Virus record (IMG/VR): IMGVR_UViG_3300020156_000033
Span: 1-56,850 of that record
Length of the DNA: 56,850 bases
Strand: one strand, 5' to 3'
Origin: a virus
Lineage: Duplodnaviria > Caudoviricetes
Shown: one piece after another, positions 1-56,850 of the stretch
How positions within the stretch are numbered: position 1 is the first letter of the stretch
Layout: each line of letters opens with the position of its first letter
The notes under the pieces: model-generated
What the model was told of the DNA's origin: nothing
What the model saw: the letters and a program-made list of their open reading frames with translations, nothing else
The model's database searches: none
Program-made: the position numbers and the translations under genes

Positions 1-129
1 CAGCGCCGCTGGGGCCGACGACGCCGCGCGCTACCGCGAGGGCGGGCGGGCGTCCTACTACGCCACCGTCCCCGGGACGCTGTTCGAAGACGGGATCACC
101 ACCTACCCCGCCAAGGCCTACGTGGTGGT
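1..129. repeat. Terminal overlap copy 1 (circular assembly)
   Basis: 4-129 identical to 56725-56850; 1-3 CAG vs 56722-56724 CAT; an ORF reads through the join. Confidence 0.95.
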
Positions 130-253
130 GGCGATCCGCCGGAGCGGCTACCACGAGGGCGACGTCATCGACGTCTACCGCAACGGCGCCGATCAGCCGG
201 ACGGCCGCTACACCGTCGGCCCGCGCGGTGGGCTGACCTGGGAGAAGTACTAG
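1..253 (+). CDS. 3' part of hypothetical protein starting at 56441 (about 177 aa across the circular join)
   Basis: Frame from ATG 56441 stays open through the overlap to TAG 251-253; GC-rich third positions. Confidence 0.8.
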   Translation, partial: SAAGADDAARYREGGRASYYATVPGTLFEDGITTYPAKAYVVVAIRRSGYHEGDVIDVYRNGADQPDGRYTVGPRGGLTWEKY

Positions 254-304
254 GACGAAACGCCCTTCGGGGCGTCCGCAGGTAAGGCCTGCGCTGACGA
301 GTCC
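253..304 (+). ncRNA. Hammerhead ribozyme, type II (HH1)
   Basis: GGAC-GAAA-CGCCC(UUCG)GGGCG-UC-CGCAGG(UAAGG)CCUGCG-CUGACGA-GUCC: full core, three Watson-Crick stems, GUC cleavage triplet 274-276. Confidence 0.93.
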
Positions 305-322
305 GCAGACACGGGAGGGACC

Positions 323-649
323 ATGGATAAGTACGTGATCACGGCAGACGACATCATCGGTGCCAGCCAGGACGCGGGGAGCTTCTTCTTCTCCCCCAGC
401 ACCGTGAGGTTCTGGGGCACGCGCGTCATGAGCCAGGTGTTCGGGGTGCCCGGCGGCGCGGTGTTCGTGACGTCGGAGAACCCCCGCAAGGAGCGGGGAG
501 AGCGCGCCTACACCGTGCGGCTGTTCACCTCTGAGGGGGCCAAGATCCGCACGCTGGGACCGCAGTACGGGCACCGTACCCGCGAGCAGGCGCTGCGCGC
601 CGCCGCCGAGTACGCCCGGATGATCCGCGAGGGTGAGGACGTCGCCTGA
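323..649 (+). CDS. Hypothetical phage protein
   Basis: RBS GGGAGG, ATG, coding-type codon bias. Confidence 0.8.
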   Translation: MDKYVITADDIIGASQDAGSFFFSPSTVRFWGTRVMSQVFGVPGGAVFVTSENPRKERGERAYTVRLFTSEGAKIRTLGPQYGHRTREQALRAAAEYARMIREGEDVA

Positions 650-651
650 CC

Positions 652-852
652 ATGGACATGATCACGGCCGAGAACCTGGGTGCGGGCGACCGCATCCGCA
701 CGCGCAAGGGCTCCGGCACCGTGGAGCAGGTCATCCACACCGAGTCCGGCGTCACCGTGTTCACCCGCGAGGGGTGGACGCAGGGCTTCACCTACGGGCA
801 GCGGGTGGACGGCTTCGCCCGCCCGCGCCCCTCCGCCGAACGCGACTTCTAG
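652..852 (+). CDS. Small hypothetical protein
   Basis: Tight packing, codon bias. Confidence 0.7.
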   Translation: MDMITAENLGAGDRIRTRKGSGTVEQVIHTESGVTVFTREGWTQGFTYGQRVDGFARPRPSAERDF

Positions 853-868
853 AAGGGCAGGACCACCC

Positions 869-1228
869 ATGGATTCCAGGACTCCCCGCATCGAGACCGT
901 ATTCGACACCATCGAGTGGCGCCGGGGCGACCTGGCGTACTACTTCCCCGCGTTCTCCGGTCCCGTCCCGTGTCGCGTGATGGGGCGCATCGGGCACCGC
1001 GCCGTTCTGGTGCGGATCACCGCATCGCGGCCCGGCTACAGCAGGAGCGAATACTGCACGGCGGGGCTGAGCGCCGACGGCGTTTCGGGCGAACTGTACG
1101 CACGCAACGCGGTGCACACCGACCGGGGCCGCTACTACGCGGACAACCACCGCCACGACCTGTCCGGACTGCCGGAGTACGTCCGCTTCGGACCCGGCTT
1201 CCACGAGCGCATGACCACCAACTACTGA
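869..1228 (+). CDS. Hypothetical protein
   Basis: ATG 869 after GCAGGA; codon bias. Confidence 0.7.
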   Translation: MDSRTPRIETVFDTIEWRRGDLAYYFPAFSGPVPCRVMGRIGHRAVLVRITASRPGYSRSEYCTAGLSADGVSGELYARNAVHTDRGRYYADNHRHDLSGLPEYVRFGPGFHERMTTNY

Positions 1229-1244
1229 CAGGGGAGCACCACCC

Positions 1245-1568
1245 ATGGCCACCAACAACGAACTCCTGCGCGAAGCGGCCAAGATCACCGGGGCCCTGCG
1301 CAGCCTGGGGATGGTCGATCAGGACACCGAGGTCGGGATCGATTTCGGGTCTTCGACGCAGGGTGTCAGCTACCGCGCGGTCTACGTGCGCACCGGCCTC
1401 GGTGAGGACGGGGCCCGGCACCACCGGGAGTCGTCTGCCACCCCGGAGTGGGTCGCGGGATACAACGGGCGGATCGGGCGGACGCGGGGAGAGGCCCTGC
1501 ACACCCTGGAGACGGCGCGTGCGGCCCTGTGCGCCGCCTCCCGCGCCAGGACCCTGACCGACTCCTAG
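1245..1568 (+). CDS. Hypothetical protein
   Basis: RBS GGGGAG, codon bias. Confidence 0.75.
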   Translation: MATNNELLREAAKITGALRSLGMVDQDTEVGIDFGSSTQGVSYRAVYVRTGLGEDGARHHRESSATPEWVAGYNGRIGRTRGEALHTLETARAALCAASRARTLTDS

Positions 1569-1572
1569 CACA

Positions 1573-1645
1573 CGTCGAAACGCCGGTACAGCGCCGCCCG
1601 GGTGGTGTGCTGGCGTCTGCGGGTCGTTCCCGCACTGATGAGACG
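1573..1645 (+). ncRNA. Hammerhead ribozyme, type II (HH2)
   Basis: CGUC-GAAA-stem III 1581-1590/1606-1615-UC-UGCGGG(UCGUU)CCCGCA-CUGAUGA-GACG; GUC triplet 1615-1617. Confidence 0.93.
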
Positions 1646-1672
1646 ACGCAACCGGAGAAAGAGGTAGGGCAG

Positions 1673-2308
1673 ATGGCATACCCGGACTACACCACCCACT
1701 GCGACGGGACGTTCCTGATCTTCGACACCGCCAAGCACAACGGCCGGGACGTCGACCCGGCGGAGGTCCGCGAGCACGTCGAGGGCTGCGCCACGTGCGC
1801 GGCGGCGGGGGTGGACCCCGATGACGCGGAGTTCGACGCCCGGACCTACAACGGGGACGTCGACGTCCCCTCCGACGACGAGTGCGCGTGCCGACTGGCC
1901 GGTGCGGCGGTGGCGGACCGCGTCCTCGCGGGTGCGGAGGTGCTGAAGCAGGTCTACGGCGCCGACTTCTACACCCGCATCGACACGGACAGGCTGGACG
2001 TCCAGAGCCTCTGCGACTGCGTCCTGGTGCAGCTGGGGAAGGGCCGCTCCGTGTTCGGCATGGACTCCGGCTCCCTTGTCGGCCTGGTGTCCTTCACCGA
2101 GATGGCGGAAGAGATCAAGTGCGCCGCCGTCGATGGGGTGTTCGGCTACGACACCGCCGACGGCAAGGTTGAGACGTGCTGCATGGGCTTCGACGGCGGG
2201 CGCGCAAGCGAAACGGAGTACGACGCCTACAGCGCCGACTGCGCGGAGCTGACGGCGGAGTGGAAGAAGCTGATCACCGACTGGCGCCGGTGGTCCGAAC
2301 TGGTCTGA
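1673..2308 (+). CDS. Hypothetical acidic, Cys-rich protein
   Basis: RBS GAGGTAGGGC then ATG 1673; upstream ORF extension overlaps the ribozyme and was rejected. Confidence 0.75.
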   Translation: MAYPDYTTHCDGTFLIFDTAKHNGRDVDPAEVREHVEGCATCAAAGVDPDDAEFDARTYNGDVDVPSDDECACRLAGAAVADRVLAGAEVLKQVYGADFYTRIDTDRLDVQSLCDCVLVQLGKGRSVFGMDSGSLVGLVSFTEMAEEIKCAAVDGVFGYDTADGKVETCCMGFDGGRASETEYDAYSADCAELTAEWKKLITDWRRWSELV

Positions 2309-2324
2309 GCCGGAAGCGCAGTCC

Positions 2325-2366
2325 GAGCACACCCCCTGCCCCGGAGCATCCGCAGGGGGTGTGCTC
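2325..2366 (+). terminator. Intergenic hairpin (terminator or processing site)
   Basis: Perfect 15-bp inverted repeat GAGCACACCCCCTGC/GCAGGGGGTGTGCTC, no U tail. Confidence 0.55.
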
Positions 2367-2417
2367 CACTGCGCCGCCGGGCGCATAACCACGACGACGG
2401 GCAAGGGAGAGGTGGGC

Positions 2418-2873
2418 ATGCGAGGCGATGTGAACGACCGGATCATAGAGCACGTCGAGCACCGGATGGACAGCCTGCGGCAATGCGGGACGATCGGGGA
2501 GGTCGCCGAGTTCCTGCGGAATGCGCGGATCACGGGGCTCCCCCGGCGGTCGGGTGTGTGCCCGGTCGCCATGTGGATTCGCACCGGTGCACCGGCACTG
2601 CTGGGACTGCACGACGTCGAGGTCGCACCGCCACTGGTCACCATCACGTACAACCTCCTGGAGGCGTGCGGGTGCGGATGCGGTAGCGACGGGGACGAAC
2701 CCGAGCCGTTGCTGCACGAGGTGCAGACGAACGCCGTCATCGACGCGTTCGTTGAGCGCTTCGATGACGACGACGACTTCGCGCCGCAGCTGCGCGCGGA
2801 CGACGACTACATCGGCACGCACGGGTTCTACACCGGGTTCGCCCGGCAGTGGCAGCGGGAGCGGGGACAGTGA
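2418..2873 (+). CDS. Hypothetical protein, paralogue of next gene
   Basis: RBS GGAGAGG; shares VAxF-R--I-G---CP-A motif with 2873-3424. Confidence 0.75.
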   Translation: MRGDVNDRIIEHVEHRMDSLRQCGTIGEVAEFLRNARITGLPRRSGVCPVAMWIRTGAPALLGLHDVEVAPPLVTITYNLLEACGCGCGSDGDEPEPLLHEVQTNAVIDAFVERFDDDDDFAPQLRADDDYIGTHGFYTGFARQWQRERGQ

Positions 2874-3424
2874 TGGATACGAAGACCAAGGAGCGCATCC
2901 GGTTGAAGGCGGACGCCGGGTTGGCGGTACTGCTGGCGTCGGAGGAAGTGCTGAAGGCACCGAGCCCCAGCCTGGGAGTGGCGAAGTTCTTCCGCGCCCG
3001 GGGGATCAGGGGTGAGCGCGACGACGCGCGGACGTGCCCGACCGCGCAGTACTTGCGGGAATGCGTCGAAGACGCGTACGGCATCAACCCCGTGGTGTTC
3101 AACGAGACGATCTCGTTCTGCCGGAACGAGGCGGTGGTCAAGGTCGTGTCCATGCCGACCCCCGCCGCCGTACGGGAGTTCGAGCGGGACATGGGCGCGG
3201 GTGTCTACCCGGACCTGGACACGTCGGTCCGCCGCGATCCCTTTGCGGAAGACAGCGACAACCACTACATCGTGGAACCGACGGAATCCCAAGGGCGGGA
3301 GTACACGGTGTGGCGGGTGAACTGCATCGGGCAGCGCTGGTTCATCGCCTCCTACACCGGTGCCGACACCGCCGTGCGGCTGTGCTCGGTGATGAACCAG
3401 TTCGCCCACACGGAAGTGGTCTAG
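2873..3424 (+). CDS. Hypothetical protein, paralogue of previous gene
   Basis: TGATG coupling; shared motifs. Confidence 0.75.
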   Translation: MDTKTKERIRLKADAGLAVLLASEEVLKAPSPSLGVAKFFRARGIRGERDDARTCPTAQYLRECVEDAYGINPVVFNETISFCRNEAVVKVVSMPTPAAVREFERDMGAGVYPDLDTSVRRDPFAEDSDNHYIVEPTESQGREYTVWRVNCIGQRWFIASYTGADTAVRLCSVMNQFAHTEVV

Positions 3425-3507
3425 ACCATTCGGTGATCTGAGAGCGCGCGGACCTGCGGGCCCGCGCGTTCGACTGCCCATCGAAGGCACGTGGACGGAG
3501 GAAGGGC

Positions 3508-3735
3508 ATGGCCAGTGAGTGGAAGGAACTGCGGCGCGAGGACGACGACCGCCGGTACCTGATCGAGCACAGCGGGACCCCGGAGCTGATCATCAGCGCG
3601 TGGTTCTCCTACGACGACGGGATGCGCACCGCTGCGTGGAACGAGCTGCGTCGGCGGCGGGAGCGCGGGGAGCTGGACGCTCCGCAGCTCAGCGAGCTTG
3701 CCGACATCGACAAGCACAACCTGGGAGAGGGATGA
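3508..3735 (+). CDS. Hypothetical protein
   Basis: RBS GGAGGAAGG, codon bias. Confidence 0.7.
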   Translation: MASEWKELRREDDDRRYLIEHSGTPELIISAWFSYDDGMRTAAWNELRRRRERGELDAPQLSELADIDKHNLGEG

Positions 3736-3737
3736 CG

Positions 3738-3923
3738 ATGCGTGAGGGAGTGGAGATGAGCGTGGGCAGACTGCTCGTGCTGGTGGTGGCGCTGGCCGCC
3801 TTCATCGGGATCGTGTTCGCCAGCGTGGCGGCGGAGGTCGCGGCCGGACCGGAGCCCATCGGCGCCGATGCGGAGGGGACGGTCTACATCGACCCGACCG
3901 ACCGCACCAGCGGAGGTGAGTAG
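3738..3923 (+). CDS. Small membrane protein
   Basis: Hydrophobic LLVLVVALAAFIGIVFASVAA; start uncertain (3732/3738/3756). Confidence 0.65.
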   Translation: MREGVEMSVGRLLVLVVALAAFIGIVFASVAAEVAAGPEPIGADAEGTVYIDPTDRTSGGE

Positions 3924-3925
3924 CT

Positions 3926-4498
3926 GTGCTCGAACTGCTGAAGATGGCCGTGGTCTACGCAGGCCCGTCCGCACTCCTGTGCGGCCTGATCTACTGGCTC
4001 ACCCGGCCCCCGACCCCTGCCACCGGTGATGGGGAGCCCGAGGTGTCCGGCGCACCCGGTGCGCAGACTCCGTCCATCGGCGTGGTCGGTGACCACGTCG
4101 GCGGCTACTACCTCGCCGACGCGGACGGCACCGCCAGGCACCAGGTCAGCCAGGCTGCCCATGCGGGAGACCTGGACCCCCGGGACCGCGCGCTGACTGA
4201 GATGCTGAAGGGTGCGCAGTTCGGCGACGGGGTGTCCATCACCCTGCCGAGCGGGACCGTGGTGGATGGATCGCAGATGCGCCAGCTCCAGCATCAGCGG
4301 ATATGCGAAGAAGCCATGGACCGCAGGGAACTCAGGGAGCAGATGCGGCTGGAGCACAAGGTCTGGAACGACGCGTTCAACAGAAAGATCCAGGCGCTGA
4401 TCAAGTCGGGTGCGAGCGGTGCCGACATCGCCGAGTTCAGCCAGACCGAGATGGCGAAGCGGAAGCAGTACGAGCGGGAACGACGCAACGGAGAGTGA
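3926..4498 (+). CDS. Membrane-anchored hypothetical protein
   Basis: RBS GGAGG; N-terminal TM segment, charged helical C-terminus. Confidence 0.7.
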   Translation: MLELLKMAVVYAGPSALLCGLIYWLTRPPTPATGDGEPEVSGAPGAQTPSIGVVGDHVGGYYLADADGTARHQVSQAAHAGDLDPRDRALTEMLKGAQFGDGVSITLPSGTVVDGSQMRQLQHQRICEEAMDRRELREQMRLEHKVWNDAFNRKIQALIKSGASGADIAEFSQTEMAKRKQYERERRNGE

Positions 4499-4502
4499 CG
4501 GC

Positions 4503-4643
4503 ATGGGCATGGAGCTTCTGATCTTCGGCGCCGGGATGGCCTACGCCTCGCTGTTGTGGGCCTTCCTCAACCTGTGCTCGTGGCTGGCGGGCACCTATGC
4601 TTCCGGCGGAAAGGTCCCCGGACCCGGGGCGCATCGGTCCTGA
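4503..4643 (+). CDS. Small membrane protein (46 aa)
   Basis: MGMELLIFGAGMAYASLLWAFLNL; fills gap between genes. Confidence 0.6.
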   Translation: MGMELLIFGAGMAYASLLWAFLNLCSWLAGTYASGGKVPGPGAHRS

Positions 4644-4723
4644 GGCAGGACGTCGGGCGGCGGTCGCGTGGGGCACCGCCGCCCTTCGTCTCGGTTCAGT
4701 AACGATCGGGAGAGAGGACGGAC

Positions 4724-5107
4724 ATGGACAACAAGGTCACGAAGAAGGCGAAGACCCGGAACGGGATGCGCGTTCGCTACCGCAGCGACGACGGCGTCCT
4801 GTGGGTCGTGCTCGACGCCGAACACGGCGACCCCATCGCGCACGCCTCGCTGAGTATGGCGGGCTACCCCACCGTGGTCTCCCTCAAGGGGCGATGGCGC
4901 CCGTTCCGGGCCGAGACCCTGGAGAAGGGCGCCATCCTGGCGGTGGAGAAGCAGGAGCGCTGGAAGCGGGACGTCCTGGCGGAGGTCGCCGACAACGGGC
5001 GCCGCTACGCCGGTGCGTCGGCGGCCCTGGGCTACAACCGGGGGCCGTACAGCAGCGGTTCCGTGGCCACGGCGAAGTGGCACGGGCAGCGGCGGTCGGC
5101 GCCGTGA
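4724..5107 (+). CDS. Hypothetical protein
   Basis: RBS GAGAGGA, codon bias. Confidence 0.75.
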   Translation: MDNKVTKKAKTRNGMRVRYRSDDGVLWVVLDAEHGDPIAHASLSMAGYPTVVSLKGRWRPFRAETLEKGAILAVEKQERWKRDVLAEVADNGRRYAGASAALGYNRGPYSSGSVATAKWHGQRRSAP

Positions 5108-5226
5108 GCGAGGACACGCTGGACGTCGAAGGCGTCCGGGACTGCCCCGCGTGCAAGGGCAGGGGCACCGCCGCCGACGGTTCGCTGTGCCAGACGTGCG
5201 GCGGAAGCACCGTGCAGGCCAAGTAG
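5104..5226 (+). CDS. 40-aa DnaJ-type zinc-finger microprotein
   Basis: GTGA coupling; CPACKGRG...CQTCGGS. Confidence 0.65.
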   Translation: MSEDTLDVEGVRDCPACKGRGTAADGSLCQTCGGSTVQAK

Positions 5227-5254
5227 CACACCACCATTGGAGAGGTTGAAGGAC

Positions 5255-5710
5255 ATGGGCAGGAAGATCAAGGCGGAGGCGGTACTCCCGGGGATCAGCG
5301 TGTGGCTGAACCTGGACGGCTCCCCCAACGGCCGGTCGCGCTACATCGTGGTCGAGGTCAGCGACCTGGAGCCGGGCACGGACACGGTGGAACTGGGGGT
5401 CATCACCTTCTACCAGTCGGTGACCCCCGACACCACGGTGAAGAACGTGGTCCTGCGGCGGGAGTTCCCCGTGGAGGTGGCCGAGACCAGCTGGAGCAAG
5501 GGCGTGCCGCAGGACTACCGCATCAAGGTCATGGAGCGGTTGGGCCGGGCGGGCGCCCACCTCTACACCTACAACCCGACGGGCAAGCTGAACGGTGAGC
5601 GCCACGTCTTCGAGCACCCGCACCGGGAGGGCGCCGCCAGCGGCGGATGGCTCAGCACCTTCGTGCTGCGCAAGCGGACCGACCACTACATGACGGGGAT
5701 CGTGCGATGA
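5255..5710 (+). CDS. Hypothetical protein
   Basis: RBS GAGAGG/GAAGGA, codon bias. Confidence 0.7.
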   Translation: MGRKIKAEAVLPGISVWLNLDGSPNGRSRYIVVEVSDLEPGTDTVELGVITFYQSVTPDTTVKNVVLRREFPVEVAETSWSKGVPQDYRIKVMERLGRAGAHLYTYNPTGKLNGERHVFEHPHREGAASGGWLSTFVLRKRTDHYMTGIVR

Positions 5711-6012
5711 ACCCGGACGGTGTGGAGTCGGACGACGAGCGCGGGGAGAAGGCGGTCGTGTACGTGGTCGTGCCCGCTTCGAAGGTCCGCATCCGGACCG
5801 AGGCGTACGGCGGTGGGATGAGCGCGCTGAATCAGGCGCAGGCCCTGGCCGGGCGGCTGGCGCAGGACGAACGCGAGGACTACTGCGTCTTCCAGGTGCG
5901 GGAGCACCGCCCGGGGGAGGTCGGCCTGCGGGCCGTCTACCACGGCGTGACCCTGAAGGTGCAGGACACCGAGGGCCTGCCTCTGGCCTACGGCGACGAA
6001 GAGGAGGACTGA
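5707..6012 (+). CDS. Hypothetical protein
   Basis: ATGA coupling, codon bias. Confidence 0.7.
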   Translation: MNPDGVESDDERGEKAVVYVVVPASKVRIRTEAYGGGMSALNQAQALAGRLAQDEREDYCVFQVREHRPGEVGLRAVYHGVTLKVQDTEGLPLAYGDEEED

Positions 6013-6015
6013 GGG

Positions 6016-6453
6016 ATGGGCAGCAGGACCACCTTGGCACAGGCGGAGGACTGCATCCGGCGGCGCGAGCCGTTCGCGGTCAGCGCCACGCACTACATGC
6101 GCGAGTCCACGGGCGTGCGGTTCAGCTTCCAGGGACTCCTGCGTCCGGACGCCCGCACCGTCGGCGACTGCGGTCTGCTCCCCCTCCACTGCGCGCGGGA
6201 ACTGGTGGAGCACATGCTGGAGTACCCGGGGGCGGTGCGCTACCTGGTCCTCAGCTACGAGACGCCGATCGCCTGGGAACTGGAGTCCGGCGGCGCCGTG
6301 TGCATGCCGCCGTACCGCTACTCCCCCACCACCAACAGCCACCAGGGCATCGCAGCCCGAGCGCTGGGAGTGGGGAAGTGGGACAGCTGGGACAAGCTCC
6401 CGGTACGCATACCGGGCAAGGCGCCCGGCTGGCAGGACAGGGAGCGTGGTTGA
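6016..6453 (+). CDS. Hypothetical phage protein
   Basis: YLVLSYETPIAW...YSPTTNSHQ motif recalled from phage early proteins. Confidence 0.75.
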   Translation: MGSRTTLAQAEDCIRRREPFAVSATHYMRESTGVRFSFQGLLRPDARTVGDCGLLPLHCARELVEHMLEYPGAVRYLVLSYETPIAWELESGGAVCMPPYRYSPTTNSHQGIAARALGVGKWDSWDKLPVRIPGKAPGWQDRERG

Positions 6454-6456
6454 GGA

Positions 6457-6597
6457 ATGGGAGCACCGATGTGCGAGCAGTGCCGGAGCCGTCCCGCTGA
6501 GGTGCTGCTGCACCAGGGCACCGGCCCGGTCGTGAAGGTCTGCCGGACGTGCGCCGACGCGCACTGGGAGCAGGGGCCCAAGCCCCGCAAGGGCTGA
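6457..6597 (+). CDS. 46-aa CxxC/CxxC microprotein
   Basis: CEQC...CRTC; fills gap; not in ORF track (<60 aa). Confidence 0.6.
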   Translation: MGAPMCEQCRSRPAEVLLHQGTGPVVKVCRTCADAHWEQGPKPRKG

Positions 6598-6651
6598 GCC
6601 CTTCTGGAGACGGCACGGTCACCGCGCCCGTGCCGTCGAAGAAGGAGTTCA
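6595..6651 (+). ncRNA. Conserved intergenic RNA hairpin, copy 1
   Basis: TGAGCCCTTCTGGA-10-bp stem-GAAGAAGGAGTTCA; covaries with copy 2. Confidence 0.75.
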
Positions 6652-6668
6652 CCACGGGAAGGACGGAC

Positions 6669-6989
6669 ATGGATGTACGCGACGACTGGCCCTTCATCGC
6701 GGCGGCGCTGGCCGTCGGGGGTGTGCTGACCCTCAGCGGGTTCGCCGTTTGGGACCGCTTCACCGCACCCGTGCGGGGCGAAGTCATCGACACCGAGCAC
6801 ACCGGGGCCTACACCTCGGTGGTCAACAACTGCAACCGCAACGTCTGCACGCCGATCGTCACCAACCACCCCGAATCGTGGTCCCTGCGCCTGAGGGACG
6901 GAGACGAGACCGGGTGGCGGGACGTCAGCGAGCACGCCTACGAGAGCTGCGGGATCGGGGACCACTACGATCGCTGCACTCGCGACTGA
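6669..6989 (+). CDS. Membrane-anchored or exported protein
   Basis: ACGGGAAGG RBS; N-terminal TM; paired Cys. Confidence 0.75.
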   Translation: MDVRDDWPFIAAALAVGGVLTLSGFAVWDRFTAPVRGEVIDTEHTGAYTSVVNNCNRNVCTPIVTNHPESWSLRLRDGDETGWRDVSEHAYESCGIGDHYDRCTRD

Positions 6990-7050
6990 GCCCTTCTGGA
7001 GGCGGCGCGGGCACAGCCCCGCCGGTCCGCGCCGCCGAAGAAGGAGTTCA
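6987..7050 (+). ncRNA. Conserved intergenic RNA hairpin, copy 2
   Basis: Same 14-nt flanks; stem GGCGGCGCGG/CCGCGCCGCC with two compensatory changes. Confidence 0.75.
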
Positions 7051-7073
7051 GCACACCCACGGGAAGGGACACC

Positions 7074-7304
7074 ATGAGCAGCAGGAACAACTGGCGCCGC
7101 CGGGTAAGCCGGGAGATGCGCCCCATCGCCGAGAGGGCGCTGGAGCAGGGCTGGACCATCGACTGGAGCACGGGCAAGCACCAGGTCTGGACGAGCCCCG
7201 AAGGAGGCCGGGTCCGTGTACCCTGCACGCCATCCGACCGCAGGTCGGAGCGCAATACGATCGCCGAGCTGCGCCGGATGGGGCTGGATCTCGGCCGACA
7301 ATGA
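7074..7304 (+). CDS. hicA: HicA-like (dsRBD-fold) mRNA interferase family protein
   Basis: QGWTIDWSTGKHQVWTSPEGGRVRVPCTPSD..N...LRR matches HicA GxH pattern. Confidence 0.7.
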   Translation: MSSRNNWRRRVSREMRPIAERALEQGWTIDWSTGKHQVWTSPEGGRVRVPCTPSDRRSERNTIAELRRMGLDLGRQ

Positions 7305-7316
7305 GAGGCGGACGCC

Positions 7317-7553
7317 ATGAGCGGGACGCAGGAGTACGTCGGGATGTCGGTGGTCGCCTCGCTGCTGGGCGTGAGCCGCCAGCACGTGGCCAAGCTGTAC
7401 GAGCGGTACCGGGACGACCCCGACCACCCGTTCCCCGCCCCCGAGGCCGTCACCGTGTCGCAGGGCAAGCGGGTACCCGGGTGGTCGGCGTCCTCGGTGG
7501 ACGCCGTCGTGTGCTGGTACCGGGAGTACCGGAAGGGGGGCGGCGATGCCTGA
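7317..7553 (+). CDS. Helix-turn-helix DNA-binding protein (AlpA/excisionase-like)
   Basis: VASLLGVSRQHV; FPAP...PGW. Confidence 0.7.
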   Translation: MSGTQEYVGMSVVASLLGVSRQHVAKLYERYRDDPDHPFPAPEAVTVSQGKRVPGWSASSVDAVVCWYREYRKGGGDA

Positions 7554-7665
7554 ATGCCCGAGCTGCGGCTCTGAGCTGGACGTTTACGAGGATGCCCACG
7601 GCACGGTGTACCAGTGCCACGACATGGGGTGCTTGTCGCTGTTCGCAGACGACGAGATCGAATGA
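7546..7665 (+). CDS. 39-aa zinc-ribbon microprotein
   Basis: MPECPSCG...CHDMGC; overlaps previous stop. Confidence 0.6.
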   Translation: MPECPSCGSELDVYEDAHGTVYQCHDMGCLSLFADDEIE

Positions 7666-7684
7666 GCGAGTAGAGAGGTAGGGC

Positions 7685-8083
7685 ATGGACAGCACCAAGA
7701 GCATCTACGAGAAGGCGGCGGCCGCCGCCGACGCTTCGGCGGAGCACTTCCGCACCGAGTGCCTTCAGTACAACAAGGACACGATGACGCCCAACGCACG
7801 GCAGCGGGCGGAGCTGTCGGACCACCTGGGCGAGTCGTTCGAGCGGCTGTCGGCCGTGTTCACGGCGGCGGGTGACGGCATGTACCGCAGCTACGAGGCG
7901 GTGGCCGAGGTCGGCGCCGCCCTGGAGGTGCTGGCCGCCTTCCTCGGGCAGTCCCCGCTGCTGCCCCGGGAGCAGGAGTCGGCGCCGCTGGCCGAGAAGG
8001 TGGAACTGAGTGTGCTCCGCCGGACCCGGGATGCGCTGGAGGGCATGCGGGTCCCCGACGGCGACGGTCCGAGCGCGGCCTAG
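7685..8083 (+). CDS. Hypothetical protein
   Basis: RBS GAGAGGTAGGGC. Confidence 0.75.
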   Translation: MDSTKSIYEKAAAAADASAEHFRTECLQYNKDTMTPNARQRAELSDHLGESFERLSAVFTAAGDGMYRSYEAVAEVGAALEVLAAFLGQSPLLPREQESAPLAEKVELSVLRRTRDALEGMRVPDGDGPSAA

Positions 8084-8201
8084 CTGAAGCTGGTCCACCG
8101 CCCCGGTGCCGACGACCTCTGACCCGGTGGCACGAGCGGGGAGCACACGCCTGCGGGGTGTGCTTCCTGCCCGGATCATCCGGATACGGGAAGGAAGAGA
8201 C

Positions 8202-8582
8202 ATGCAGGAGAACGAAGAGCGCGCGATGCGTACGGTGGAAGCACTGCCGCCGACCAGGAAGAGGCTGATGCGGGACGTGTGGAACGGCGTCCTGGGCACG
8301 GTGCGAAAGGCCACGGAGGAGACGGGTGCGTGGGCCGTCGTCTACGACGACAACCCCGAGACGTGTGAGCAGGAGCCGCTGCCCTACCTGGGGCTCCAGG
8401 ACGTCCACGTCAAGGAGGGGGCGGTCTACGGCGCCCTGCACCGGCCCCCGGAGATCCGCCCCGCCGCTTCGGTGCGCGGAGCCCTGATGGCACACGTGGC
8501 CCCGGGCGATCGGGAAGGCAAGTACGAGATCACCGTCCGGGGGACGCGCGTCTACGCCCGCTACATCCTGCGGGAGGGCTGA
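8202..8582 (+). CDS. Hypothetical protein
   Basis: ACGGGAAGG RBS at 8186, ATG 8202; ends RGTRVYARY. Confidence 0.7.
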   Translation: MQENEERAMRTVEALPPTRKRLMRDVWNGVLGTVRKATEETGAWAVVYDDNPETCEQEPLPYLGLQDVHVKEGAVYGALHRPPEIRPAASVRGALMAHVAPGDREGKYEITVRGTRVYARYILREG

Positions 8583-8584
8583 CC

Positions 8585-8851
8585 GTGGATGACTACGTGT
8601 GGGTGGTCGGGGTCGGCTACAACGACGGCGGCATCCCGACCGCCGTCTTCACCGACCGGGACAGCGCCGTGGACTACCTCGTGAAGCAGCAGCGGCACTA
8701 CGAACCCTATGGCGACCTGAAGGTGGAGGCCGACCAGTTCGGCAAGATCGAGCAGCTGTACTGGAAGAACCCGCGTACCGGCCGCTGGAACAAGACGATC
8801 AACTGGATGTGCGAAATGCCGGTGCGGCGGGCGGTGGACGACCGTGGCTGA
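8585..8851 (+). CDS. Hypothetical protein
   Basis: RBS GGAGG, codon bias. Confidence 0.75.
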   Translation: MDDYVWVVGVGYNDGGIPTAVFTDRDSAVDYLVKQQRHYEPYGDLKVEADQFGKIEQLYWKNPRTGRWNKTINWMCEMPVRRAVDDRG

Positions 8852-9110
8852 GCCGACCGAGGAGGAGAAGGCCAGGCTGCGCGAGGAGATGCAGCGCGAG
8901 GTGATCCGGCGGGAGAACGAGGACCGCAAGAAGGAGGCCGACGCGCTGGAGAAGATCCGCGCGCGGACCCGGAGGAAGGGCAAGGACGGGTGAACCGATG
9001 AGCGCCAGCTCATGCTGATCCGGCCGGACTTCCCGGAGAAGCAGTACAGCGTGGACCGGATCAACGAGGAGTACGGCCCGCTGGAGGTCGTCTACCGCAG
9101 TCCGGTGTAG
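8844..9110 (+). pseudogene. Gene with in-frame TGA at 8991-8993 (nonsense allele, readthrough, or two tiny genes)
   Basis: ...KGKDG*TDERQLMLIRPDFPEKQYSVDRINEEYGPL...; same frame and coding-type codons on both sides. Confidence 0.5.
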
Positions 9111-9178
9111 CGAAGCCGGATGCACGGGCGCGGTCCGTGCATCCCCTCCGGTACACCACCGACACGGGAAGGAACACC

Positions 9179-9520
9179 ATGGAGATCAAGGGGATCAGGA
9201 GGCTGGCGGAGTTCACGCGGACCAACGCCACTGCGGCGGAGGAGTTCGGCCGGACCGTCAGCGAGCAGATCGCGCAGCTCAACGCCCGGGTTTCCCGGTT
9301 GGAGGGACCCGACCCGGCGGCGGCGGTGCGGGACTACGACCAGCTCATCGGCAAGAACGTCGTGGTCGAGGAAGGAGCGTACTTCACCGCCGGGAAGCTG
9401 GTGGGCTACACCGAGAACCGGGTCTACCTGTCGATTCCCGAAGTCGGGTTCAGCCCGCCCGCCGTCCAGGGTGTGCTCCGGGAGAAGATCACCGCCGTCT
9501 TCGAGCCGAAGGGGTTGTGA
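9179..9520 (+). CDS. Hypothetical protein
   Basis: GACACGGGAAGGAACACC RBS, ATG 9179. Confidence 0.75.
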   Translation: MEIKGIRRLAEFTRTNATAAEEFGRTVSEQIAQLNARVSRLEGPDPAAAVRDYDQLIGKNVVVEEGAYFTAGKLVGYTENRVYLSIPEVGFSPPAVQGVLREKITAVFEPKGL

Positions 9521-9840
9521 TGACCGAGGACGCCGAGCGGGCGTGGGCCGACATCGTTACCAAAGCGAGACACACCCTGGCGCTGGACACGCTGCACCGG
9601 GCCGAGCGCATGGTGCACGGGGACCCCGACCACGACGGGCTGATCGCCGACTACGGCAGGGGCAGCGCCCACCTGGAGCGCATCGCCGCAGATCTGGAGG
9701 AGCACCTGTCCCGTAGCGCCGAGGAGACCGCCGACATGATGGCGCAGGTCCGGGACCATGCGGGTTCGGCGTCCAAGCCCTGGGACGTCGGCAACGTGGA
9801 CGATGACTGGGAATTGGACCACTCCCCCGATGACTTCTGA
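9517..9840 (+). CDS. Hypothetical protein
   Basis: Coupled start, codon bias. Confidence 0.7.
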   Translation: MMTEDAERAWADIVTKARHTLALDTLHRAERMVHGDPDHDGLIADYGRGSAHLERIAADLEEHLSRSAEETADMMAQVRDHAGSASKPWDVGNVDDDWELDHSPDDF

Positions 9841-9851
9841 GAGGACACGGG

Positions 9852-10034
9852 ATGCCGCTGAACCACACTGACCTGGTCATGCTCATGTTCAGGGACCGCC
9901 AGCTCGGTCTGATCACCGACGAAGAACTCCGCCGCCTGGTGGACAGCCTGCTCTCGTCGGTGCGCTGGAGCAAGAGCGAGGAGCTGCGCAAGGAGATCGC
10001 CCTGCGTATCGAGGCCGGGGAGTTCGGGACGTGA
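9852..10034 (+). CDS. Small hypothetical protein
   Basis: RBS GAGG, codon bias. Confidence 0.65.
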   Translation: MPLNHTDLVMLMFRDRQLGLITDEELRRLVDSLLSSVRWSKSEELRKEIALRIEAGEFGT

Positions 10035-11437
10035 GGGTCGAACGCGAGCGGATGATCCTTCGCCCCTACCAGGTCGAAGATCTGGACATCGTGCTCGCCG
10101 CCGAGGACGGCTCGGCCCTGATCGCCAACACGATGGGCACGGGCAAGACCCTGCTCGCCGTCGAGGCGGTCAGGGCCGTGGCCCCGGCCACCGGACGGGC
10201 GCTGGTCATCGCACCGCTCAACACGCACACCGGCTGGGAGCGCACCATCCGGGCGCAGAGCGGTCCGGACACCCCCATCCACAGACTGACCGGGGGCAAG
10301 GACGGCAAGCTCGCCTGGGACGCTCTGGCGGACGGCTGGGCGGGCTGGTACCTCATCGGCTGGGAGTACTTCCGGCGCTTCGACTGGCGGCCGCCCGGCG
10401 TGTTCGACGTGGCCGTAGCCGACGAGTGCCACCGGGCGCAGAACCGCAAGTCCAAGACGGCCAAGGCCCTGTGGTCGGTGCGCGCCCGGCGCAAGCTGGC
10501 CATGTCGGGAACCCCGGCGGGCAACCGGATCGAGGGACTGTGGTCGGTGCTGCACTGGTTGTGGCCCGAGCAGCACCCCCACTACTGGCCGTGGGTGAAG
10601 AAGTACCTGCGCACCCGGCCCAACCGCTACACCCAGGTGGAGATCGTCGGGGAGAAGGTGCCCGGCCAGGTCATCCGCAGCGTGCCGTGCTACACCCGCC
10701 GCAAGCTGGAGGACGTGGTCGCCGACCTGCCCGAGCGCATCACCTACACGGTGGACACGCGGATGCTCCCGGCCCAGGCCAGGATCTACCGCCAGTTCGA
10801 GGCGCAGTCCCTGGCGTGGTTGAAGGAGCACCCGGTGGCCACGCCCCTGCCCGTGCAGCAGCGGTTGCGCATGCTGCAGACGGCGCTGGGCGTGCCGACG
10901 CTGTTCGAGAAGGAGGAGCTGGACGAGGACGGGTTCCCCAAGACCGAGATCGGGTTCGAGCCGGACTGCAAATCGGCCAAGATCGACGCGATGCTCGACA
11001 TCGTCTCCGACCTGCCCGAGCACACCCCCGTGATGGTCTACACCCACTCAGCCCGCTTCGCCGAGGTCGTGGTCGCACGGCTGAACGACAAGGGCATCGG
11101 CCGGGCCGAACTGTGGACGGGCCGGGTCCCCCAGCACACCCGCATGCGTGTGCTGAAGGAGTTCGGCGGCGGGGTCCGGTTCATCGTGGCCGGGATCGCC
11201 GCCATCGGGGAGGGCGTGGACGGGTTGCAGCGGGTGTGCAACCACGAGATCTGGCTGAGCAAGCACGACAACGGGCTGCTCAACGAGCAGGCCGCCGCCC
11301 GCCTGCTGCGCATGGGGCAGTCCAAGCCCGTGCTGAGCTGGGTCATCCGGGCCGAGGACACCATCGACACGCTGGTCTACCAGCGGCTGGACGAGAACGC
11401 GGAGGCCATGGCCTTCGCACTGGAGAAGGAGGACTGA
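10031..11437 (+). CDS. SNF2-like superfamily 2 helicase
   Basis: LRPYQ, MGTGKT, DECH, MSGTP, GEGVDGLQ, QAAARLLRMGQ. Confidence 0.92.
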   Translation: MRVERERMILRPYQVEDLDIVLAAEDGSALIANTMGTGKTLLAVEAVRAVAPATGRALVIAPLNTHTGWERTIRAQSGPDTPIHRLTGGKDGKLAWDALADGWAGWYLIGWEYFRRFDWRPPGVFDVAVADECHRAQNRKSKTAKALWSVRARRKLAMSGTPAGNRIEGLWSVLHWLWPEQHPHYWPWVKKYLRTRPNRYTQVEIVGEKVPGQVIRSVPCYTRRKLEDVVADLPERITYTVDTRMLPAQARIYRQFEAQSLAWLKEHPVATPLPVQQRLRMLQTALGVPTLFEKEELDEDGFPKTEIGFEPDCKSAKIDAMLDIVSDLPEHTPVMVYTHSARFAEVVVARLNDKGIGRAELWTGRVPQHTRMRVLKEFGGGVRFIVAGIAAIGEGVDGLQRVCNHEIWLSKHDNGLLNEQAAARLLRMGQSKPVLSWVIRAEDTIDTLVYQRLDENAEAMAFALEKED

Positions 11438-11438
11438 C

Positions 11439-11807
11439 GTGCGGTTCAACGACGCCGAACTCGGCGGTATGAGCGACGAGCGGCTGGCCAAGGAGATGGC
11501 CAACGCCAAGCTGGAGTACGACGCCGCCGATGCCCAGCTGGAGGAGATGAAGCGGGAGTACCGGCGCCGCCGCCGCGACGAGCTGGGCGACTACGAGCAC
11601 GAGGACGCGGGTGTGCGGGTGAAGTTGCAGCCCAACCGCCGATTCGACCTCGAACGGGCCGAGCAGATCCTGACGGATGAGGAGAAGGCGCGGTTCACCC
11701 GCCCCATGCTCGACCGGGAGCTGATCAAGAAGGGGCTGAGCCCCGAGGACTACTCGGCCCTGTGCAAGGAGTACGACCCCAAGGTGAAGATCGAGGTCCT
11801 GGGGTGA
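11439..11807 (+). CDS. Hypothetical coiled-coil protein
   Basis: RBS AGGAGG, codon bias. Confidence 0.75.
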   Translation: MRFNDAELGGMSDERLAKEMANAKLEYDAADAQLEEMKREYRRRRRDELGDYEHEDAGVRVKLQPNRRFDLERAEQILTDEEKARFTRPMLDRELIKKGLSPEDYSALCKEYDPKVKIEVLG

Positions 11808-11884
11808 GCGAGTTCGTCACCTACGCCGCCTACGTCTGCCTCGGGGTCTTCCTGGCCTTCCTGCTGATCCGCAGCGGGGAGTAG
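11804..11884 (+). CDS. 26-aa membrane peptide
   Basis: GTGA coupling; FVTYAAYVCLGVFLAFLLI. Confidence 0.55.
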   Translation: MSEFVTYAAYVCLGVFLAFLLIRSGE

Positions 11885-11907
11885 CAGGTCAAGGACTTCC
11901 GATCATG

Positions 11908-11938
11908 GGGAGCACCGATTAGGGTCGGTGCTCCCTTT
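11908..11938 (+). terminator. Intrinsic terminator
   Basis: 11-bp stem GGGAGCACCGA/TCGGTGCTCCC followed by TTT. Confidence 0.7.
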
Positions 11939-11974
11939 CCGTTCCAAGGGCACACGGAAGATGGGAGAGCAGGG

Positions 11975-12331
11975 ATGTTCAGAATGCGCATCGGTAGGGC
12001 GCTGGCCTACTTCGAGATGGCGGGCGAACTGAAGTGCCGCGCCAGCCGGGAGGACATCGGCAGGTGGGCGTGGGGCGCCCCGGGCGAGCGCGGCCCCGAG
12101 TACGACGACTACACCGTGATAGGGGTCTTCCCCAGCGGGGACTTCCACGGGGTGCTGGTCCTCTACGACCAGCTGTCGGGGGTGTTCTACGGAACGACGC
12201 TCGACCTGCTGTGTACGGGGCCGAACCCGTTCGGGGAGCCCGACTTCGTCACCTTCCATCGATACGCGGTGACGGGCGGGGAGCTGGTTCCCTTCCGCAA
12301 GGCCGAGTACAACCTGGGCCAGACCGGATGA
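11975..12331 (+). CDS. Hypothetical protein
   Basis: RBS GGAG, codon bias. Confidence 0.7.
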   Translation: MFRMRIGRALAYFEMAGELKCRASREDIGRWAWGAPGERGPEYDDYTVIGVFPSGDFHGVLVLYDQLSGVFYGTTLDLLCTGPNPFGEPDFVTFHRYAVTGGELVPFRKAEYNLGQTG

Positions 12332-12539
12332 CGCGGTTGTGCTGTCTGTGACCCGGTTCCACTAGGGTGGAAGCCGCGCCGCAGCCGGGCAGCCAGGTCA
12401 GAACAGGCCGCAGGGTGCAGGGCTGACCGAGTACCGCGTATCGATCTGCGGCCTGTCGCGTGCGAGCGCCGTGAAGCACACGCCCGAGCGGGGTGTGCTT
12501 CGCGGGGTCCGACACGGGACCGTGAACGGGAAGGACACC

Positions 12540-12569
12540 ATGGAGAACGACGAGGAAGTACGCGCTTGA
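12540..12569 (+). CDS. 9-codon leader minigene MENDEEVRA
   Basis: ACGGGAAGG RBS; its TGA overlaps the TTG start of the exonuclease. Confidence 0.45.
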   Translation: MENDEEVRA

Positions 12570-13285
12570 GCGGAGAGCACGACCGCGAGAAGCGACGGGC
12601 CGTGGTGGAGAAGGCGGTGCTGGACGGGATCACCCGGACCACCGCCCGCGACCAGCAGAAGGGCATCGGCCCGAGCGAGATCGGCCAGGACTGCGACTTC
12701 TGCGTGGGCCTGGCGCTGACCCGGCGCTACCCCCAGCTCCGGCGGGGGGTGGACGCCGAGCCCGTCCTGCTGGAGGAGTCCTCCTACCGCAGGTTCAGCC
12801 TGAAGGCGTGGACGGGGACGGCGACGCACGAGAAGCTGGAGCGCGACGTCGAGTTCCCCGGGCTGCTGAAGGAGCACACCTTCGAGGTGTACTGGATGGA
12901 GGGATACGGGCAGATCGTCGGCCACGTGGACGCCGCCTTCCTGGAGCAGCTGACCGCCTTGGACTACAAGACCAAGGACGTCGCCAAGATCCGCTACTTC
13001 AAGCTGAACGGCGTACCGCAGAAGGAGGCCGTGCAGCTGATGCTGTACGGATGGGCGCTGGAGCGGGCCGGGCACCCCGTCGAGGACGTGGGCCTGTGCT
13101 ACATCCCGCGCGACTCCAACACCCTCGGCGACATCTGGACGGCCTTCGCCGTCTACCGCTCCGACTACGCCGAGCGGGCACTGGAGCGGCTGGAGAAGTT
13201 GTGGCAGCGGGTGCGCAGTGGCGACCTCGCCGCGCTGGAGCGCGACCCCGAGTGCTACGAGTGCAATCAGTCGTTCCGCATCTAG
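12566..13285 (+). CDS. Cas4-like / PD-(D/E)XK exonuclease
   Basis: IGPSEIGQDC, GTATH, GHVD...DYKT, QLMLYG, C-terminal CYEC. Confidence 0.88.
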   Translation: MSGEHDREKRRAVVEKAVLDGITRTTARDQQKGIGPSEIGQDCDFCVGLALTRRYPQLRRGVDAEPVLLEESSYRRFSLKAWTGTATHEKLERDVEFPGLLKEHTFEVYWMEGYGQIVGHVDAAFLEQLTALDYKTKDVAKIRYFKLNGVPQKEAVQLMLYGWALERAGHPVEDVGLCYIPRDSNTLGDIWTAFAVYRSDYAERALERLEKLWQRVRSGDLAALERDPECYECNQSFRI

Positions 13286-13311
13286 CACACACCGACACGG
13301 GAAGGAACACC

Positions 13312-14082
13312 ATGGCCCTCGATCTGAGCGGGCTCCCCGGCATCGAGATCAGGAAGCCCAAGGACGTGGCGAAGTCGCCGACGTTCCTGTTCTACGGACT
13401 GCCCAAGTCCGGCAAGACCACCCTGGCCGCCTCGGCGGCGCTGGTGGAGGAGCTGAGTCCGGTCCTCGTCATCGACTTCGAGGGCGGGACCGAGTCGCTG
13501 GCCGGTCTCTACGACGTCGATGTCATCCGGATCACCAACTACGAGCAGGGCAGCGAGTTCCTGCCGAAGTTGCTCACGCAGGACCACGGCTACAAGACCG
13601 TCGTCCTGGACCCGGTCAACGCCTTCCAGAAGCAGCTCCAGGACCAGATCGTCCGCAAGCAGAAGGAGTTCCAGCCGAGCGCCAAGGCCAACAACTCCCT
13701 CGGCGAGCGGTCGATGCTCCAGGCCGACTGGATGGTGGTCGGCGACAAGATGCGCAAGCTGTTCGAGGGGTTCCACAACGCCCCGTTCGTCACGATCTTC
13801 ACGGCGCACGCCGAGAAGGACAAGGACCCCAACACGGGGGCCCTGCTCATGGAACCCATGATGCAGGGCAAGATCTCGAAGTCCGAGCTGGGCCGCATCC
13901 CGACGATCATCGGCTACGTCCGCATGGTCGAAGAGGGTGGTAACGTCTTCCCCGTCGTCCGCTTCGGGGGCGGGAGGGGCATCATCGCTGGTGACCGCCT
14001 CCGTGTCCTGGACACCGAGGAGAAGGACCCCACGATGCGGACCATCTGGGGCAAGATCAAGCCCGTTCTCATCACCAAGTAA
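13312..14082 (+). CDS. AAA-family ATPase (Sak4-like annealing protein)
   Basis: FYGLPKSGKTTLA, DFEGG, TVVLD; lies between exonuclease and SSB-like genes. Confidence 0.82.
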   Translation: MALDLSGLPGIEIRKPKDVAKSPTFLFYGLPKSGKTTLAASAALVEELSPVLVIDFEGGTESLAGLYDVDVIRITNYEQGSEFLPKLLTQDHGYKTVVLDPVNAFQKQLQDQIVRKQKEFQPSAKANNSLGERSMLQADWMVVGDKMRKLFEGFHNAPFVTIFTAHAEKDKDPNTGALLMEPMMQGKISKSELGRIPTIIGYVRMVEEGGNVFPVVRFGGGRGIIAGDRLRVLDTEEKDPTMRTIWGKIKPVLITK

Positions 14083-14109
14083 CCACTGCACCACGGAAAG
14101 AGGCAGCAC

Positions 14110-14619
14110 GTGTCCGACGCCACGTTCAACCCGGCCGAGATCAACCTCAACCTGACCGAGGACGACTTCGCCGACAACGGGTTCAAGCTGATCCCGGTCG
14201 GCACCTGGGTCACCACCGTCATCTACGACGTCCAGATGAAGACCGTCGGCAAGCCGGGCGACAACTTCGGCAAGCCGATGTACAACGTCACCTTCCGCGT
14301 GTGCAACAACGAGTACGGCAGGAACAAGCAGCTCCGCAGCATGGTCTGCCTCTGGCAGGGTGCGCACTTCACCTACGCCAACCTGGTCAAGGCGCTGGGC
14401 GCGGCCAAGACCGGCGGCCAGGGGGTCCTGAGCCCCGAGGAGCTGATGGGTCTCGAGGTGGACGTGCGGATCAAGCGCCACCGCGAGCACGAGGGCAACC
14501 TCTACGAGGAGATCGGCGGCTTCGCCCCCGCCGGGACGAAGGCGGGCGGGGTGGTCTCCGACTCCGCCGCCCAGGAGTTCGGCGCCAAGTCGGGCACCAC
14601 CGTCAACCTCTTCGACTAG
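14110..14619 (+). CDS. DUF669-like single-stranded DNA-binding protein
   Basis: FKLIPVG-W...GKPMYNVTF pattern; position after the ATPase. Confidence 0.7.
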   Translation: MSDATFNPAEINLNLTEDDFADNGFKLIPVGTWVTTVIYDVQMKTVGKPGDNFGKPMYNVTFRVCNNEYGRNKQLRSMVCLWQGAHFTYANLVKALGAAKTGGQGVLSPEELMGLEVDVRIKRHREHEGNLYEEIGGFAPAGTKAGGVVSDSAAQEFGAKSGTTVNLFD

Positions 14620-14632
14620 CACACCGACTGAG

Positions 14633-14663
14633 GAAGGGGGCCACCGGAAGGTGGCCCCCTTTC
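14633..14663 (+). terminator. Intrinsic terminator
   Basis: GGGGGCCACC-GGAA-GGTGGCCCCC followed by TTT. Confidence 0.75.
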
Positions 14664-14682
14664 TGGTCTCGCAACGGATCGG

Positions 14683-16962
14683 ATGCAGATGAACACGGGT
14701 GAATTCTTCGATCTGCTGTTCGGGGACCTCGACGGCTGGGCCGTGGTGTGCTCGTTCCCGGGAGGGTTCTTCTCCCCCAAGGCGGGACCGACGGACCAGG
14801 AGTGGTTCGCCTGGCCCGAGGAGCGGGCGCAGATGATCGCCTACGTCCTCCAGAGGACCGACAACGACCTCTACACGGTGCCGACCCTCTACCGCACCAA
14901 GGGCAGCCGCAAGGCCGCCAACGCCCATCTGGGGCGCACGGTCTACGCCGACGCCGACAGCGCTCCGCCGGAGGCGTTCAAGCTGAAGCCGACGGCGGTG
15001 GTGGCCACGTCGACGGGCAGGACCCAGTGCTACTGGGTGGTCGATGACTGCCGGGACCCCGACCTGCTGTCGCAGTACGGGCGGGCGCTGGCCCACATGC
15101 ACCGCAACGACGGGTGCGACACCGGCGGCTGGGACATCGGCCAGCTGCTGCGCATCCCCGGCACCACCAACAACAAGCCGGACCTGGTCGCCCCCTTCCG
15201 GGTCGAAGTCGTTGAGCACACTTCCGGATTGGTCTATACCTCTTCGGTGTTTTCCAAGGTCTACGACCCGAACTCGGTGAAGTCCGCTGCGGTCCAGCTC
15301 GACGTCGAGATGCCGGACGAGTCCAGACTGCCGACCTTCGAGGAGGCCCGGGGTGTGCTCGTCGGTAGCTACGAGCTGCTGCGGTTGGTGGACGAGGCCG
15401 TCGTCAAAGGCGAGAAGGGCGGGGCAGGGGACCGCAGCGCGCGCATGTGGGCGCTGCTCAGCAACCTGTCCCGGATGGGCGTGGACCCGGGCACGGCCTT
15501 CGTGCTGGCCCGCAACGCCGGGTGCAACAAGTACCGCCAGGACGGCAGGCCCGAGGAGGAGCTGTGGGCCGAGGTCATGCGGGCCTACGGCGACCCCGAC
15601 AACCAGCCGGTGGTCTCCGACGCCGACGCCGCCAAGCTGGACCGCACCATCGCCCGGGAGAACAGGGCTCGCCAGCCGGTGGCCGCTGCGGTGCAGACCA
15701 CGCTGCTGCCCGCCCACTTCCTGTCCAAGGAGGAGCGGCCGCAGGTGCCCTACGACACGTTCGTGGACCGGTACCAGGCGTGGGGCTCGACGCGTACCGA
15801 CGCCGCTCCGCAGTACCTGCGGGCCGCCGCGCTCACGTGCATGTCGGCGGTCTACGGGGACTTCGGCAAGCCGCCCACCAAGTACGACTCGGGCGGCCTG
15901 AACCTGTGGTTCCTCATCCTGGGCGGCACCACCCGCAGCCGCAAATCGACGGTGCGCGGGATGATGGTCTACACCCTGGACGCCCTGTCCAACGACGGGT
16001 TCGTCTACGACATCGGGTCCAACGCCACGGCCGAGGGCCTGATGAACGAGCTGGCCGAGCGGCCGGGCTGGACGTCGGTGTTCCATCGGGACGAGGTCCA
16101 CGGCCTGCTGTACGAGGTCGGGGCCAAGAACTACATGGCGGGGTTCAAGGAGGCCCTGACCGAGCTGTACGACGGCCGGGTCCACGGCAAGCTGCGCGCC
16201 ACGGGCACGGTGAAGAAGACGGCGAGCACGCGGACCGTCTTCATCATGCTGATGGCGGGCGTCACCGAGCACGTGACCAAGGCGCTGACCGCCGCCGACT
16301 TCGCCTCGGGGTTCCTGGCCCGGTTCGTCTTCATCCACGCCGATCCGCCGCCGCGAACGCGGGAATCGGAGTGGATGGAGCAGGAGGAGGAGACGGTGGC
16401 CGCCGGTGGCGACACCGTGTTCGAGAGCTTGGTGGACGAGCTGCTGCTGGGCCGGTCTTTCTGGTCCGTCCAGACCACGCGCGGCGCCCAGTTGAAGATC
16501 GGGTTCGATGACATCGCCTGGAAGCGGCTGAACGAGTTCATCTGGGAGGCGGGCAACGCCGCCGAGGAGCACGAGCTGAGGGAGGTGCTGCAGCCCACCG
16601 TCGACCGCATGACGAAGTCGGTCATGAAGACCGCCATCCTCCTGGCGATGCACGAGAGCGAGTTGACGGTATCCTTGCGGCACGTGCTGAAGGCGGTGAG
16701 CCTGGCGGAGGAGTGGTACGGGCACCTGGTGACCGTGGCCACCAAGATCCGCCAGTCCTACTGGCTCAGGCGCCAAGACGACCTCATGGACATCATCGAG
16801 GAGTACGGCGGCCAGGTCAGCTGGAGCAAAGCCTACGCCAGGATGCGGAGGGACCTGCGTCCCCGGGAGTTCGGAGAGGTCGTGGATGCCCTGGTGATGG
16901 CGGGCAAGGCGATCCTCCGCCGACACGGGAACACGCAGGTCATCGAGAGTACGGGGAGGTAG
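14683..16962 (+). CDS. DNA primase (RepB-like AEP)-helicase fusion
   Basis: YADAD, TSTGRTQCYW, LLRIPGTTNNK; DRS domain; P-loop-like TTRSRKST, DEVHG, SGFLARF. Confidence 0.82.
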   Translation: MQMNTGEFFDLLFGDLDGWAVVCSFPGGFFSPKAGPTDQEWFAWPEERAQMIAYVLQRTDNDLYTVPTLYRTKGSRKAANAHLGRTVYADADSAPPEAFKLKPTAVVATSTGRTQCYWVVDDCRDPDLLSQYGRALAHMHRNDGCDTGGWDIGQLLRIPGTTNNKPDLVAPFRVEVVEHTSGLVYTSSVFSKVYDPNSVKSAAVQLDVEMPDESRLPTFEEARGVLVGSYELLRLVDEAVVKGEKGGAGDRSARMWALLSNLSRMGVDPGTAFVLARNAGCNKYRQDGRPEEELWAEVMRAYGDPDNQPVVSDADAAKLDRTIARENRARQPVAAAVQTTLLPAHFLSKEERPQVPYDTFVDRYQAWGSTRTDAAPQYLRAAALTCMSAVYGDFGKPPTKYDSGGLNLWFLILGGTTRSRKSTVRGMMVYTLDALSNDGFVYDIGSNATAEGLMNELAERPGWTSVFHRDEVHGLLYEVGAKNYMAGFKEALTELYDGRVHGKLRATGTVKKTASTRTVFIMLMAGVTEHVTKALTAADFASGFLARFVFIHADPPPRTRESEWMEQEEETVAAGGDTVFESLVDELLLGRSFWSVQTTRGAQLKIGFDDIAWKRLNEFIWEAGNAAEEHELREVLQPTVDRMTKSVMKTAILLAMHESELTVSLRHVLKAVSLAEEWYGHLVTVATKIRQSYWLRRQDDLMDIIEEYGGQVSWSKAYARMRRDLRPREFGEVVDALVMAGKAILRRHGNTQVIESTGR

Positions 16963-16967
16963 GGCGG

Positions 16968-17756
16968 ATGGGCACAGGCCGAGCCGGGGCCACGCAGGGG
17001 GGCTACCGGGTCCGCAAGGACGGATCGGTGGCGTTCACGTACACGGAGCTGCACCTCGGCGAGGCACTGACCCACGCCATCTACTGCTTCGAGAAGGGCG
17101 CGCGCATGAACCGCGCCACCTGGCAGCGGGAGGCGCGCAAGCTGGCCGAGTGGGGGGTGTTCTCCCAGGCCAACATCGCCGCCGTCTTCGGCGTCTCCGC
17201 CACCCGCATCCGCCAGTTGGGCATCACCACCCTCAACGGCGCCAAGATGATGCGGGGCCGCTTCTCCCCCAAGTCCCTGCGGTTCCTCGCCCTGTCGATG
17301 CGCGAGAAGCTGACCAAGGGCAAGCACAACCCCCTGTGGGTGCTGGAGGCCGAGATCCGAGGGACGTCGCAGACGGTCATCGCGCGTCTCCTCGGCCTCT
17401 CCTCCAGCACCATCAGCCGCTTGGTACGGGAAGGAAACCTCATCCATGAGCGTCATGCTCTTCGATACCTCGAAGATAACGCCGATGACGAAGGACGTCC
17501 TGAGGAGAGCGTGGGAACTGAGCACGCCGGAAGCGACGCCGCTGGCGTTCACGCCGGAAGTGCCCCGGGCCCTGAAGCACCTCGAACAGGGCAGCCCGCT
17601 GGTCACGCTGGGCACGTTTACCGAGGTCCCGGGGATCGCCACCCTGTCGCAGCCGCAGATCCGCAGCCGCGCGGACGCGCTGACCATGCTGACGTCGGCG
17701 TTCCGCCTGGCCTGGCAGCAGGAGACGGGCCGCCTGCGTCCGCACCCGACGGGTGA
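16968..17756 (+). CDS. Double helix-turn-helix DNA-binding protein (3' end overlaps polymerase gene)
   Basis: RBS GGAGGTAGGGC; SQANIAAVFGVS and SQTVIARLLGLSSSTISR. Confidence 0.72.
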   Translation: MGTGRAGATQGGYRVRKDGSVAFTYTELHLGEALTHAIYCFEKGARMNRATWQREARKLAEWGVFSQANIAAVFGVSATRIRQLGITTLNGAKMMRGRFSPKSLRFLALSMREKLTKGKHNPLWVLEAEIRGTSQTVIARLLGLSSSTISRLVREGNLIHERHALRYLEDNADDEGRPEESVGTEHAGSDAAGVHAGSAPGPEAPRTGQPAGHAGHVYRGPGDRHPVAAADPQPRGRADHADVGVPPGLAAGDGPPASAPDG

Positions 17757-19611
17757 GCACCGTGTGCTGACCGGCCCCCAGGCCACCGCCTGGGTGGCCG
17801 AGCGGCGGAACCGGCCGGTCGTCGTGGACATCGAGACCCACGGCGACATCAGCCGCCTCCACCACAGTGAGCGCCTGCTGCTGTGCGTCGGCCTGTGCGA
17901 CGGCACCGAGACCGTGGTCGTGGACGGCGAGGAACTGGGAGACGGCCGGGACTACGCCCGCTTCCTGCACGAGTTGTCGCACCTGAAGCTCATCGCCCAC
18001 AACGGCAAGTTCGACCTGCCGGTGCTGGCGCAGGGTGCCGACGAAGGCACGGATCTGAAGCTGCACCACGACACCCTGCTCATGCACTATGCCCTGTTCC
18101 CCGCCGCCGGTGAGCACGGTCTGAAGCCCCTGTGCAAGCACCGCTTCGGGGCGCCCGACTGGGACAACCACGGCCACGACATGCGGGACCTGGGTTCGAT
18201 GGACCGCGCCGCCCTGCGGCTGTACAACGCCTTCGACGTCCAGTGGACGTGGCGCCTGTTCGAGCACCTGGTCCCCATGGTCGAGTCGCACGAGCACAAG
18301 GACCGCCTCTACCGGGGTGTGCTGATCCGGGCGAGCAACGCCCTCCAGCAGATCGAGCCCCGGGGGATCGGCTACGACCGCGACTACGCCGAGCGGCTGT
18401 ACACCGACCTGGGTGTGCTCGCCGACAGGCAGCGGGCCGATCTGGTGGCCGAAGCACACGCCTTGTCCCCCGGGGTCGCGTGGCCCTGGGCCAAGGAGGG
18501 CGGCAGGCTGGCCCGCGACGCCGACGGCGAGAAGTACCGGGAGTTCAACCCGGGCAGCCCGAAGCAGATCAAGGACCTCTACGCGGCGCAGGGCGTCAAG
18601 CTGGACAAGACCGACGAGTACGTGATGAGCAGGCGCGCGGAGAAGGGCGACGCCTTCGCCGAGAAGCTGCTCGCCTGGCGGGGCACGACCAAGCTGCGGT
18701 CCACCTACGTGGTCAGCCTCCTGGACAAGGCCAAGGCCCTGCCCGGGATGGAGCGGCCCCGGGTCTACCCCTCCTACCTGATCCACGGCACGAGCACGGG
18801 TCGGTTGTCCAGCTCCCACCCCAACATCCAGAACATCCCGCGCACCAAGCAGGACGGGACGCCGTCGATCCGGCGGATGTTCGTGCCGACGTCCGCCGAC
18901 CGCCTGCTCGTGCAGGTGGACTACTCCCAGGCCGAGCTGCGGGTCATGGCGGTGCTGGCCGGTGACCCCTGGCTGTCGGAGATCTTCTCCAACCCGAAGG
19001 TGGACATCTTCAACCAGATGATGCCCTCGGCCTTCCCCGACGCCGACATCGACGCCTGGGGGCCGGACGAGGCCAAGAACAACCGGGCCAAGCTGAAGGG
19101 CGTCATCTACGGCCTGAGCTTCGGACGGCGGGCACCGGCCATCGCCGACGCTCTGCGGATGCCGGTGGCCGAGGCGCAGCGGATCATCGACAACTACCTC
19201 GCCTCGGCGGCCAAGGTCGCCGAGTGGCGCGAGGAGGTCAGCCGCAAGGCGGTCCACGGCATCCCGCTGGTGAGCCCCTTCGGACGCCACTTCCAGCACG
19301 AGGTCGTCACGCCCCGGGGCAAGGACGACGTGGTCCGCAAGGCCCTGTCGTTCCTGCCGCAGAGCACCGCCAGCGACATCTGCCTGCGGGCCGCCTGCCG
19401 GATCATCGAGGAGCAGGAGGAGTCCGGCGGCGACTGGAACGTGGTGGCCCTGGTCCACGACGCCATCACCGTGGACGTCCCCGCCTACGAGGCCGAGGAC
19501 GCCGCCAAGTACGTGTCCGAGCACATGGTGCGCTCGGCCCGCGACACCTTCCCCGACCTGCCCTTCGCCGTCGAGGCGAAGTACGGGGACGACTGGGCCA
19601 AGACCAGCTAG
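17446..19611 (+). CDS. polA: Family A DNA polymerase with 3'-5' exonuclease
   Basis: DIET, HNGKFD, YNAFD, TGRLSSSHPNIQNIP, DYSQAELRV, KGVIYG, VHDAI. Confidence 0.96.
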   Translation: MSVMLFDTSKITPMTKDVLRRAWELSTPEATPLAFTPEVPRALKHLEQGSPLVTLGTFTEVPGIATLSQPQIRSRADALTMLTSAFRLAWQQETGRLRPHPTGEHRVLTGPQATAWVAERRNRPVVVDIETHGDISRLHHSERLLLCVGLCDGTETVVVDGEELGDGRDYARFLHELSHLKLIAHNGKFDLPVLAQGADEGTDLKLHHDTLLMHYALFPAAGEHGLKPLCKHRFGAPDWDNHGHDMRDLGSMDRAALRLYNAFDVQWTWRLFEHLVPMVESHEHKDRLYRGVLIRASNALQQIEPRGIGYDRDYAERLYTDLGVLADRQRADLVAEAHALSPGVAWPWAKEGGRLARDADGEKYREFNPGSPKQIKDLYAAQGVKLDKTDEYVMSRRAEKGDAFAEKLLAWRGTTKLRSTYVVSLLDKAKALPGMERPRVYPSYLIHGTSTGRLSSSHPNIQNIPRTKQDGTPSIRRMFVPTSADRLLVQVDYSQAELRVMAVLAGDPWLSEIFSNPKVDIFNQMMPSAFPDADIDAWGPDEAKNNRAKLKGVIYGLSFGRRAPAIADALRMPVAEAQRIIDNYLASAAKVAEWREEVSRKAVHGIPLVSPFGRHFQHEVVTPRGKDDVVRKALSFLPQSTASDICLRAACRIIEEQEESGGDWNVVALVHDAITVDVPAYEAEDAAKYVSEHMVRSARDTFPDLPFAVEAKYGDDWAKTS

Positions 19612-19643
19612 CACACACCGACACGGGAAGGAAGCGCACAGCT

Positions 19644-20141
19644 GTGTTCATCATCATCGGGGTGGACCCCGGCAAGACGACGGGGATCGCCCACATCGCC
19701 TTCAACGACTCGGGCTCGCCCTTCCACGTCGATTACGAGGCGGTCCCCTACGAGGACAGCCCCGACGGGGACCACCCGGTGGACGTGGTCCGGGAACTCA
19801 TCGAGACCGCCATCGCCTACGCGGAGATGCCGAGGGTCGCCGTCGTTGCCGAGCAGTTCGTGCTGGAGGAGGGCACCCACGGCGTGGACACCACGGCGCT
19901 GCGGGTCCTCGGCGCGCTGGAGTACCTGCTGCGCCAGTCCCGCTACAGCGGGGTCGAGCTGGTCTACCAGCTGCGCACCGCCAAGCGCCTGGTCAAGGAC
20001 CGCCACCTGAAGTCGCTGGACCTCTACAGCGACTCCCCCCATAGCCGGGACGCCTTGCGCCACATCGCGGCCTACGTGCTGGCCAACCGGCCCGCTTCGC
20101 CGATGGCGAAGTTCTTCGCCCAGGCGTATCCCTCCGACTGA
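19644..20141 (+). CDS. RuvC-like Holliday junction resolvase
   Basis: IIGVDPGKTTGIA, VVAE, HSRDALRH. Confidence 0.8.
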   Translation: MFIIIGVDPGKTTGIAHIAFNDSGSPFHVDYEAVPYEDSPDGDHPVDVVRELIETAIAYAEMPRVAVVAEQFVLEEGTHGVDTTALRVLGALEYLLRQSRYSGVELVYQLRTAKRLVKDRHLKSLDLYSDSPHSRDALRHIAAYVLANRPASPMAKFFAQAYPSD

Positions 20142-20153
20142 GGCGGTGCCATC

Positions 20154-20366
20154 ATGCCCATCAAGAAGGTCGTCGCCCTGTACGGCCTGTTCTGTGAGGA
20201 GTGTTCGGCGGTCCTGTGGCCCGTCGGCGCCGGAACGGCCTCCGAAGCACGCCGACGCGCCCGCGCCCAGGGCTGGCGTGCCCCGCACAACAACCCCAAG
20301 AACCCCACCGTCCTCTGCCCCCGCCATTACCGGAATCGAGACGACCATGTTGAAGGTGATACGTAG
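20154..20366 (+). CDS. Small zinc-finger protein
   Basis: CEEC...ARRRARAQGW...LCPRH. Confidence 0.7.
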   Translation: MPIKKVVALYGLFCEECSAVLWPVGAGTASEARRRARAQGWRAPHNNPKNPTVLCPRHYRNRDDHVEGDT

Positions 20367-20460
20367 GCTTACCGTCAGAGACTGCCCGGCGTGCGGCGGT
20401 TCGGGCATCGGGCCGCACGGCCACTGCTCGCGCTGCCACGGCAGCGGGAAGATCAGCTGA
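20347..20460 (+). CDS. 37-aa DnaJ-type zinc-finger microprotein
   Basis: VRDCPACGGSG...CSRCHGSG. Confidence 0.6.
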   Translation: MLKVIRRLTVRDCPACGGSGIGPHGHCSRCHGSGKIS

Positions 20461-20467
20461 CACGGGT

Positions 20468-20498
20468 GAGGCCCCGGGTGGATGACTCCCGGGGCCTC
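20468..20498. terminator. Terminator between convergent genes
   Basis: 11-bp inverted repeat GAGGCCCCGGG/CCCGGGGCCTC. Confidence 0.65.
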
Positions 20499-20517
20499 TT
20501 CACGCAGAGTACTACAC

Positions 20518-20910
20518 TCAGACCTGATCGTGACGCGTGGTACGCGCCTGGATGTTCTCCGTGTCGATCGCGTTGTCCCGCGTCTTGGCGGCGGTGATCG
20601 CCTCGTCGGTGATGTGCTTGGCCGACTGGGAGTCGGCGGGCACGAGCACACTCACCACGTTGCTGGACTGGGGATCGAGCTTGGCCCCCTCCAGACGGCG
20701 CTGCACGTAGGACGAGAAGGCGCCGAACAGGATGGCGCCGACGACCGTGACCATCTGCTGCACGGTGACGGCGTCGCCGGTGCCGAACAGGTTCAGCAGG
20801 CCCTCCAGTACCGCCACGATCAGGACGGCGATACCGCCGCCGACGGTGTACTGCCCGAGCGAGCGCAGCGAGCGCCGCGTCGCATCGGTCTTGGTGACCT
20901 TGGTGGCCAT
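20518..20910 (-). CDS. Holin-like two-TM membrane protein
   Basis: RBS GAGGAGG, -10 TAGAAT upstream; two hydrophobic helices then SYVQRRLE. Confidence 0.65.
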   Translation of the reverse strand: MATKVTKTDATRRSLRSLGQYTVGGGIAVLIVAVLEGLLNLFGTGDAVTVQQMVTVVGAILFGAFSSYVQRRLEGAKLDPQSSNVVSVLVPADSQSAKHITDEAITAAKTRDNAIDTENIQARTTRHDQV

Positions 20911-20973
20911 CCGTCCTCCTCTGGTAGGAACGATGTGATTCTACGCTGCCACGCACAGGAACCGGAGGCCCCG

Positions 20974-21267
20974 ATGGCCGACCAGTACGCCAAGATGACG
21001 CCGCACAAGCGCCGCGAGATGACCAAGGAGCTGCTGATGGAGCTGCTGGAGCACGAGGAGAGCTTCTACCTCGCCGTCGTCAGCGCCGGTGGCGGCACGC
21101 TGCACATGGCCCGTCAGGAACCGGACCTCTCGGTCTTCCAGGTCACCGACGACAACTTCTTCTACGCCGACACCGACGAGCGCTACTGCTACGCGGGGCT
21201 GACGCCCCTCCAGGCGGTGGTCAAGCTCACCGAGCTGGCGCAGAAGTACCGCTCCACCACCGACTAG
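20974..21267 (+). CDS. Hypothetical protein
   Basis: RBS GGAGG, ATG 20974. Confidence 0.7.
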   Translation: MADQYAKMTPHKRREMTKELLMELLEHEESFYLAVVSAGGGTLHMARQEPDLSVFQVTDDNFFYADTDERYCYAGLTPLQAVVKLTELAQKYRSTTD

Positions 21268-21291
21268 CACACCACCACGGGAAGGACGCAC

Positions 21292-21564
21292 ATGTTCAAC
21301 GGGATCTTCATGCGAGCCGACTTCGAGTTCCTGCCGGGCGAGCTGATCGACGCCCAGATGCGCGACGGCGGACCGGGTGAGCAGGCCAGCGTCCTCGTCC
21401 TGTACTTCAGCGACGAGGCCCACCTCACGGCGTTCCGGGACAAGATGCGCGAGCTGGACAACCAGGGGATCGAGGACTTCGAGTTCCACTGCGACTTCCT
21501 GCACTTCACCCACCGCTTCCACATCGATGAGTGCGGCGTCAGTTCGCAACTCTACGAGGACTAG
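21292..21564 (+). CDS. Hypothetical acidic protein
   Basis: ACGGGAAGG RBS. Confidence 0.75.
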   Translation: MFNGIFMRADFEFLPGELIDAQMRDGGPGEQASVLVLYFSDEAHLTAFRDKMRELDNQGIEDFEFHCDFLHFTHRFHIDECGVSSQLYED

Positions 21565-21572
21565 TACAGCGA

Positions 21573-21603
21573 AGAGCCCGGCCCCTTCGGGGGACCGGGC
21601 TCT
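21573..21603. terminator. Bidirectional terminator where the two arms converge
   Basis: AGAGCCCGG-CCCC-TTCG-GGGG-A-CCGGGCTCT. Confidence 0.75.
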
Positions 21604-21610
21604 CCGTATG

Positions 21611-23767
21611 TCAGCTGACGGTCAGGTAGCTGAAGCACCCCTGCATGTTGCGCACGCCGACCCCGATGTAGCCGCTGGTCAGCTGGCTGTCGGTGGCGGT
21701 GAAAGACGCACCGGTGTCCAACCGGGTGCAGGTGATCTGCGTGGGCGTCACGGCGATCCGGACCCGGATGCCCGCCGTGCCGGTCGTGATCGCGGTGGAC
21801 GCCTGAGAACCGATCGACGTCTTGACGGGCGCGGCGACCGTTCCCGTCACCTTGAACAGCTCGATGGTGCCGTTGGTCCGCTGGAGCAGGTTGTAGCAGT
21901 TCACCGACCTGGTGTCGTCGTTGTAGCCCAAGTCGTCGGACATGCAGAACTGCACCTGCATGGACGACGTCGTGTGCGTGAAGTGCAGGAAGTCCATGGT
22001 CACTTCGATGGTGTACGAAGGACTCCTCGACGCCACCGGCCCCACCTGGCCGACGACCACCGCGCCGTAGTTGCCGCTGGTCCCGTCGTTGTAGCGGTCG
22101 AGCACAACCCCCTGGGCCAGGCCGGTGGTGTGCCCCGACCAGTCCAGCCCCGACAGCGACATGCGCTTCGACGTCGCCGCGTAGGTATCCTGCGTCGATC
22201 CGTCACCGGAGACCAGGAACGTGCCGCTGCTCTGGTTGGCGGTGACGAACCCCAGCTTCGGACCCGTCCCCGTGTAGGTGCGGGTCGCCGTGGTGTAGTA
22301 GCTCAGCGGCTTGGCGTTCTGCGGCAGGTTGAAGATGTTCGCGCTGCTCGCGTTGGCCGCCGACAGGTTGTTGCCGTCGGACTGGACCTCGCCCTTGAGC
22401 ACGACCCGGCCCCCGAGCCTGCGCCACTGGCACGGGTCGGTCGCGGTGAAGCCCGGCAGGGCGTGCAGGTTGACCCACTCGCTCGTCGGGCCTCCGTTGG
22501 GCATCATCTGGCCCCGGTACTGGTCCACGATGTTGCGGCCCATGCCGTTGTCCCAGCTGCCCGAGGCCAGCGCCACCCGTCCGCGCGTCCACCCCGTCGA
22601 GACGTAGGCCGCGTCGTCGCTGATGACCGACACCTGGGGCACGGCGGCGCGCAGCGCGGCCACGTCGGTCCGCGACTGCATGTCCAGGATCGCGCTGCCG
22701 GAGTTGGGCTTGGTGCCGTACACCAGCAGCCGCATCCCCGCCGACACGGCAGCCTGCATCCGCGCCGTGGTGGCGTCCGACCTCATGCCGTAGTAGGCGA
22801 AGCCCTCCGACATGAGCGACGCCGGGCTGGTCGCGCCCGCCGTCTCCAGGTAGCCGCCCGGGATTCCCGCCGCGATCGCCGGAGCGACGCACTCCTTCTG
22901 GAACCCCTGGACGATCACCCTCTCCTGCATGGAGAACTTGGCCACTTCGGCCACGATCGCCTGCCCGAGCGCCGTGCGCTGCGCCGTCGTGCTGGTCCCG
23001 TCGATCTTGGCCTCGATCAGCCAGCACACCGGCGAGGAGGCGTAGCGGCGGAACATGTCTTCCAACGTCGGGATCGGGTACTCGTCCAAGTTGGAGAACC
23101 CGAAGAGCCACGGCTTGACCGTCAGCCCGCGAACGCTGGGCAGGCTCAGCCCCGCGATCGGCACGTCCACGCCCGTTGTCTTGAGGCAGCTCAGATCGTG
23201 CTGGAGGACCAGCGCGCCGTCGGCCGTGAGCTGGACGTCGATCTCCAGGAGCTGGAGCCCCTGGTCCACCGCGTTGTCGAAGGCCAAGTAGCTGTTCTCG
23301 GGCGCGATGTTGCCGCCACCCCGGTGCGGGATGACCTGCGGCCACGTGAGTTCCGAGATCTTCAGGATGTTCGAGGCGGATTCACCGGGAGGGCCCTGCG
23401 GGCCTATCTCACCCTGGATACCCTGCGGCCCCTGATCCCCGGGATCTCCCTTGTCGCCCTTGGGACCGGGTTCCCCCTGCGGTCCCGGGTCCCCCGGATC
23501 GCCCTTGTCCCCCTTCGGCCCCTGGTCGCCCGCAGGACCGGCGGGACCGGGCACCCCCTGGGCTCCCTTCAGGGAGTCGAGCCACTGGTCCAGCGTGCCG
23601 CTGAAGCCCTCCTCGACGGCCAGCTCGTAGGCCGACTCCCCCGGCGGACCCTGTTCACCGCTTCCGCCGCCCCCGCTCGTCGTCGGAAGGGGCGTGTCGG
23701 GCGTGACGGTGACCCAATGGCCGGGCGTGTCTTCCGTGCCCGGGACGAAGTACTGGACGGCGGCCAC
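21611..23767 (-). CDS. Virion fibre: collagen repeats + glycerophosphodiester phosphodiesterase domain + beta-rich C-terminus
   Basis: G-X-Y repeats; HRGG...APENS...EIDVQLTADG...HD...IPTLED. Confidence 0.85.
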   Translation of the reverse strand: MAAVQYFVPGTEDTPGHWVTVTPDTPLPTTSGGGGSGEQGPPGESAYELAVEEGFSGTLDQWLDSLKGAQGVPGPAGPAGDQGPKGDKGDPGDPGPQGEPGPKGDKGDPGDQGPQGIQGEIGPQGPPGESASNILKISELTWPQVIPHRGGGNIAPENSYLAFDNAVDQGLQLLEIDVQLTADGALVLQHDLSCLKTTGVDVPIAGLSLPSVRGLTVKPWLFGFSNLDEYPIPTLEDMFRRYASSPVCWLIEAKIDGTSTTAQRTALGQAIVAEVAKFSMQERVIVQGFQKECVAPAIAAGIPGGYLETAGATSPASLMSEGFAYYGMRSDATTARMQAAVSAGMRLLVYGTKPNSGSAILDMQSRTDVAALRAAVPQVSVISDDAAYVSTGWTRGRVALASGSWDNGMGRNIVDQYRGQMMPNGGPTSEWVNLHALPGFTATDPCQWRRLGGRVVLKGEVQSDGNNLSAANASSANIFNLPQNAKPLSYYTTATRTYTGTGPKLGFVTANQSSGTFLVSGDGSTQDTYAATSKRMSLSGLDWSGHTTGLAQGVVLDRYNDGTSGNYGAVVVGQVGPVASRSPSYTIEVTMDFLHFTHTTSSMQVQFCMSDDLGYNDDTRSVNCYNLLQRTNGTIELFKVTGTVAAPVKTSIGSQASTAITTGTAGIRVRIAVTPTQITCTRLDTGASFTATDSQLTSGYIGVGVRNMQGCFSYLTVS

Positions 23768-24045
23768 TACGCCCCCGCGATGATCCCCGCAGCACGCAGC
23801 GAGGCGAGCAGCGCGTTGAGCTGGGTGACGGCTGAGGCCTCGTCGGTAGCGTCGGCGACGGCGCCCGCCGGGGACAGGGACATGGTGGACGTGGCGCTGT
23901 CCCAGTCGAGCGGGGCCGTGGCGTTGACGTCAGAGGGCTGCATTCCTCCACCTCCAGTGACGGGCAGCGGGTTGTCGGTGGAGACGAGGATCATCCGGCC
24001 CGGATTGTCCGCGTCGCCGGGCTCGAAGTAGTGGATGCCGGACAT
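23767..24045 (-). CDS. Head-fibre-like protein
   Basis: RBS GAGGAGG; C-terminal LNALLASLRAAGII motif. Confidence 0.7.
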   Translation of the reverse strand: MSGIHYFEPGDADNPGRMILVSTDNPLPVTGGGGMQPSDVNATAPLDWDSATSTMSLSPAGAVADATDEASAVTQLNALLASLRAAGIIAGA

Positions 24046-24084
24046 GGTCCTCCTCGTGTCGCACGTGGTCACAGCATAACGAAA

Positions 24085-24107
24085 GCCCCGGCCACAAGGA
24101 CCGGGGC
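24085..24107 (-). terminator. Terminator after endolysin
   Basis: GCCCCGG/CCGGGGC stem, U-rich tail on minus strand. Confidence 0.65.
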
Positions 24108-24120
24108 GGATGCGTTCATT

Positions 24121-25122
24121 CTAGCGCTTGGACTGGAACATGGTGGCCTTGCCGCCCCGCCATTCGTAATCGCCCTCGCCCAGCTGCTGGACGTAGACCC
24201 GCAGGCGCTCGTCCTTCTGGGTCACCTCGGTGATGGGCCGGGCGAACTTGGTGTTGGGGTAGGACCCCGCACGGAACAGCGGGCTGGGCTTGGCGCTGGC
24301 CGCCTTGTCGCCCTTCACCTTGCCGAGCATGACCTCGTAGTTGGGCTCGATCAGGTTGCCGTCGGCGTCCTTGGCGATGACCTCGCCCTCCAGCGTGCCG
24401 AGCACCTTGGTGTCGGCGAAGGCGATGGTCGCGTACTGGTTGTCCTTGGTCACCTTTTTGTCGGTGGCGTTGTCCCAGGTGATGCAGACGGGCTCGCCCT
24501 TCTTCAGCTTCTGGGTCGTGCTGGAGCTGAACCAGACCATGTCGGCCATATCGAGGAAGTCCCCCTCGGTCTCGTCGGTGTCGGGGGCAGCGGCGCCGCC
24601 CTTCAGGTTCCAGGCGGGCGGCTTGGCGAAGGTCCCGTTCCTGACCAGCGCGTACGCCTTGTCACCAGGGCAGGAGGTGGCGATGAAGTCGCGGTGGCCC
24701 TTCACGGTGCTCGCGATGCTGGACTCGGGCTCCATCAGCCACGCGCGGAGCTGGCGGACGGCCTCGATCTGAGCCGACGTGATGGTGTCCGTGGGGCCGG
24801 TGGCCAGGGTGACCGAGTAGTAGGTCGAGTTGCCGCCCGGCTGCGCCGCCTGCTGCTTGAACAGACCGCGCCCCTCCATGACGTAGCCGTGAGCACACGC
24901 CATAAAAGAATATCCAATGTCCGCCCAGCCCCGCGAGGGGCCGGTGTGGAACTTGCGGGTGTTCTGCCAGTACTCGACGCACTCGCCGTGCGCCTCGCCC
25001 GCCAGTCCCTGGTTGACGGAGTCGTAGTGGACGGCGATCCCGCTGCGCGGGTTGGCGTAGGAGGCGGGCGACGCCTTCCAGCCCAGGTCCTTGCGGCTCA
25101 TGTAGAGCTGCGGTTTCGGCAT
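24121..25122 (-). CDS. Endolysin, N-acetylmuramoyl-L-alanine amidase (Amidase_2/PGRP type)
   Basis: IAVHY, RGWADIGYSF, EGRG, GHRDFIATSCPG. Confidence 0.92.
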   Translation of the reverse strand: MPKPQLYMSRKDLGWKASPASYANPRSGIAVHYDSVNQGLAGEAHGECVEYWQNTRKFHTGPSRGWADIGYSFMACAHGYVMEGRGLFKQQAAQPGGNSTYYSVTLATGPTDTITSAQIEAVRQLRAWLMEPESSIASTVKGHRDFIATSCPGDKAYALVRNGTFAKPPAWNLKGGAAAPDTDETEGDFLDMADMVWFSSSTTQKLKKGEPVCITWDNATDKKVTKDNQYATIAFADTKVLGTLEGEVIAKDADGNLIEPNYEVMLGKVKGDKAASAKPSPLFRAGSYPNTKFARPITEVTQKDERLRVYVQQLGEGDYEWRGGKATMFQSKR

Positions 25123-25131
25123 GGTCCTTCC

Positions 25132-25290
25132 CTACTCGCACGCCTCGCACGTGCGGTTCCTCTGGAGGGCGGGGTTCTGGTAGTCGGCGGCCCGGGTGGG
25201 TGGGAACGGCTTGTCCCAGCTGGCGTCGTCGGTGGGCAGCGGTTCCTCGGCGGATGCATCGACCGGTCCGCCGGGGGTGTGCTCAGACAT
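25132..25290 (-). CDS. 52-aa acidic microprotein ending CEACE
   Basis: MSEHTPGG...RTCEACE*; GAGG RBS; fills the gap before the endolysin. Confidence 0.65.
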   Translation of the reverse strand: MSEHTPGGPVDASAEEPLPTDDASWDKPFPPTRAADYQNPALQRNRTCEACE

Positions 25291-25762
25291 CGCAGACCTC
25301 GTCGGGCAGCGGCGGGTAGTTCTCCCGCTCCTCGTCGCTCTGCTCCCGCGCCTCCAGGTAGTCCCGGAGGATGTCGCGGTTGTCCTCGGCGGGGTCGGCT
25401 TCGACCAGCCGGGTGATCGTCTCGTCCAAGTTCTCCCTGTCCTGCGTCGTCAGCTCGGTGTTGTGCTTCAGCGTATCGAGGAACTGGCGGTTGATGTCGG
25501 TCTGGCAGTCCGCGCGGGCCGCGTCGTAGGCGGCACGCTGGCGGTCCACGTGGGCGTTGTACACCCCGAGCGCGACGGCGACCAGGGATACGACCAGTAT
25601 CCCCGCCGCCAGCGCCGTGCTCGCCGACACCGCGCCCCGGTCACCGCCGCCGTGGAAGCGGTCGGTGCCGGGGTCACCGGCGACCAGGATCATGTACGCG
25701 AGCAGGAACCCGCTGGTGTACCAGACCACGGCGTCCAGCGCGAAGGTCTCAGCCTGTGCCAT
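25283..25762 (-). CDS. Lysis-cassette membrane protein
   Basis: Two hydrophobic segments plus helical tail; may start internally. Confidence 0.65.
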   Translation of the reverse strand: MAQAETFALDAVVWYTSGFLLAYMILVAGDPGTDRFHGGGDRGAVSASTALAAGILVVSLVAVALGVYNAHVDRQRAAYDAARADCQTDINRQFLDTLKHNTELTTQDRENLDETITRLVEADPAEDNRDILRDYLEAREQSDEERENYPPLPDEVCDV

Positions 25763-25967
25763 CGTGCTCCCTCGTCTCTGTTTCCTTGGTCTTCCCCGTG
25801 TGCTCCTGGTACACCAGGAACGCGGTGATCGTTCCGAGGAGACCGAACAGCTCGATGGGCACCGTATCCCCCCTGACGACGTACACCAGGAACGCGGTCA
25901 GCAGGACCCCGAGCACACCCAGCAGAGCGATGACCCGGATGATCTGTACCACCACGCACACCCCCAC
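25749..25967 (-). CDS. Small two-TM protein (holin candidate)
   Basis: Two TM helices, charged C-terminus, upstream of endolysin. Confidence 0.6.
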   Translation of the reverse strand: MGVCVVVQIIRVIALLGVLGVLLTAFLVYVVRGDTVPIELFGLLGTITAFLVYQEHTGKTKETETREHDGTG

Positions 25968-26024
25968 TACGTTGATCCGATATTGCCATCTCGGGAGCTG
26001 GGGCGTGCGTCCCGGGTGAGTAGC

Positions 26025-26174
26025 TTACTGAGGGTTATCGGTACCCGACTCCAAGGCCACAATCTGTGACTGGAAGACGTCGTTCTGTGCTTGTGCCATG
26101 GCCAGTTCGAAATGGAGCTGCGCGATCTGCTCCTTCAGCTTCTCGATGACCTTCTCGGCGGGGATGCCTGCCAT
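26025..26174 (-). CDS. 49-aa coiled-coil protein
   Basis: RBS AAGGAG; MAGIPAEKVIEKLKEQIAQLHFELA. Confidence 0.65.
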   Translation of the reverse strand: MAGIPAEKVIEKLKEQIAQLHFELAMAQAQNDVFQSQIVALESGTDNPQ

Positions 26175-26191
26175 GCCCGTGTCTCCTTGTG

Positions 26192-26449
26192 CTACTGCTC
26201 GGTCGAATTGCTGAAGGTCTCCCGCTGCTCGGTGATCGTGGTCCGGACAAGGTCCTCCACGTTGTAGCCAGCCGAGGCGTAGGCGTCAGCCAGGAAGTTC
26301 AGTGCCGATTCGAGGAGGTCGGGGTCCTGGACACTGGCTGCTATGCGAACCTCCTGACTGGGCTGGCCAGGAGAAGGATTGCTCGGATCGTAAGGCATGT
26401 GAGCACTGAACACGTACTCGTAACGCGTGGTGACCCAATTGTTCATCAA
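26192..26449 (-). CDS. Hypothetical protein
   Basis: RBS AAGGAG; coupled to upstream gene. Confidence 0.65.
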   Translation of the reverse strand: MMNNWVTTRYEYVFSAHMPYDPSNPSPGQPSQEVRIAASVQDPDLLESALNFLADAYASAGYNVEDLVRTTITEQRETFSNSTEQ

Positions 26450-26988
26450 AACTCCTTCGGAAGGGTGAGGTAGGGGCTGATGATGCGGGCGAGGTCCATC
26501 GCATCGGCAAGTTCCATTTTATCGGAGTCTTCCTCGATCATCTGCATCAACTCCTTCCACACGTCGTTGTCCGCGACCTCCATCGCGGCCTCGACAGCAC
26601 CAATCAGCGACGGTTCGGCACTCGCCTCTTCGACGGCGTCCACCAGCTGGTCGAGCACACCCGCCCGGGTGGCCGATCCGCTGCGTTGCGCTGCCGCCCT
26701 GAGCACACCCCCCACCTTCTCGTCCCGCACTTCGTAAGCGTTGCGGTGCATGTCGTTGGGCAGCTCAGGAGGGCAATGGAGCGCCGCCATGAGGACACGA
26801 GTCGCGTCTTCGTAGCTGAGATTCAGCATGCGCGCTCGGCAGACGATGGCTTCCCGCGTGATACCGCAGTGGTGCCCTTCCCCTGTCCGGGGATGGTTGT
26901 AGAAGACGCTGTAACCGTCCTCTGCGTTACGGTCTGCGATGCGGTCCCTGATCACATGGACCAGTTCGATCCTGCCCGTGCCTGTCAT
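26446..26988 (-). CDS. Hypothetical tail-associated protein
   Basis: RBS GGAGGAG, ATGA coupling at 26988. Confidence 0.7.
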   Translation of the reverse strand: MTGTGRIELVHVIRDRIADRNAEDGYSVFYNHPRTGEGHHCGITREAIVCRARMLNLSYEDATRVLMAALHCPPELPNDMHRNAYEVRDEKVGGVLRAAAQRSGSATRAGVLDQLVDAVEEASAEPSLIGAVEAAMEVADNDVWKELMQMIEEDSDKMELADAMDLARIISPYLTLPKEF

Positions 26989-29900
26989 CCTGCTCCTCCT
27001 TGGAACGCCATGTAGAAGATCCCGGAAACGCTGGCGTTGCACGCCCAGGCGAACGAATTCGAACCGATCTCCGACACGTAGAAAGACCGTGTCGCGGCGG
27101 CCAAGGGCGTGATCACCGGCCGTGCTTCCCCGCTACGCGGCGGTACTGGCCACGGGACGGTCCCCGCAGAACTCCCAGCCGACGTACGGTACCCGGCCCG
27201 GATCAGGTCGTCCGTGTCGTGCGCACCTGTGAACTCCCCCCAGATGTTCATGATCCGGAGGTTGGATTCGATGCCCGTCTTGTAGTCCCCGTACTCCGTG
27301 GCCAGCTTGACGCCGCCCATCCCCTGCTGGAGCACCAATGCGGCGCGACCCGAATTGTTGATGGTGGTCTCCGCCGACAGGGCAACCAGGGCGCCCGCAC
27401 CGTAGGACCCGCCTGCGCTTGAGGACTCGCCGAAGATGCAGGGTTGGAGTTCTCGGCTAGTGAGGCCCGTGTGGAACTGGACGCCTGCACGGCCGGGGTA
27501 GACGGCGTTGCTCAGGATGGCCCGCTGACCGGCGATGCCCGACTGGAACTGGCCGGTGGCCGTCATGTCCCCCGACGCAGCCGAGTAGGACAACGTCACC
27601 TGGCCGCTGCTGCTGTAGCCGGTCATGCCGGTACTGGTGATCTTCAGCCCCCGGCTCGCGGTGGCCGTGGTCTGGATCGTGGCACCGGTGATCGTGTGCT
27701 TCGACGTGATGGCGTCGGCGTCGAGCTGCGTGGTCTTGATCGCGTCGGCGGCGATGGCGCCTGCGGTGACCGAGCCGACCATGAGGTTGTCGGCGGTGAT
27801 CGCGTTGGCGGCGATCTTGCCGGTGGTGATCGCGCCGTTCTGGATCAGGGTCGATCCGAACCCGAACATCGGCAGCTCGAAGTCGTAGACCCCGAACTCC
27901 GCCCCCTGCTCCATACCCGGGTTGGCGGCCAAGTTCAGCTGAATCCACATGAGGGGGAGGATGTGGGTGACGGGGTTGTCCGGGTCGCTGGCGTTGAGGG
28001 TGTCGATGTCCAGGACGTAGGTGTAGGTGGACACGTCGCTGGCCGAGGCCCCGGGGCCCGGGTAGGCGGTGAGCGGCGCGTTGAGGGTGTACCGCGTGTC
28101 ATCGGCGCGGCGGTAGTACCAGACCACGTACAGGTCGATGGACGACGCCGCGCTGTAATTGGCCCGGTACACCTGGCAGCGGTAGGTGACCTCGGTCAGG
28201 TCCTCGACGGCGTAGAAGTTCTCGGGCGCGCTGTTGCGCAGGTCGTTGAGGGAGACCGGGGTGGCGTCGGCACCGGTCTGCAACGGCATGATCCAGGCCA
28301 GGGTGCCCGAGGCGGGCTGCGTGCCCGTCAATTCCACCTGGTAGCCCTTGCGCCCGACGGGGAAGGTGTAGCCGTAGGTGGCCGTCCACCCGCTGCTGGT
28401 CCCCGTGGAGGCGATGACTTCCCGGACGTCGTTGACGGCCGGATCGGTGAGGCCGGGGTCCACGATGGCGTTCTCGAAGCCGCCGATGGCCAGCTTCTCG
28501 GCCGTGACCGCGCGGGCGTTCAGCTTGTCGGCGATGACCGCGCCGGTGGCGATCTTCGAGGAGGAGATCGCGCCGTCCTGGAGCACACGGTCGCGGACCG
28601 CGTTGTCGGCCAGCAGTTCGTAGCCGATGGACCCGGGGGTCAGGATCTCGCTGGGGTTCAGCGGCTCGGGCGTGGCCGAGGCGATCCCCGAGGGGCCGGA
28701 CTCGTTGCCGCTGTTGTCCACGGCCGTCAGGCGGAAGTCGCGGGCCTCGCCGTAAGGCTGGCCGGGCACGACGAGCGTGCCCGCCCGGTACAGCGTGCCG
28801 ATCATCGCCCAGTCGTTCGTCCCGCCCGGCGCCATGTAGACGTTGACGTGGTCGAAGTCGGCCACCATCCCCGCGCCGTTGAAGGCCAGGCCGTCCCAGA
28901 CCACGCTGATCACGCCGAGGCGGACGCTGGTGGTGGGGTCGCTGGGCTCGGGCGGCGGCGTGGTGTCGGGCAGCGTCAGGATCGTCTCGACCTCGGACGG
29001 CCCGGAGTAGATGTCGTTGTGCCCGATGGCCCGCACACGGACGGCGTAGCTGGTGTTGATGTCCAGCGGGCCCATGGTCGCGGTGTTGTCGGGGTCGGTG
29101 GTGCGGGTCACCTCCTGCCACGGCAGCCCGAACTCGTTGCGCCGCAGTTCCACCGCGTACCGGTCGATCTGCATGTCCCCGCCGGTGGTGGCGGTGTCAA
29201 CCAGGTCCCAGGCCGCGCTGACCTGCGCCTGCGGACGACCGGCCCCGTCGATGTAGGTCGTGGTGCCCAGCACCAGGTTCTCCGGCGCGGACGGGGTGCG
29301 CCCGTCCTCGCCTTCGGGCACGGGCCGACCGCCGGAACCGCCCGGCATCCCGATGCCGCCGGTGATCCCCGCGAGCTTGCGCTGCTGCATGATGTCGCGT
29401 TCGAGGAACCGGTCGTTGAGGACCAGGTTCCCGCCGAGGCGGTTGCCCGTGTCGGCCGTGAGCGTGACCTGGCGGATGCGCAGCTTCTCCTGCACGCCCT
29501 CGCTGTTGGGCGCGAGGATGTGGTCGCCGGGCCGGTAGTCCAGGTACGGCAGCTTGTGCGCCGAGGGGAACCGGATCTCCCGGGTCATCTGGACCCGCTT
29601 GTCGGCGGTCTTGTCCAGCGAGGACTGCGCGAGCACCTGCATGGTGGCCACGTCGCTGACGCCGCTCTGCGTCAGGTAGTCCTCCCAGATGCCCCACGGC
29701 GTCAGCGCGCCGGAGTTGGGCATGTCCAGGTAGATGCCGTTGTCGCCCTGCACGAGCACACGACCGGCCAGGGCCTCGTAGCTCGCGTCGTCGGGGGCGG
29801 CCACCAGATCGCGCCCGTAGAACAGGCTGACGGCGTCCGGACCGGTGGACTTGTCCAGGTTGAGCGCGCCGTTGGCGTTGTAGACCTGGAGCTGGCGGCC

Positions 29901-30491
29901 CACGATCGTCCAGTCCACCACGCCTTGGTCGGTGAGCTGCATCAGCGTGGTGAACAGGTCCTGGCCCGCGTCGAACCCCATGGTCAGCGACGTCGCCCAG
30001 GCGTCGCCGTTGGAATCGAGGGACGAGGTGAAGCTGTAGTCCAGCTGGGGCACGTTGCCCCGGTCGCGCGCCTCGTTGATGAGGGTCAGCAGCACATTGC
30101 CCGGCGAGGACGCCGAGAAGTTCCGCTTGCCCTGGTCATCGAACAGGGTGTAGCGGATGTTGCGGACCTTCTTCATCACCCAGCCGTAGCTGGGCATGGT
30201 GTAGTTGACCAGCCCTTCGCGGGCGAGGTCGTCGTTGGCCGAGCGCAGCCGCAGGAACCGCATGCCCGCGTATTCGGTGTACTCCTCCTCGCCCTCGCGG
30301 GCCAGCTGGAGGGCGATCTCGACGGGCTGGTTGAGCAGTTCGTGCCGCCGCGCGCGGGGGTGGTAGCCCAGGGTCAGCGAGGAGAGGTCGTTGAGCGGCC
30401 CGGCGAACTGGAGGCTGGAGGGGTCGGGCAGCTCGCCCAGCCGGTCGCCGTCCGGTTCGTAGGCGGTCAGCTTGTACCGCAGACCTGTCAC
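26985..30491 (-). CDS. Minor tail / host-specificity protein with fibronectin type III domains
   Basis: Follows the distal tail gene; YAVRVRAI and LTAVDNSGNES FN3 motifs; AITTGKIAANAITA repeats. Confidence 0.85.
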   Translation of the reverse strand: MTGLRYKLTAYEPDGDRLGELPDPSSLQFAGPLNDLSSLTLGYHPRARRHELLNQPVEIALQLAREGEEEYTEYAGMRFLRLRSANDDLAREGLVNYTMPSYGWVMKKVRNIRYTLFDDQGKRNFSASSPGNVLLTLINEARDRGNVPQLDYSFTSSLDSNGDAWATSLTMGFDAGQDLFTTLMQLTDQGVVDWTIVGRQLQVYNANGALNLDKSTGPDAVSLFYGRDLVAAPDDASYEALAGRVLVQGDNGIYLDMPNSGALTPWGIWEDYLTQSGVSDVATMQVLAQSSLDKTADKRVQMTREIRFPSAHKLPYLDYRPGDHILAPNSEGVQEKLRIRQVTLTADTGNRLGGNLVLNDRFLERDIMQQRKLAGITGGIGMPGGSGGRPVPEGEDGRTPSAPENLVLGTTTYIDGAGRPQAQVSAAWDLVDTATTGGDMQIDRYAVELRRNEFGLPWQEVTRTTDPDNTATMGPLDINTSYAVRVRAIGHNDIYSGPSEVETILTLPDTTPPPEPSDPTTSVRLGVISVVWDGLAFNGAGMVADFDHVNVYMAPGGTNDWAMIGTLYRAGTLVVPGQPYGEARDFRLTAVDNSGNESGPSGIASATPEPLNPSEILTPGSIGYELLADNAVRDRVLQDGAISSSKIATGAVIADKLNARAVTAEKLAIGGFENAIVDPGLTDPAVNDVREVIASTGTSSGWTATYGYTFPVGRKGYQVELTGTQPASGTLAWIMPLQTGADATPVSLNDLRNSAPENFYAVEDLTEVTYRCQVYRANYSAASSIDLYVVWYYRRADDTRYTLNAPLTAYPGPGASASDVSTYTYVLDIDTLNASDPDNPVTHILPLMWIQLNLAANPGMEQGAEFGVYDFELPMFGFGSTLIQNGAITTGKIAANAITADNLMVGSVTAGAIAADAIKTTQLDADAITSKHTITGATIQTTATASRGLKITSTGMTGYSSSGQVTLSYSAASGDMTATGQFQSGIAGQRAILSNAVYPGRAGVQFHTGLTSRELQPCIFGESSSAGGSYGAGALVALSAETTINNSGRAALVLQQGMGGVKLATEYGDYKTGIESNLRIMNIWGEFTGAHDTDDLIRAGYRTSAGSSAGTVPWPVPPRSGEARPVITPLAAATRSFYVSEIGSNSFAWACNASVSGIFYMAFQGGAG

Positions 30492-31321
30492 GTCGTGGTC
30501 CTCCGCCCCCGCACCACTACGACGGCTCCCGTCCCCGTGATGTCCAGGGTCAGCGAGCTGGTACCCCCGCCGCCCAGCTCAGGAAGCGCCGACGGAGCGA
30601 GCATACCGTTTCCTCGAACAGACAGACGATCGATGACGCTGGTCTCCTGCGCGGTCCAGCTGCTGGTGGTGTTGCGCCAGGCGGTGAACTCCCCGCAGTC
30701 GATCAGCAGGTACTCCCCCGAGGGGATGCCGACCCCGCCGAACCACCGGACCCCCGTCCCGCTGACGTCGTCGTCCAGCGTGAAGGAGGTCACCGGCCCC
30801 GTAATGCGGATCTGGAGATCGGTGACCGGGGCGGTGGAGTCCGACACGAAGGGGACCTCGATCCCCGTGCCCTCGGTGATGGTGTGCTCGATGTAGCCCT
30901 CGGCCGTCCACCGCCCCGAGGGGATGTTCATGGTGACCAGGGTCTTGATCATGTGCAGGTGGTCGGTGCAGGTGTAGATCGGGGCGGAGGTGGTGACCAG
31001 CTGCGCCTGCGCCGTCTCGGTGCCGCCCGCCGTGGTGCGCCGCACGGTGACGGGCCGCTGGGCGCCGACGCCCAGGAGGCGCAGCAGGTAGCGGTAGCGC
31101 TGGTCGAGCACACCCGCCGAGGAGGCCGTGATCTTCATGTCCAGGATCAGGGTGGCCGCGCTCATCGGGTCGTCCCACAGGGCCAGCGTGCCGTGCATGC
31201 GGGGGATCTCGACGTTGACGCGGCGCATGCTCAGTCCCGAGGTGTAGCTGGTCGTGCCGACCAGCTGGAACCCCGCCGCCTTGTTGTCCAGGTCGAAGCC
31301 GTCGATCTGGTACTGGAGCAT
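30488..31321 (-). CDS. Distal tail (Dit-like) minor tail protein
   Basis: Directly after tape measure; STAPVTD...ITGP motif. Confidence 0.75.
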   Translation of the reverse strand: MLQYQIDGFDLDNKAAGFQLVGTTSYTSGLSMRRVNVEIPRMHGTLALWDDPMSAATLILDMKITASSAGVLDQRYRYLLRLLGVGAQRPVTVRRTTAGGTETAQAQLVTTSAPIYTCTDHLHMIKTLVTMNIPSGRWTAEGYIEHTITEGTGIEVPFVSDSTAPVTDLQIRITGPVTSFTLDDDVSGTGVRWFGGVGIPSGEYLLIDCGEFTAWRNTTSSWTAQETSVIDRLSVRGNGMLAPSALPELGGGGTSSLTLDITGTGAVVVVRGRRTTT

Positions 31322-34300
31322 CAGCCCAGCTCCCCGAGGTTGGCCGCGTACTGGAGCACGCGGTTGGTGGTGACCGACGTGGGCTCGGCCTGCGGGTGGT
31401 TGTTGGTGATGGTGATGTCGTAGACGATGCGCGGCCCGCCCTCAGGCCCGCGCCGCACGGCGCTGGCCGCGAAGTCGGGGATGCGCGCCTGGAGGCTGGC
31501 GGAGTTCTGGATCTGCTGGGCGTTCTCCCACGCCTGCGCCTGGCCGCTGACCCCAGCGCTGCCGCCGCGCACGTACTGGCCGAGCTGGTCGTTGTTGATG
31601 GCTTCGAGCACACCCGCGTACTTGCGCGCCGAGTGGGCGTTGACCATGAACTCGTCCTTGCTGGCCGCGATCAGGATGTTGTCCTGGCGGGGACCGCCCT
31701 GGCCGCCGATCCAGCCGCCATCGGCGTACCCGGCGACCACGCCCAGGGATTCCCGGAAGTTGCGCCGCAGCCAGCCGAACAGGTCGTCGGCGTTGTCGAA
31801 CAGTGCGTTCCAGAAATTGGACCACTTGCGCCAGAACGAACCCGTCTCGAAATCGGCGGTGGCGTCGATCTCGCGGCCGTCGGCCTCGTCCAGTGCCCGC
31901 TGCTGCTGTTCCAGTGCGAGCTGGCCACGACGAGTGTCGATGTCGGCAGTGGAGACGGGGTTGACATCCTCCAGCGAGTTGATCTCTTCGGCGTAGTCGG
32001 CCACGATCTCTTCGACCGGGCGCTCACCGGCGCGCATCTCCTCCAGGAACCGGTACACCAGCTGCTCGCCCATGTCTCCGGCCGTACCTTCGGCCAGCGG
32101 GATGCCGCCCTGGAGGATATCGACCATGCCCTGCACACCGTCGTCGGTGGTCTGCATGAACAGCCCCGAGAAGGTCTGGAGCTGGGCGTCGGTGCCGTCC
32201 ACCAGCTGCTGCACCAGCGGCGCGGCCTCCGGACCGAGCTTGGCCAGCTCCATGGCCACGCCCGGGGGCAGCCGACCGGCCAGCTCCAGCATGTTGGTGA
32301 CCCAGTTGTGCTGGGCCTCCACGATCTTGGCCAGTTCGACCAGGTACTGGTCCAGGCTGAACGTCGCGTCCTCGGCGAACTGCGCGGTGGAGGCGCTGGC
32401 GGCCTGGTTGTTGGCCTCGGTCGCGGCGCGGGCCTCGTCTTCCAGCACACGCCGCCGCTCCTGCGCGGCCTCGTAACGCTGCTGGGCCGCCGTCTCCCGC
32501 GCCTCCCGGGTCGCCGCCGCCTGGGCCTGGATCTGCTCCAGCCGGGCCGCGCTGCGCTCCTGGATCTGCTCGGACTTCAGCGCGGCGGCCTCCTGGATGG
32601 AAGCCAGCCGCTCCGCGCTCTGCTCCTGGCGCTGCGCACTCAGCTCCTGGGCCTTGGCGCTGTTGGCCTGCGCCTTCTCCAGCGCCTCGGTGAGCTGGAG
32701 CACAGCCTTCGACGCCTGCTCGGCCGCCTTCTGCGATTCGGTGACCGCGTTCTGCGCCTTGCCGTGCTCGGCGGCGGCGGCGGCGGCCTTCTCGCGCGCG
32801 GCGGCCTCGTTGCGGATCGCCGCCTCCAGCGCGCGCTGCCACTGCACCTGGTTCTGCGGGTCGGCGTTGGCCAGCCCCAGCTCGGCGGCCTGCCGCGAGG
32901 CGATGGCGGCTTCGAGCTGCTTGTTGGCGTTCTCCTTGCGCTCGGCCGCGTCCTCCTCGGCGCGTGCGGACTCCTCGGCCAGCTGCTCGGCCTCGCGCTG
33001 GGTCTCCTCAGCGGCGCGCAGCTGCTCCTCGGCCGCCGTCTCGGCGTCGGCCATCTGCTTCTCGTAGTCGCGCATGGCCTTGACCAGCGCGTCGTGCTGC
33101 TTCTCCGCCGCCTTGACGACGGCCTCCTGCTGGGCCTGCGCCTGCTTCACCGTCTGCTCGTGCTGGCGCCGGGCGGCGTCCACGACGGCCTTCTCCTGGG
33201 CCTGCGCCCACTTGCGGACCGCGTCGTACTGCTTCTTGGCCGCCTCGACGGCGCCGTTGTCCAGCTCCCGGCCGCTCGGCGTGCGCTCGCGGCTCGTGCT
33301 CCCGCCGCCGCCCCCTCCGCCGTCGCGACGGCGGTTGGCCGCGTCCTGGGCGTTGCGCCAGGCGTCGGTGGCCGAGCCGAACCCGGTGAGCGCGCCGCGC
33401 AGCGCGTCGGCGTCGGCCTGGGCCTGCTGCATCTGGTCGCCCATGGCGTCGGCGGCGCTCCCGGCGGCGTCCAGTCCACCGGCGGCCCCGGCTCCGGCGG
33501 CCCCGGTGTCGGCCATGCTCGTGCCCAGCAGCTCGTTGGCCCGCTGTGCCCCGGTGACCTGATTGGCCTGGCCGTCGATGGCGCCGCCCAGCGCCTCGAT
33601 CTCCATGGCCAGGTCATTGGCCTCCATACCCGCACTCGTCCCGTAGGGGACGAGCTGCCGCAGCATCTCGCCGAACTGCCGCATCTTCGAGCTGGACTCG
33701 CTGGCGGAGACACCCGCTTCTTCCAGCTGCTGGCGCAGGTTCTCGGTGGCGCCGCCCTCCTCCTCCAGACCTGCGGCGATCGCCTCGTTGAGATCGATCC
33801 CCATGTCACGGAAGGAGTTGTACAGCTCTTCGTCCTCGGTGATCGCCTTGATCTCGTCAGACGCGAGCACAGCCTGGGTGATCCAATCCTGGGTCGCACT
33901 GCCCAGGGCGGCGGCGGAACCGGTGTAGCGGTTGGCCGCCTCCTCCGACGCCTCGCCCGCCACGCGGAAGCCGTCGGCCGCCGCATACAGCCCGCCCTGC
34001 GCGGTGCGGCTGGCGGTGTCCATGTTGCTGGACTCCCCAGCCGCCACCCCCATCGACTGCCCCAGCTCGTTGAGGCGCCCCTGCGCGGCCTGCGCCGCCT
34101 GCTCGGCCTCGCTGAGCCCTCCGGCCGCACCCGAGGAGTTCTCCCCGATGACGCGGATCGCCTCACCGGTGTCGCGCCACGCGGCGGTGTCGGTGGCCAC
34201 GGCCTGGCGCAGTCCTTCGACGCCGCCGCCCGCCTGGGTCAGGGCCTCGGCCGAATCGCTGATCTTCGTGGAGGCGTCGGTCGCCGAGCCGGTCAGCTCG

Positions 34301-36321
34301 TCCCAGGACATGGCCAGAGCCGCGACGGCCGACACACCCGCCAGCGCCCAACCCCATCCAGGGATCGCTGAGATGGCCGCTCGCAGCCCAATGGCACCGA
34401 CCGTGGCTCCCCGCATGCCCGTCGCCGCCGCAGCCGTCCCAGCGGCCGTCTGGGCGCCCATGGCACCCATTGCCGCACCGGCCGTCGTCGCGCCCGTGGA
34501 CATGGTGCCGAACGTCTGCGCGGCGAGCACACCCAACCCGCGCAACGAGACGCCGCCGATGGAGGCGGTCTGCGCCGTGACGAACTGGAGGGCCAGCATC
34601 GCCGCCATGGTGGTGGCCAGCGCGATGCGGAAGCCGAGGAAGGCGGCCACGCCCAGGCTGATCAGCGCCACGACCGCGCCGAGCGCCCGGACGAAGGGGT
34701 TGTCCAGCAGGGTGATCAGCTCGGTGACGCCGTTGACCAGCAGTGTCAGCACCGGCACGAACCCCTGGCCCACACCCGCCGCGAAGTTGCGCATCGCGTT
34801 GATCATGCGGGTGATGCTGGCGTCCAGGGTGTTGAAGACGACCGCCGACTCCTCGCCGAGGTAGGTCCCCTGGGCGTAGGAGGTGTAGGCGGTGTTCATG
34901 CTGTCGGCCAGCAGCTGGTAGTTGCCGCTGAGCCGGGACACCATGTTGATGTCACGGACGTTGGCCATGCCGAGTTCGGTCATGACCTGGCTGGCACTGC
35001 CGCCCGCGTCGCGCACGCCCTCCAGGCCCTGGATGAACCGCATGAAGAACTCGTCGGGGTTGGTCTCCCAGAGCTTCGCGGTCTCCTGGACGGTCATGTC
35101 CATGACCCGGGCGTAGATCGCCAGGTTGTCGTTGACGCCCATGACGGCGTTGTCGATGTCGGCGAAGATGCGCTCGGTCGAACCGCGCGCCGCCTCCGGC
35201 GCGACCCGCAGGGAGGCCAGGGCCGAGGACAGGCCGAGCACCGACTGCGTGCTCAGGCCCGCCTGGTTGGCCGCCGCCGCGATCTGCTCGGCCACGCCCA
35301 GGATGTCGGTCTCCGTGGCCGCCGAGTTGTCGCCGAGTTCGGAGACCGAGCTGGCCAGGTTTCGGTAGTCGGCGGGGAGCACACCCAGCAGGTTGGAGAT
35401 CCGGCCGAAAGACTTCGACGCCTGCTCGGCGGTGACGTTGGTGGTGGCCGCGAACTCCGCGACCACCCCGGTGAAGCCCTCCAGGTCCCCCGCCGCGATG
35501 CCCATCTGCGACCCGAAGCTGGCGATCTCGCTGATGTCCTCGAAGGCCAGGGGGATCTCGGTCCCCATGTCCATCAAACCCTGGCGCAGTTCACCGAGCT
35601 GGGCGTCGGTGGCGTCGGTGGTGCGCTGCACCTGGGCGAAGGCCACCTCGTACTCGCGCGCCGCCTGCACGGCGGCCACCGGCCACGCCACCAGCGCCTG
35701 GGCCGACTGCTGGTAGACCCCGACGAGGTCGTACATGGCGTAGCGCAGCGCCATGGTGTGCTCGATGGTCTCGGCCATGCCCGCCGCCGCGCGGGTGTCG
35801 GCCTGCGCCTTGGCGTCGCTGGCCTGGGCCATCTGCGTCATCTGGTTCTGGAGCTGCGTGCCCGACTGCCCGGCCTGGGCGGTGAGGCTGTTCATCGTCC
35901 GCAGGCTGGCGGAGTAGGTGTTCACCGCCCCGGCCATCTGCTGGTAGAGGCCGAGCGTGTTGCGCAGCGCGCTGGCCTCCTTGTCGCTCATCCCCTGGAC
36001 GGAGGACAGCGACCGGCCCATCTGCTCCAGCGCGGTGTTGAAGTTCTGGCTGCTCTGCGCCGCCGTCGCACTGGAGCGCGCCAGCTTGTCCGTGGCCGTG
36101 GCGTAGGCCGCGACCGACGAGGTGAGCTGCTGGTACAGCCGCAGCGTCGCCGACAGCGACGCGGCCTTCTTCTTCTCGACGGCCTCGACGTTGCCGAGGC
36201 TGGTCTGCAACGACCGCAGCGACGTGTCCCAGGCACCGCCGCTCTGCGCGGCCTCACGGGCGGCGGACGTGAACTGCCCGAGGTCCACCCGCACCCGTGC
36301 GGTTGCATCGAAGTCGGCCAC
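31321..36321 (-). CDS. Tape measure protein (1666 aa)
   Basis: GTG 36321 overlapping previous TAG; Ala-rich helical repeats; C-terminal YADGG-IGG-GGPRQD...EFMVNA. Confidence 0.92.
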   Translation of the reverse strand: MADFDATARVRVDLGQFTSAAREAAQSGGAWDTSLRSLQTSLGNVEAVEKKKAASLSATLRLYQQLTSSVAAYATATDKLARSSATAAQSSQNFNTALEQMGRSLSSVQGMSDKEASALRNTLGLYQQMAGAVNTYSASLRTMNSLTAQAGQSGTQLQNQMTQMAQASDAKAQADTRAAAGMAETIEHTMALRYAMYDLVGVYQQSAQALVAWPVAAVQAAREYEVAFAQVQRTTDATDAQLGELRQGLMDMGTEIPLAFEDISEIASFGSQMGIAAGDLEGFTGVVAEFAATTNVTAEQASKSFGRISNLLGVLPADYRNLASSVSELGDNSAATETDILGVAEQIAAAANQAGLSTQSVLGLSSALASLRVAPEAARGSTERIFADIDNAVMGVNDNLAIYARVMDMTVQETAKLWETNPDEFFMRFIQGLEGVRDAGGSASQVMTELGMANVRDINMVSRLSGNYQLLADSMNTAYTSYAQGTYLGEESAVVFNTLDASITRMINAMRNFAAGVGQGFVPVLTLLVNGVTELITLLDNPFVRALGAVVALISLGVAAFLGFRIALATTMAAMLALQFVTAQTASIGGVSLRGLGVLAAQTFGTMSTGATTAGAAMGAMGAQTAAGTAAAATGMRGATVGAIGLRAAISAIPGWGWALAGVSAVAALAMSWDELTGSATDASTKISDSAEALTQAGGGVEGLRQAVATDTAAWRDTGEAIRVIGENSSGAAGGLSEAEQAAQAAQGRLNELGQSMGVAAGESSNMDTASRTAQGGLYAAADGFRVAGEASEEAANRYTGSAAALGSATQDWITQAVLASDEIKAITEDEELYNSFRDMGIDLNEAIAAGLEEEGGATENLRQQLEEAGVSASESSSKMRQFGEMLRQLVPYGTSAGMEANDLAMEIEALGGAIDGQANQVTGAQRANELLGTSMADTGAAGAGAAGGLDAAGSAADAMGDQMQQAQADADALRGALTGFGSATDAWRNAQDAANRRRDGGGGGGGSTSRERTPSGRELDNGAVEAAKKQYDAVRKWAQAQEKAVVDAARRQHEQTVKQAQAQQEAVVKAAEKQHDALVKAMRDYEKQMADAETAAEEQLRAAEETQREAEQLAEESARAEEDAAERKENANKQLEAAIASRQAAELGLANADPQNQVQWQRALEAAIRNEAAAREKAAAAAAEHGKAQNAVTESQKAAEQASKAVLQLTEALEKAQANSAKAQELSAQRQEQSAERLASIQEAAALKSEQIQERSAARLEQIQAQAAATREARETAAQQRYEAAQERRRVLEDEARAATEANNQAASASTAQFAEDATFSLDQYLVELAKIVEAQHNWVTNMLELAGRLPPGVAMELAKLGPEAAPLVQQLVDGTDAQLQTFSGLFMQTTDDGVQGMVDILQGGIPLAEGTAGDMGEQLVYRFLEEMRAGERPVEEIVADYAEEINSLEDVNPVSTADIDTRRGQLALEQQQRALDEADGREIDATADFETGSFWRKWSNFWNALFDNADDLFGWLRRNFRESLGVVAGYADGGWIGGQGGPRQDNILIAASKDEFMVNAHSARKYAGVLEAINNDQLGQYVRGGSAGVSGQAQAWENAQQIQNSASLQARIPDFAASAVRRGPEGGPRIVYDITITNNHPQAEPTSVTTNRVLQYAANLGELG

Positions 36322-36740
36322 TAGCCACGCTCCATCCTCTGGTAGGACTCGCGCCGCGAGGGCAGTCGGTCCTCCGCGAAGACGGTCGTCGGCTGGACCG
36401 TCCTCACCTCGCCGGGCTTGCTCTTCTTCTTCTCGTGGTCGCGGCGGTCCTGCTCCAGGACAGCACACGCATAGCAGAAGCTGGACTCGATCTTAAACTG
36501 CACGCGGTTGTCTGTGCTGTAGGCCAGCCAGACGGGTACTCCGCACTGCCCGCAGGTCTCGGCCTCCAGGATGGTCAGGGCCTGGGCCAGCTTGCGGTCC
36601 GCCGGGGTCCACCCGTCCGAGGGCTGGGCCTCGGCCAGGATGACCAGCGGCGGCACACCCCACTCCCGCGCCGTCTTGATCGCGTTGACGTAGTGGCGGT
36701 TACCCGGCCACGTCAGCGTCTCCGCCAGGAAATCCGGCAT
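36321..36740 (-). CDS. Tail assembly chaperone, downstream ORF
   Basis: Between TAC and TMP; W---DR-LA-A----E---C--CG motif. Confidence 0.75.
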   Translation of the reverse strand: MPDFLAETLTWPGNRHYVNAIKTAREWGVPPLVILAEAQPSDGWTPADRKLAQALTILEAETCGQCGVPVWLAYSTDNRVQFKIESSFCYACAVLEQDRRDHEKKKSKPGEVRTVQPTTVFAEDRLPSRRESYQRMERG

Positions 36741-37461
36741 CGGCCATCTTGTCGAAGACGTTGCCGACCATCATCGCGCGGCTGGAGGCGTTGATCAGCT
36801 TGACCCACTCCATGGGGATGAGCTTGTGGCGCAGGCCCTCCAGGTTCTCGCGGGTGAACTCCCCGCTGTGCTCCTGCCCCCGCCCGTTGGTGATCCGATC
36901 GACGCAGGCGATGAACACGTTGCAGATCAGCTCTTCGGAGAGTTCGCCCTGAAGCTGCTCCTGCTCCTCCTTGGACAGCGCCTTCAGCTTGGCGGGGGTG
37001 AAGCCCAACCGCTCCTCGACCTCCTTGCGGATCGCGTCGGCCTCCCGCTGTTCGAGGCTGTGCATGTGGAAGGTCAGCGAAGAGCCCACGATCTCGGACT
37101 CCAGGTCGTCCTTCTCCAGCGACAGGTTCTTCTTCTCCACCGTCAGCGCCTTGACCATGTTCTCCGCCGGGACTTCCTCGCCGATCCCCAGCGTCATCGT
37201 CTCGCGCTCCTGCTTGGCGCGGGCCTCGGCCTGGCGGACCTCCCTGTCGATCTCCTGGAGGCGCTTGACGATCTCGGACCGCCGCGCCCCGCGCTCGACA
37301 TCGAGGAACACCGTTTCGGAGAAGGTGATCCTAGTGGCCTTCTTCTGCACCCATTCGGACAGGTCGAAGCTGTCCATGGTGGTGGCGGCCTCGACCTGCT
37401 TGCGGACGTCCTCGACCAGCTTTTCGGAGATGCCGTCGAAGCCGTGCCCCTGCTCGCTCAT
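36700..37461 (-). CDS. Tail assembly chaperone
   Basis: Position after the tail-tube gene; overlaps next ORF by 41 nt. Confidence 0.75.
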   Translation of the reverse strand: MSEQGHGFDGISEKLVEDVRKQVEAATTMDSFDLSEWVQKKATRITFSETVFLDVERGARRSEIVKRLQEIDREVRQAEARAKQERETMTLGIGEEVPAENMVKALTVEKKNLSLEKDDLESEIVGSSLTFHMHSLEQREADAIRKEVEERLGFTPAKLKALSKEEQEQLQGELSEELICNVFIACVDRITNGRGQEHSGEFTRENLEGLRHKLIPMEWVKLINASSRAMMVGNVFDKMADAGFPGGDADVAG

Positions 37462-37495
37462 GTGCTGCTCCCGTGTCCACCCGTGTCATGAGGAA

Positions 37496-37536
37496 GGCCC
37501 TGCACTCCCGGACACGGGCGACGGGAGTGCAGGGCC
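37496..37536 (-). terminator. Terminator hairpin after tail-tube gene; loop complementary to GACACGGG box
   Basis: Perfect 15-bp stem, 11-nt loop UCGCCCGUGUC on minus strand. Confidence 0.75.
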
Positions 37537-37552
37537 AGCTTATCGCCGTTAT

Positions 37553-37795
37553 CTACGGCGCGGTAACGGTGATGTCGCTGGTGTCCGACGCACCGGCGTA
37601 GACGGCGGTGACGGTCGCGGTGCCCGCAGCGACACCGGTCACCGTACCGTCGGCGTCCACCGTGGCCACGCCAGGCGCCGACGACGTCCACGTGGCCGAA
37701 TCGTCCACGTTCACCGGGGTGCCGCCGTCGACGCTGTACGCGGCGGCCAGTTCCGTGGTGGCCCCTACCTCGACTGAGGCGCTTGCCGGGGTCAC
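37553..37795 (-). CDS. Bacterial Ig-like (Big_2) domain, probably fused to the major tail protein by -1 frameshift
   Basis: (SL)TVTPASASVEVG...TWTSSAPGVATVDADGTVTGVAAGTATVTA; no RBS. Confidence 0.85.
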   Translation of the reverse strand: MTPASASVEVGATTELAAAYSVDGGTPVNVDDSATWTSSAPGVATVDADGTVTGVAAGTATVTAVYAGASDTSDITVTAP

Positions 37796-37797
37796 CG

Positions 37798-38364
37798 TCA
37801 GGGAGAAGGGACGACCTCGACCCAGCCGTCGGAGGAGACGCCCTGCGCGTAGAACCGGATGTCGGACTGGACCGGCCCCTCGTTGTCGTTGATGGAGTTC
37901 GGGTCGCCCGACAGCACCTGGAAGACCTGCACCTCGTCACCGGCGACGATGGGCTCACCGGCCCGCTTGCCGACGCGCTTGATGAGGTAGCCCGGCTGCA
38001 TGGGCTTCTTGAACGCCTCGTAGGACTGCATGTAGACCGAGGCGGTGTCGGCGCTGTCCCCCTCGCGGAAGAACTGGATCTGCGCCTCGTAGTTCTTCCG
38101 GGTCGGGGTCTCCACGTTGGAGTCGTCGCAGATGGACGCGGAGTCGTCGGTGTCGCGGTCGGTCCACCCGAGGGTGAAGGGGTCCACGACGGCGCAGGAC
38201 ACGTTCAGCACACCCGAGCCCTGGACGGCGGGGTCGGCGGTGAAGTCCGGCGGGGTCCAGGCCGCCGTCAGCTCGGCGACCGTGGGCGCGTTGATGTCGG
38301 CGATCGCGTCGTATCCGGCCGCCCAGTACACGGACACGTTGGGCGGCAGCATCTTCTGGGGCAA
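37798..38364 (-). CDS. Major tail (tube) protein
   Basis: RBS GAGGAGG; ADINAPTVAEL...SCAV...NYEAQIQFFR; gene order. Confidence 0.85.
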   Translation of the reverse strand: MPQKMLPPNVSVYWAAGYDAIADINAPTVAELTAAWTPPDFTADPAVQGSGVLNVSCAVVDPFTLGWTDRDTDDSASICDDSNVETPTRKNYEAQIQFFREGDSADTASVYMQSYEAFKKPMQPGYLIKRVGKRAGEPIVAGDEVQVFQVLSGDPNSINDNEGPVQSDIRFYAQGVSSDGWVEVVPSP

Positions 38365-38408
38365 GGTTCCTCCTCATTCGCGTGGCCACGCGATACGCAA
38401 GTGTATCG

Positions 38409-38849
38409 CTAAGTGTTGACCAGATTGTTGTCAACGATCCCGCTGAACGACAGCGGTATCGCGTACCGCACGGGCACACCAGAGGGGTCGATCGGTGTTC
38501 GCGGGTTGGGGTTGCCGTCCTCGGACAGCTCCCCCTGCCCGGCGGGTTCGTAGCCCTCCAGGAGGTCGCGCACGCGGTTGGCCACGCTGCGGGCGATGGC
38601 GCCCGTCGGACCCACGCACTGCACGATGAAGGGGACACGCTTGCTGTGCCCGCGCACGCCGCAGATGCCCGCGTAACCGAAACCGGCGGGCAGCTTGCCG
38701 CCCCACCACACCACGAGGTAGGGCTTGAGCAGCCCGTCCTGGCGCGGCAGGTCCACGTAGTCGGGCACACCGCCGTCGTAGACGCCGGTCCCGGGGATGG
38801 TCTTCAGGCGGACGACGATCTGGTCCTGCCACTCCTGGAGGCTGCTCAC
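38409..38849 (-). CDS. Tail terminator-like protein
   Basis: VYDGGVP...PYLVVW; position before the tail-tube gene. Confidence 0.7.
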   Translation of the reverse strand: MSSLQEWQDQIVVRLKTIPGTGVYDGGVPDYVDLPRQDGLLKPYLVVWWGGKLPAGFGYAGICGVRGHSKRVPFIVQCVGPTGAIARSVANRVRDLLEGYEPAGQGELSEDGNPNPRTPIDPSGVPVRYAIPLSFSGIVDNNLVNT

Positions 38850-39262
38850 GTGATCCCCCGTCCCAGTGCTTCGGTGAGCTGCGCCCGCGTTGACAGGAAC
38901 GCGGTGTAGACCGCCAGCATCGGTTCGATGCCGTCGCGCGTGCCGAACTCCTGGAAGGGGGCGTAGTAGGGGCGGTCGGCGTCCCAGCCGAAGACCAGGG
39001 TCAGCACATCCCCCTGCTCCTCCAGCCGGTGCATGGCCATCGACTGCATGAGCCCGGTGTCCACCCGGCTCCGCAGCTTGATCATCTGCTCGGCCTCGGC
39101 ACCCAGCTCCAGCATGCGGGTGCGGATGCGGTTGCGCGAGGTGTTGAGGTAGTCGATGACCCACGCGGTGAGCGGCTGGTCGAACTGCCCCACCGGGCCG
39201 GTGTAGTAGTAGCGCTTGCCGCCGGAGAAGTCGTAGTTGTAGGACCACTCAACCCTGGCCAT
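38846..39262 (-). CDS. HK97 gp10-like neck/tail completion protein
   Basis: RVDTGLM...YAPFQEFGT...IEPM. Confidence 0.78.
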   Translation of the reverse strand: MARVEWSYNYDFSGGKRYYYTGPVGQFDQPLTAWVIDYLNTSRNRIRTRMLELGAEAEQMIKLRSRVDTGLMQSMAMHRLEEQGDVLTLVFGWDADRPYYAPFQEFGTRDGIEPMLAVYTAFLSTRAQLTEALGRGIT

Positions 39263-39701
39263 CGGGGTGCTCCTCCACGTCCACGTCGCACAGGATGTTG
39301 CGCAGCCAGGGGTTGGAGGAGTTCAGCGGGTTGCGCACGCGGAAGACGAAGGTCTCCAGATCGGGGTCGTCCGGGCAGTCGAGCACACGCACGACGGTGC
39401 CGATCGGAATGGGGGGCGTGTCCTTCAGCGGGATCTGGAGGCGCAGGGCGTGCATCGTGATCGGGTCGTCGGCGGCCACACGCGAGCGCGCGCGCCAGTC
39501 CTTGTTCGGCTGGCAGCGCGCCTGCCCGGTCCACAGGACCTCGACGGGCGCCGTCACCTCACCGGTGTCGGGGTCCCACACCGCCGCGCCGTCGTCGGAC
39601 AGCGACAGCCGCACCGTGGCCAGCATGAACCCGGCGGGCACCGAGCGGTGGTGCCTGGTCCACCGCGCGTCCAGCGACGGCCGCAGGTTGAGCGGGCTCA
39701 T
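39249..39701 (-). CDS. Head closure / head-tail connector (DUF6093-like)
   Basis: WDPDTG...WTGQAR-Q...LQIP...DPDL. Confidence 0.7.
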   Translation of the reverse strand: MSPLNLRPSLDARWTRHHRSVPAGFMLATVRLSLSDDGAAVWDPDTGEVTAPVEVLWTGQARCQPNKDWRARSRVAADDPITMHALRLQIPLKDTPPIPIGTVVRVLDCPDDPDLETFVFRVRNPLNSSNPWLRNILCDVDVEEHPDGQG

Positions 39702-40078
39702 CGCGGACCGCACAGGGGCGGGCGCGGGTAGAACGGCACGACCTCGAAGAACGCCTCGCCCTCGGCCGCGTCGTCCTCCTCGGCCTGGTCCCACAGGTCG
39801 TTGGCCCGCGCGCGCAGCGCCTGCGCGACCTTGGACCCGTCGGTCTGAAGGTCCTCGGTCTTGATGACCTTCGAGATCAGCGCCTCGGACACGGCGATGG
39901 CGCCGATCGCCGAGGACGCCGCGCGCTTGACGCTGCCGCTGTAGATGTCGAGCAGCGCCTGGAGGTGGTCGTCGGGGAAGATGTAGGACGCTTCGCCGTC
40001 GCCCTCCCAGTCCACTTCCTCGGTGTCGGGGATGAGCGCGCGGACCTTGCCGAGGTCGGTGCTGAAGTCCACTGCCAC
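39698..40078 (-). CDS. Head-tail adaptor
   Basis: GKVRALIPD...IF-D..L...AA; follows the capsid gene. Confidence 0.75.
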   Translation of the reverse strand: MAVDFSTDLGKVRALIPDTEEVDWEGDGEASYIFPDDHLQALLDIYSGSVKRAASSAIGAIAVSEALISKVIKTEDLQTDGSKVAQALRARANDLWDQAEEDDAAEGEAFFEVVPFYPRPPLCGPR

Positions 40079-40139
40079 GTGTCTGCCCTCCTGGGTCGCT
40101 GCCAGCTTAGACCAGCACGCGTGTGCTGGTCATGGCATG

Positions 40140-40225
40140 AGAAGAGGGGCCGCCCACGGGAAGGTGAAAGCGGCCCCTCTGGTCTCACCACCAGCTGCAC
40201 CAGGAGATCAACAGCCCTCTCCTGG
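40140..40225 (-). ncRNA. Candidate sRNA or structured capsid 3' UTR; terminator loop antisense to CCACGGGAAGG
   Basis: -10-like TACCCT (40230-40235), hairpin CCAGGAG/CTCCTGG, 11-bp stem 40143-40153/40170-40180 with loop UUUCACCUUCCCGUGG. Confidence 0.6.
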
Positions 40226-40260
40226 GGCAAGGGTACTACATGCGGAGCCGGATACCGCTA

Positions 40261-41391
40261 TCAGGTGCCCGAGCCGTTGGACACGATCGTCGGGGACGGG
40301 TCCAGGCCCTTGGCCCCGACGAAGTGCCGGACGCGGTACTGGACGTCGTCGTTGAGGAACGACCCCTGGAGCGGGTCGATGTCCCCGCCGCCCAGAGCGC
40401 GGCCCTGGTCGCCGGAGATCCGCAGCTCAGGGGTCTCGTGCCCGCGCAGGAACCCGGTGACCAGCGCGGTCCGGCCGCTGATCCCGGTCTCGCCCCCGGA
40501 GGGGACCAGGTACCAGGTGGTGTCCGCGTTGACCGAGGTGTCCAGGACCGGCAGCCAGTACTCGACCACGACCGACACCGGGAAGGGCATCCCGGGGTTG
40601 GTGCGGGTGGTCTCGACGGAGCCGTCGGGCAGCGTCACCTCGCGGGTGACCTCCACCGCGTTCAGGATCTCCTGGGCGACGATCTGGAGCGACGGCGGGA
40701 CCACCAGGGCGAAGTTGCGGACGGTGACCGGACGGCCGTTGACCCGGCGGTCGGTGACCTGGCGCATCGCCTCGACCAGCGACTCCCGGGTGAGCGGCGG
40801 GTTGCCGTCCATCAGGTTGCCGTTGCTGGCGTTGAAGAACGCCGGGTTCGGGCCGGTGGTGGTGGCCAGCACACCCGCCGTCAGGATCTGCTCGGTCTGG
40901 CGGGCCAGCTCGGCCATGGCACCGGGCATCTGCTGGATGAGCTGGTACTCGTCGTTGATGAACGCTTCCATGCTGAAGGGGAAGCGGCCACCGTGCTTGC
41001 CGATCTGGTACTGCCCGCTCGCCGTGTCGTACTCGAAGACCGGGTACTCGGTCAGCTCGGGCACGCGCGGCAGCATGGTCATGCCGTTGGTGTCGCCCAG
41101 CGTCGGGGCGCCGCCGTTCACGGCGGGCAGCAGGCCGGTGTCCAGCCGGAACTCGCGCCAGGTCTGCGGCTTGAAGTCCGGGACGGCGACGCGCCGCGAG
41201 TACTGCGGCCAGGTGACGGGGAAGGCATCGTACTGCGCCCGGACCTCGTCCTGCGTGATGCGGCGGAACAGCTCCGGGAACTCGTCGGAGGTGGAGACCG
41301 CCTCCTTGAGCCGGGCCTGCGCAACCCAGTCGCCGCGCATGGCGGAAGCGAGGGTGCGCGCGGTGCCCAGCACCTTCTCAGACGTGATCAT
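40261..41391 (-). CDS. Major capsid protein
   Basis: STSDEFP, VPDFKP, VPELTEYP, K-G..F-FS-EAFIND, LVVPPSL, YRVRH; RBS GAGAGG. Confidence 0.9.
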   Translation of the reverse strand: MITSEKVLGTARTLASAMRGDWVAQARLKEAVSTSDEFPELFRRITQDEVRAQYDAFPVTWPQYSRRVAVPDFKPQTWREFRLDTGLLPAVNGGAPTLGDTNGMTMLPRVPELTEYPVFEYDTASGQYQIGKHGGRFPFSMEAFINDEYQLIQQMPGAMAELARQTEQILTAGVLATTTGPNPAFFNASNGNLMDGNPPLTRESLVEAMRQVTDRRVNGRPVTVRNFALVVPPSLQIVAQEILNAVEVTREVTLPDGSVETTRTNPGMPFPVSVVVEYWLPVLDTSVNADTTWYLVPSGGETGISGRTALVTGFLRGHETPELRISGDQGRALGGGDIDPLQGSFLNDDVQYRVRHFVGAKGLDPSPTIVSNGSGT

Positions 41392-41421
41392 TCTCAATCC
41401 TCTCGTATGCAGTCGTCGCGA

Positions 41422-41817
41422 CTACGCGGCCGGGTCGGGCGACTGGCACACGCGGACGATGGTGCGGCCGTCCTTGGTCATCCCCAGCTTGTGGCCGAAC
41501 AGCTTGCCGCCGGTGGGGAGGGTACCGACCAGGGGGGCCTCGGTGCCGATGTAGACCTGCGCGCCGATGGCCAGCGCGTCACCACCGGTGATGGTGAAGG
41601 CCCACGCACCGTTGAGGGCGACGGAGGCGTAGCCCTCGTCGTTGAACCCCTGGTAGGTGAAGTCGGGGGCGTCGGGCGTGTCCTGGCTGGCCGTGGACCG
41701 GGTGGTCTGGGCCACGCCCACGATGGAGCCTACGCGCACGGGGTCGCCGCTCTCGGTGCCCTCGGGCACCGGCAGCGAGATGTAGGTGCCCTCCTTGAAG
41801 ACCTCGTTGCGCGCCAT
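41422..41817 (-). CDS. Capsid cement / decoration protein (DUF2190-like)
   Basis: MARNEVF...SGDPVRVG-IVGVA-T. Confidence 0.75.
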   Translation of the reverse strand: MARNEVFKEGTYISLPVPEGTESGDPVRVGSIVGVAQTTRSTASQDTPDAPDFTYQGFNDEGYASVALNGAWAFTITGGDALAIGAQVYIGTEAPLVGTLPTGGKLFGHKLGMTKDGRTIVRVCQSPDPAA

Positions 41818-42926
41818 TACTTGCTACCTCCGAAGATGGTGTTGTTGAGCGAGCGCAGCTGGGTCGCGTACCCGTTGGGTCCGCCCAGCGCGCCGGACTC
41901 GCGGAGCACACCACCCGGGGCGCGCGAGGTCAGCGACTCCTGGATCTCGTCCACCAGCGCCTGCTCGGCGGCGATGGCGGCGTCCAGGTCCTGGCCGGGC
42001 TTGTAGTCGTTGGCCAGCCGCTTGCGGCTGGCGGCGGGCAGGCCCGAGCCGTCGAGCTTGTCCACGACCTCGCCGTAGCTCAGCGCGGACGCGTCGGCGG
42101 AGGCGTCCTTCTCCTCGCCGCCGGTGTCCCCGGCCTTCTCCTCGCCGCCGCCGGTGGCGACGTCGTTGGGACCCTGGCCCGGCGCCTGGTGCATCGGCCC
42201 CGTGCTGGCCGACGGCGTCGCGGCGCGGTCCTCGGCCTCGGTCAGGCGCTTCTCCAGCGCTTCCATCTTCTGGGCCATCGAAGTCATGGTCTCGGACACC
42301 GAGGTGATCATCTCACCCAGCCGGTTCATGCCCACCTTGTCCGATTCCTTCAGCTCGAAGATCGGCGCGGCCTTGGGCGCGGACTCCCCGCCACCCTGGC
42401 GAGCGCTTTCGGCGATGCTCACAAGTTTCCCTCCTGCACCCGCTCGGGTAACGACGTCGACTGACAGACCTTCTACGATCTCGGTCACCACGAGGAGCCC
42501 GGTGTCGGGGTTCTCCTCGGTGATCCCGATGGCGCGGATGGACAGGCCGACGGTATCGGGTAGTTGGTTCTCGGACAGATCCGCGACCAGGTCGCGGGCC
42601 TCGCCCAGGAACTGCACGGTGGCGAAGAGCCCGTGGCCGTCGGCCCCGTTCTCATACACCGCGTCCTCCAGGAGCACACCCGCCAGGTCGCGCACGGAGC
42701 GCTCGGGGCGCTCCCACTCCTCGCTGCTGGTGGGGTGGTCCAGGTACATCTGCATTCCCTGGCGGAAGACCTTGGCCTCCGCCGCCTTCGCCAGCACCGC
42801 CGCCGGGTAGAACCCGGAACTGCCGCTGACGTCGGCCTCGATGATGAGCACACGCCACTTGCCCGCAGTGCTCCCCCGCTTCGCGGGGCGCGTGGCCTCT
42901 CTCAGTTCTGCGCGCACGGTGCCCAT
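41817..42926 (-). CDS. Capsid maturation protease-scaffold fusion
   Basis: GSSGFYP, YLDHP, RSVRDLAG, GLSIRA, SVDVVT-AGAGGK, coiled C-terminus. Confidence 0.82.
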   Translation of the reverse strand: MGTVRAELREATRPAKRGSTAGKWRVLIIEADVSGSSGFYPAAVLAKAAEAKVFRQGMQMYLDHPTSSEEWERPERSVRDLAGVLLEDAVYENGADGHGLFATVQFLGEARDLVADLSENQLPDTVGLSIRAIGITEENPDTGLLVVTEIVEGLSVDVVTRAGAGGKLVSIAESARQGGGESAPKAAPIFELKESDKVGMNRLGEMITSVSETMTSMAQKMEALEKRLTEAEDRAATPSASTGPMHQAPGQGPNDVATGGGEEKAGDTGGEEKDASADASALSYGEVVDKLDGSGLPAASRKRLANDYKPGQDLDAAIAAEQALVDEIQESLTSRAPGGVLRESGALGGPNGYATQLRSLNNTIFGGSK

Positions 42927-42946
42927 CGTCCTCCTCGTTCTCGGAA

Positions 42947-42979
42947 ATCATAGCGGTGTTACCAGGTTTTCGGTAACAC
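42947..42979 (-). promoter_or_regulatory. Late promoter candidate with upstream palindrome
   Basis: GTGTTACC-N8-GGTAACAC, 3 nt, then -10 TATGAT and RBS GAGGAGG. Confidence 0.55.
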
Positions 42980-42981
42980 GG

Positions 42982-44424
42982 TTAGTCCGTGTGTGCCTGC
43001 AACCCCTCGTCGCGGAGTTCGTGGTCGCCGTAGCTGGGCGGTTCCACCTGCGCCATGCCGTCCGCACCGGGGGCCGGAGCGGGCGGCGCGGGCTCGGGGG
43101 GCTCCTCCCTGTCGCTGTCGTAGTCCAGCGCGCGCAGCAGCATCGCGCGCACCTCCTCGGGATAGAGCATCCCCGTCCCGTCGGCCATGGTGATGGCCTG
43201 GATGAGGCGGTGCGTGGGCTCGGTGGTGACCGGCGGCCACACGACGTCCCACTCGAAGCCGAGCAGGTCGGCGATCTGGCGGCCCGCCGCGTCCCACAGG
43301 CGCTGGCGCGCCTTCATCGCCATGCCCGTCACCGGCTCCAGCGATTCGCTGTTGGCCGCGTTGCCCGAGGGGTCGCTGAGCATGACGGGCAGCGGCACCT
43401 CCAGCCCGGCGGCCACGAGCGCGGCCAGCGCCCGGCCCTCGTTGAAGTTCACCGAGGAGGAGTTCTTGCCGAGCGCCGACAGGTCCTGCCCGGCCCCGAG
43501 CACGGCCGTGTTGCCGACGTTGGCGTAGCCGCCGGTCATCGGGTCGCGCAGCGGCTGGTCGGCGATCTTGGACGCCACCGCCTTCTGCCCCTTGCCGGTC
43601 GCGCTGGTGACCTTCCACGCGTACTGCGCGTAGGACTTCAGCAGCTTCTTGCAATCCTCCAGGAACTCCTTGTACGCCTGGCTCCAGAAGATGACGGGGA
43701 AGACGTCGGGCAGGCCCCAGGTCCAGCCCGCGAGCTTGTTGGCCGACACGGTGACCACGACCTTGCTGTAGTCGACCGCGTCCCCGGCGATCGTCTTCGG
43801 CTTGTCGGCACCGTCGTCCTTGTAGCGGTCGTAGGAGGGGTACCACTCGCGCCGCTGGACCGCCTCGGGCGCGGCGGAGGGGTCGGCGAAGGGCCGGACT
43901 TCCTCGTTCCAGCTGCGCCGGTAGAACCACACGTCCTCGTCGTCGCCCGGAGCGGTGATCGTGGCCGTGAGCTGCCGGAACGGCAGTCGCTGGATCTTCT
44001 TGCGGGCGACGTCGACCAGGAAGGACACGTTGCCGTCGCCCGCCAGGCTGCGCTCCAGCTCGTACTGGGCCTGCGGCGAGGCGAGCACACGCACCAGGGA
44101 GGGGGTGCGCCACGCGTCGCCCTCGGCCCCGATCTGCACGCCCTCGCCCCAGATGTAGGACGTGCGCACGGCCACGGCCCGCTTGATCAGGGGGTTCACC
44201 GTGATGAGCGCCCGGCAGGTCTCGGCCGTGCTCTGGATGTTGGACAGCGGTATCTGGTCGTCGCCCTCGGTCAGCCCGCCCAGCGGCTTCCACCCGAGGT
44301 CGTCCACCGCGAGCGCGACCTGCGTCATGAGGTCGGAGTTGCGCTCCTCCAGCAGCTCCATCTGGGTCTCCAGGTGCCGGACCGTCTCGGTCAGCTGCGT
44401 GTGCTCGGTGGCCTCGGTGGTCAT
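42982..44424 (-). CDS. Portal protein
   Basis: ATG 44424 after GGAGAGG; NPLIKRAV..R..YIWG, DGN-F, WGLPD; position after terL. Confidence 0.85.
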   Translation of the reverse strand: MTTEATEHTQLTETVRHLETQMELLEERNSDLMTQVALAVDDLGWKPLGGLTEGDDQIPLSNIQSTAETCRALITVNPLIKRAVAVRTSYIWGEGVQIGAEGDAWRTPSLVRVLASPQAQYELERSLAGDGNVSFLVDVARKKIQRLPFRQLTATITAPGDDEDVWFYRRSWNEEVRPFADPSAAPEAVQRREWYPSYDRYKDDGADKPKTIAGDAVDYSKVVVTVSANKLAGWTWGLPDVFPVIFWSQAYKEFLEDCKKLLKSYAQYAWKVTSATGKGQKAVASKIADQPLRDPMTGGYANVGNTAVLGAGQDLSALGKNSSSVNFNEGRALAALVAAGLEVPLPVMLSDPSGNAANSESLEPVTGMAMKARQRLWDAAGRQIADLLGFEWDVVWPPVTTEPTHRLIQAITMADGTGMLYPEEVRAMLLRALDYDSDREEPPEPAPPAPAPGADGMAQVEPPSYGDHELRDEGLQAHTD

Positions 44425-44469
44425 CGCCTCTCCCGTGTGCTCGGTTCCGGCCAGTCTAGTCCCGGGCAT

Positions 44470-44570
44470 GAAGAAGGCCCGGTCGCTGTTCCCCCTTCAG
44501 CGACCGGGCCTTCACCGGAGTTGGCCTCCGATACCCCCACCTGTACAGACTCTCGTCGTATGTACCGGTA
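44470..44570 (-). ncRNA. Candidate sRNA 2 (about 100 nt)
   Basis: -10 TATCAT 44576-44581, two hairpins, perfect 16-bp terminator stem 44473-44513. Confidence 0.5.
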
Positions 44571-44607
44571 GGGACATGATACCACCCTACCCGAGCGGTA
44601 GGTGAAG

Positions 44608-44733
44608 ATGCGGATGGCCCCGGCGGGTGCCAGCCCGCCGGGGCCGGGAACGGACCTGACTGGAGAGGTAGAGCCGTTCCGATGGAGGACCCCTGGCGCT
44701 GGAGGTAGGGCAGTACCGGAGCGCCGGAGCTTC
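44608..44733 (-). ncRNA. Candidate sRNA 1 with anti-RBS loops
   Basis: -10 TATACT 44739-44744; loops CUGCCCUACCUCC and CUACCUCUCCA; 12-bp terminal stem 44616-44645. Confidence 0.65.
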
Positions 44734-44772
44734 CCACGAGTATAGCAGTAACCGGGTGGTAGCATGGAGTCA

Positions 44773-44824
44773 GAAGGCCCGCGCCCCGGTCCTCCTCAGA
44801 GGAACCCCCTTGGCGCGGGCCTTC
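44773..44824 (-). terminator. Terminator after terL
   Basis: 13-bp inverted repeat GAAGGCCCGCGCC/GGCGCGGGCCTTC. Confidence 0.7.
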
Positions 44825-44835
44825 ACTGTGCCCGG

Positions 44836-47301
44836 CTACAGCGGGCTGATGCGGTTCTCCATCTGGTCGGCCATCATCTCCTGGAGCGCCTGAAGCAGCT
44901 GCTCCGGACTGGCCTGTACCACGTCGCCGGGCTGGAGCCCCAGCGGCGGGCGGTCGGCGCAGGCGTAGACGAAGGCGTCGGCGAAGTCGGGCGAGGACCC
45001 CCCGGTGCGCTTGCGGATGTCGTCCTTGGACTCGATGTAGAGACGGTCGTTGGAGTACTTGAACCGCACGCCCTGAAGCTCCTCGTACAGCTGGTCGTGC
45101 ATGACGGCCTTCTGCACCCCGTTGAGCATGTACTGCCGCGTGCGGTCGTACCACAGTGCGCGGGCGTTGCCATAGCCCGCCACCGGGGTGCCGTCCTCCT
45201 CGGCGGCCCGCGCCGATCCGATCATCTCGATGACGGTCAGCCCCCGGTAGCGGGTCGGTTCGGCCGCGATCATGGCCATGGCCGCATCGACCACACCGGC
45301 GCCCAGGCCGACGGCGTCCACGCGGACCTCGACCTCCTCGTCGTCGTCGGTGCGCAGGTCGCAGGCGATGCCGAGCACACGCCGCGCGGAACTCGTGGTG
45401 TCCATGCCCTTCCAGGAGTCCTGCACCCAGGCGACCGACCCGCGCCGAGCACACACCGCCGTGGTGTCGTCGCCGTAGCGCGCGGGGTCCACGCCCAGGA
45501 ACAGCGGCCCCTCGCCCCGCTCGTCGGCCAGGTCGAAGCCGTTGGCCAGCACCTGCGCCCCGAACAGCGAGGACACCGCGTTGTCGGGGAAGTCCGCCAG
45601 CACCTTGGACTGGTAGCGGGGGTCGTCCTCGCCCCACGCCTTGCGGCGGTCCTCCACCCACTCCCGCTGCACGAGCACGTCGCGCAGCAGCGCGGGCACC
45701 TGCTCGTCGGTGAAGTTCGGGGTGTCGAACGCCGAGATGGTGATGCGGTTCCACAGGTCGGCCTGCGACTCCGACGTGCAGACCCTGCCGAACTCGGTGT
45801 CGGGGTCGTCGGGGTTGCCGATGGCCAGGATGCGGGCGTCGCCGGTGGTGGTGATCGCCTCGACCGCCGTCCACAGGGCGGGGGCCACGCCGCACGCCTC
45901 ATCGATCACGACGAGGACGTAGCGGCGGTGGATGCCCTGGAAGGCGTGGATGTTGTGGTCGGAGGGCTTGCGCCCGAACCCGATGATCTCGCCGTTGTCC
46001 AGCTTCCACTCGTCGGACTGGGTGACGTAGCCGACCAGCGGTGTGAAGCGCTCGTCGGACTCGGCGCGGGCGGAGGCCCGGCGGTGGTGCTTGCGGATCT
46101 CCTCCCACAGGATCTTGTTCACCTGGGCGTAGGTCGGCGCGGTGGAGACCACGATCGCCTCGCCGGGCGGGTGGGTGTCCAGCCACCAGGCCGAGGCCAC
46201 CGAGGCGATCATCGAGTTGTGCGTGGGCACCATGTCGGCGCCCGCGAGGTAGAGGTGGTTGTCCGAGGCCACCTGCACGCACTGCGTGGGCACCGACGGC
46301 ACCGGCCGCACCTCGCGGATGACCCGGCCGGTCAGGCGGCTGCGGCCGTTCTTGCCCCCGTTGCGCTTCTCCCAGCGCTCCAGGGCGTGCTCGGCCTCGG
46401 CCGGGAAGGGGTTGTCCACCGTGCGCAGCACCACCGCGTAGTCGCCGGTCGGCTCCCCCATGCGGTACAGCGGAACCGGACCGCCCGGCACCACCCGGTG
46501 CCCCAGGGTGCGGGCCAGCTCCGCCGCGCGCTCGGCGGCGGCCAGCTTGGGCAGCGCGAGCAGCACCGCGCCGTCGGCGCGGACCGAGCCCCAGGCAGCA
46601 CACACCCCGGTGAAGGCCGCCTCGCGCTGCTTGAGGGCGGCGCGCATCAGGTGCGAGGGCAGCGCGGCCTGGACGCCCATCTCGTAGGGGTCCTGGACGA
46701 AGCCGGTCTCCGGGCCCTGCAGCGGCCGCGCCAGCGGCACCGCGTGGTTGTAGTCGCCCCGGTGGTTCTTCAGGCTGGCCGCGATCTCGGCCGTGGTGCG
46801 GACCTCGGCCGCGTCCCAGTGGTCGCGCCAGTCCACCTCGGTGCCCGCGCGGTGGGCGGCGGTGCGGATGCGCTGCCGGGTGCGGGCGTCGATGGTGGCC
46901 CACTCGTGGTTCCACCCGCACCGCACCGCCGAGCCGTCATCGAAGACGACCTCGGCCACGTCGTGGCGGAACACCTGGGACTTGGCCACCACCAGCACCG
47001 GGCCGCCGTGCTCGCCCAGCAGGTGGTCCCCCACCGACACCCGCCCCATCGACGTCCAGCCGGTGGGGGTCGGCAGCAGGGTGTCCAGCGGCAGGTCCTT
47101 GCCCGAGCCGTGGCAGGACTTCACCGCCGTGCGCTTGTGGTCGCGCACGCTCTGAAGCACCTCGACCTGCTTGGACCAGGCGTGGACCTGGAGCCGGTCG
47201 CGCGCCCAGCCCCCCGGGTCCATGCGGTACCCGCTGGACTTGGCCTCGGCGGCGAGGCGCCGCAGCGCCCCCTCCACCACCTCGGCGTCGAAGCCGCCCA
47301 T
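44836..47301 (-). CDS. terL: Terminase large subunit, intein-containing
   Basis: KSCHGSGK|S Walker A, VVIDEA, IGNP, LGVDPARYGDD, SPDFADA. Confidence 0.93.
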   Translation of the reverse strand: MGGFDAEVVEGALRRLAAEAKSSGYRMDPGGWARDRLQVHAWSKQVEVLQSVRDHKRTAVKSCHGSGKDLPLDTLLPTPTGWTSMGRVSVGDHLLGEHGGPVLVVAKSQVFRHDVAEVVFDDGSAVRCGWNHEWATIDARTRQRIRTAAHRAGTEVDWRDHWDAAEVRTTAEIAASLKNHRGDYNHAVPLARPLQGPETGFVQDPYEMGVQAALPSHLMRAALKQREAAFTGVCAAWGSVRADGAVLLALPKLAAAERAAELARTLGHRVVPGGPVPLYRMGEPTGDYAVVLRTVDNPFPAEAEHALERWEKRNGGKNGRSRLTGRVIREVRPVPSVPTQCVQVASDNHLYLAGADMVPTHNSMIASVASAWWLDTHPPGEAIVVSTAPTYAQVNKILWEEIRKHHRRASARAESDERFTPLVGYVTQSDEWKLDNGEIIGFGRKPSDHNIHAFQGIHRRYVLVVIDEACGVAPALWTAVEAITTTGDARILAIGNPDDPDTEFGRVCTSESQADLWNRITISAFDTPNFTDEQVPALLRDVLVQREWVEDRRKAWGEDDPRYQSKVLADFPDNAVSSLFGAQVLANGFDLADERGEGPLFLGVDPARYGDDTTAVCARRGSVAWVQDSWKGMDTTSSARRVLGIACDLRTDDDEEVEVRVDAVGLGAGVVDAAMAMIAAEPTRYRGLTVIEMIGSARAAEEDGTPVAGYGNARALWYDRTRQYMLNGVQKAVMHDQLYEELQGVRFKYSNDRLYIESKDDIRKRTGGSSPDFADAFVYACADRPPLGLQPGDVVQASPEQLLQALQEMMADQMENRISPL
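46216..47097 (-). mobile_element. Class 3 intein (294 aa) with degenerate LAGLIDADG remnant
   Basis: DLPLDTLLPTPTGW...HEW...QCVQV...VPTHN|S; WCT triplet; removal restores GSGKS. Confidence 0.88.
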
Positions 47302-47304
47302 GTC

Positions 47305-47511
47305 CTACCCCGCCTTCTTCTTCAGGCGGTCGCGGACGCTCCGCACCACCGCCTCGTCGGCCTGCACCATGCGCAGCCAGTCGGCCAGCTCCCCGGCGCT
47401 ACCGGCGTTGCTGGCCAGCACCAGCACCATCTTCTCCATCTCGCGGCGGGCCTCCTCCTCCGAAGACCTCGGCACCGTGACCTGGCTGCCGCGCCCCATG
47501 AAGTCAACCAT
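47305..47511 (-). CDS. Small hypothetical protein
   Basis: Tight packing, RBS GGAG. Confidence 0.65.
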   Translation of the reverse strand: MVDFMGRGSQVTVPRSSEEEARREMEKMVLVLASNAGSAGELADWLRMVQADEAVVRSVRDRLKKKAG

Positions 47512-47722
47512 CCTGCTCCTCCCGGAACACCGCGCCGTCGGCGCGCCCCTGCTCCCGGGCGGGCATCAGCCCCTTCCGGCTGGACCCCAGGGTCTCGACC
47601 CGGATGTAGGTGAGCCACATCCCGTCGGTGTTCTCCACCAGCACCCGCCGCAGCTCGTCCTCGCTCGGCGGTTCTCCCGGCCCCGTGTGGTAGTACCGCA
47701 CCACCAGCTCGTACGCGCCCAT
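47504..47722 (-). CDS. Small hypothetical protein
   Basis: Tight packing, codon bias. Confidence 0.65.
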   Translation of the reverse strand: MGAYELVVRYYHTGPGEPPSEDELRRVLVENTDGMWLTYIRVETLGSSRKGLMPAREQGRADGAVFREEQDG

Positions 47723-48331
47723 CTACTTCGCCCCCTTCGACGTCCGCGTGCTGTTGGCCGTCATCGCCTCGGTCGCCACCTCGGCGAAGCGCGCCGCCCA
47801 GCCGTCGGCGATCTCCCGGCGGATGCGCACCGCCTCTTCGTCACCGCGCGGCAGACGGGCCAGGCGGTCCTCCACGAAGGACAGCATCTGGTCCCGCACG
47901 CCCGCGAGCATGGTGTGGACCATGTCCTTCTGCACCCGGGTCAGCTCCACCTGCTCGTCGCGCAGCCGGTCCTTCTTCAGTTCCATCAGCTCGGTGATGG
48001 TGGTCAGGGTGTCGATCAGGTTCTTGGTCTGCTTGCCCTCGGTGATCAGGTCGCCCGACATCACCTGGGGCCACAGGGCGTTGACGATCGACTCCAGGCG
48101 CACGAGCTGGAGCATGCGCATCTCCAACGCCGAGGACCGGTTGTAGTTGCTGAGCAGGTAGTCGTTGACGACCATCGCCGCATACGCGGGGTCGATGCCC
48201 GTCTCCTTCTCGATCTGGTACCAGTTCAGGCCCCGCGCCCGCAGGCCGACCAGCATGTCCACCAGCTCACGCTCGCGCATCCGCCGGTGGGCCTGCTCCT
48301 GGGGGTCCTCGTAGACCTCGACCTCACTCAC
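47723..48331 (-). CDS. Terminase small subunit candidate
   Basis: N-terminal HTH LRARGLNWYQI, RLE...LWP...GD; near terL. Confidence 0.65.
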   Translation of the reverse strand: MSEVEVYEDPQEQAHRRMRERELVDMLVGLRARGLNWYQIEKETGIDPAYAAMVVNDYLLSNYNRSSALEMRMLQLVRLESIVNALWPQVMSGDLITEGKQTKNLIDTLTTITELMELKKDRLRDEQVELTRVQKDMVHTMLAGVRDQMLSFVEDRLARLPRGDEEAVRIRREIADGWAARFAEVATEAMTANSTRTSKGAK

Positions 48332-48599
48332 CCGTGTCCACCTCCTCGTACTCCTCGACCATGCCGTCCTCGCTCTCCACGATCCATCCGGCCAGTTCGC
48401 GGGAGTCGTGCCGGATGGCCAGGTGGTCGGTCAGGGCCCCGGTGCCCCCGGACTCCTCCTCGTGGCCGGGGGAGTGCCACCCGCACACCGGGCACCGCGC
48501 CTCGTAGCGCTGGCGGGTGCGCGCGGTGCGGGTGGCCCAGCGGTGCTCGTCCAGCGGTGACGCCTTCTCGGGCAGCCGCACCGCGTACCCCCGCCTCAC
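48324..48599 (-). CDS. Small zinc-binding protein
   Basis: CPVCGW...DHLAIRH. Confidence 0.65.
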   Translation of the reverse strand: MRRGYAVRLPEKASPLDEHRWATRTARTRQRYEARCPVCGWHSPGHEEESGGTGALTDHLAIRHDSRELAGWIVESEDGMVEEYEEVDTGE

Positions 48600-48847
48600 G
48601 CCTCGCCCCTGCGGGTTTCGGCGGACGTGTCGATCATGTAAACGATGTGCTTGGAAACCTTCTTGACGATGTGCTCACCGTTCCTGGACAGCAGCAGGTG
48701 GATGAGCGGGTCGGAGTCCCTGTCGATGTCGGCCACCCGGTACCACAACTTCTCGGAATCCCCCGGAACACTGAGCGCGATCCGGTCGCCGACCCACAGG
48801 CTCTGCGCGAACACGAAGTCGGTCGCGGTACCAGCGGTCTCGTCCAT
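48596..48847 (-). CDS. Hypothetical protein
   Basis: Coupled ORF. Confidence 0.65.
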   Translation of the reverse strand: MDETAGTATDFVFAQSLWVGDRIALSVPGDSEKLWYRVADIDRDSDPLIHLLLSRNGEHIVKKVSKHIVYMIDTSAETRRGEA

Positions 48848-48848
48848 C

Positions 48849-48977
48849 TCAGAACCCCATCTCGTCGGTGTTGTGCTCGGTGAGCACGTGGATGTCGTAG
48901 GCGGTGGCGGCCCCCGGGCCGGAGCAGGTCCAGGTGCATCCGGGGTAGCCGCACCGCACGTCGGGCTGGGCGCTCAC
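48849..48977 (-). CDS. 42-aa C2H2-type microprotein
   Basis: GTGA coupling; CGYPGC...HVLTEH. Confidence 0.55.
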   Translation of the reverse strand: MSAQPDVRCGYPGCTWTCSGPGAATAYDIHVLTEHNTDEMGF

Positions 48978-49378
48978 GTGCCGCCCCCGATGCCGAGTTC
49001 GCGCTTACAGAGGGGGTGCGGCTTACGCACCGGCTCGGGCCCCAGGGGCAGCGGGCCACGCGTGTCCGCGCACTCCAGATCGGAGGCGCGGCACTCCATG
49101 CTCCGGCCCGGCCAGCCCGACTCTCCCGGCGCGTCGATCACCGACATCAGCGGCCGGACGGTCACCGAATGGCGGTCGGACTGCGACGTCGGGCCGGGGG
49201 TGAAGAACTCCCGGAGGAGCGGGACCCGCTGCACGAGCCCGCGCTCCCACTTGAGCACTTCCGGGTGCCACCAGGCGGCGTCATCCGCCCGGCGCAATTC
49301 CCGGTCTACCCGCTCCAGCGCGCTCCGCGCGGCCTCCATGACGGCGCCGCCCAGCTTGTCGTTCGGCCCCTTGGTCAC
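48974..49378 (-). CDS. Hypothetical protein
   Basis: GTGA coupling at 49378. Confidence 0.6.
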   Translation of the reverse strand: MTKGPNDKLGGAVMEAARSALERVDRELRRADDAAWWHPEVLKWERGLVQRVPLLREFFTPGPTSQSDRHSVTVRPLMSVIDAPGESGWPGRSMECRASDLECADTRGPLPLGPEPVRKPHPLCKRELGIGGGT

Positions 49379-49707
49379 TGCGGCCTCCCGATCCCCAGCT
49401 CGCGCTCCAGTTCGGCGATCCGCTTCTCCTGCTCGCGGATGCGCCTGTCCTTCTCCCGGGGGTCGTGCTCGACCGCCGTCTTCTCCACCGCGCCGCCGAA
49501 GGCGCGGACGGGCAGCACCACGGGCCAGAAGAAGAGGGTCGCCGTGGTGTCCTCCTTCACGCGCGCCAGGACGTACTTCTCCTTGGTGTACTCCTTGCGC
49601 GCGGCCGCCCACGCACGGGGCAGGTCGCGCCTGGCCAGGTACCAGCCGATGGAGAAGTAGGCCGCCAGGTAGACGAGCACACCCACCAGGACGTGGACCA
49701 CGGTCAC
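49375..49707 (-). CDS. Membrane protein with coiled-coil tail
   Basis: TM segments; RIAELERELGI. Confidence 0.7.
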   Translation of the reverse strand: MTVVHVLVGVLVYLAAYFSIGWYLARRDLPRAWAAARKEYTKEKYVLARVKEDTTATLFFWPVVLPVRAFGGAVEKTAVEHDPREKDRRIREQEKRIAELERELGIGRPQ

Positions 49708-49802
49708 CGGTCCCACCGCCCCAGCAGCGCGGAGACGAAGACGCCGATGAAGACGCCGCAGGCCAGCGTGCTGAGCACAAGGCCGACGAGTTCGGTGCTC
49801 AT
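49704..49802 (-). CDS. 32-aa membrane peptide
   Basis: ATGA/GTGA coupling; LVGLVLSTLACGVFIGVFVSALL. Confidence 0.55.
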   Translation of the reverse strand: MSTELVGLVLSTLACGVFIGVFVSALLGRWDR

Positions 49803-50167
49803 CCGCCGTCCCCCTCCTTCTGCACGGCGATCCGGAGCACGTCGGCGAGCGGCACGGTCACCGACGCGGGCGTCAGCACGATGTCACTGCTGGCGGCGTA
49901 AGCGTCGATGTCGACGCCGTCGACCACGGCCGCCCGGATGGGGTTGTGGATGGTGCCCACCTCGTACACCTCGATGTCGTGGTGCCCGGCCAGAGCGGGC
50001 AGCAGGTAGCGGCGGACCAGGGCGGCGAGCGGGTACCCCACGGCGGCGGCATCGACGCCGTGGGCGTCGCAGTAGTCGAACCACGCATCAGGGGCGTCGC
50101 CGTCGTTGAAGCCCCACTTCGACAGCAGGCCGCTGGAATGCAGGGTGACGGCTTCGTCGCTGCTCAC
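49799..50167 (-). CDS. Hypothetical phage protein
   Basis: RBS GGAGGAG; LLSKWGFNDGD...TIHNPIRA. Confidence 0.7.
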   Translation of the reverse strand: MSSDEAVTLHSSGLLSKWGFNDGDAPDAWFDYCDAHGVDAAAVGYPLAALVRRYLLPALAGHHDIEVYEVGTIHNPIRAAVVDGVDIDAYAASSDIVLTPASVTVPLADVLRIAVQKEGDGG

Positions 50168-50976
50168 TGCTCCTCCTCCGGCCCCGCGATGGCGATCTCC
50201 TCGATGCGCGCGGCGGCCGCGTAGTGGCCGTACTCGCACAGCAGGTCCGCCGCACGGCGGCGGAACTCCCGCACCGCCTTCTCCCGGATCGCGTGGCGGT
50301 CCCGCGCGAAGTGGTCCTCCCAGTAGTCCTTGACGGCCTTGTAGGCGGCCAGCACACGCGCCTCGTGCCGCAGGGAGTTCGCGGTCAGGCGCTCGGGATT
50401 GGGGACCGAGGACGGGTCGGCGGCGTGGATGGCGGTCCACAGGTCCGCCCACAGCTTGCCGTCGGTGAAGTCATCGGTGACCTCGTGGGCCCCGCCGTCG
50501 CGGAACATCAGCTCGGGGGCGTTCTCTTCGAGAACGCAGGACCCGACCACCCACGCCCCGCCACCGGCATCGACCCAGTCGCGCAGCGGTACGGTCTGAT
50601 CGGCCACGCGTACGTAGCGCTCCTCGGACGGGGTTTCCGTGCCGGGGCAGACGAACCCGTTCCAGCCCCGCAGGTAGCCGTGCCGGGGATGCGGCTCATC
50701 GCGCCCGCAGGGCGCGGTGCGCTGCTCCGCGTCCTCTTCGGAGAGGGAGACACCGCTGATCCACTGGTCGAGCGTAACCCTGCGCCCGCCGCCGAGGTCC
50801 ATCATGACCGGCTCACGCTCCTCCTGCGGCTCGGGGTAGTCGGCGCGGTAAGCGGCGAGCACCGCGTGGACGTGCGCGGCGTCGACCAGGTCGCGCGCTT
50901 CACTGGCGCTGTAGTCGGGGAGGTCACTTCCTTCGAGCAGGCGCATCGCGGCCTGGTAGTGCTCCTCGGCGTTCAC
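50164..50976 (-). CDS. Mosaic hypothetical protein
   Basis: GTGA coupling; EHY-AA-RLL...A-VHA-LA N-terminal module. Confidence 0.7.
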   Translation of the reverse strand: MNAEEHYQAAMRLLEGSDLPDYSASEARDLVDAAHVHAVLAAYRADYPEPQEEREPVMMDLGGGRRVTLDQWISGVSLSEEDAEQRTAPCGRDEPHPRHGYLRGWNGFVCPGTETPSEERYVRVADQTVPLRDWVDAGGGAWVVGSCVLEENAPELMFRDGGAHEVTDDFTDGKLWADLWTAIHAADPSSVPNPERLTANSLRHEARVLAAYKAVKDYWEDHFARDRHAIREKAVREFRRRAADLLCEYGHYAAAARIEEIAIAGPEEEQ

Positions 50977-51383
50977 CGCTCCCCCTCCCGGCACTCGTGC
51001 CGCAGGGCGGCGAGGACGAGCTTGTTCAGGCTGTCGTTCGGCTCGATGGAGCACACGGCGTGGCCGGAGTCGTCATAGGGGTACGGGATGTGGTGCAGCG
51101 CGTAGTCGTAGCGGTCGTCGCCGTTGACGTAGAAGTGGTCGATCACCCGGTGCAGGTCGTCGGCCAACTCGTCGGACAGCTTGTTGTACTGCCGGTCCTG
51201 CTCCTGGATCAGCTGGTCGGCGGCGGCCAGCTCCCGCCGCAGGTCCGCGTTCTGCGCCCGCAGCTGGTCCAGGCGGTCCTTCGTGTGGTCGCACCGGCAG
51301 GTGCAGACGACCAGCTTCTCGTGGGCGCCGCAGTCACACATCGATTCCTCCAGAGCACGATCCGTTGACGGGGTCGTCTTCAC
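50973..51383 (-). CDS. Hypothetical protein
   Basis: Cys-rich N-terminus, coiled coil; start uncertain. Confidence 0.6.
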   Translation of the reverse strand: MKTTPSTDRALEESMCDCGAHEKLVVCTCRCDHTKDRLDQLRAQNADLRRELAAADQLIQEQDRQYNKLSDELADDLHRVIDHFYVNGDDRYDYALHHIPYPYDDSGHAVCSIEPNDSLNKLVLAALRHECREGER

Positions 51384-51633
51384 AGGGGGACCCGTGCCCC
51401 TTGTGGAGCAGGCCGTCGGCCGACTCCAGCAGCAGCCGGTAGCCGGAGCGGCGCGCCTTGCCGTCGGTGTGCAGGCTCTTCAGCACCACCCACCGGCCCC
51501 GCTTGGGGCCGAACACGTTCTCGACCCAGGCGCTGGGCCGCAGGTTGCCCCGGTATCCCAGCGGATCGACGTGGCAGACGCGCACCAGCCTCTGACTCCG
51601 GCAGTTCTCGTAGACCTGTCCCTCCTTGATCAC
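51334..51633 (-). CDS. Hypothetical protein
   Basis: GTGA coupling; IKEGQVYENC...RRSGYRL. Confidence 0.6.
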   Translation of the reverse strand: MIKEGQVYENCRSQRLVRVCHVDPLGYRGNLRPSAWVENVFGPKRGRWVVLKSLHTDGKARRSGYRLLLESADGLLHKGHGSPCEDDPVNGSCSGGIDV

Positions 51634-52103
51634 CACTGCTCCCGCCCCGCCTTCCGCTTCCTCAGCCACTCCCGGGCGCAGCGCACGGCCGTGGCCTGCG
51701 TCGGGGTGTAGTCCTCGGCGGACTCCCCAGCGCGCTCCAGCAGCTGCTCCACCACCCAGGCCAGGTCGGACTCCTTGGCGGGGTCGGGGGCGCGCCGGGG
51801 GCGATACACCAGCTCCGCGCAGTAGAACGCGAAATTCAGGGCGTAATCGGCGTGGCCCTCGGCCTGGCGCTCGACGCGGGCGATCTCGTCCGCCTCCACC
51901 AGGGGGCGGGCGTGCTCGCCGCGCTCGGCGTTGACGTGATCGAGCATGAGGCCGCGCTCGTACAGCACCCACTCGGGCACCACCGCGCCGCCGTTGCAGG
52001 GGTCGGGGACCAGGTCGGGCCGCTCGTCGCGGTGGGCGGCGGCCCACTCCAGGACGCCGTACATCCGGTCCCGCAGGTCCAGCAGTTCTCTCAGGTGGGG
52101 CAT
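51630..52103 (-). CDS. Hypothetical protein
   Basis: RBS AGGAGG. Confidence 0.75.
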   Translation of the reverse strand: MPHLRELLDLRDRMYGVLEWAAAHRDERPDLVPDPCNGGAVVPEWVLYERGLMLDHVNAERGEHARPLVEADEIARVERQAEGHADYALNFAFYCAELVYRPRRAPDPAKESDLAWVVEQLLERAGESAEDYTPTQATAVRCAREWLRKRKAGREQW

Positions 52104-52118
52104 GGGGGAACCTCCTGT

Positions 52119-52553
52119 TCAGGCTTCGTCGTCAAGCACGTACTGGACGGTGGCGCCCGGGGCCTCGTCGGCGGGGCTGGTCGGCATCTGCTCGATGGCG
52201 GCGTACACCGGGTCGAACATCATCGCGAGCGGGTTGTGGTCCAGCATCATGTCGCGGATGCGGCGGCGCATCTCCCCGGCACCGCGCCGGTAGGCGGCCT
52301 CCTCGGTGTCGGAGGGGGACTCGGTGGTGAAGACCTCGCCGCCGTGGCAGCGGGCCACGCTGCACGGCCACAGGATGGGCGCACGCTCCCCGGAGCAGAC
52401 CGAGCACACCCACTGCGGGTCGCGCTCGTAGGGGACCCAGGCGGGGATGTGGTAGGCCGGGGGCAGCTTCCTGCGCTCGGCGGGGGTCATGTCGGCCAGC
52501 TCCTCGTAGCCGGGCTGGCCGGGCGCCTCGATGAGGCGGGCTCGCGGGTCCAT
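52119..52553 (-). CDS. Hypothetical protein
   Basis: RBS AGGAGG; H-P...CSVC...WPC. Confidence 0.75.
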   Translation of the reverse strand: MDPRARLIEAPGQPGYEELADMTPAERRKLPPAYHIPAWVPYERDPQWVCSVCSGERAPILWPCSVARCHGGEVFTTESPSDTEEAAYRRGAGEMRRRIRDMMLDHNPLAMMFDPVYAAIEQMPTSPADEAPGATVQYVLDDEA

Positions 52554-52568
52554 GGGGGAACCTCCTGT

Positions 52569-52997
52569 TCAGACGGTCTTGTCTTCGTAGCCTTCGGCGC
52601 CGCAGCGGCGGCACTCGCCCTGCCACGACTCCTCGTCGTCGTGGATGGTCGCGTAGTCGTGCTCGGGCCAGACCTCGTCGTCGGCGTCGATGCACTCGTA
52701 CTCGTCGCCGGTCCCATCGGCCACGGGTTCGTAGGTGTCCTCGAAGATGTCGGGCCTGCAGGGGTACAGCTCACCCTGGACGCCCCGGATGATCCAGTCG
52801 CCGACGGAGGCGGTCATGGTGCCCTCGAGGGTGTAGATGTAGACGCCCTCGTGCATGCCGCGCCCCGGGCCGGGAAGCAGCCCCTGCTCGGCCTTGGCCT
52901 GAGCGCCCATGAACTGCTTGACCTCGTCCAGGTTGTCGCCGGTGTAGCGGACGGCCTCGACCTCGACGGGCTTCTTGCGGTACTTGGACATGGTCAC
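52569..52997 (-). CDS. Conserved phage protein (KYRKKPV...TLEG...GDWIIRG...YPC-PDIF family)
   Basis: Motif string read directly; extra acidic Cys-containing C-terminus. Confidence 0.8.
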   Translation of the reverse strand: [142 protein letters not shown]

Positions 52998-53182
52998 TTC
53001 CTCCCGGTGGCCTTGTCGGTCAGCAGACCGGCCAGGACCAGCGCCTCGCCCGGCTGCATCGTGAACAGGAAGTGGGAACCGTCGGCGACCTCGGGCTCCA
53101 CCCGCAGGTGGATGCGGCCGTCACCGGTCCGCTCGACCTTGATCCTGGCGCTGTCGCTGCTGTACTTCCTGGGCGTCTTCAC
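52994..53182 (-). CDS. Small hypothetical protein
   Basis: RBS GGAGGAG, GTGA coupling. Confidence 0.65.
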   Translation of the reverse strand: MKTPRKYSSDSARIKVERTGDGRIHLRVEPEVADGSHFLFTMQPGEALVLAGLLTDKATGRK

Positions 53183-53421
53183 GACTCCTCCTCCTCCGTC
53201 TCGATGAGGTACTTGGCGGCTCCCCGGAACCCCCGCGCGGCCGCCAGGGTCGCGGCGACGGCGAGGGCGGTGGTGTAGGCGATCGTCGGCACGGAGGACC
53301 ACCAGTGGTGGTGGGCGGTGCCGACGACGACCATGAGCGCCCAGGCGTCCACGAGGACGCGGAGCACGACCACCGCGACGAGGGCCGGAATCTGGCGCCA
53401 CTCCGCCGTACGCTTCTTCAC
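53179..53421 (-). CDS. Small membrane protein
   Basis: GTGA coupling; hydrophobic segments. Confidence 0.65.
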   Translation of the reverse strand: MKKRTAEWRQIPALVAVVVLRVLVDAWALMVVVGTAHHHWWSSVPTIAYTTALAVAATLAAARGFRGAAKYLIETEEEES

Positions 53422-53648
53422 GACTCCCCCACCTCGATGACGGCGCCGGAGGCGGCCTCGTACAGGAAGTCCGCCACCTTCCGCGCGGCCTCGGGGTGCA
53501 GGGCGAACAGGATGTCGGCCGACCAGACGGGCTCGCCGCCGCCGCTGGTGCCGGAAGGCGTGCGCAGGCGCAGGTTGACGTGGCCGTCCTCGTGGTCGTA
53601 GACCGTGAGGCACGTCCCCTCGTAGTCCTTCAGCCCGTACTTCTTCAT
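53418..53648 (-). CDS. Hypothetical protein, first gene of minus arm
   Basis: RBS GAGGAG. Confidence 0.75.
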   Translation of the reverse strand: MKKYGLKDYEGTCLTVYDHEDGHVNLRLRTPSGTSGGGEPVWSADILFALHPEAARKVADFLYEAASGAVIEVGES

Positions 53649-53682
53649 GGAGTCTCCTCGGTGGGGGTGTGTAACGTTTCCT

Positions 53683-53691
53683 ATCTTACCA
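53683..53691 (-). promoter_or_regulatory. Extended -10 promoter for the minus-strand arm
   Basis: TGG-TAAGAT about 35 nt upstream of ATG 53648. Confidence 0.55.
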
Positions 53692-53899
53692 CACGCGCGC
53701 GCGTGGGCGGGAAATTTTTCGGTTTCCCGTGGAACCGGAGGCCGATCACGTGGAGGCAGAGGTCACGTTCGCGGGGGTGCTACCACCCATCCTCCCAGGC
53801 ATAACTCTTCGTATTGGTTTTGTCACCCCACCCCCCGTGGTTTTCAGCGCCGAGCCAGCGCGGCCCCCGCGTGCCGACTAGCACACGACCGCTGGCTTG

Positions 53900-54800
53900 G
53901 CCTCACTCTTCGGCTACATCCTTGTCACCGCATAGCTACATCCCTGCCATGCACGCACCCCTACCTACCCATGGGTAACTATGCCTATATGTACCAACCT
54001 ATGTACCGAATGTAGGGAACGGTAGCGCTAGAGCGAACCACCCCATACCCACCCGTACTCCACGTATCGGACATCAGACATCTGATAGCTCTGCACGCAG
54101 CGTGACTGTGTGACCTACGTCACTAGACCACTGAACCTCACCCTTACTTCAGCTCAGGCTAGCCTTCCCTCAGTAGCTATGAGTAGTTGTCGTAAGCGAA
54201 GAGTTAGATCGATGGCCATCGATGGGCCAGTAGAGCGAAGTCTCGACGTGTTTCACCCCCCTGTCTCCCTCCCCGAAAAAGATCATTTACCCTCTCTGTA
54301 ACCAACAACTACAATCAGTTACTACTCATCGACACACCCCCCTTACATAGCTCAAGACTTCGCTCTCCCGGCCCACAACGCTCTGACCAGGCAAAACAGT
54401 AGTTACCAATCCGTGATGTACCCACTGCCAACATCTAGACCACTGCCTCAACCACGCCTGACTACCACCCATTCATCCCACTTCATCCCCTTTGTCCGTT
54501 CCGTCCCCTTCGCTCTCCCGGCCCATATACCATCTGACCTGCAACAACACCCCTCCCTCCCCCTCCCTATCTCATAGCTACTCCCCAGTAACCACCCTCT
54601 AGACATCCCATCACCCCACCCATCCTCACTCTGTCCGTATTCAACTACACCCCATAGAAACCGGACATCAGTACCCATACCTGCCCATATCCCCGAACCC
54701 CTTCCCGATCATCGTCACCGTGCGTGTGCTTCCTCCCTCCCAGCCCACGTGCCCACCCCCTCTGACCTGCACAGTTGACAAAGAACCGGCCACTCATGCA
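53900..54800. other. Low-GC, strand-skewed non-coding region; candidate replication origin
   Basis: G-poor plus strand, AGAGCGAA repeats in both orientations, 16-bp palindrome, 18-bp direct repeat. Confidence 0.5.
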
Positions 54801-55179
54801 GAGTTTGGCCTAGCAACACCGCAGCACCCGCCCCGCAACCAGGGGCGGCGCACCACCCCCGGTGCCTCTCAGTGGGCATGAACCGGGGTCGGCACGGCCA
54901 CAACTCCACAGCGGCGCACAGCACGAAGAACATGAAGCCTTACTCAGCGCTTCGCGGATCTGGGCAGATCAGCACCAGGAAGTTCCGGCGAACGGCGACG
55001 ATCCGGCCCCTCAGGGGCCAACCGCCCGCCCCCTGGTGGAAGTACCGCCCCCGCACCGCCGACAGGCACACGTGCAGCACACGCGCCGCTATGAGGATGC
55101 AGGCACGGCCTCTCAACTCCACAGCGCGCACCATGAGGACGACACCGGCGCTAGGCGCCCCGGATGGATGTGTAGCTTT

Positions 55180-56040
55180 CGGCGGGTATCCGCCGTCTGA
55201 TTCTCCGCAGACTCGTTCCGAACTCTGCCAGCGCAGGTTGTTTCGTCACGGCCGCAGGCCGTGCCGCGAGCCTCCGCGTTAGGGCGCAGACGAACCCGGT
55301 GAGATCCCATGGCGTGCGTGTACCCACCGAACGAGCGCGACCCCAGCGCGACCGGCGGTGCGAGTACCTGCAACCGGGTGTGGAACCCCGGTATTGACAA
55401 CGACATGATCGAACTGTGATCGGACACGGCACCGTCCGGTCCCCGTAGGTCCCCTGCGAGCGGATACCCGCTGAGGTCAGGGCAATTACGGGGGTCACCG
55501 GGTAGCGGCGCTCCCCCGAACGAGCGAGATCCGTACATAGTGGTAACGCGAAAAGCCTTACACCGAACGGCATGAGGTGCGCTCGCTGCTGCCGATACTG
55601 AGTATCCGCAGGTCGAGCGCCCCCGTAAGACCGTGGAACGCCCGAGCACGACGGGGCGCGGCCGACCGGGCGGGGTGTGCTGGTGGCGGAGTCGATACCG
55701 ACCACCGGCGCCCACCCCGCGCCTGCGCCGCACCTGCGCTGCGCACGACGGGAAAGGGCGTTCTGGGTGAAGGCATGGAGTCCGAGGGCGAATGGGGCGC
55801 TTCCCTCGCACACCCCTTGCGGGTGCGCGGCACGGGTACGGGTGACCGGGTCACCAGCGTCCGAAGCCCCGGGCGGACACGTGTTCCAGGTGCGCAGACG
55901 CGCGGCACGGCCGGAATGAGACCTTCCGGCCACGACCGCGCGACGGCTCGCTTGGCGGGTCTGATGCGACCGCCGCACCTGGCACGTGCCCTGCCCAGTA
56001 CCACATGTCCAAGGTGTGGTGCGGGTTGGGTGCGTGGAAG
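55180..56040 (+). ncRNA. Candidate large structured RNA
   Basis: No credible ORF; long-range helices 55229-55238/55732-55741 and 55182-55193/55460-55471; many hairpins; strand inferred. Confidence 0.55.
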
Positions 56041-56061
56041 CACACGGAGAGGACACCACCG

Positions 56062-56364
56062 GTGACGCTGATCTACGACAAGAAGTTCCGGACGGACTTC
56101 GAGCGCTGGGAGCTGGCGCCGAAGGCGTGGGGCAAGCCCACGCGGATGCGCTACTTCGCCGACGTCTACGCCGACGCCAGTGAGAACCTGTTGGTCACGT
56201 GGGAGCAGCGCGCGCACATCGTCGCGCTGCTCGGTATCGAGCACCTGCCCGTGGAGAACGGGCGCGGGCTGAACGTCATCGTGACCGACATCGCGAAGGT
56301 CGCAGACACGGTCGCTGATCTCTTCGACCTGCTGCGCGAACTGGGCTACGAGCCGATGATGTGA
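56062..56364 (+). CDS. Hypothetical protein, first gene of plus arm
   Basis: RBS GGAGAGG, GTG 56062, codon bias. Confidence 0.7.
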   Translation: MTLIYDKKFRTDFERWELAPKAWGKPTRMRYFADVYADASENLLVTWEQRAHIVALLGIEHLPVENGRGLNVIVTDIAKVADTVADLFDLLRELGYEPMM

Positions 56365-56440
56365 TCGGAGCATGGCGCAGGGCCCCTAGAGGACCCTGCG
56401 CCGTGTGCTGGACACATGCACCAACGGGAGGGAAGCACTG

Positions 56441-56850
56441 ATGGCTGTCTACGTATTCCCCGGTGAGGGGCGCTTGCGCGTCGAGCGGTACGGCCAGGAC
56501 GGCGGACCTGAGCGCCACGTCTACCGCCTCGCCTTCATGGCGGAGGACCCCGGGCGCTTCGGCGGGCGCGTGCTGCGGAGCCGGATCACGGTCCCCTGGC
56601 AGCCCGACCCGCGCACACATGAGAACCGCGTCGTCGCCGACGCGCTCGCGGCGGTCGAACACGGGATCTCCGGTGCCGACGACGACCCCACGGGGACGGT
56701 CCTGGGCCTGTACGCCGACGACATCGCCGCTGGGGCCGACGACGCCGCGCGCTACCGCGAGGGCGGGCGGGCGTCCTACTACGCCACCGTCCCCGGGACG
56801 CTGTTCGAAGACGGGATCACCACCTACCCCGCCAAGGCCTACGTGGTGGT
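56441..56850 (+). CDS. 5' part of hypothetical protein continuing across the join to 253
   Basis: RBS GGGAGG, ATG 56441, open to end of window. Confidence 0.8.
   Translation, partial: MAVYVFPGEGRLRVERYGQDGGPERHVYRLAFMAEDPGRFGGRVLRSRITVPWQPDPRTHENRVVADALAAVEHGISGADDDPTGTVLGLYADDIAAGADDAARYREGGRASYYATVPGTLFEDGITTYPAKAYVV
56722..56850. repeat. Terminal overlap copy 2
   Basis: Matches 1-129 with one mismatch. Confidence 0.95.

Follow-up and report, generated by a model that had tools for sequence, protein, structure and literature searches.

The gap between two neighboring genes of the phage studied here holds a series of short segments that can pair with one another around the conserved letters of a hammerhead ribozyme. 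This raises the questions of whether the element, termed HH1, is a genuine self-cleaving RNA or a product of chance in GC-rich DNA, and what such an RNA might do at a gene border. The window analyzed, i.e., the whole stretch of 56,850 nucleotides, is an IMG/VR virus record with a GC content of 68.5%. Its last 126 bases (56725-56850) are identical to positions 4-129, which leaves a unit of 56,721 bp, and a contig of 56,751 nt from sequencing run X1, one of three DNA runs with this stretch and the possible source of the window, continues through the end junction. Because of this terminal overlap and the contig that spans the junction, the phage genome looks complete, and circular or circularly permuted, rather than 50% complete as estimated. 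The + arm carries small genes followed by genes for an SNF2-type helicase, an exonuclease, a primase, and a DNA polymerase, and the - arm carries the terminase, portal, protease, tail, and endolysin genes. An actinobacterial host is likely, on the basis of the similarity of the portal to those of Arthrobacter phages, although the identity is only 38%, and of the high GC content.

HH1 lies after the second gene of the + arm, and this element, its flanking genes, and HH2 are all on the + strand. The gene upstream of it ends at a TAG stop codon at 251-253; its 5′ part is found at 56441-56850, where it runs across the end of the record into the overlapping start. As the frame 2-253 has the GC3 signature of coding DNA (GC of 0.68/0.54/0.95 at the three codon positions), a pattern that the other two open frames do not have, we regard it as a real gene. 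On the other side, a Shine-Dalgarno-like sequence, GGGAGGGA, at 313-320 is the putative ribosome-binding site (RBS) of a gene that starts at ATG 323, 18 nt past the last base of HH1. This gene (323-649; GC3 of 0.92) encodes a 108-aa protein of the DUF7447/phrog_4655 family (Pfam E-value of 8.9e-18, PHROG E-value of 3.1e-13). It is followed by three small genes recognized in the GC3 frame plot at 652-852, at 869-1228 (with its start at 869), and at 1245-1568, the first and the third of which gave no Pfam or PHROG match (652-849 and 1245-1565, respectively). Beyond these lies a second predicted type II hammerhead, HH2 (1573-1645), so that four small genes (323-1568) separate the two elements. 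The gene downstream of HH2 (1673-2308), also called from the GC3 frame plot, encodes a 211-aa protein with no Pfam or PHROG match. The original prediction placed HH1 in the sense of the flanking genes, overlapping the upstream TAG and ending 18 nt before ATG 323, and all of this was borne out.

HH1 occupies positions 253-304, as delimited by reading of the sequence, the Rfam model RF02276, a covariance model of our own (R1), and a three-stem descriptor. Stem II is formed by GGAC at 253-256 (positions 11.4-11.1) and GUCC at 301-304 (positions 10.1-10.4), and this stem starts with G253, which is also the third letter of TAG. The GAAA at 257-260 corresponds to G12, A13, A14, and A15.1. Its final base pairs with U275 and thereby contributes the sixth pair of the stem III hairpin (260-275), in which CGCCC (261-265) and GGGCG (270-274) are joined by a UUCG tetraloop (266-269). 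The stem I hairpin (277-293) consists of CGCAGG (277-282), the loop UAAGG (283-287), and CCUGCG (288-293); both hairpins are apparent in the sequence and in the computed fold. The catalytic core C3 U4 G5 A6 C7 G8 A9 (CUGACGA) follows at 294-300. By the numbering of the family, C276 is C17, and the predicted scissile bond lies between 276 and 277. The coordinates proposed earlier for each of these elements proved correct to the base when positions 241-330 were read again.

HH1 shows every structural feature that defines type II hammerheads. The cleavage triplet, G274-U275-C276, obeys the N-U-H rule, as residue 17 is not a G. The GAAA at 257-260, together with the A260-U275 pair, provides the G12-A13-A14 and A15.1-U16.1 signature. 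Stem II is closed at the core by G301-C256 (G10.1-C11.1), a pair that is C-G in 32 of the 32 sequences from which R1 was built. The permutation is type II, with stem III (6 bp) and stem I (6-7 bp) capped and stem II (4 bp) open. All that HH1 lacks is a score above the Rfam threshold and a pseudoknot, which is not a defining feature. In the hammerhead numbering that we take to apply, C11.1 is C256, G12-A14 are 257-259, the A15.1-U16.1 pair is A260-U275, C17 is C276, N1.1-N2.1 is C277-G293, C3-A9 are 294-300, and G10.1 is G301. G257 (G12) is the expected general base, and G299 would presumably act as G8 in catalysis.

A search with Infernal and the Rfam hammerhead models, which the original prediction had named as a check, gave a divided answer. 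Hammerhead_II (RF02276, clan CL00010) matches HH1 over its full length (1-66), with E-values of 3.9e-5 in a search of 271 nt and 0.0081 in the whole window, but the score of 32.7 bits falls short of the gathering score of 37, and a scan of the window at the gathering threshold returned no match. The Rfam matches in the window thus come from permissive scans below the gathering score, which is a curated cut-off and not a structural feature. HH1 falls below it because its alignment to the model contains a 4-nt insertion in stem II and a short loop I. The permissive scan of the whole window returned no ribozyme family besides the hammerhead; rows for Prion_pknot, mir-7558, RT-13, BjrC68, and SNORD23 were far under their cut-offs and were treated as chance.

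As the helices of a hammerhead are short and its 7-nt core is simple, a match of this kind might arise by chance in GC-rich DNA. Indeed, a lax version of our descriptor (stems of 4, 3, and 2 bp) found one match in each of 9 of 300 first-order Markov random windows. None of these windows, however, had two matches, and in the phage window our three-stem descriptor matches two sites and no others, HH1 and HH2, both on the + strand and both in sense-oriented intergenic gaps directly after stop codons. The stems of the two elements measure 6-7, 6-11, and 4 bp, against descriptor thresholds of 3, 4, and 2. A simple match of CTGANGA followed by GAAA occurs at chance level (in 58 of 100 shuffles) and was rejected as a candidate; the one found in the window combines the core of HH2 with an unrelated GAAA.

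The fold predicted for HH1 agrees with this assignment. The minimum-free-energy structure of positions 245-312 (RNAfold) is the hammerhead secondary structure, at -26.9 kcal/mol and a z-score of -2.1. In a context of 161 nt, stems I and III persist and the 4-bp stem II is displaced by other pairing, which we count against HH1, although such displacement is expected because so short a helix needs tertiary contacts that the program ignores.

More weight can be placed on relatives of HH1 in other viral contigs. These were retrieved with the search pattern CGAAACGCC...GGCGTC...CTGANGA, which fixes only the core and four stem III pairs. It matched at least 118 stretches of viral contigs, and several contigs had two to four copies. 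Stem I, which is absent from the pattern, has at least five contiguous pairs in 118 of the 134 matches parsed (among the matches listed). R1 was built from 32 distinct viral-contig hammerheads among the matches listed, chosen for a stem I hairpin of 17-18 nt and four or more pairs in stem II, and contains no sequence from the window. With filters off, it gives HH1 70.1 bits and HH2 54.7 bits, against 12.1 bits for the next best site in the window. The core and stem III score by construction, since the pattern was partly modelled on stem III of HH1 and on the Rfam consensus. This does not apply to the flanking A, the 4-bp stem II, or the stem I of 6 bp with its loop of 5 nt.

The helices also covary. 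In the 32-sequence seed, where the choice of sequences sets pairing at 100% and the search pattern keeps stem III invariant, double changes occur in 9 of the 15 pairs (all six of stem I and three of the four of stem II). In an alignment of 16 distinct hammerheads from the window and from the phages Wentworth and Janus, fitted to the R1 model in a way that favours pairing, 97.4% of the cells pair, compared with 32-41% in slid controls, and 11 of the 15 pairs show double changes. A close relative in sequencing run X3, about 90% identical to the corresponding stretch of the window (33 other letters in 290 bases), adds one instance at the orthologous locus itself. Among the differences listed (22 of the 33), C264 is replaced by G and G271 by C, and these two bases are partners in one stem III pair, so the change is compensatory; for covariation at this locus, the X3 difference table is the only source.

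Near-identical architecture recurs in the Streptomyces phages Wentworth and phiRKBJ001. We therefore give scarcely any credence to the reading of HH1 as a chance match, which is effectively refuted by the random-window test, the R1 scores, and the covariation across the 16 hammerheads. Its identity as a type II hammerhead, as originally proposed, is supported by sequence, topology, and covariation among relatives.

HH2 repeats the arrangement in the same window. It has a stem II of CGUC/GACG, a long stem III, a stem I of UGCGGG/CCCGCA, the core CUGAUGA, and the triplet GUC, with a predicted cut after C1617. Its permissive Rfam match spans 1573-1652 and scores 24.0 bits. HH2 is located after a TAG at 1566-1568 and before ATG 1673, and thus shares with HH1 the order of stop codon, ribozyme, RBS, and start codon. 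The same order is found widely among the relatives. Of 124 type II hammerheads, 82 follow a long ORF whose stop codon begins 3-7 nt before C11.1, with a mode of 5, the value also seen for HH1; nine of the 124 have no such stop within 40 nt. An RBS-like start lies no more than 80 nt downstream in 88 of the 124, at a median distance of 28 nt. The stop-ribozyme-RBS layout of HH1 is therefore the norm of the family.

Relatives of HH1 are also present in cultured phages. A blastn search of 249-312 against deposited phages returned 22 records, all of them Streptomyces phages, mostly with no annotated feature underneath the match. On whole records, R1 finds six hammerheads in Wentworth and eight in Janus, all on the gene strand, where they occupy many successive intergenic gaps; on fetched stretches, it finds five in Issmi, four in Tefunt, and four in phiRKBJ001. 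The annotations of the five Streptomyces phage records examined include none of these hammerheads, and one hammerhead is crossed by an annotated protein-coding gene.

The closest named relatives of HH1 are the copies between genes 76 and 75 of Wentworth (MH019216.1) and between genes 78 and 77 of phiRKBJ001 (MT936332.1), which score 61.8 and 60.9 bits with R1, respectively. Both share with HH1 the GGAC/GUCC stem II, the A that precedes it, the CUGACGA core, a 6-bp stem I with a loop that starts with UAAGG, and a location that follows a stop codon and precedes the next gene. They differ from HH1 in having GUGA instead of UUCG as the stem III loop, and their flanking genes are unrelated to those of HH1. 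Relative to HH1, stem I of the Wentworth copy has one double change from A-U to C-G and one change from G-C to G-U.

The comparison with the Rfam family reveals which features set HH1 apart. RF02276 and HH1 are alike in core, triplet, permutation, and the stem III consensus ACGCCC/GGGCGU. In contrast, the Rfam consensus has an annotated stem II of 2 bp, a longer loop I, and a 3′ tail in a pseudoknot with that loop, whereas HH1 has a stem II of 4 bp, a loop I of 5 nt, and a tail unable to pair with it. The same division is visible among the Streptomyces phages. Six of the eight Janus copies listed, which bear the pseudoknot, score at least 37 bits with Rfam, whereas the HH1-like Wentworth copies reach only 25.7 and 23.9 bits.

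Type II hammerheads and their abundance in bacterial and phage DNA have been in print since 2011 (Perreault et al., PMC3088659). According to the same paper, several prophage copies lie, like HH1, between genes of the same strand and flank single genes or short blocks, and transcripts with multiple prophage hammerheads cleaved themselves in vitro, one of them also in E. coli (PMC3088659). HH1 is thus a sound but ordinary find and not a new kind of element, the multi-copy arrangement in prophages having been known since 2011. What goes beyond the textbook is a subclass that lacks the pseudoknot, the missing annotation in phage genomes, and a hint that gene cassettes are gained or lost at ribozyme copies. 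Our search of mainly openly accessible literature found no paper on hammerheads in actinobacterial phages, and Dataset S1 and Figures S4-S5 of PMC3088659 may list this subclass or these phages.

Considering all of the above, we regard HH1 as likely to be a functional hammerhead of type II, encoded by the sense strand of a rightward operon in which replication genes come after small genes. The analysis establishes the motif, its membership in the family, and its context, whereas catalysis, the cut site, the tertiary contact, and the effect on the mRNA are inferred. A different reading is that HH1 is catalytically slow or dead, and that its hairpins serve only as mRNA stabilisers or as translational insulators between cistrons. 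This reading draws on the stem II that is marginal in context, on the score below the Rfam gathering threshold, on the variant core CCGAUGA in two Streptomyces-phage copies, and on the absence of a pseudoknot. A pseudoknot between loop I and the 3′ tail is present in the majority of type II members, and its loss in one construct of the pseudoknot type lowered activity 20- to >100-fold (Perreault et al., PMC3088659). In HH1, a pseudoknot of 4 bp is impossible, as the tail (305-322) contains no U for A284 and A285 of the loop UAAGG.

Every invariant core position of HH1 is intact, however, and hairpins alone would need neither CUGANGA nor GAAA, which are invariant in all 32 seed sequences, an invariance that is fixed by the search pattern. 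A further argument comes from two bases outside the core. A252, the middle base of the TAG stop, is directly 5′ of stem II, and U283 is the first base of loop I. Among the matches listed, an A directly 5′ of stem II is found in 31 of the 32 seed hammerheads, and a U opens loop I in 31 of the 32. When the listed loci and the window are combined, A and U occupy these two places in 55 of 56 distinct members of the subclass, and the sole exception, L070, has them swapped to U and A. The stop codon alone does not account for the conserved A, since the base before it is a T in only 15 of the 32 seed sequences (among the matches listed), compared with 31 of 32 for the A itself.

The two bases recall a contact of fast natural hammerheads. 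Fast cleavage is reported to need reverse Hoogsteen pairing between a U at the first position of loop 1 and the A at the 3′ end of loop 2, and a double mutant with U changed to A and A changed to U was partially rescued (Dufour et al. 2009, PMC2632901). The type I and type III hammerheads of CChMVd, sTRSV, and Schistosoma have this U-first loop 1 and 3′ A of loop 2, where HH1 has U283 and, in the presumed corresponding place, A252, and their loop 1 is of the U...G type, e.g., UGAAGUG, as is the UAAGG loop of HH1 (PMC2632901). HH1 is different from them in that its 'loop 2' is no loop at all; stem II has no cap, and the A is part of the stop codon of the preceding gene. When a hammerhead is permuted to type II, the counterpart of this loop 2 base would directly precede stem II, the place that A252 takes in HH1.

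HH1 thus probably uses the classical contact between loop 1 and loop 2, with loop 2 opened, in the form of U283-A252 in place of a pseudoknot; the proposed equivalence comes from conservation and not from a structure. We assign HH1 to a type II subclass with a proposed 'open loop 2' and no pseudoknot, whose members escape threshold-based Rfam annotation. With the A/U signature of fast natural hammerheads in place, and kept in the subclass but for one swap, we consider it quite improbable that HH1 is slow or dead.

For HH1 as a functional hammerhead, the following course of events can be proposed. After transcription, stems III and I would fold as hairpins, and the short stem II would close the three-way junction. 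The 2′-OH of C276 would then attack the phosphodiester between 276 and 277 as in other hammerheads, with G257 and G299 in the roles of G12 and G8, respectively. The upstream product would be an mRNA with its TAG stop and a tail of 23 nt, ending in the stem III hairpin with a 2′,3′-cyclic phosphate. The downstream product would begin with a 5′-OH exactly at the stem I hairpin, 36 nt ahead of the RBS of the DUF7447 gene. Cuts at both HH1 and HH2 would release the four-gene block 323-1568 as an mRNA of its own.

The cleaved pieces could differ in stability and in translation; 5′-OH ends and terminal hairpins may slow decay of the RNase E/J type. Differential stability or translation has been suggested as a function of such cleavage and is still called unproven (PMC3088659, PMC6765202), and a 2019 review still calls the purpose of bacterial and phage hammerheads undetermined (PMC6765202). 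The original prediction had the early polycistronic mRNA as the substrate; such a transcript is presumed from the gene order, in which small genes on one strand lead into those for the helicase, exonuclease, primase, and DNA polymerase, with no terminator-like site on the + strand in 1-3000. Consensus scans, which carry little weight in an actinobacterial phage, found neither promoters nor terminators on the + strand in 1-3000. The same kind of scan marked one weak promoter-like site at 54286-54315.

The X3 relative bears on another reading, in which the role of the hammerhead copies is mainly genomic. The order of its contig is window positions 15-304, then 347 other letters, then positions 268-1526, i.e., a step back of 37. 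In the relative, the additional DNA thus has the size of a gene and is followed by HH1 sequence for a second time, comprising no less than the 3′ two-thirds of the element. Copies of about 50 nt could serve as direct repeats at gene borders for the recombination of single-gene cassettes, or pairs of them could excise an RNA that has 5′-OH and cyclic-phosphate ends and is circularized by ligation. The X3 insert fits such a role, as does the presence of hammerheads in many successive gaps, eight in Janus and six in Wentworth. Spliced or circular products were raised as a possibility by Perreault et al., but neither was detected, according to the same paper (PMC3088659). Moreover, the strictly conserved core and the compensatory stem changes indicate that the RNA itself is under selection, and a role in recombination alone would not call for this. 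We consider a mainly genomic role improbable. It is compatible with RNA processing, and the two could operate at the same copies.

Loci that could be compared with this one were sought in several collections. Deposited phages gave no DNA match to window positions 1-4000 by megablast or to 1-2400 by blastn. For the DUF7447 protein, no related locus was found in viral contigs or genome contigs, and for the 211-aa protein none was found in viral contigs or metagenome contigs. An HH1-specific pattern had no match in metagenome contigs.

The preferred reading of HH1 as an mRNA-processing ribozyme may also be extended, tentatively, to its setting at the stop codon. In an open-loop-2 subclass whose A is supplied by the stop codon, the ribosome and the ribozyme fold would compete, and this competition would couple cleavage to translation of the upstream gene, with the copies doubling as cassette repeats. 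A ribosome terminating at the TAG would occupy A252, the very nucleotide that the active fold of HH1 would need. The grounds for this proposal are that the A is the middle base of a stop codon (UAG or UAA) in many members, and that the X3 relative carries the 347-nt insert. We consider the proposal, with its two parts taken together, rather unlikely.

For this phage, HH1 and HH2 lead to the prediction that the early transcript would give rise to three or more mRNAs on cleavage, including one with only the four small genes. The Streptomyces phages indicate that hammerheads can punctuate many successive gene borders in the operons of actinobacterial phages. The whole pseudoknot-less type II subclass falls under the Rfam gathering score, and its conserved A/U pair would explain in a simple way why a type II hammerhead could cleave fast at cellular Mg2+ even when it lacks a pseudoknot. 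As Wentworth and Janus are in culture, they and their Streptomyces hosts can readily be used to study what hammerheads do for phages.

The ribozyme HH1, a type II hammerhead at positions 253-304 (+), has a second copy in the window. Judged from its sequence elements, HH2 (1573-1645, +) is also a complete type II hammerhead, in which stem II (CGUC/GACG), a long stem III of about 11 contiguous pairs and stem I (UGCGGG/CCCGCA, closed by the loop UCGUU) surround the core CUGAUGA. Its GUC triplet predicts cleavage after C1617, and the ribozyme is flanked by a TAG at 1566-1568 upstream and an ATG at 1673 downstream. In the roughly 90% identical relative present in sequencing run X3, a full copy of HH1 is followed, after 347 additional letters, by its 3' part once more, the duplicated portion corresponding to window 268-304. 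This insert would be an additional gene-sized cassette with ribozyme copies at both borders.

Similar ribozymes are found in phages of Streptomyces. The 5.5-kb locus at 45161-50632 of Janus (NC_054660.1) contains 10 hammerhead matches with E values up to 0.01, every one of them lying between small genes on the same strand; a search of the whole record at the identical E limit gives 8 hammerheads. Six hammerheads in Janus reach the Rfam gathering score, and none is annotated in that record. In Tefunt (NC_054665.1), a hammerhead scoring 47.5 bits (L132:1565-1623) falls within the annotated CDS gp79 (locus 1552-1782) and another (L132:2615-2674) overlaps the start of gp75, and the two annotations at these places are probably over-called ORFs or starts. 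Wentworth (L121:2472-2538) and phiRKBJ001 (L133:3200-3266) have in common a hammerhead with the core CCGAUGA, in which U4 is replaced by C. This copy is either inactive or a tolerated core variant that both phages have retained.

Among the matches listed, 16 of the 119 distinct viral-contig hammerheads possess the motif (G/A)UCAG within 16 nt past the core, on the 3' side of stem II (e.g., loci L014, L024, L072, L112, L008, and L061). The motif is complementary to the core CUGA(C/U), and its first base tracks position N7, with 11 cases of C7 with G, 5 of U7 with A, and 3 non-matching among the matches listed. Pairing between the motif and the catalytic core would sequester the core in a hairpin. 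The motif is absent from the 16 nt after the core in both HH1 and HH2.

The final 126 bases of the record (56725-56850) are identical to positions 4-129, and one 56,751-nt contig from run X1, possibly the source of the window, spans the junction of the record ends. Because of these two observations, the record appears to represent a whole genome of 56,721 bp, either circular or circularly permuted, rather than a 50% fragment. Between the two divergent gene arms, at about 53650-56000, more than 2 kb contain hardly any ORF with the coding GC3 signature (high GC at third codon positions), and one weak promoter-like site is present there (54286-54315, +). This stretch may be a regulatory or origin region where the hammerhead-bearing transcript begins.

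What the first reader, a model, noticed from the sequence alone, without database searches (positions are those of the whole stretch)
1573..1645. Second type II hammerhead ribozyme (HH2) with an extended stem III
Seen: stem II CGUC/GACG, GAAA 1577-1580, a 10-bp stem III with G-U pairs that favour the plus strand, GUC 1615-1617, stem I UGCGGG/CCCGCA, core CUGAUGA 1635-1641. Loop I CGU could pair with ACG 1646-1648. The upstream AGCACAC (1567-1573) can alternatively pair with GUGUGCU (1605-1611) and would disrupt the fold. Inference: a ribosome at TAG 1566-1568 could mask that competitor and couple cleavage to translation.
Basis: partly seen in the sequence, partly recalled or inferred. Interest (0 to 1): 0.88.

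Follow-up and report, generated by a model that had tools for sequence, protein, structure and literature searches.

The report
Ordinary phage type II hammerhead ribozyme
This is a well-formed self-cleaving hammerhead RNA sitting between two genes of a soil phage, an arrangement already known from many phages, and the proposed ribosome-controlled switch is not supported.

Summary
It has the CUGAUGA, GAAA and GUC core, three helices, and a minimum-energy fold equal to the hammerhead fold (z -3.76). Rfam Hammerhead_II scores it 24.0 bits, below the cut-off of 37. A model I built from 30 short-stem-I type II hammerheads of other viral contigs scores it 48.3 bits, E 8.5e-15; the next non-hammerhead hit scores 10.6 bits. 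None of 300 shuffled windows gave any descriptor hit.

It fills the 104-nt non-coding gap between genes 1245-1568 and 1673-2308 of a 68.5% GC soil viral contig. A second hammerhead (253-304) lies 1.3 kb upstream. Clustered hammerheads flanking phage genes were described by Perreault et al. 2011.

The 37-nt stem III lies within the family range of 14-49 nt. The 3-bp pseudoknot equals chance expectation. The competitor helix exists, but it is 10.4 kcal/mol worse than the ribozyme fold. Its heptamer AGCACAC occurs 72 times in the window. A ribosome at the stop codon would also cover the ribozyme's own 5' strand.

Verdict: a new member of a known kind, with the switch idea unsupported. No cleavage data and no readable ortholog were available.

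The parts
1245..1568 (+). Upstream gene (107 aa, no family match). Its stop TAG 1566-1568 lies 4 nt before the ribozyme.
   Evidence: Translation. GC by codon position 0.67/0.57/0.90. No Pfam or PHROG hit.
1567..1573 (+). It is one copy of a genome-wide over-represented motif, fused to the TAG stop.
   Evidence: 72 copies on both strands against 8.13 +/- 2.88 in shuffles. Contexts. The competitor fold costs +10.4 kcal/mol.
1573..1576 (+). Stem II, 5'-proximal strand (CGUC). It pairs with 1642-1645, giving C11.1-G10.1 next to the core.
1577..1580 (+). Core GAAA (G12 A13 A14 A15.1).
1580..1616 (+). Stem III hairpin, 37 nt: 11 bp including A15.1-U16.1, a GxG mismatch, 4 bp, and loop GCCCG. Alone it folds at -27.4 kcal/mol. 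Its 3' arm contains GUGUGCU (1605-1611), the reverse complement of the heptamer.
   Evidence: Length compared with the family.
1617..1618 (+). Predicted cleavage site, after C17 (C1617) and before U1618.
   Evidence: Position relative to the conserved core. Not tested experimentally.
1618..1634 (+). Stem I hairpin, 6 bp (UGCGGG/CCCGCA) with loop UCGUU.
1635..1641 (+). Core CUGAUGA (C3 to A9).
1642..1648 (+). Stem II 3' strand GACG (1642-1645), then ACG (1646-1648). The repeat GACGACG allows a slipped 5-bp stem II (1573-1577 with 1644-1648) that would pair G12.
   Evidence: The slipped register has probability 0.77 against 0.19 for the active register in the nearest-neighbour ensemble (also the MFE). 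The pseudoknot reading equals chance.
1654..1675 (+). Shine-Dalgarno-like GGAGAAAGAGG (1654-1664) and ATG 1673 of the downstream gene, 27 nt after the ribozyme.
   Evidence: The family median gap is 26 nt.
1673..2308 (+). Downstream gene (211 aa, Cys-rich, no family match).
   Evidence: Translation. GC3 0.94. No Pfam or PHROG hit and no GenBank phage match.
253..304 (+). Sister type II hammerhead (HH1). It overlaps the upstream TAG stop by 1 nt and has the same architecture (4-bp stem II, 17-nt stem I hairpin).
   Evidence: RF02276 32.7 bits. R1 61.1 bits. Compensatory C264G + G271C in the relative in run X3.
2326..2367 (+). 15-bp hairpin built on AGCACAC/GUGUGCU, 18 nt after the stop of the downstream gene. 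It has no U tract and may mark the 3' end of the unit that starts at HH2.
   Evidence: The fold of 2300-2400 gives -60.7 kcal/mol, z -6.19. It is not called a terminator by the consensus scan.

Best explanation
HH2 is a genuine type II hammerhead self-cleaving ribozyme. It belongs to the architecture with a 4-bp open stem II, a stem I hairpin of about 17 nt, and no loop I / 3'-tail pseudoknot.

It is transcribed as part of a rightward polycistronic mRNA of a high-GC soil phage. It occupies almost the whole gap between gene 1245-1568 and gene 1673-2308.

Once transcribed, stem III and stem I form locally, the 4-bp stem II closes the junction, and the RNA cleaves after C1617.
- The upstream product ends in a -27 kcal/mol hairpin followed by a single C carrying a 2',3'-cyclic phosphate.
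- The downstream product begins with a 5'-hydroxyl directly inside the stem I hairpin. About 30 nt of leader with the Shine-Dalgarno sequence follows.

Together with HH1 (253-304), cleavage would cut the transcript into a four-gene block and a following unit. This would uncouple their stability and translation.

What is shown: the motif, fold, strand, family fit and gene context. What is inferred: cleavage itself, the nature of the ends, and the effect on mRNA fate.
For: Core and helices are complete at the stated coordinates.

The MFE equals the hammerhead fold, z -3.76, on the plus strand only.

Rfam RF02276 is the best family for this stretch: 24.0 bits, E 0.082 in 3 kb and E 3.6e-4 per genome.

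Model R1 was built from 30 hammerheads of the same architecture from other viral contigs. The window was not used to build it. It gives 48.3 bits, E 8.5e-15. HH1 scores 61.1 bits and the next hit 10.6 bits.

0 of 300 shuffled windows contain any descriptor hit.

The stretch is non-coding. GC3 is 0.63 against 0.90 and 0.94 in the flanking genes.

The context is typical of the family. In 90 other phage type II hammerheads:
- the upstream stop codon ends within -1 to +4 nt of the ribozyme in 50, against 3% of 1800 random positions;
- an SD plus start follows at a median of 26 nt in 74.
HH2 has 4 nt and 27 nt.

Clusters of up to 8 hammerheads per locus occur in those contigs.

From passages read in print:
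- Clustered hammerheads flanking genes in prophages, with processing of long phage transcripts proposed (PMC3088659).
- Three type II hammerheads near phage-like genes shown to cleave in vivo in D. vulgaris (PMC8782182).

The identical sequence over 1420-1933 is present in a second soil sample (run X2).
Against: There are no cleavage data and no RNA run holding the sequence.

No ortholog of HH2 could be read, so there is no covariation evidence for HH2 itself.

The Rfam score is below the curated cut-off (24.0 against 37).

Loop I (UCGUU) lacks most of the pattern common in this architecture (U-A-A...G; the U.G closing pair is in 22 of 30). No tertiary stem I/II contact could be identified. 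The rate at physiological Mg2+ could therefore be low.

The nearest-neighbour ensemble prefers a slipped stem II that pairs the catalytic G12 (0.77 against 0.19).

Predicted SD accessibility hardly changes on cleavage (0.46-0.49 to 0.55), so a translational benefit is not evident.

The closest phage by DNA polymerase (46% identity) has only one hammerhead. It sits beside unrelated genes and has an extra A in the core.
Confidence: 0.8

Rival explanations
1. HH2 is a decaying or very slow hammerhead. The motif is intact on paper. However, it lacks a tertiary stem I/II contact and is prone to a slipped stem II, so it cleaves little in vivo. Its long stem III then acts mainly as an ordinary intercistronic hairpin.
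For: No pseudoknot above chance. Loop I departs from the pattern common in this architecture. The slipped register is favoured 0.77 to 0.19. The Rfam score is sub-threshold. Perreault et al. state that some hammerheads in such clusters may not be functional (PMC3088659, passage read).
Against: All invariant core positions and all three helices are intact. The R1 score is 48.3 bits. The two G.U pairs and the plus-strand-only stability argue for selection at the RNA level. The 30 family members of this architecture also show no pseudoknot, so its absence is normal for them.
Confidence: 0.12
2. One reading: the 5' flank AGCACAC pairs with GUGUGCU in stem III and blocks the ribozyme unless a ribosome terminating at TAG 1566-1568 covers it. 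Cleavage would then be coupled to translation of the upstream gene.
For: Seven perfect Watson-Crick pairs are possible. This is the longest such run among the 92 hammerheads compared; the maximum among the 90 outside the window is 6. The competitor pairs better with 1605-1611 than the native strand does (7 WC pairs against 4 WC, 2 GU and 1 mismatch). AGCACAC...GUGUGCU pairs form hairpins at four other places in the window.
Against: The competitor fold is 10.4 kcal/mol worse, and its pair probabilities are 0.0 at five decimals. The native hairpin is the MFE at every transcript length tested from 1611 to 1645. 8% of shuffled flanks reach a run of 7. The heptamer is 9-12 times over-represented genome-wide and ends six other ORFs as TAGCACAC. 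There is no family-wide flank complementarity. A terminating ribosome would also occlude stem II and G12 (recalled footprint knowledge).
Confidence: 0.04
3. The resemblance is incidental. The stretch is really one of the phage's AGCACAC/GUGUGCU motif hairpins, a DNA- or RNA-level protein site or terminator, and it matches the hammerhead consensus by chance.
For: The motif pair brackets the 5' half of HH2. Similar pairs occur at 2326/2365, 8142/8164, 11133/11154 and 12475/12499.
Against: A chance match is excluded for practical purposes: 0 of 300 shuffles and E 8.5e-15 with R1. A second hammerhead of the same architecture lies 1.3 kb away on the same strand.
Confidence: 0.02

Closest known systems
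Type II hammerhead ribozymes of bacteria and phages (Rfam RF02276; Perreault et al. 2011, PMC3088659, abstract and passages read)
   Same: Permuted topology with stem II open and stems I and III capped. Identical catalytic core. Intergenic position on the coding strand among small phage genes of unknown function. More than one copy flanks a short block of genes.
   Different: HH2 lacks the loop I / 3'-tail pseudoknot (4 bp or more) of the Rfam consensus, and it has a shorter stem I (17 against about 22 nt). That, together with the 37-nt stem III, keeps it under the Rfam cut-off. No activity data exist.
Short-stem-I, 4-bp-stem-II type II hammerheads of IMG/VR viral contigs. This grouping is mine (30 sequences, alignment A1). 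I do not know whether it is named in print.
   Same: Same dimensions (stem II 4 bp, stem I hairpin 16-19 nt). No pseudoknot enrichment. The stop codon abuts the 5' end and the SD follows about 26 nt after the 3' end. Stem III varies in length from 16 to 49 nt within this group. HH2 scores 48.3 bits against the model built from them.
   Different: Loop I of HH2 is UCGUU, not the common U-A-A...G pattern. Stem III (37 nt) is in the upper tail.
The three type II hammerheads of Desulfovibrio vulgaris, shown to be active in vivo and in vitro (cyPhyRNA-seq, PMC8782182, abstract and passages read)
   Same: Type II hammerheads next to hypothetical and phage-like genes, two of them close together. They show that such predicted motifs do cleave in cells.
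   Different: Different host phylum and sequences. I did not compare the sequences.
Engineered ribozyme insulators such as RiboJ (recalled, no call)
   Same: A hammerhead placed before an SD cuts off the upstream RNA and leaves a defined 5'-OH leader that starts with a hairpin.
   Different: Those are synthetic type III constructs derived from a satellite RNA. The analogy speaks only to the likely consequence of cleavage.

Membership tests
Hammerhead ribozyme (any type) | Conserved core: C3-U4-G5-A6-N7-G8-A9, G12-A13-A14, the A15.1-U16.1 pair, and H17 (not G) at the cleavage site. | tested here: met
   CUGAUGA 1635-1641, GAAA 1577-1580, A1580-U1616, C1617.
Hammerhead ribozyme (any type) | Three helices radiating from the core, on the transcribed strand. 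| tested here: met
   Stems of 4, 11(+4) and 6 bp. MFE equals this fold, z -3.76. Minus strand z -0.25. The flanking genes are on the same strand.
Hammerhead ribozyme (any type) | Site-specific self-cleavage giving 2',3'-cyclic phosphate and 5'-OH ends. | not testable with these tools
   No RNA holder was listed among the public runs. A cleavage assay is needed.
Hammerhead ribozyme (any type) | [quoted passage not shown] | tested here: inconclusive
   Only a 3-bp loop I / tail complementarity, equal to chance (3 against 3.2 shuffled). The 30 members of the same architecture also show none (1.87 against 1.97). Non-Watson-Crick contacts cannot be scored here.
Type II hammerhead (Rfam RF02276) | Permutation: stem II open, stems I and III closed by loops. 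| tested here: met
   Order 5'-stem II strand, GAAA, stem III hairpin, GUC, stem I hairpin, CUGAUGA, stem II strand-3'.
Type II hammerhead (Rfam RF02276) | Score at or above the curated gathering cut-off (37 bits). | tested here: not met
   24.0 bits. HH1 also falls short at 32.7 bits. The alignment shows the loss comes from the 22-nt insertion in stem III, the shorter stem I loop, and a 3' tail that does not match the pseudoknot consensus.
Type II hammerhead (Rfam RF02276) | Pseudoknot of 4 bp or more between loop I and the nucleotides just 3' of stem II. Perreault et al. report it for a majority, not all. | tested here: not met
   The longest run is 3 bp. The long-stem-I members do show enrichment (3.95 against 3.0, n = 60), so the test can detect it.
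Short-stem-I type II hammerheads of viral contigs (my grouping, model R1) | A significant score against a covariance model built without the window. | tested here: met
   48.3 bits, E 8.5e-15, full model length 1-58. The best non-hammerhead hit in the window is 10.6 bits. E-values are rough because calibration was shortened.
Short-stem-I type II hammerheads of viral contigs (my grouping, model R1) | Conservation or covariation of this particular copy in orthologous positions of related phages. | tested here: inconclusive
   X2 is identical. Pattern and protein scans of viral, metagenome and genome collections found no ortholog.

The most novel reading that the evidence does not exclude
The position of phage type II hammerheads may be functional rather than mere genome compaction.

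In 50 of 90 family members, and in both copies here, the upstream stop codon ends within -1 to +4 nt of the ribozyme's first paired nucleotide. A terminating or queued ribosome must then unwind stem II and the GAAA strand. Self-cleavage could happen only when the upstream cistron is not being translated, or after ribosome release. mRNA scission, and the fate of the downstream cistron, would thereby be coupled to translation of the upstream gene.

In HH2 the genome-wide AGCACAC heptamer at the stop codon, complementary to stem III, would be an added layer, possibly read by a phage factor.

No call here tests it.
Probability: 0.07. Interest if true: 0.6.

Novelty: new member of a known kind. Interest (0 to 1): 0.24.

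Why it matters
As it stands, this adds one more high-GC, probably actinobacterial, soil-phage example to a ribozyme class catalogued since 2011. The biological role of that class is still only proposed: processing of polycistronic phage mRNAs.

Its practical value is modest. The pair HH1/HH2 brackets a defined four-gene block and would be a convenient test case for what such cleavage does to mRNA stability and translation.

Two by-products may be of wider interest. First, stop codons abut these ribozymes far more often than random positions do. Second, this phage carries a heptamer at 9-12 times its expected frequency, placed in a frame-constrained way inside genes and at gene ends. Neither has been followed up here.

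Tried and rejected
Orthologs of HH2. None was found that could be read.
- Protein-anchored scans with the two flanking proteins found one weak partial hit (L004, 29 residues, no hammerhead by RF02276) in viral contigs. They found nothing in genome or metagenome contigs and nothing in GenBank phages.
- DNA similarity of 1-6000 and 1-4000 to GenBank phages gave no match.
- A pattern fixing HH2's stem II and core with free stems I and III gave 0 viral hits and 3 metagenome hits. All three lie in apparent coding sequence and lack the helices, so I treat them as chance.
- The HH1 pattern, with N at the two positions that vary in X3, gave 0 hits in genome and viral contigs.

Expression. No RNA holder was listed. 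This says nothing about expression.

Relatives by DNA polymerase. 80 loci were kept. I scanned 5 records with RF02276 and 5 with R1. The two sets share 4 records, so 6 different records were covered. Only the closest (G001) has a hammerhead, and it has an extra A after A6. According to Perreault et al. (passage read), that change lowers activity. Its neighbouring genes are unrelated to those here.

Ideas rejected.
- Circular or spliced product from HH1 plus HH2: the stem II strands of the two ribozymes (GGAC/GUCC and CGUC/GACG) are not cross-compatible (read).
- Cleavage unmasking the SD: accessibility changes only from 0.46-0.49 to 0.55.
- HH2 lying inside an N-terminal extension of the downstream gene (ORF 1448-2308): rejected by GC3 of 0.63.

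Caveats on my own counts.
- In one search the script assigned HH2 a stop distance of 15, because it picked a longer ORF in another frame. The distance of 4 nt is from the gene 1245-1568, read by hand.
- The 90 family hammerheads were chosen by a descriptor that demands the helices. The 97.8% pairing is therefore by construction and only shows that different sequences fill the same helices.
- 40 of the 90 came from a pattern that forces a stem III of 25 nt or more. Length comparisons use the other 50.
- The gene map used is a crude GC3-based call and misses some genes.

Supplements of the papers were not opened. Perreault et al.'s Figures S4-S7 and Dataset S1 may already describe the pseudoknot-less architecture and long stem III variants.

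Full report
**What the window is.** The window is a whole IMG/VR virus record of 56,850 bp, with no terminal repeats and a CheckV completeness of about 50%. Its GC content is 68.5%. It encodes a family A DNA polymerase and a primase/DUF3987 protein. The nearest GenBank polymerases are from Curtobacterium and Arthrobacter phages, at 34-36% identity. The sequence is held by soil metagenome runs. A crude GC3-based gene map puts the genes of roughly the first 21 kb on the + strand and most of the rest on the - strand.

**The observation.**
- Stem II is CGUC 1573-1576 with GACG 1642-1645.
- GAAA lies at 1577-1580.
- Stem III is 1581-1590 with 1606-1615, including the wobble pairs G1585.U1611 and U1587.G1609.
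- The helix continues through A1580-U1616 at the base, and distally through a GxG mismatch into four more pairs and a GCCCG loop. That makes 37 nt from A15.1 to U16.1.
- GUC lies at 1615-1617.
- Stem I is UGCGGG/CCCGCA with loop UCGUU.
- CUGAUGA lies at 1635-1641.

The 73-nt plus-strand RNA has this three-way junction as its minimum-energy structure: -40.5 kcal/mol, z -3.76, and none of 200 shuffles as stable. The minus strand is unremarkable (z -0.25).

**Is it more than chance?** A simple type II descriptor finds exactly two hits in the window, 253-304 and 1573-1645, both on the + strand. It finds none in 300 dinucleotide-preserving shuffles searched on both strands. Relaxed-core type II scans and strict-core type I and III scans add nothing.

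Rfam finds nothing at gathering thresholds. With E-value reporting, Hammerhead_II (RF02276) is the best family for both places. HH1 scores 32.7 bits and HH2 24.0 bits, against a cut-off of 37. The printed alignment shows where HH2 loses score: a 22-nt insertion in stem III, a shorter stem I loop, and a 3' tail unlike the consensus.

**Placing it in its family.** A pattern scan of IMG/VR for type II hammerheads that share only the base of stem III returned 48 loci. My descriptor found 90 distinct type II hammerheads in them, up to eight per locus. They fall into two architectures.
- 60 have a stem I hairpin of 20 nt or more and mostly a 2-3 bp stem II. They show loop I / tail complementarity above shuffles (3.95 against 3.0). 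This is the pseudoknotted form described by Perreault et al. 2011 (PMC3088659, passages read).
- 30 have a 16-19 nt stem I hairpin and mostly a 4-bp stem II. They show no such complementarity (1.87 against 1.97).

HH1 and HH2 have the second architecture. I aligned those 30 (A1) and built a covariance model from them, without any window sequence (R1). I then searched the window with filters off. HH1 scores 61.1 bits (E 2e-19) and HH2 48.3 bits (E 8.5e-15). The next hit scores 10.6 bits. E-values from this model are rough, but the bit-score gap is not.

The pairing statistics of A1 are strong: 97.8% paired, and 16 of 18 pairs change on both sides. They are partly circular, because the members were picked by a descriptor that requires the helices.

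**Stem III length.** 50 family members were found as bystanders and are therefore unbiased for length. Their stem III has a median of 20 nt and ranges from 14 to 37 nt, with four at 37. The pattern-selected members reach 49 nt. HH2's 37 nt is in the upper tail but is not a new feature.

**Context.** The 104 nt between TAG 1566-1568 and ATG 1673 are non-coding. GC3 there is 0.63, against 0.90 and 0.94 in the flanking genes, even though the downstream frame is formally open from 1448. The ribozyme starts 4 nt after the stop. The Shine-Dalgarno-like GGAGAAAGAGG and the ATG follow, with a gap of 27 nt from the ribozyme's end to the ATG.

This is the family norm.
- In 50 of 90 members the stop of an upstream ORF of 40 codons or more ends within -1 to +4 nt of the ribozyme. 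The figure for 1800 random positions in the same loci is 3%.
- 74 of 90 have an SD plus start at a median of 26 nt downstream, interquartile range 20-32.
- HH1 overlaps its stop by one nucleotide and is followed by a start after 18 nt.

Neither flanking protein has a Pfam or PHROG family. The gene after HH1 is a DUF7447 protein. No sigma-70-like promoter or U-tract terminator is called in 1-4000 on the + strand. A 15-bp hairpin at 2326-2367 follows the downstream gene.

**The pseudoknot suggestion.** CGU 1625-1627 can pair with ACG 1646-1648. A 3-bp run is what shuffled tails give (mean 3.2), and hammerheads of this architecture show no enrichment. The same ACG also takes part in a slipped stem II, CGUCG 1573-1577 with CGACG 1644-1648. 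The nearest-neighbour ensemble prefers this register (0.77 against 0.19), and it would pair the catalytic G12. Such models ignore the tertiary core, so this is a caveat and not a finding.

**The competitor and the switch.** AGCACAC 1567-1573 is perfectly complementary to 1605-1611. However:
- Forcing that helix costs 10.4 kcal/mol relative to the hammerhead fold.
- Its pairs have probability 0.0 at five decimals.
- The native stem III is the MFE at every transcript end tested from 1611 to 1645.
- Shuffling the 16-nt flank gives a run of 7 or more in 8% of trials.
- The 90 family members show no excess flank complementarity, 3.12 against 3.12.

More telling, AGCACAC is the most over-represented heptamer of the window. 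It has 72 copies on both strands. Dinucleotide shuffles give 8.1 +/- 2.9 with a maximum of 16. The mononucleotide expectation is 6.1, z 26.7, and the next unrelated word has z 13.8. At six other places it follows the T of a TAG (starts 5225, 13284, 14618, 19610, 21266, 53880), none of which has a hammerhead. Five of these coincide with ORF ends listed. It also forms AGCACAC-N-GUGUGCU hairpins at four other places.

Its presence next to the stop codon therefore needs no ribozyme-specific reason. The native 5' arm of the distal stem III (GGUACAG) looks like a degenerate copy of the motif, in which two of three differences keep pairing through wobble (read). The extension may derive from such a motif hairpin. 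That is inference.

Finally, from recalled toeprinting knowledge, a ribosome with the stop codon in its A site extends about 12 nt beyond it. It would cover stem II and G12/A13 as well as the competitor. It cannot unmask the ribozyme while masking the competitor.

**Related sequences.**
- Run X2, from a second soil sample and study, carries an identical 1420-1933.
- Run X3 carries a relative at about 89% identity. In HH1 it shows C264G together with G271C, a compensatory exchange in stem III (positions checked).
- X3 also has a 347-nt insertion bounded by a second copy of 268-304. This suggests an extra cassette flanked by hammerhead sequence.
- All other attempts to find an HH2 ortholog failed.
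- The closest phage by polymerase (46%) has one type II hammerhead, directly after a stop codon, beside unrelated genes. Its core reads CUGAAUGA.

**Mechanism.** The best-supported reading is the published one for such clusters: self-cleavage of a long phage transcript into shorter units (PMC3088659; review PMC6765202, passage read). In vivo activity has been demonstrated for comparable bacterial type II hammerheads (PMC8782182, passages read).

For HH2 the cut after C1617 would leave the upstream RNA ending in a -27.4 kcal/mol hairpin plus one nucleotide. The downstream RNA would start with a 5'-OH inside the stem I hairpin. Both ends should resist end-dependent decay, which is inference from general knowledge. 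Predicted SD accessibility hardly changes, so I do not propose translational activation by unmasking.

**Verdict.** This is a real, well-formed type II hammerhead motif in a textbook phage context. It is a new member of a known kind. Cleavage is unproven, and the translation-coupled switch is unsupported.

Noticed in passing
window, 72 sites on both strands (for example 1567, 2326, 5225, 13284, 19610, 21266): AGCACAC/GTGTGCT is the most over-represented heptamer of the window: 72 copies against 8.1 +/- 2.9 in shuffles, z 26.7 by base composition. Inside called genes it sits almost only in one frame: 13 of 15 sense copies and 28 of 36 antisense copies. The antisense frame forces a rare xGT codon, which suggests selection at the nucleotide level. 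It is also enriched 5-7 fold in the two closest relatives (L005 10 against 1.5; L061 12 against 2.3)..
   Followed up: partly
window 1566, 5224, 13283, 14617, 19609, 21265, 53879: Seven places read TAGCACAC, with a TAG fused to the heptamer. Six coincide with ORF ends; I did not check the seventh (53879). Two (13283, 19609) continue with the same ACCGACACGGGAAGGA junction, and a third (21265) with the related CACCACGGGAAGGA. In two of the three an ATG follows within the text shown.
   Followed up: no
window 2326-2365, 8142-8164, 11133-11154, 12475-12499: Four hairpins are built on AGCACAC-N(8-26)-GTGTGCT. The first has a 15-bp stem 18 nt after the stop of gene 1673-2308 (-60.7 kcal/mol for 2300-2400, z -6.19). 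Counting the pair around HH2, there are five such inverted pairs within 45 nt. My hand estimate, not a call, is about one expected from the motif density..
   Followed up: partly
window 253-304: First type II hammerhead (HH1): RF02276 32.7 bits, R1 61.1 bits. It overlaps the upstream TAG by 1 nt. The DUF7447 gene starts 18 nt after it. The relative in run X3 shows a compensatory C264G + G271C in stem III..
   Followed up: partly
window 268-304, as seen in contig 11 of run X3: The relative in X3 has 347 extra letters bounded by a second copy of the 3' part of HH1 (268-304). This looks like an added small cassette flanked by hammerhead sequence (table 5). The inserted letters could not be read.
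   Followed up: no
L085:1501-1567 (-), same place as L138: The closest phage by polymerase (46% identity) has one type II hammerhead directly after a stop codon. Its core reads CUGAAUGA, with an extra A after A6. Perreault et al. report low activity for such an insertion..
   Followed up: partly
loci L087-L134 (IMG/VR viral contigs): In 90 distinct type II hammerheads, the stop codon of the upstream ORF ends within -1 to +4 nt of the ribozyme in 50, against 3% of random positions. An SD plus start follows at a median of 26 nt. The words 'stop codon', 'ribosome' and 'translation' do not occur in the main text of Perreault et al. 2011..
   Followed up: partly
L008 (IMG/VR contig related by polymerase, 33% identity): Another phage of this polymerase group has its own hugely over-represented heptamer, ACCACAG/CTGTGGT: 35 copies against 2.2 expected in 21.7 kb. 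L006 is enriched for CCACACC and TCCACAC. Lineage-specific CACA-containing words may be a shared trait.
   Followed up: no

Follow-up and report, generated by a model that had tools for sequence, protein, structure and literature searches.

What does a very stable RNA hairpin do between the tail tube gene and the tail assembly chaperone gene of a phage, when its apical loop carries the complement of a short motif that occurs twice in the leader of the chaperone gene? The question arises in the window analysed here, which is an IMG/VR virus record of an uncultured phage (56,850 bp, GC 68.5%). The hairpin, H_tube, and the elements that surround it on the minus strand are as follows.

37496-37536, minus strand: H_tube, with arms 37536-37522 and 37510-37496 and loop 37521-37511
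37511-37518, minus strand: CCCGUGUC within the H_tube loop, the exact complement of GACACGGG
37487-37495, minus strand: pyrimidine-rich tail UUCCUCAUG directly 3' of the stem, a tail type that also follows the hairpin at 44473-44513
37480-37487, minus strand: proximal GACACGGG box in the chaperone leader
37470-37477, minus strand: distal GACACGGG box, overlapping the chaperone Shine-Dalgarno sequence (SD) GGGAG (37472-37468)

The initial annotation had described a minus-strand loop on a 15-bp stem with two copies of GACACGGG just downstream, and both features are borne out: the stem is perfect over 15 bp, the loop is the 11-nt UCGCCCGUGUC, the hairpin has a dG of -33.4 kcal/mol, and both boxes stand in the chaperone leader. 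After the tail UUCCUCAU, this leader reads GACACGGGUG GAC ACGGGAG CAGCAC AUG; the distal box runs on into AG CAGCAC AUG, with the chaperone start at 37461. The complement between loop and box had been put at 8 nt and is present, but on the proximal box it in fact extends to 10 nt with one G-U pair. Likewise, the hairpin had been placed after the tail-tube gene; it does lie downstream of that gene, but the ORF directly preceding it (37553-37795) encodes a Big_2 domain. The genes that frame the element are listed here.

1-21.6 kb, plus strand: plus-strand genes, with a helicase, an exonuclease, a Sak4-like protein, a primase and a DNA polymerase among their products
~53.6 kb down to 21.6 kb, minus strand: the minus-strand arm, with terminase, portal, protease, decoration and capsid-like genes, and further the tube gene, chaperones, putative tape measure, tail proteins and endolysin
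40261-41397, minus strand: capsid-like gene
37798-38364, minus strand: tail tube (major tail) gene, 188 aa (Pfam PF25595 Phage_TTP_16, E 8.6e-28; PHROG 2491, E 6e-36)
37553-37795, minus strand: Ig-like ORF of 80 codons (Pfam Big_2, E 2e-12), with stop UAG at 37555-37553
37544-37560, minus strand: small 6-bp hairpin CGCCGU AGAUA ACGGCG over the Big_2 stop codon, present in every fold computed
36700-37461, minus strand: G-like part of the tail assembly chaperone, 253 aa (PHROG 20192 / 15960, E 3e-4), with AUG at 37461-37459
36321-36740, minus strand: T-like extension of the chaperone in another frame (PHROG 20192, E 4.8e-23, profile positions 199-332)
31321-36468, minus strand: ORF of 1,715 aa, a putative tape measure named from size and position alone

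No integrase or repressor was recognised in a PHROGs scan of 62 proteins, and at the nucleotide level named phage records resemble the window in one place only, a short part of the tube gene shared with Streptomyces and Arthrobacter phages. The tube gene ends in UGA, and the Big_2 ORF lies in its -1 frame, which is open from 37936, 46 codons before the tube stop. A programmed frameshift from the tube gene into the Big_2 frame (37796-37936, minus strand) is likely; no canonical slippery heptamer was found for it, the nearest sequence being C CCU UCU at 37810-37804, and the fold downstream of the candidate shift region is unremarkable (z +0.62). The G and T ORFs of the chaperone cover consecutive parts of PHROG 20192, with the T match starting where the G match ends. 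Their overlap site (36722-36740, minus strand) reads GGA UUU CCU GG, as it does in locus L007; it reads GGG UUU CCU GG in L003, L004, L005 and L009 (near 3720-3780) and GGG UUU CUU GG in L015. The two overlapping ORFs probably represent the G/G-T pair of a tail assembly chaperone, joined by a frameshift that we infer from their layout; as T is read in frame +1 (or -2) with respect to G, a UUU_C slip before the rare CCU codon is suggested.

Tail assembly consumes hundreds of tube subunits and needs few chaperone molecules, and to our knowledge, apart from the G/G-T frameshift, little explains how phages control the tube:chaperone ratio inside one operon. The gene identities at this locus, tube and then chaperone G/T, fit a need for unequal expression, and a hairpin that marks where the tube message ends, while bearing the antisense of the start that follows, would solve the ratio problem compactly.

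The motif that the loop complements is over-represented in the window, with 15 copies of GACACGGG on both strands against 5.92 +/- 2.65 expected (0 of 100 shuffles reached 15), and most copies lie just upstream of start codons. Sites named previously at 308, 9161, 9844, 12511, 13294 and 19620, together with 26183 before gene 26174, all exist and lie 0-18 nt upstream of a start codon on the coding strand, except for 12511, whose ATG opens a mere 9-codon ORF; the composite overlap reported with them was found as GACACGGGAAGG at 9161, 13294 and 19620. GACACGGG forms the 5' half of a leader cassette, (TAG)CACACACC-GACACGGGAAGGA-N5-ATG, whose fullest versions, TAG-CACACACC-GACACGGGAAGGA-ACACC-ATG, occur at 13294, 19620 and 9161, with shorter versions preceding at least 10 plus-strand genes and a few minus-strand genes.

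13283-13314, plus strand: example of a full cassette, TAG CACACACC GACACGGGAAGGA ACACC ATG
9161, 19620, 308, 6654, 7059, 8186, 12511/12526, 17426 and 21277: other copies of the cassette

Exact copies of the word ACGGGAAGG show the same polarity, nine of ten being on the coding strand ahead of a start codon, and all nine sense copies precede plus-strand genes, the DNA polymerase and Sak4-like genes among them. In eight cases a plus-strand ORF of 76 aa or more begins, with ATG or GTG, 6-12 nt further on; the ninth copy (12526) stands before a 9-codon mini-ORF at 12541, and the tenth (40156) is antisense, within the loop of a hairpin downstream of the capsid-like gene. Overall, cassette 8-mers on the transcribed strand occupy 50 sense versus 9 antisense positions, the latter in 6 clusters. 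The cassette thus has the two features seen in start-associated sequences (SAS) from other phages, namely a motif at the ribosome binding position that reaches beyond the SD and a single orientation relative to transcription. Its sequence is not that of the published Cluster K or EF consensus, the motif being a different one, and the cassette is specific to this phage; a search of IMG/VR with a 17-mer of the cassette gave two matches only, one copy each in unrelated contigs, which we judged to be chance.

A number of further observations concern these leaders. The region 12511-12570 (plus strand) holds a two-box leader (GACACGGG ... ACGGGAAGG) and then the 9-codon ORF, ahead of an exonuclease-like gene; this ORF may encode a leader peptide or reflect a start that was mis-assembled. 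The sole other antisense copy of GACACGGG on the plus-strand arm lies within a gene of 119 codons (870-1228, plus strand); considered as a functional site, this copy (967-974) was set aside as chance, since it is inside a coding gene and has no notable fold (z -0.13). Hairpins stand directly upstream of cassette leaders at 6609-6637, 7001-7036, 9118-9144 and 12473-12501 (plus strand), and two of them share the downstream spacer GAAGAAGGAGUUCA.

Folding of the RNA around H_tube shows that the hairpin has a competitor. The minimum free energy structure drops the 15-bp stem in all fragments folded (84, 91, 121, 131, 181 and 271 nt), and in place of the stem 37527-37511 pair with 37468-37487. The loop part of this refold joins 37520-37511 to 37478-37487 (10 bp, one G-U pair), and the SD part joins 37527-37521 to 37468-37474 (7 bp), where CUCCCGU of the inner 5' arm meets ACGGGAG and the SD GGGAG is paired at every base. 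Further, the outer 5' arm (37540-37529) pairs with codons 3-7 (37440-37453) over 12 bp in the 121-, 131-, 181- and 271-nt fragments. The advantage of the refold over the hairpin-constrained fold is 2.1, 2.6, 10.4, 4.1 and 1.3 kcal/mol in five fragments of 84-271 nt. Dinucleotide shuffling of the downstream 56 nt did not reproduce the 10.4 kcal/mol of the 121-nt fragment in any of 1000 trials, and the 2.1 kcal/mol obtained with the 37-nt leader alone was reached by 4 of 1000 shuffles. As a control within the genome, six of six other strong hairpins keep their stems in their natural flanks (ddG 0.0). The loop duplex is predicted at -19.5 kcal/mol with the proximal box (including UG at 37479-37478) and at -15.1 kcal/mol, over 8 bp, with the distal box, and when the H_tube loop is ranked by duplex energy against 78 start regions, the chaperone's own start comes second. 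The predicted pairings support the conclusion that the complementarity of loop and arm to the leader is non-random.

The explanation that we tentatively prefer is that H_tube, a terminator-like hairpin between two cistrons, uses its loop to nucleate masking in cis of the chaperone start. H_tube would belong to a series of long, GC-rich stem-loops of terminator-like form that mark off the operons, and here it separates the tube gene, which with its Ig-like extension is needed in abundance, from the chaperone gene, of which little is needed; the 5' arm and apical loop of H_tube would together mirror the chaperone translation start region in antisense. In read-through transcripts the hairpin would form first; the exposed loop would capture a GACACGGG box, as a toehold or pseudoknot nucleus; starting at the top of the stem and moving down it, the leader would then displace the 3' arm; and the resulting long-range helix would bury the SD and flank the AUG, holding translation of the chaperone (G and G-T) far below that of the tube. 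H_tube may in addition have a role in termination or in stabilising the 3' end. A cis pseudoknot tuning chaperone translation had been proposed in the initial annotation, and tuning in cis is compatible with these results, the complementarity being non-random and longer than described; the fold itself, however, is nested and not necessarily a pseudoknot. On a rough geometric estimate, an H-type pseudoknot with the proximal box would need its 8-nt connector to span the 15-bp stem.

The route between the two folds constrains this model. The best direct nested path must climb ~26 kcal/mol from the hairpin state before the refold is reached, so that refolding is plausible only via capture of a box by the loop and subsequent stepwise displacement of the 3' arm. 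Several points count against cis masking: ten base pairs within an 11-nt loop are sterically strained, the advantage of the refold falls to 1.3 kcal/mol in the 271-nt fragment, and part of it comes from coding sequence on which ribosomes would sit during translation. A local duplication could also have produced, as by-products, both the perfect stem and the three-way similarity.

The same barrier, together with a hairpin that is kinetically first and very stable, is what one would expect of an ordinary intercistronic terminator, attenuator or 3'-end stabiliser, which would lower downstream transcription or protect the tube mRNA. The complementarity would then be incidental, a by-product of repeated CGGGAG and GACACGGG copies. 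We consider this somewhat unlikely, although it has the company that H_tube keeps in its favour. Strong hairpins, taken as those with a perfect stem of at least 9 bp and a dG no higher than -18 kcal/mol, number at least 19 on the sense strand of the phage, many of them at gene boundaries with a cassette-type leader downstream; the tail UUCNUCAUG is common to the hairpins at 37496-37536 and 44473-44513, and the tail word TTCNTCATG occurs 6 times against 0.56 expected. H_tube has the GC-rich stem-loop of an intrinsic terminator, and its tail UUCCUCAU, with 4 U in 8 nt, does not amount to a U-tract. The hairpin is also absent from the five terminator-like sites that a consensus scan returned for 30000-45000, a scan whose 8-nt loop maximum by itself excludes it; on these grounds we call it terminator-like. 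A search of the whole window with Rfam 15 gave no family at the gathering score, and the hairpins had no match even at E values as high as 1; three weak matches (E 0.4-0.8) lie elsewhere in the window.

The hairpin at 44473-44513 (minus strand) lies between terminase and portal, and its loop, AAGGGGGAA, is complementary to UUCCCCC in two identical leaders UGAACAGGAGGUUCCCCCAUG (52104-52110 and 52554-52560, minus strand), the sole sense copies. It was considered as a third loop directed against leaders and rejected, the 7-mer match being too short for significance on its own.

Comparison with other phages, the weakest part of the evidence, bears on the same question. Relatives of the tube protein were found at 14 loci (41-56% identity), of which 6 were inspected, and no conserved hairpin was found: five of the six have neither the hairpin nor the Big_2 ORF, which counts for an ordinary terminator or stabiliser and against cis masking. 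In the sixth, L007 (43% tube identity), the corresponding place (3113-3150) is taken by a 15-bp hairpin with an unrelated stem; its loop starts UCGCCCG, like that of H_tube, and has no complement in the L007 leader. Four contigs of tube-protein relatives show no enrichment of GACACGGG, a query with the chaperone protein found no relative in viral, metagenome or genome contigs, and the pattern of the hairpin arms with a free loop gave no match in viral contigs. At closer range, none of the sequencing runs listed is recorded as RNA; contigs came from 4 DNA runs, those of X4 and X5 being without cover of 37474-37555. The X2 contig, from a strain diverged by ~2%, spans 36900-37889 with 21 differences over 990 nt, none of them between 37355 and 37645; under uniform placement a gap of these 292 nt has an estimated chance of ~0.014. 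The X3 contig spans 36914-37541 with one difference, at 36965. This invariance shows conservation and carries no covariation signal. An element whose complementarity was incidental accounts poorly for the 292 invariant nucleotides, for an alternative fold that displaces the stem here but in none of 1000 shuffles and none of the six other hairpins, or for the existence of a second, independent-looking hairpin with a loop antisense to the cassette.

40143-40180, minus strand: this second hairpin, H_cap, downstream of the capsid-like gene, with an 11-bp stem and the 16-nt loop UUUCACCUUCCCGUGG

The loop of H_cap holds a 10-nt complement of CACGGGAAGG (40155-40164), the SD half of the cassette. 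H_cap has no target in cis and stays folded, which points to a role other than cis masking. Its tail, UCUCAUG, is like that of H_tube but one base shorter, and both loops contain CCCGUG, on unrelated stems. The two loops account for two of the six antisense clusters of cassette 8-mers on the transcribed strand. Of the 19 sense-strand loops (205 loop nt), two complement 8 nt or more of the 12-mer cassette, which corresponds to P(>=2) of 4e-5 under random placement and 1.5e-5 under a Markov model, values that overstate independence if H_tube and H_cap are paralogues, as is possible; if they are, a loop preserved while the stems changed would in itself hint that the loop is under selection.

These features have led us to weigh an action in trans, in which the capsid and tube hairpins end, or are processed into, abundant and stable late 3' fragments whose loops silence early and replication leaders (GACACGGGAAGGA) late in infection, the pairing with the chaperone leader being secondary. 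A trans antisense seed from an abundant late RNA was the other half of the earlier proposal, and it is compatible with the second anti-cassette loop and with the reach of both loops at strict cut-offs. The H_tube loop attains -15 kcal/mol or lower at 17 of 78 start regions (shuffled loops, 6.2 +/- 3.2; 3 of 500 shuffles reach this) and the H_cap loop -18 kcal/mol or lower at 15 of 78 (4.4 +/- 2.9; likewise 3 of 500). At a lax cut-off of -12 kcal/mol, however, real and shuffled loops are not separated (32 vs 26.6 and 52 vs 45.8). That the two hairpins follow the capsid-like and tube genes would suit such a role, as would the match of the H_cap loop to CACGGGAAGG when every sense copy of ACGGGAAGG stands before a plus-strand gene, and the CCCGUG and similar tails shared across differing stems. 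Even so, we regard trans silencing as the principal function as somewhat unlikely, though as a serious rival to cis masking. The RNA ends proposed at the hairpins find no backing in a tail of 4 U in 8 nt or in the list of the terminator scan, which lacks H_tube, and the H_tube loop matches its trans targets over 8 nt, compared with 10+7+12 nt in its own leader. The whole contigs G001 and G002 carry related leader words (in G002, CACGGACAAGG), yet an anti-cassette loop is missing from all 6+6 of their strong hairpins, and paralogy of the two hairpins, if real, would inflate the significance of their co-occurrence.

Overall, the complementarity exceeds chance on two independent counts, and the cis and trans readings are mutually compatible. 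Their combination, in which the loops of the hairpins closing the capsid and tube messages, as the two most abundant late ones, would constitute a phage antisense system that turns cassette leaders of early and replication genes off late and acts on the chaperone leader in cis, is a claim that we hold to be rather unlikely.

The arrangement of the motif also raises the question of whether it acts as DNA. Three copies of GACACGGG lie within 48 bp at the tube/chaperone junction, two direct with a spacing of exactly 10 bp and one inverted, as in a compound operator, and the orientation of the motif tracks the direction of transcription on both genome arms. In the stoperators of Cluster A phages, orientation likewise follows the direction of transcription. 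An asymmetric, stoperator-like site for a phage regulator is nevertheless a highly improbable explanation of GACACGGG: the motif stands 0-18 nt before starts, is fused to the SD and often has an upstream stop ~10 nt away, as is characteristic of a translation signal; no repressor or integrase was recognised when 62 proteins were compared with PHROGs; and the complementarity of the arm to the SD and to the coding sequence would be left unexplained.

A different dispersed word was seen in the course of this work. The 10-mer GAGCACACCC has 17 copies against 0.35 expected, mostly inside genes and antisense to transcription on both arms, with 10 of the 11 copies beyond 21.6 kb on the plus strand, and it also forms the arms of a hairpin at 2325-2366. 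G001 and G002 have their own versions, CGGCACAGGG (13 copies) and GAGGCACAGG (10 copies), and such a word could be a polar, Chi-like or operator-like motif.

25911, 26653, 31106, 34525, 42672 and 52402, plus strand: examples of GAGCACACCC
9469, 15351 and 18411, minus strand: examples of GAGCACACCC

Masking of an SD by alternative or long-range mRNA pairing is an established form of control, as in ermC-type attenuation and in the interaction between the icaR 3'UTR and 5'UTR. H_tube has in common with these systems that one segment has two possible partners and that one of the pairings buries the SD. It differs in that the competitor is a terminator-like hairpin upstream of the regulated gene in a polycistronic late mRNA, and in that no sensing event, such as a stalled ribosome or a ligand, is apparent. 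Intercistronic hairpins are also known to give unequal expression within operons, and phages use retroregulation, for example by lambda sib. Like these, H_tube is a stable stem-loop after a highly expressed gene and before genes of lower need; whereas they act via RNA decay or termination alone, the arm and loop of H_tube complement the next start. For the trans reading, the model is provided by the C-rich-loop regulatory RNAs of high-GC Gram-positive bacteria, such as the 6C sRNA (PMC6486639), whose C-rich apical loops are reported to pair with G-rich mRNA with no chaperone. The loops described here differ in belonging to mRNA-internal or 3' hairpins and not to a separate sRNA gene, and they have no Rfam match.

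The leader cassette has its closest parallels in actinophages. Over-conserved start-associated motifs have been described in these phages since 2011, and the relevant passages of the reports give their function as unknown (PMC3203893, PMC7302621, PMC11373665, PMC12699233); they comprise the SAS and ESAS of Cluster K mycobacteriophages and Cluster EF Microbacterium phages (PMC3203893, PMC7302621). In common with SAS, the cassette is an over-conserved motif at the ribosome binding position that reaches past the SD, has one orientation, lies mostly before non-structural genes and often has an inverted repeat upstream; the order of hairpin and then cassette recalls the inverted repeat and SAS (ESAS) organisation of Cluster K. 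The EF consensus, GGGAAAGGACCCC, resembles GGGAAGGAACACC of this phage (PMC7302621). Unlike SAS, the cassette extends 5' (CACACACC-GACAC) and often abuts an upstream TAG stop, and two antisense copies of it stand in hairpin loops of late mRNAs.

A partial counterpart to these antisense loops exists in Cluster K. In Anaya and Adephagia the single reverse copy of the SAS, noted by Pope et al., lies in a 10-nt apical loop of a stable stem-loop within a 385-bp non-coding gap (fold z-score -4.8).

550-603 of locus L020, equivalent to ~59849-59902 of Anaya (JF704106): anti-SAS stem-loop, subcluster K1

The region is present in 135 Cluster K records, and the outer stem of the K1 stem-loop varies by paired changes. 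Among 11 aligned phages the anti-SAS loop is kept in 7, reduced to CCUCCU in 2 (DarthP and Ekdilam) and lost in 2 (Keshu and SirPhilip); the same SAS, in 12-15 copies, is found in Keshu, SirPhilip, DarthP and Ekdilam as well as in Amelie, one of those with the loop intact. A reverse SAS copy is absent from TM4, Pixie and AnnaSerena. Since the SAS is unchanged where the loop is lost or altered, there is no system-level covariation in Cluster K: the parallel is real but limited to one lineage, and co-evolution of loop and motif is not supported. Were the antisense-loop system in the present phage true, it would give the SAS-type leader motifs in actinophages their first concrete mechanism, and the antisense copies in late-mRNA loops make the question of SAS function open to a simple experiment. 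H_tube, which is a member of no described family, would work in the manner of SD-masking systems and of antisense systems with C-rich loops.

What the first reader, a model, noticed from the sequence alone, without database searches (positions are those of the whole stretch)
40140..40235. Late RNA after the capsid gene displays the exact antisense of the replication-gene RBS box
Seen: the 11-bp stem 40143-40153/40170-40180 presents the 16-nt loop UUUCACCUUCCCGUGG on the minus (late) strand. CCUUCCCGU pairs perfectly with all nine ACGGGAAGG boxes, extending to 10-12 bp at 6652, 7056, 9163, 13296, 19622 and 21275. Inference: the capsid 3' UTR, or a short sRNA from TACCCT, occludes the RBS of polymerase, recombination and other genes. 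This would give an RNA-only early-to-late switch in which each target's address is written into its RBS.
Basis: partly seen in the sequence, partly recalled or inferred. Interest (0 to 1): 0.92.

Follow-up and report, generated by a model that had tools for sequence, protein, structure and literature searches.

The report
Late-RNA hairpin loop mirrors early-gene RBS box
A very stable hairpin just after this phage's capsid gene shows, in its loop, the exact mirror image of a ribosome-binding motif shared by nine early replication genes, and two groups of unrelated mycobacteriophages have the same layout, so it may be an RNA switch that silences early genes late in infection.

Summary
ACGGGAAGG occurs 10 times, always on the + strand (0.56 expected). 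Nine copies lie 5-12 nt before starts of + strand early genes, including DNA polymerase, a Sak4-like annealing protein and, via a 9-codon uORF, an exonuclease. The tenth lies in the 16-nt loop of an 11-bp hairpin 70 nt after the minus-strand capsid gene, so the late RNA shows its complement. The hairpin is very stable (-34.7 kcal/mol, z -5.5) and CUUCCC is fully exposed. It is the only one of 23 strong hairpins with such a match (about 8e-4 expected).

The regulatory reading remains unproven. Relatives are only about 50% identical and lack both box and hairpin. An early-operon hairpin looks like a paralogue, so the match could be inherited.

New support comes from cluster K mycobacteriophages. 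Their SAS motif is a box of the same kind with unknown function. The single reversed SAS copy sits in the apical loop of a conserved hairpin, at two different sites in two subgroups, both in noncoding DNA upstream of the virion genes. Five other K phages lack it.

My best reading, at 0.45, is a stabiliser hairpin whose loop also acts as a trans anti-RBS.

The parts
40143..40180 (-). Hairpin B core: an 11-bp G+C-rich stem around a 16-nt loop, UUUCACCUUCCCGUGG on the late (minus-strand) RNA.
   Evidence: Energy -34.7 kcal/mol, z -5.54.
40137..40188 (-). Extended hairpin B. It adds an outer GUGAGA/UCUCAU helix. In the minimum-energy fold the apex is a CAC/GUG mini-helix closing a CUUCCC hexaloop.
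   Evidence: The same fold appears within the whole 185-nt intergenic RNA.
40156..40164 (-). Anti-box. The + strand reads ACGGGAAGG, so the late RNA reads CCUUCCCGU. This is the tenth and only non-RBS copy of the box.
   Evidence: Opening cost is 0.0 kcal/mol for CUUCCC and 2.34 for the 9-mer.
40200..40225 (-). Hairpin H1 (CCAGGAGA / UCUCCUGG). In the fold of the full intergenic RNA its 3' arm pairs instead with the SD of the next gene.
40110..40131 (-). Hairpin H3: a 9-bp stem with a 4-nt loop. It contains the genome-wide AGCACAC motif.
40261..41397 (-). Major capsid protein gene. The stop is at 40263-40261. The likely ATG start is at 41391.
39698..40078 (-). Next late gene (126 aa, phrog_18316), with a GGAGG SD 8 nt before its GTG start.
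6654..6662 (+). Box 1, 6 nt before ATG 6669 (106-aa protein, phrog_4392).
7059..7067 (+). Box 2, 6 nt before ATG 7074 (76 aa). It has the longest complement to the loop, 12 nt.
8186..8194 (+). Box 3, 7 nt before ATG 8202 (126 aa).
9164..9172 (+). Box 4, 6 nt before ATG 9179 (113 aa).
12526..12534 (+). Box 5, 5 nt before ATG 12540. That ATG opens a 9-codon uORF whose TGA overlaps the TTG start (12566) of a PD-(D/E)XK exonuclease gene.
13297..13305 (+). Box 6, 6 nt before ATG 13312 (Sak4-like / AAA_24 ssDNA-annealing protein).
17426..17434 (+). Box 7, 11 nt before ATG 17446 (family A DNA polymerase).
19623..19631 (+). Box 8, 12 nt before GTG 19644 (165 aa, phrog_1981).
21277..21285 (+). Box 9, 6 nt before ATG 21292 (90 aa, the last gene of the + strand block).
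311..319 (+). Box variant ACGGGAGGG before ATG 323. It would pair with the loop through one G.U pair.
56424..56432 (+). Box variant ACGGGAGGG before ATG 56441.
14634..14661 (+). Hairpin A in the early operon, before the primase/helicase gene (14683). It has a 12-bp stem and a GGAA loop. On the same DNA strand it shares with hairpin B the apex CCAC[C/G]GGAAGGTG and the trailing TCTGGTCTC, so it is a probable paralogue.
37496..37536 (-). Hairpin C, downstream of the major tail gene, with a 15-bp stem. Its late-RNA loop UCGCCCGUGUC complements GACACGGG. That sequence is the 5' half of the extended box and is also repeated twice just downstream in cis.

Best explanation
Hairpin B is a very stable structure in the untranslated stretch after the major capsid gene. 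It probably has two roles.

1. It marks and protects the 3' end of the abundant capsid message, or attenuates read-through into the next genes.
2. Its exposed C/U-rich apical loop acts in trans as an anti-RBS.

In the second role, the CUUCCC hexaloop seeds a G-C-rich duplex with the box ACGGGAAGG. The duplex grows to 9-12 bp once the weak CAC/GUG helix opens. The box is the Shine-Dalgarno region of nine, or with G.U pairing eleven, early genes. Once late RNA accumulates, ribosomes would be excluded from those messages, or the messages exposed to decay.

Shown: the complementarity, the structure, loop accessibility, the RBS position of the boxes, the late/early strand layout, and favourable energetics.

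Inferred: that the RNA accumulates, that pairing happens in the cell, and that it represses.
For: - The match is exact and non-random. There are 10 of 10 copies on one strand against 0.56 expected.
- Only this hairpin, of 23 tested, has a loop complement of 10 nt or more to any start region. One of 300 shuffles does as well.
- The seed is displayed. CUUCCC costs 0.0 kcal/mol to open, in a hairpin with z -5.5.
- Duplex energies of -18.2 to -27.1 kcal/mol exceed the summed opening costs. They also exceed the -9.5 to -9.8 kcal/mol computed for the same boxes against a recalled 16S tail motif.
- The targets are early replication and recombination genes. The hairpin follows the capsid gene on the opposite, structural strand.
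- Other genes use GGAGG or GAGAGG-type SDs, so the loop could tell box genes apart.
- Box and hairpin occur together only here. Four of 4 viewable relatives at about 50% identity lack the intergenic hairpin, and 3 of 3 relatives of 41 kb or more show no box enrichment.
- Cluster K mycobacteriophages give an independent analogue.
  - Pope et al. 2011 noted one reversed SAS in each K1 phage and left the function of SAS open, 'RNA or protein'.
  - I find that reversed copy in the apical loop of a hairpin.
  - The hairpin is supported across 13 phages. 96.6% of cells pair against 31-50% when partners are slid, and 3 pairs show compensatory changes.
  - The 22-nt stem-loop has 0 of 22 variable columns in 9 K1 phages, against 54 of 149 in the flanks.
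  - In Kratiovirus phages the same loop tops a different 15-bp stem at a different site, between tRNA-Trp and the small terminase gene. One G-C to A-U compensatory pair is seen there.
  - In Adephagia the site lies in the gene 92-93 gap, where late transcription is reported to start.
Against: - There is no expression or end-mapping data for this phage.
- There is no covariation test. Close relatives could not be retrieved, and relatives at about 50% identity lack both features, which shows co-absence only.
- Hairpin A shares the apex (13 nt, 1 difference) and the only other copy of TCTGGTCTC, on the same DNA strand. The anti-box could therefore be inherited from a hairpin family rather than selected. 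A plain local alignment of A and B is not significant (score 30 against 27.2 +/- 2.2).
- In the predicted fold only 6 nt are free.
- There is no U-tract, and the terminator scan did not call the site. A defined 3' end is therefore not assured.
- In cluster K the analogue is not general. Amgine, Keshu, SirPhilip, Yuna and TClif carry 15-19 forward SAS copies and 0, 0, 0, 1 and 0 reversed copies.
- Amgine keeps the SAS while its homologous loop differs. That is a failure of covariation.
- The loop would also pair partly, over about 7 nt, with ACGGGAG-type RBSs of some late genes such as the portal gene and the gene at 37461.
Confidence: 0.45

Rival explanations
1. Hairpin B is only a structural RNA element: a U-tract-poor terminator, attenuator or stabiliser after the capsid gene. 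It belongs to a small hairpin family with hairpin A. The anti-box in its loop is an inherited by-product, because the family's apex descends from a box-bearing intergenic junction. It has no trans function.
For: - Hairpins after the major capsid and major tail genes are the usual layout. Hairpins B and C sit exactly there.
- A and B share CCAC[C/G]GGAAGGTG. These are the only 2 exact matches, with 3 matches at up to 1 mismatch against 0.41 expected.
- They also hold the only 2 exact copies of TCTGGTCTC, each at the end of the 3' arm and on the same strand.
- Hairpin A lies in a typical TAG-CACACCGAC junction next to a box-like TGAGGAAGG.
- Relatives function without this hairpin.
Against: - In A the box-like sequence is 8 of 9 and buried in a 12-bp stem with a GGAA tetraloop. 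In B it is 9 of 9 and exposed in an enlarged loop. That looks like selection for display.
- The A/B alignment alone is not significant.
- This reading does not explain why two cluster K lineages keep an exact anti-SAS invariant in hairpin loops at two different sites.
Confidence: 0.3
2. The pairing is real, but the information flows the other way. Abundant box-bearing early mRNAs, or hairpin A RNA, pair with the loop of hairpin B. That changes termination, processing or stability of the late transcript, or translation of the downstream head-tail genes. The late hairpin is the sensor and the early RNAs are the signal.
For: - In cluster K the anti-SAS hairpins lie upstream of the structural genes, not after them: in the gap where Adephagia late transcription is reported to start, and directly before the small terminase gene. 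That placement suits a cis-regulatory sensor.
- In the window, the full intergenic fold encloses B inside a long-range helix that sequesters the SD of the next gene. Events at B could therefore alter downstream translation.
Against: There is no evidence for alternative folds that depend on loop pairing. Nine dispersed 'signals' acting on one sensor is less economical than one regulator acting on nine targets. Nothing on this was tested here.
Confidence: 0.12
3. The ten copies are double-stranded DNA sites for a phage or host DNA-binding protein, comparable to the stoperators of cluster A phages. The tenth copy is simply one more operator in the late region.
For: All 10 copies have the same DNA orientation. 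Pope et al. draw the stoperator comparison for SAS, but only to contrast the two.
Against: - Nine of 10 copies keep an SD-like distance of 5-12 nt to a start codon.
- In cluster K the odd copy is inverted on the DNA, while in the window it is not. What the two cases share is that the transcript carries the complement in a hairpin loop. That points to RNA rather than DNA.
Confidence: 0.05
4. The match is pure coincidence, in an ordinary hairpin with no link to the boxes by function or by descent.
For: About 0.28 extra copies of the 9-mer are expected per strand. The finding is also post hoc, picked from a whole-genome read.
Against: About 8e-4 copies are expected inside any of the 23 hairpin loops (my arithmetic). 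One of 300 loop shuffles matches the observed complement.
Confidence: 0.05

Closest known systems
Start-associated sequences (SAS/ESAS) of cluster K mycobacteriophages, including their single reverse-oriented SAS (Pope et al. 2011, PMC3203893, passages read)
   Same: - Both are asymmetric conserved motifs that contain the SD core yet are conserved beyond it.
- Both lie a few nt before start codons, on non-structural (early) genes only, in one orientation, with 9-19 copies per genome.
- Many copies are preceded by an inverted repeat. Here those repeats start at 6609, 7001, 8142, 9118 and 12473.
- Both have one odd copy whose complement is carried by the transcript. I show that in K1-type and Kratiovirus phages this copy sits in a hairpin loop, as it does here.
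   Different: - The sequences differ: ACGGGAAGG here, GGGATAGGAGCCC there.
- The phages are unrelated.
- Here the odd copy keeps its DNA orientation but lies in an oppositely transcribed block, after the capsid gene. In cluster K it is inverted and lies upstream of the structural genes.
- The papers I read do not interpret the reversed SAS as an antisense loop.
6C sRNA of high-GC Gram-positive bacteria (Mai et al. 2019, PMC6486639, abstract read). From recall, also the UCCC-loop sRNAs of Staphylococcus (RsaE, RNAIII).
   Same: C-rich apical loops pair with G-rich mRNA regions through G-C pairs, without a chaperone, and regulate several targets including replication genes.
   Different: - 6C is a host-encoded free-standing sRNA with several loops.
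- Here there is one loop on a phage late mRNA.
- Rfam finds no match to any family in 39600-40700 at E up to 1 except two unrelated sub-threshold hits.
T4 RegB and RegA (review PMC3014915, passages read)
   Same: The logic is the same. A phage factor shuts down early genes after transcription by acting on their translation-initiation regions. RegB cuts GGAG in early SDs, so the 'address' lies in the RBS.
   Different: RegB and RegA are proteins. Here the proposed effector is an RNA loop, and no RegA or RegB homologue was sought.
3'UTR-derived and terminator-loop regulatory RNAs (for example PMC11979758, abstract and section titles read)
   Same: In both, a terminator-type hairpin at the end of a message contributes its loop to regulating another mRNA.
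   Different: In that study the terminator loops act 'likely without base-pairing', depend on Hfq and RNase E, and belong to E. coli sRNAs. Here an exact 9-12 nt complement is proposed to pair.

Membership tests
Canonical intrinsic (Rho-independent) terminator | G+C-rich stem-loop downstream of a stop codon | tested here: met
   The stem is 11 bp (21 bp extended), -34.7 kcal/mol, and starts 70 nt after the capsid stop codon.
Canonical intrinsic (Rho-independent) terminator | Run of U directly after the stem | tested here: not met
   The tail is UCUCAUGCC. The consensus scan of 36000-46000 found 1 terminator-like site (38702-38685) and it is not this one. U-poor terminators in actinobacteria are recalled, not tested.
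SAS-type start-associated box (cluster K sense) | Asymmetric repeated motif that contains the SD core, lies within a few nt of start codons, and has one orientation | tested here: met
   Nine of 10 copies lie 5-12 nt before starts, and all are on the + strand. GGAAGG pairs with the recalled 16S tail motif at -9.5 to -9.8 kcal/mol.
SAS-type start-associated box (cluster K sense) | Restricted to non-structural genes | tested here: met
   All nine genes lie in the + strand replication block. The structural genes are on the minus strand.
SAS-type start-associated box (cluster K sense) | Consensus GGGATAGGAGCCC | tested here: not met
   The box is ACGGGAAGG. It is the same kind of element but not the same family.
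6C sRNA (Rfam family) | Match to the covariance model | tested here: not met
   cmscan of 39600-40700 at E up to 1 gave only Actino-pnp (20.2 bits, threshold 47.7) and RT-15 (16.3 bits, threshold 82), both elsewhere in the stretch.
Trans-acting anti-RBS RNA | Accessible single-stranded seed complementary to the target SD region | tested here: met
   The CUUCCC seed costs 0.0 kcal/mol to open, the complement is 9-12 nt, and duplexes are -18.2 to -27.1 kcal/mol.
Trans-acting anti-RBS RNA | Seed and target conserved together or covarying in relatives | tested here: inconclusive
   No close relative was retrievable. The read-laying table was cut before the relevant rows. In the cluster K analogue the loop is invariant within two lineages, but Amgine shows no covariation.
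Trans-acting anti-RBS RNA | The RNA accumulates and represses its targets | not testable with these tools
   This needs RNA-seq or Northern blots, reporters and toeprinting.

The most novel reading that the evidence does not exclude
SAS-type boxes in actinobacteriophage early genes are RNA 'address labels'. A single anti-box loop displayed on late RNA reads them. This arrangement arose independently in this uncultured high-GC phage (after the capsid gene) and in cluster K mycobacteriophages (K1-type phages near the right genome end, Kratiovirus phages before the small terminase gene). It would give a chaperone-free RNA route that shuts down, or otherwise coordinates, a whole early regulon. It would also answer a question open since 2011: what SAS motifs are for.
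Probability: 0.35. Interest if true: 0.9.

Novelty: new variant of a known kind. Interest (0 to 1): 0.78.

Why it matters
If the loop really pairs with the boxes, a phage would coordinate its early-to-late transition with one short RNA loop. Each target's address would be written into its own ribosome-binding site. T4 achieves this with the proteins RegA and RegB, and no RNA version has been described in the papers I could search.

It would also make the function of SAS motifs directly testable. That function is still called 'not known' in 2024-2025 papers. The reversed SAS hairpin in Adephagia-type and OkiRoe-type phages can be mutated in phages that grow on the laboratory strain M. smegmatis mc2 155.

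Even if the trans function fails, the work documents two things. This phage has a new SAS-like system. The cluster K 'odd' SAS is part of a conserved RNA structure.

Tried and rejected
Searches for relatives
- Megablast of 39000-42000 against phages: no match.
- Exact scans of viral contigs for an extended box and for the loop with its stem: 0 and 0.
- The pattern CACGGGAAGGANNNNNATG matched 105 stretches. All 80 listed have a single match, so no second box-rich genome was found.
- Capsid-based scans of viral, metagenome and genome collections gave relatives only at 50-51% identity, plus one at 29%. The polymerase-based scan reached at most 46%. tblastn against isolated phages stayed below 60%.

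Sequencing runs
- No RNA holder was listed.
- I laid X1-X4 on 20400-40399, to cover box 9 and the hairpin together. The tables of differences were cut, with 640 rows not shown. No row for 21277-21285 or 40137-40190 was printed. This gives no verdict on loop or box variation.

Other checks on the window
- Rfam found nothing relevant.
- The consensus promoter scan gave no support for a TACCCT-driven sRNA.
- A + strand gene behind the tenth box is rejected. The only start is a GTG overlapping the box with zero spacing, in the shadow frame opposite the capsid gene.
- Local alignment of hairpins A and B was not significant. I keep the paralogy claim only on the structure-anchored shared words.
- The loop of hairpin C is not significant on its own (p 0.12).

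Cluster K
- The covariation test failed in Amgine. The SAS is unchanged and the loop differs.
- Five of 5 further K phages have no reversed SAS in a hairpin. One 1-mismatch reverse hit in Yuna was not examined.

Tools and papers
- Supplementary files were not opened. Pope 2011 Figs S3/S4 and Supplementary Table 3 of the 2025 SAS survey may list the reversed sites, and I could not see them.
- In PMC12699233 'antisense' occurs 0 times. Nothing was found in that library.
Full report
WHAT THE WINDOW IS

The window is a whole IMG/VR virus record of 56,850 bp with 68.5% G+C. A 56,751-nt contig of run X1 covers the laid stretch without a difference and closes on itself, so the genome is probably complete.

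Genes on the + strand run from about 55,800, across the ends, to 21,564. They are early or replication genes:
- a PD-(D/E)XK exonuclease
- a Sak4-like/AAA_24 annealing protein
- a primase-helicase
- a family A DNA polymerase

Genes on the minus strand from about 53,000 down to 21,611 are structural and lysis genes:
- large terminase
- portal
- protease
- decoration protein
- major capsid protein
- major tail protein
- tape measure
- endolysin

The nearest retrievable relatives have only 50-51% capsid identity and 46% polymerase identity. One of them was binned with a Nocardiopsis MAG.

THE OBSERVATION

ACGGGAAGG occurs ten times, always on the + strand. Shuffles give 0.56 copies on average and never more than 3.

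Nine copies lie 5-12 nt before an ATG or GTG. The genes behind them are listed under 'parts'.
- Copy five serves a 9-codon uORF whose stop overlaps the TTG start of the exonuclease gene.
- Two one-mismatch variants (ACGGGAGGG) precede the genes at 323 and 56441.
- Other genes use GGAGG, GAGAGG or similar SDs.
- The wider word ACACGGG is common near starts on both strands. By my reading, about 11 of its 23 copies lie next to a start.

The tenth copy is the loop of hairpin B. On the minus strand an 11-bp stem (40180-40170 / 40153-40143) encloses UUUCACCUUCCCGUGG.

STRUCTURE

The minimum-energy and centroid folds agree.
- An outer GUGAGA/UCUCAU helix is followed by the main stem.
- Above it come a UU bulge and a 3-bp CAC/GUG helix.
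- The apex is a CUUCCC hexaloop.
- Energy is -34.7 kcal/mol, z -5.54.

The same fold persists inside the complete 185-nt intergenic RNA. That RNA also contains hairpins H1 and H3. A long-range helix pairs UCUCCUGG with the SD of the next gene.

No U-tract follows B, and the terminator scan did not call it. Rfam has no family for it.

IS IT CHANCE?

I compared the loops (plus 2 nt of stem on each side) of 23 of the 24 perfect-stem hairpins with the start regions of 62 genes.
- B is the only hairpin with a complement of 10 nt or more. Its maximum is 12.
- B matches 9 start regions at 8 nt or more.
- One of 300 shuffles of its loop does as well.
- From, about 8e-4 anti-box copies are expected in all those loops together.

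The match is therefore unlikely to be chance, even allowing for post-hoc selection. The number of targets adds nothing independent, because the boxes are copies of one another.

ENERGETICS

- Opening CUUCCC costs 0.0 kcal/mol, the 9-mer costs 2.34, and the 13-mer costs 5.21.
- Loop-box duplexes are -18.2 to -27.1 kcal/mol.
- Opening the targets costs 4.05-9.39 kcal/mol.
- Net values stay favourable for all eleven sites.
- They are stronger than the -9.5 to -9.8 kcal/mol computed for the same boxes against a recalled 16S 3'-tail motif.

WHAT WEAKENS THE REGULATORY READING

1. Hairpin A looks like a paralogue of B.
   - A (14634-14661) lies in the early operon before the primase gene.
   - On the same DNA strand it shares the apex CCAC[C/G]GGAAGGTG with B. 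These are the only two exact matches in the genome.
   - It also shares TCTGGTCTC right at the end of the 3' arm. These are the only two exact copies of that word.
   - Left flanks are similar too (TGAG.AAG.GGGGCC).
   - A plain local alignment is not significant, but the structure-anchored coincidences are.
   - In A the box-like word is 8 of 9 and buried in a 12-bp stem with a GGAA loop. In B it is 9 of 9 and lies in a widened loop.
   - Descent could therefore explain why the word is present. It does not explain why it is exact and exposed.

2. Relatives give no test.
   - Four of 4 viewable relatives at about 50% identity (L002, L003, L005, L007) start the next gene about 20 nt after the capsid stop, with no hairpin.
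   - The box is not enriched in G001-G003. No other purine-rich repeated start motif appears in G001 or G002.
   - Both features are thus specific to this lineage. That is co-absence, not covariation.

3. No RNA data exist for this phage.

A SECOND LATE HAIRPIN

Hairpin C (37496-37536) lies downstream of the major tail gene and has a 15-bp stem. Its late-RNA loop is UCGCCCGUGUC, which complements GACACGGG. That word is the 5' half of the extended box at 9164, 13297 and 19623, and it also occurs twice just downstream in cis. On its own this is not significant (p 0.12).

AN INDEPENDENT ANALOGUE IN CLUSTER K MYCOBACTERIOPHAGES

The box resembles the start-associated sequences (SAS) of cluster K mycobacteriophages. 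Pope et al. 2011 describe these (passages read):
- a 13-bp asymmetric motif containing AGGAG
- a position 3-7 bp before the starts of non-structural genes
- one orientation
- often preceded by inverted repeats (ESAS)
[quoted passage not shown] Papers from 2024 and 2025 still call the role unknown.

K1-type phages:
- Anaya has 16 forward sites and 1 reversed site at up to 2 mismatches.
- The reversed site (record 59870-59882) lies in the 385-bp gp96-gp97 gap.
- There it forms the 10-nt apical loop CCUCCUAUCC, closed by GCGCGG/CCGCGC inside a 10-bp outer stem.
- The region is conserved in 142 cluster K records.
- In an alignment of 13 phages the two helices pair in 96.6% of cells, against 31-50% when partners are slid. 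Three pairs show compensatory changes.
- In nine K1-type phages the 22-nt inner stem-loop has 0 of 22 variable columns, against 54 of 149 in the flanks.
- One-nucleotide indels in the flanks argue against a coding sequence.
- In Adephagia the anti-SAS word is at 58684-58694, between gp92 and gp93.
- Whether the start lies upstream of the hairpin is not stated in what I read.

Kratiovirus phages (the genus of the K5 phage Kratio):
- The same loop (UGCCUCCUAUCCC) tops a different, perfect 15-bp stem at a different site.
- That site is about 1 kb from the left end, between tRNA-Trp and the small terminase gene.
- The 66-nt element matches 46 records, 28 of them over at least 80% of its length.
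- In 4 of 4 phages aligned the loop is invariant. Omnicron carries a G-C to A-U compensatory pair.
- OkiRoe, Omnicron, Kratio, Adephagia and Validus each have exactly one copy of the anti-SAS word and none on the other strand.

Limits of the analogue:
- Amgine, Keshu, SirPhilip, Yuna and TClif carry 15-19 forward SAS copies and 0, 0, 0, 1 and 0 reversed copies.
- Their homologous hairpin has another loop (C/U-rich in Amgine, Ekdilam and TClif) or is deleted (Yuna).
- Amgine's SAS is unchanged, so loop and box do not covary across the cluster.

An anti-SAS loop is therefore recurrent and conserved within lineages, but dispensable.

WHAT THE THREE CASES SHARE

The DNA orientation of the odd copy differs: it is inverted in cluster K and not inverted here. 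The shared feature is that a transcript of the virion-gene direction carries the complement of the early-gene box in the apical loop of a strong hairpin. This favours an RNA-level meaning over a DNA-site meaning.

VERDICT

- My best explanation, at 0.45, is a capsid-message end or attenuator hairpin whose loop also acts in trans on the box RBSs to turn early genes down late in infection.
- Rivals are an inherited by-product without trans function (0.30), the reverse direction of control (0.12), a DNA operator (0.05) and chance (0.05).
- In mechanism it works like C-rich-loop sRNAs such as 6C. In logic it resembles T4 RegB and RegA.
- It is a member of none of these families.
- I found no paper that proposes an anti-SAS or late-RNA anti-RBS loop. 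Supplements were closed.
- I rate it a new variant of a known kind, with interest 0.78.

Noticed in passing
Mycobacterium phages Anaya JF704106 59845-59902 (L097:12845-12902), Adephagia JF704105 58684-58694, OkiRoe NC_024366 about 1038-1080 (L220:694-738): The single reverse-oriented SAS of cluster K phages lies in the apical loop of a conserved hairpin with compensatory stem changes. It sits in the gp92-93-type gap near the right end in K1-type phages, and between tRNA-Trp and the small terminase gene in Kratiovirus phages. It is absent in 5 of 5 other K phages checked.
   Followed up: yes
L097:12805-12840 (Anaya), alignment A1 columns about 19-52: A second hairpin lies just upstream of the anti-SAS hairpin (GGCCCCGGCGCUCC-GAAA-UGGAGUGUUGGGGCC). 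It shows compensatory changes between phages (CUCC/GGAG against CCCC/GGGG). The whole gap may encode a structured RNA.
   Followed up: partly
window, genome-wide (for example 2326, 11019, 26702, 31107, 34526, 40868, 52403): AGCACAC occurs 73 times, and AGCACACCC is the most over-represented non-trivial 9-mer with 26 copies. From about 26 to 53 kb it lies mostly on the + strand, opposite to the genes. Relatives G001 and G002 instead over-represent GCGCACACGC-type words. This may be a polar DNA motif of Chi type or similar. It is unexplained.
   Followed up: partly
window 12540-12569: Box 5 serves a 9-codon uORF whose TGA overlaps the TTG start of the PD-(D/E)XK exonuclease gene (12566-13285). 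This looks like translational coupling.
   Followed up: no
window 40079-40260 (minus strand): In the fold of the whole intergenic RNA, UCUCCUGG (40207-40200) pairs with the SD region CCAGGAGG of the next gene (start 40078). The helix encloses hairpins B and H3. It may act as a cis brake on translation of the head-tail genes.
   Followed up: partly
window 37462-37540 (minus strand): The loop of hairpin C (CCCGUGUC) can pair instead with either of two tandem GACACGGG words directly before the start at 37461. This is an 8-bp alternative helix or pseudoknot at that gene's RBS.
   Followed up: partly
window 6609-6637, 7001-7036, 8142-8164, 9118-9144, 12473-12501: Five of the nine box genes have a strong inverted repeat 15-40 nt upstream of the box. 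This resembles the ESAS arrangement of cluster K. Two of the repeats (8142, 12473) are built from inverted AGCACAC words.
   Followed up: partly
window 52104-52125 and 52554-52575 (minus strand): The genes starting at 52103 and 52553 share an identical 19-nt leader (tgaacaggaggttccccc + ATG), pointing to a duplicated start region.
   Followed up: no
window 44836-47301 (minus strand): The large terminase is 821 aa. Its profile matches are split (residues 43-217 and 363-799), leaving about 150 unmatched residues. This could be an insertion or an intein.
   Followed up: no
L004:3830-3880: The distant relative (29% capsid identity) also has a hairpin after its capsid gene. Its loop is C-rich (UUAGCCCUCCCGGA) and contains an anti-SD-like CCCUCCC.
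   Followed up: no
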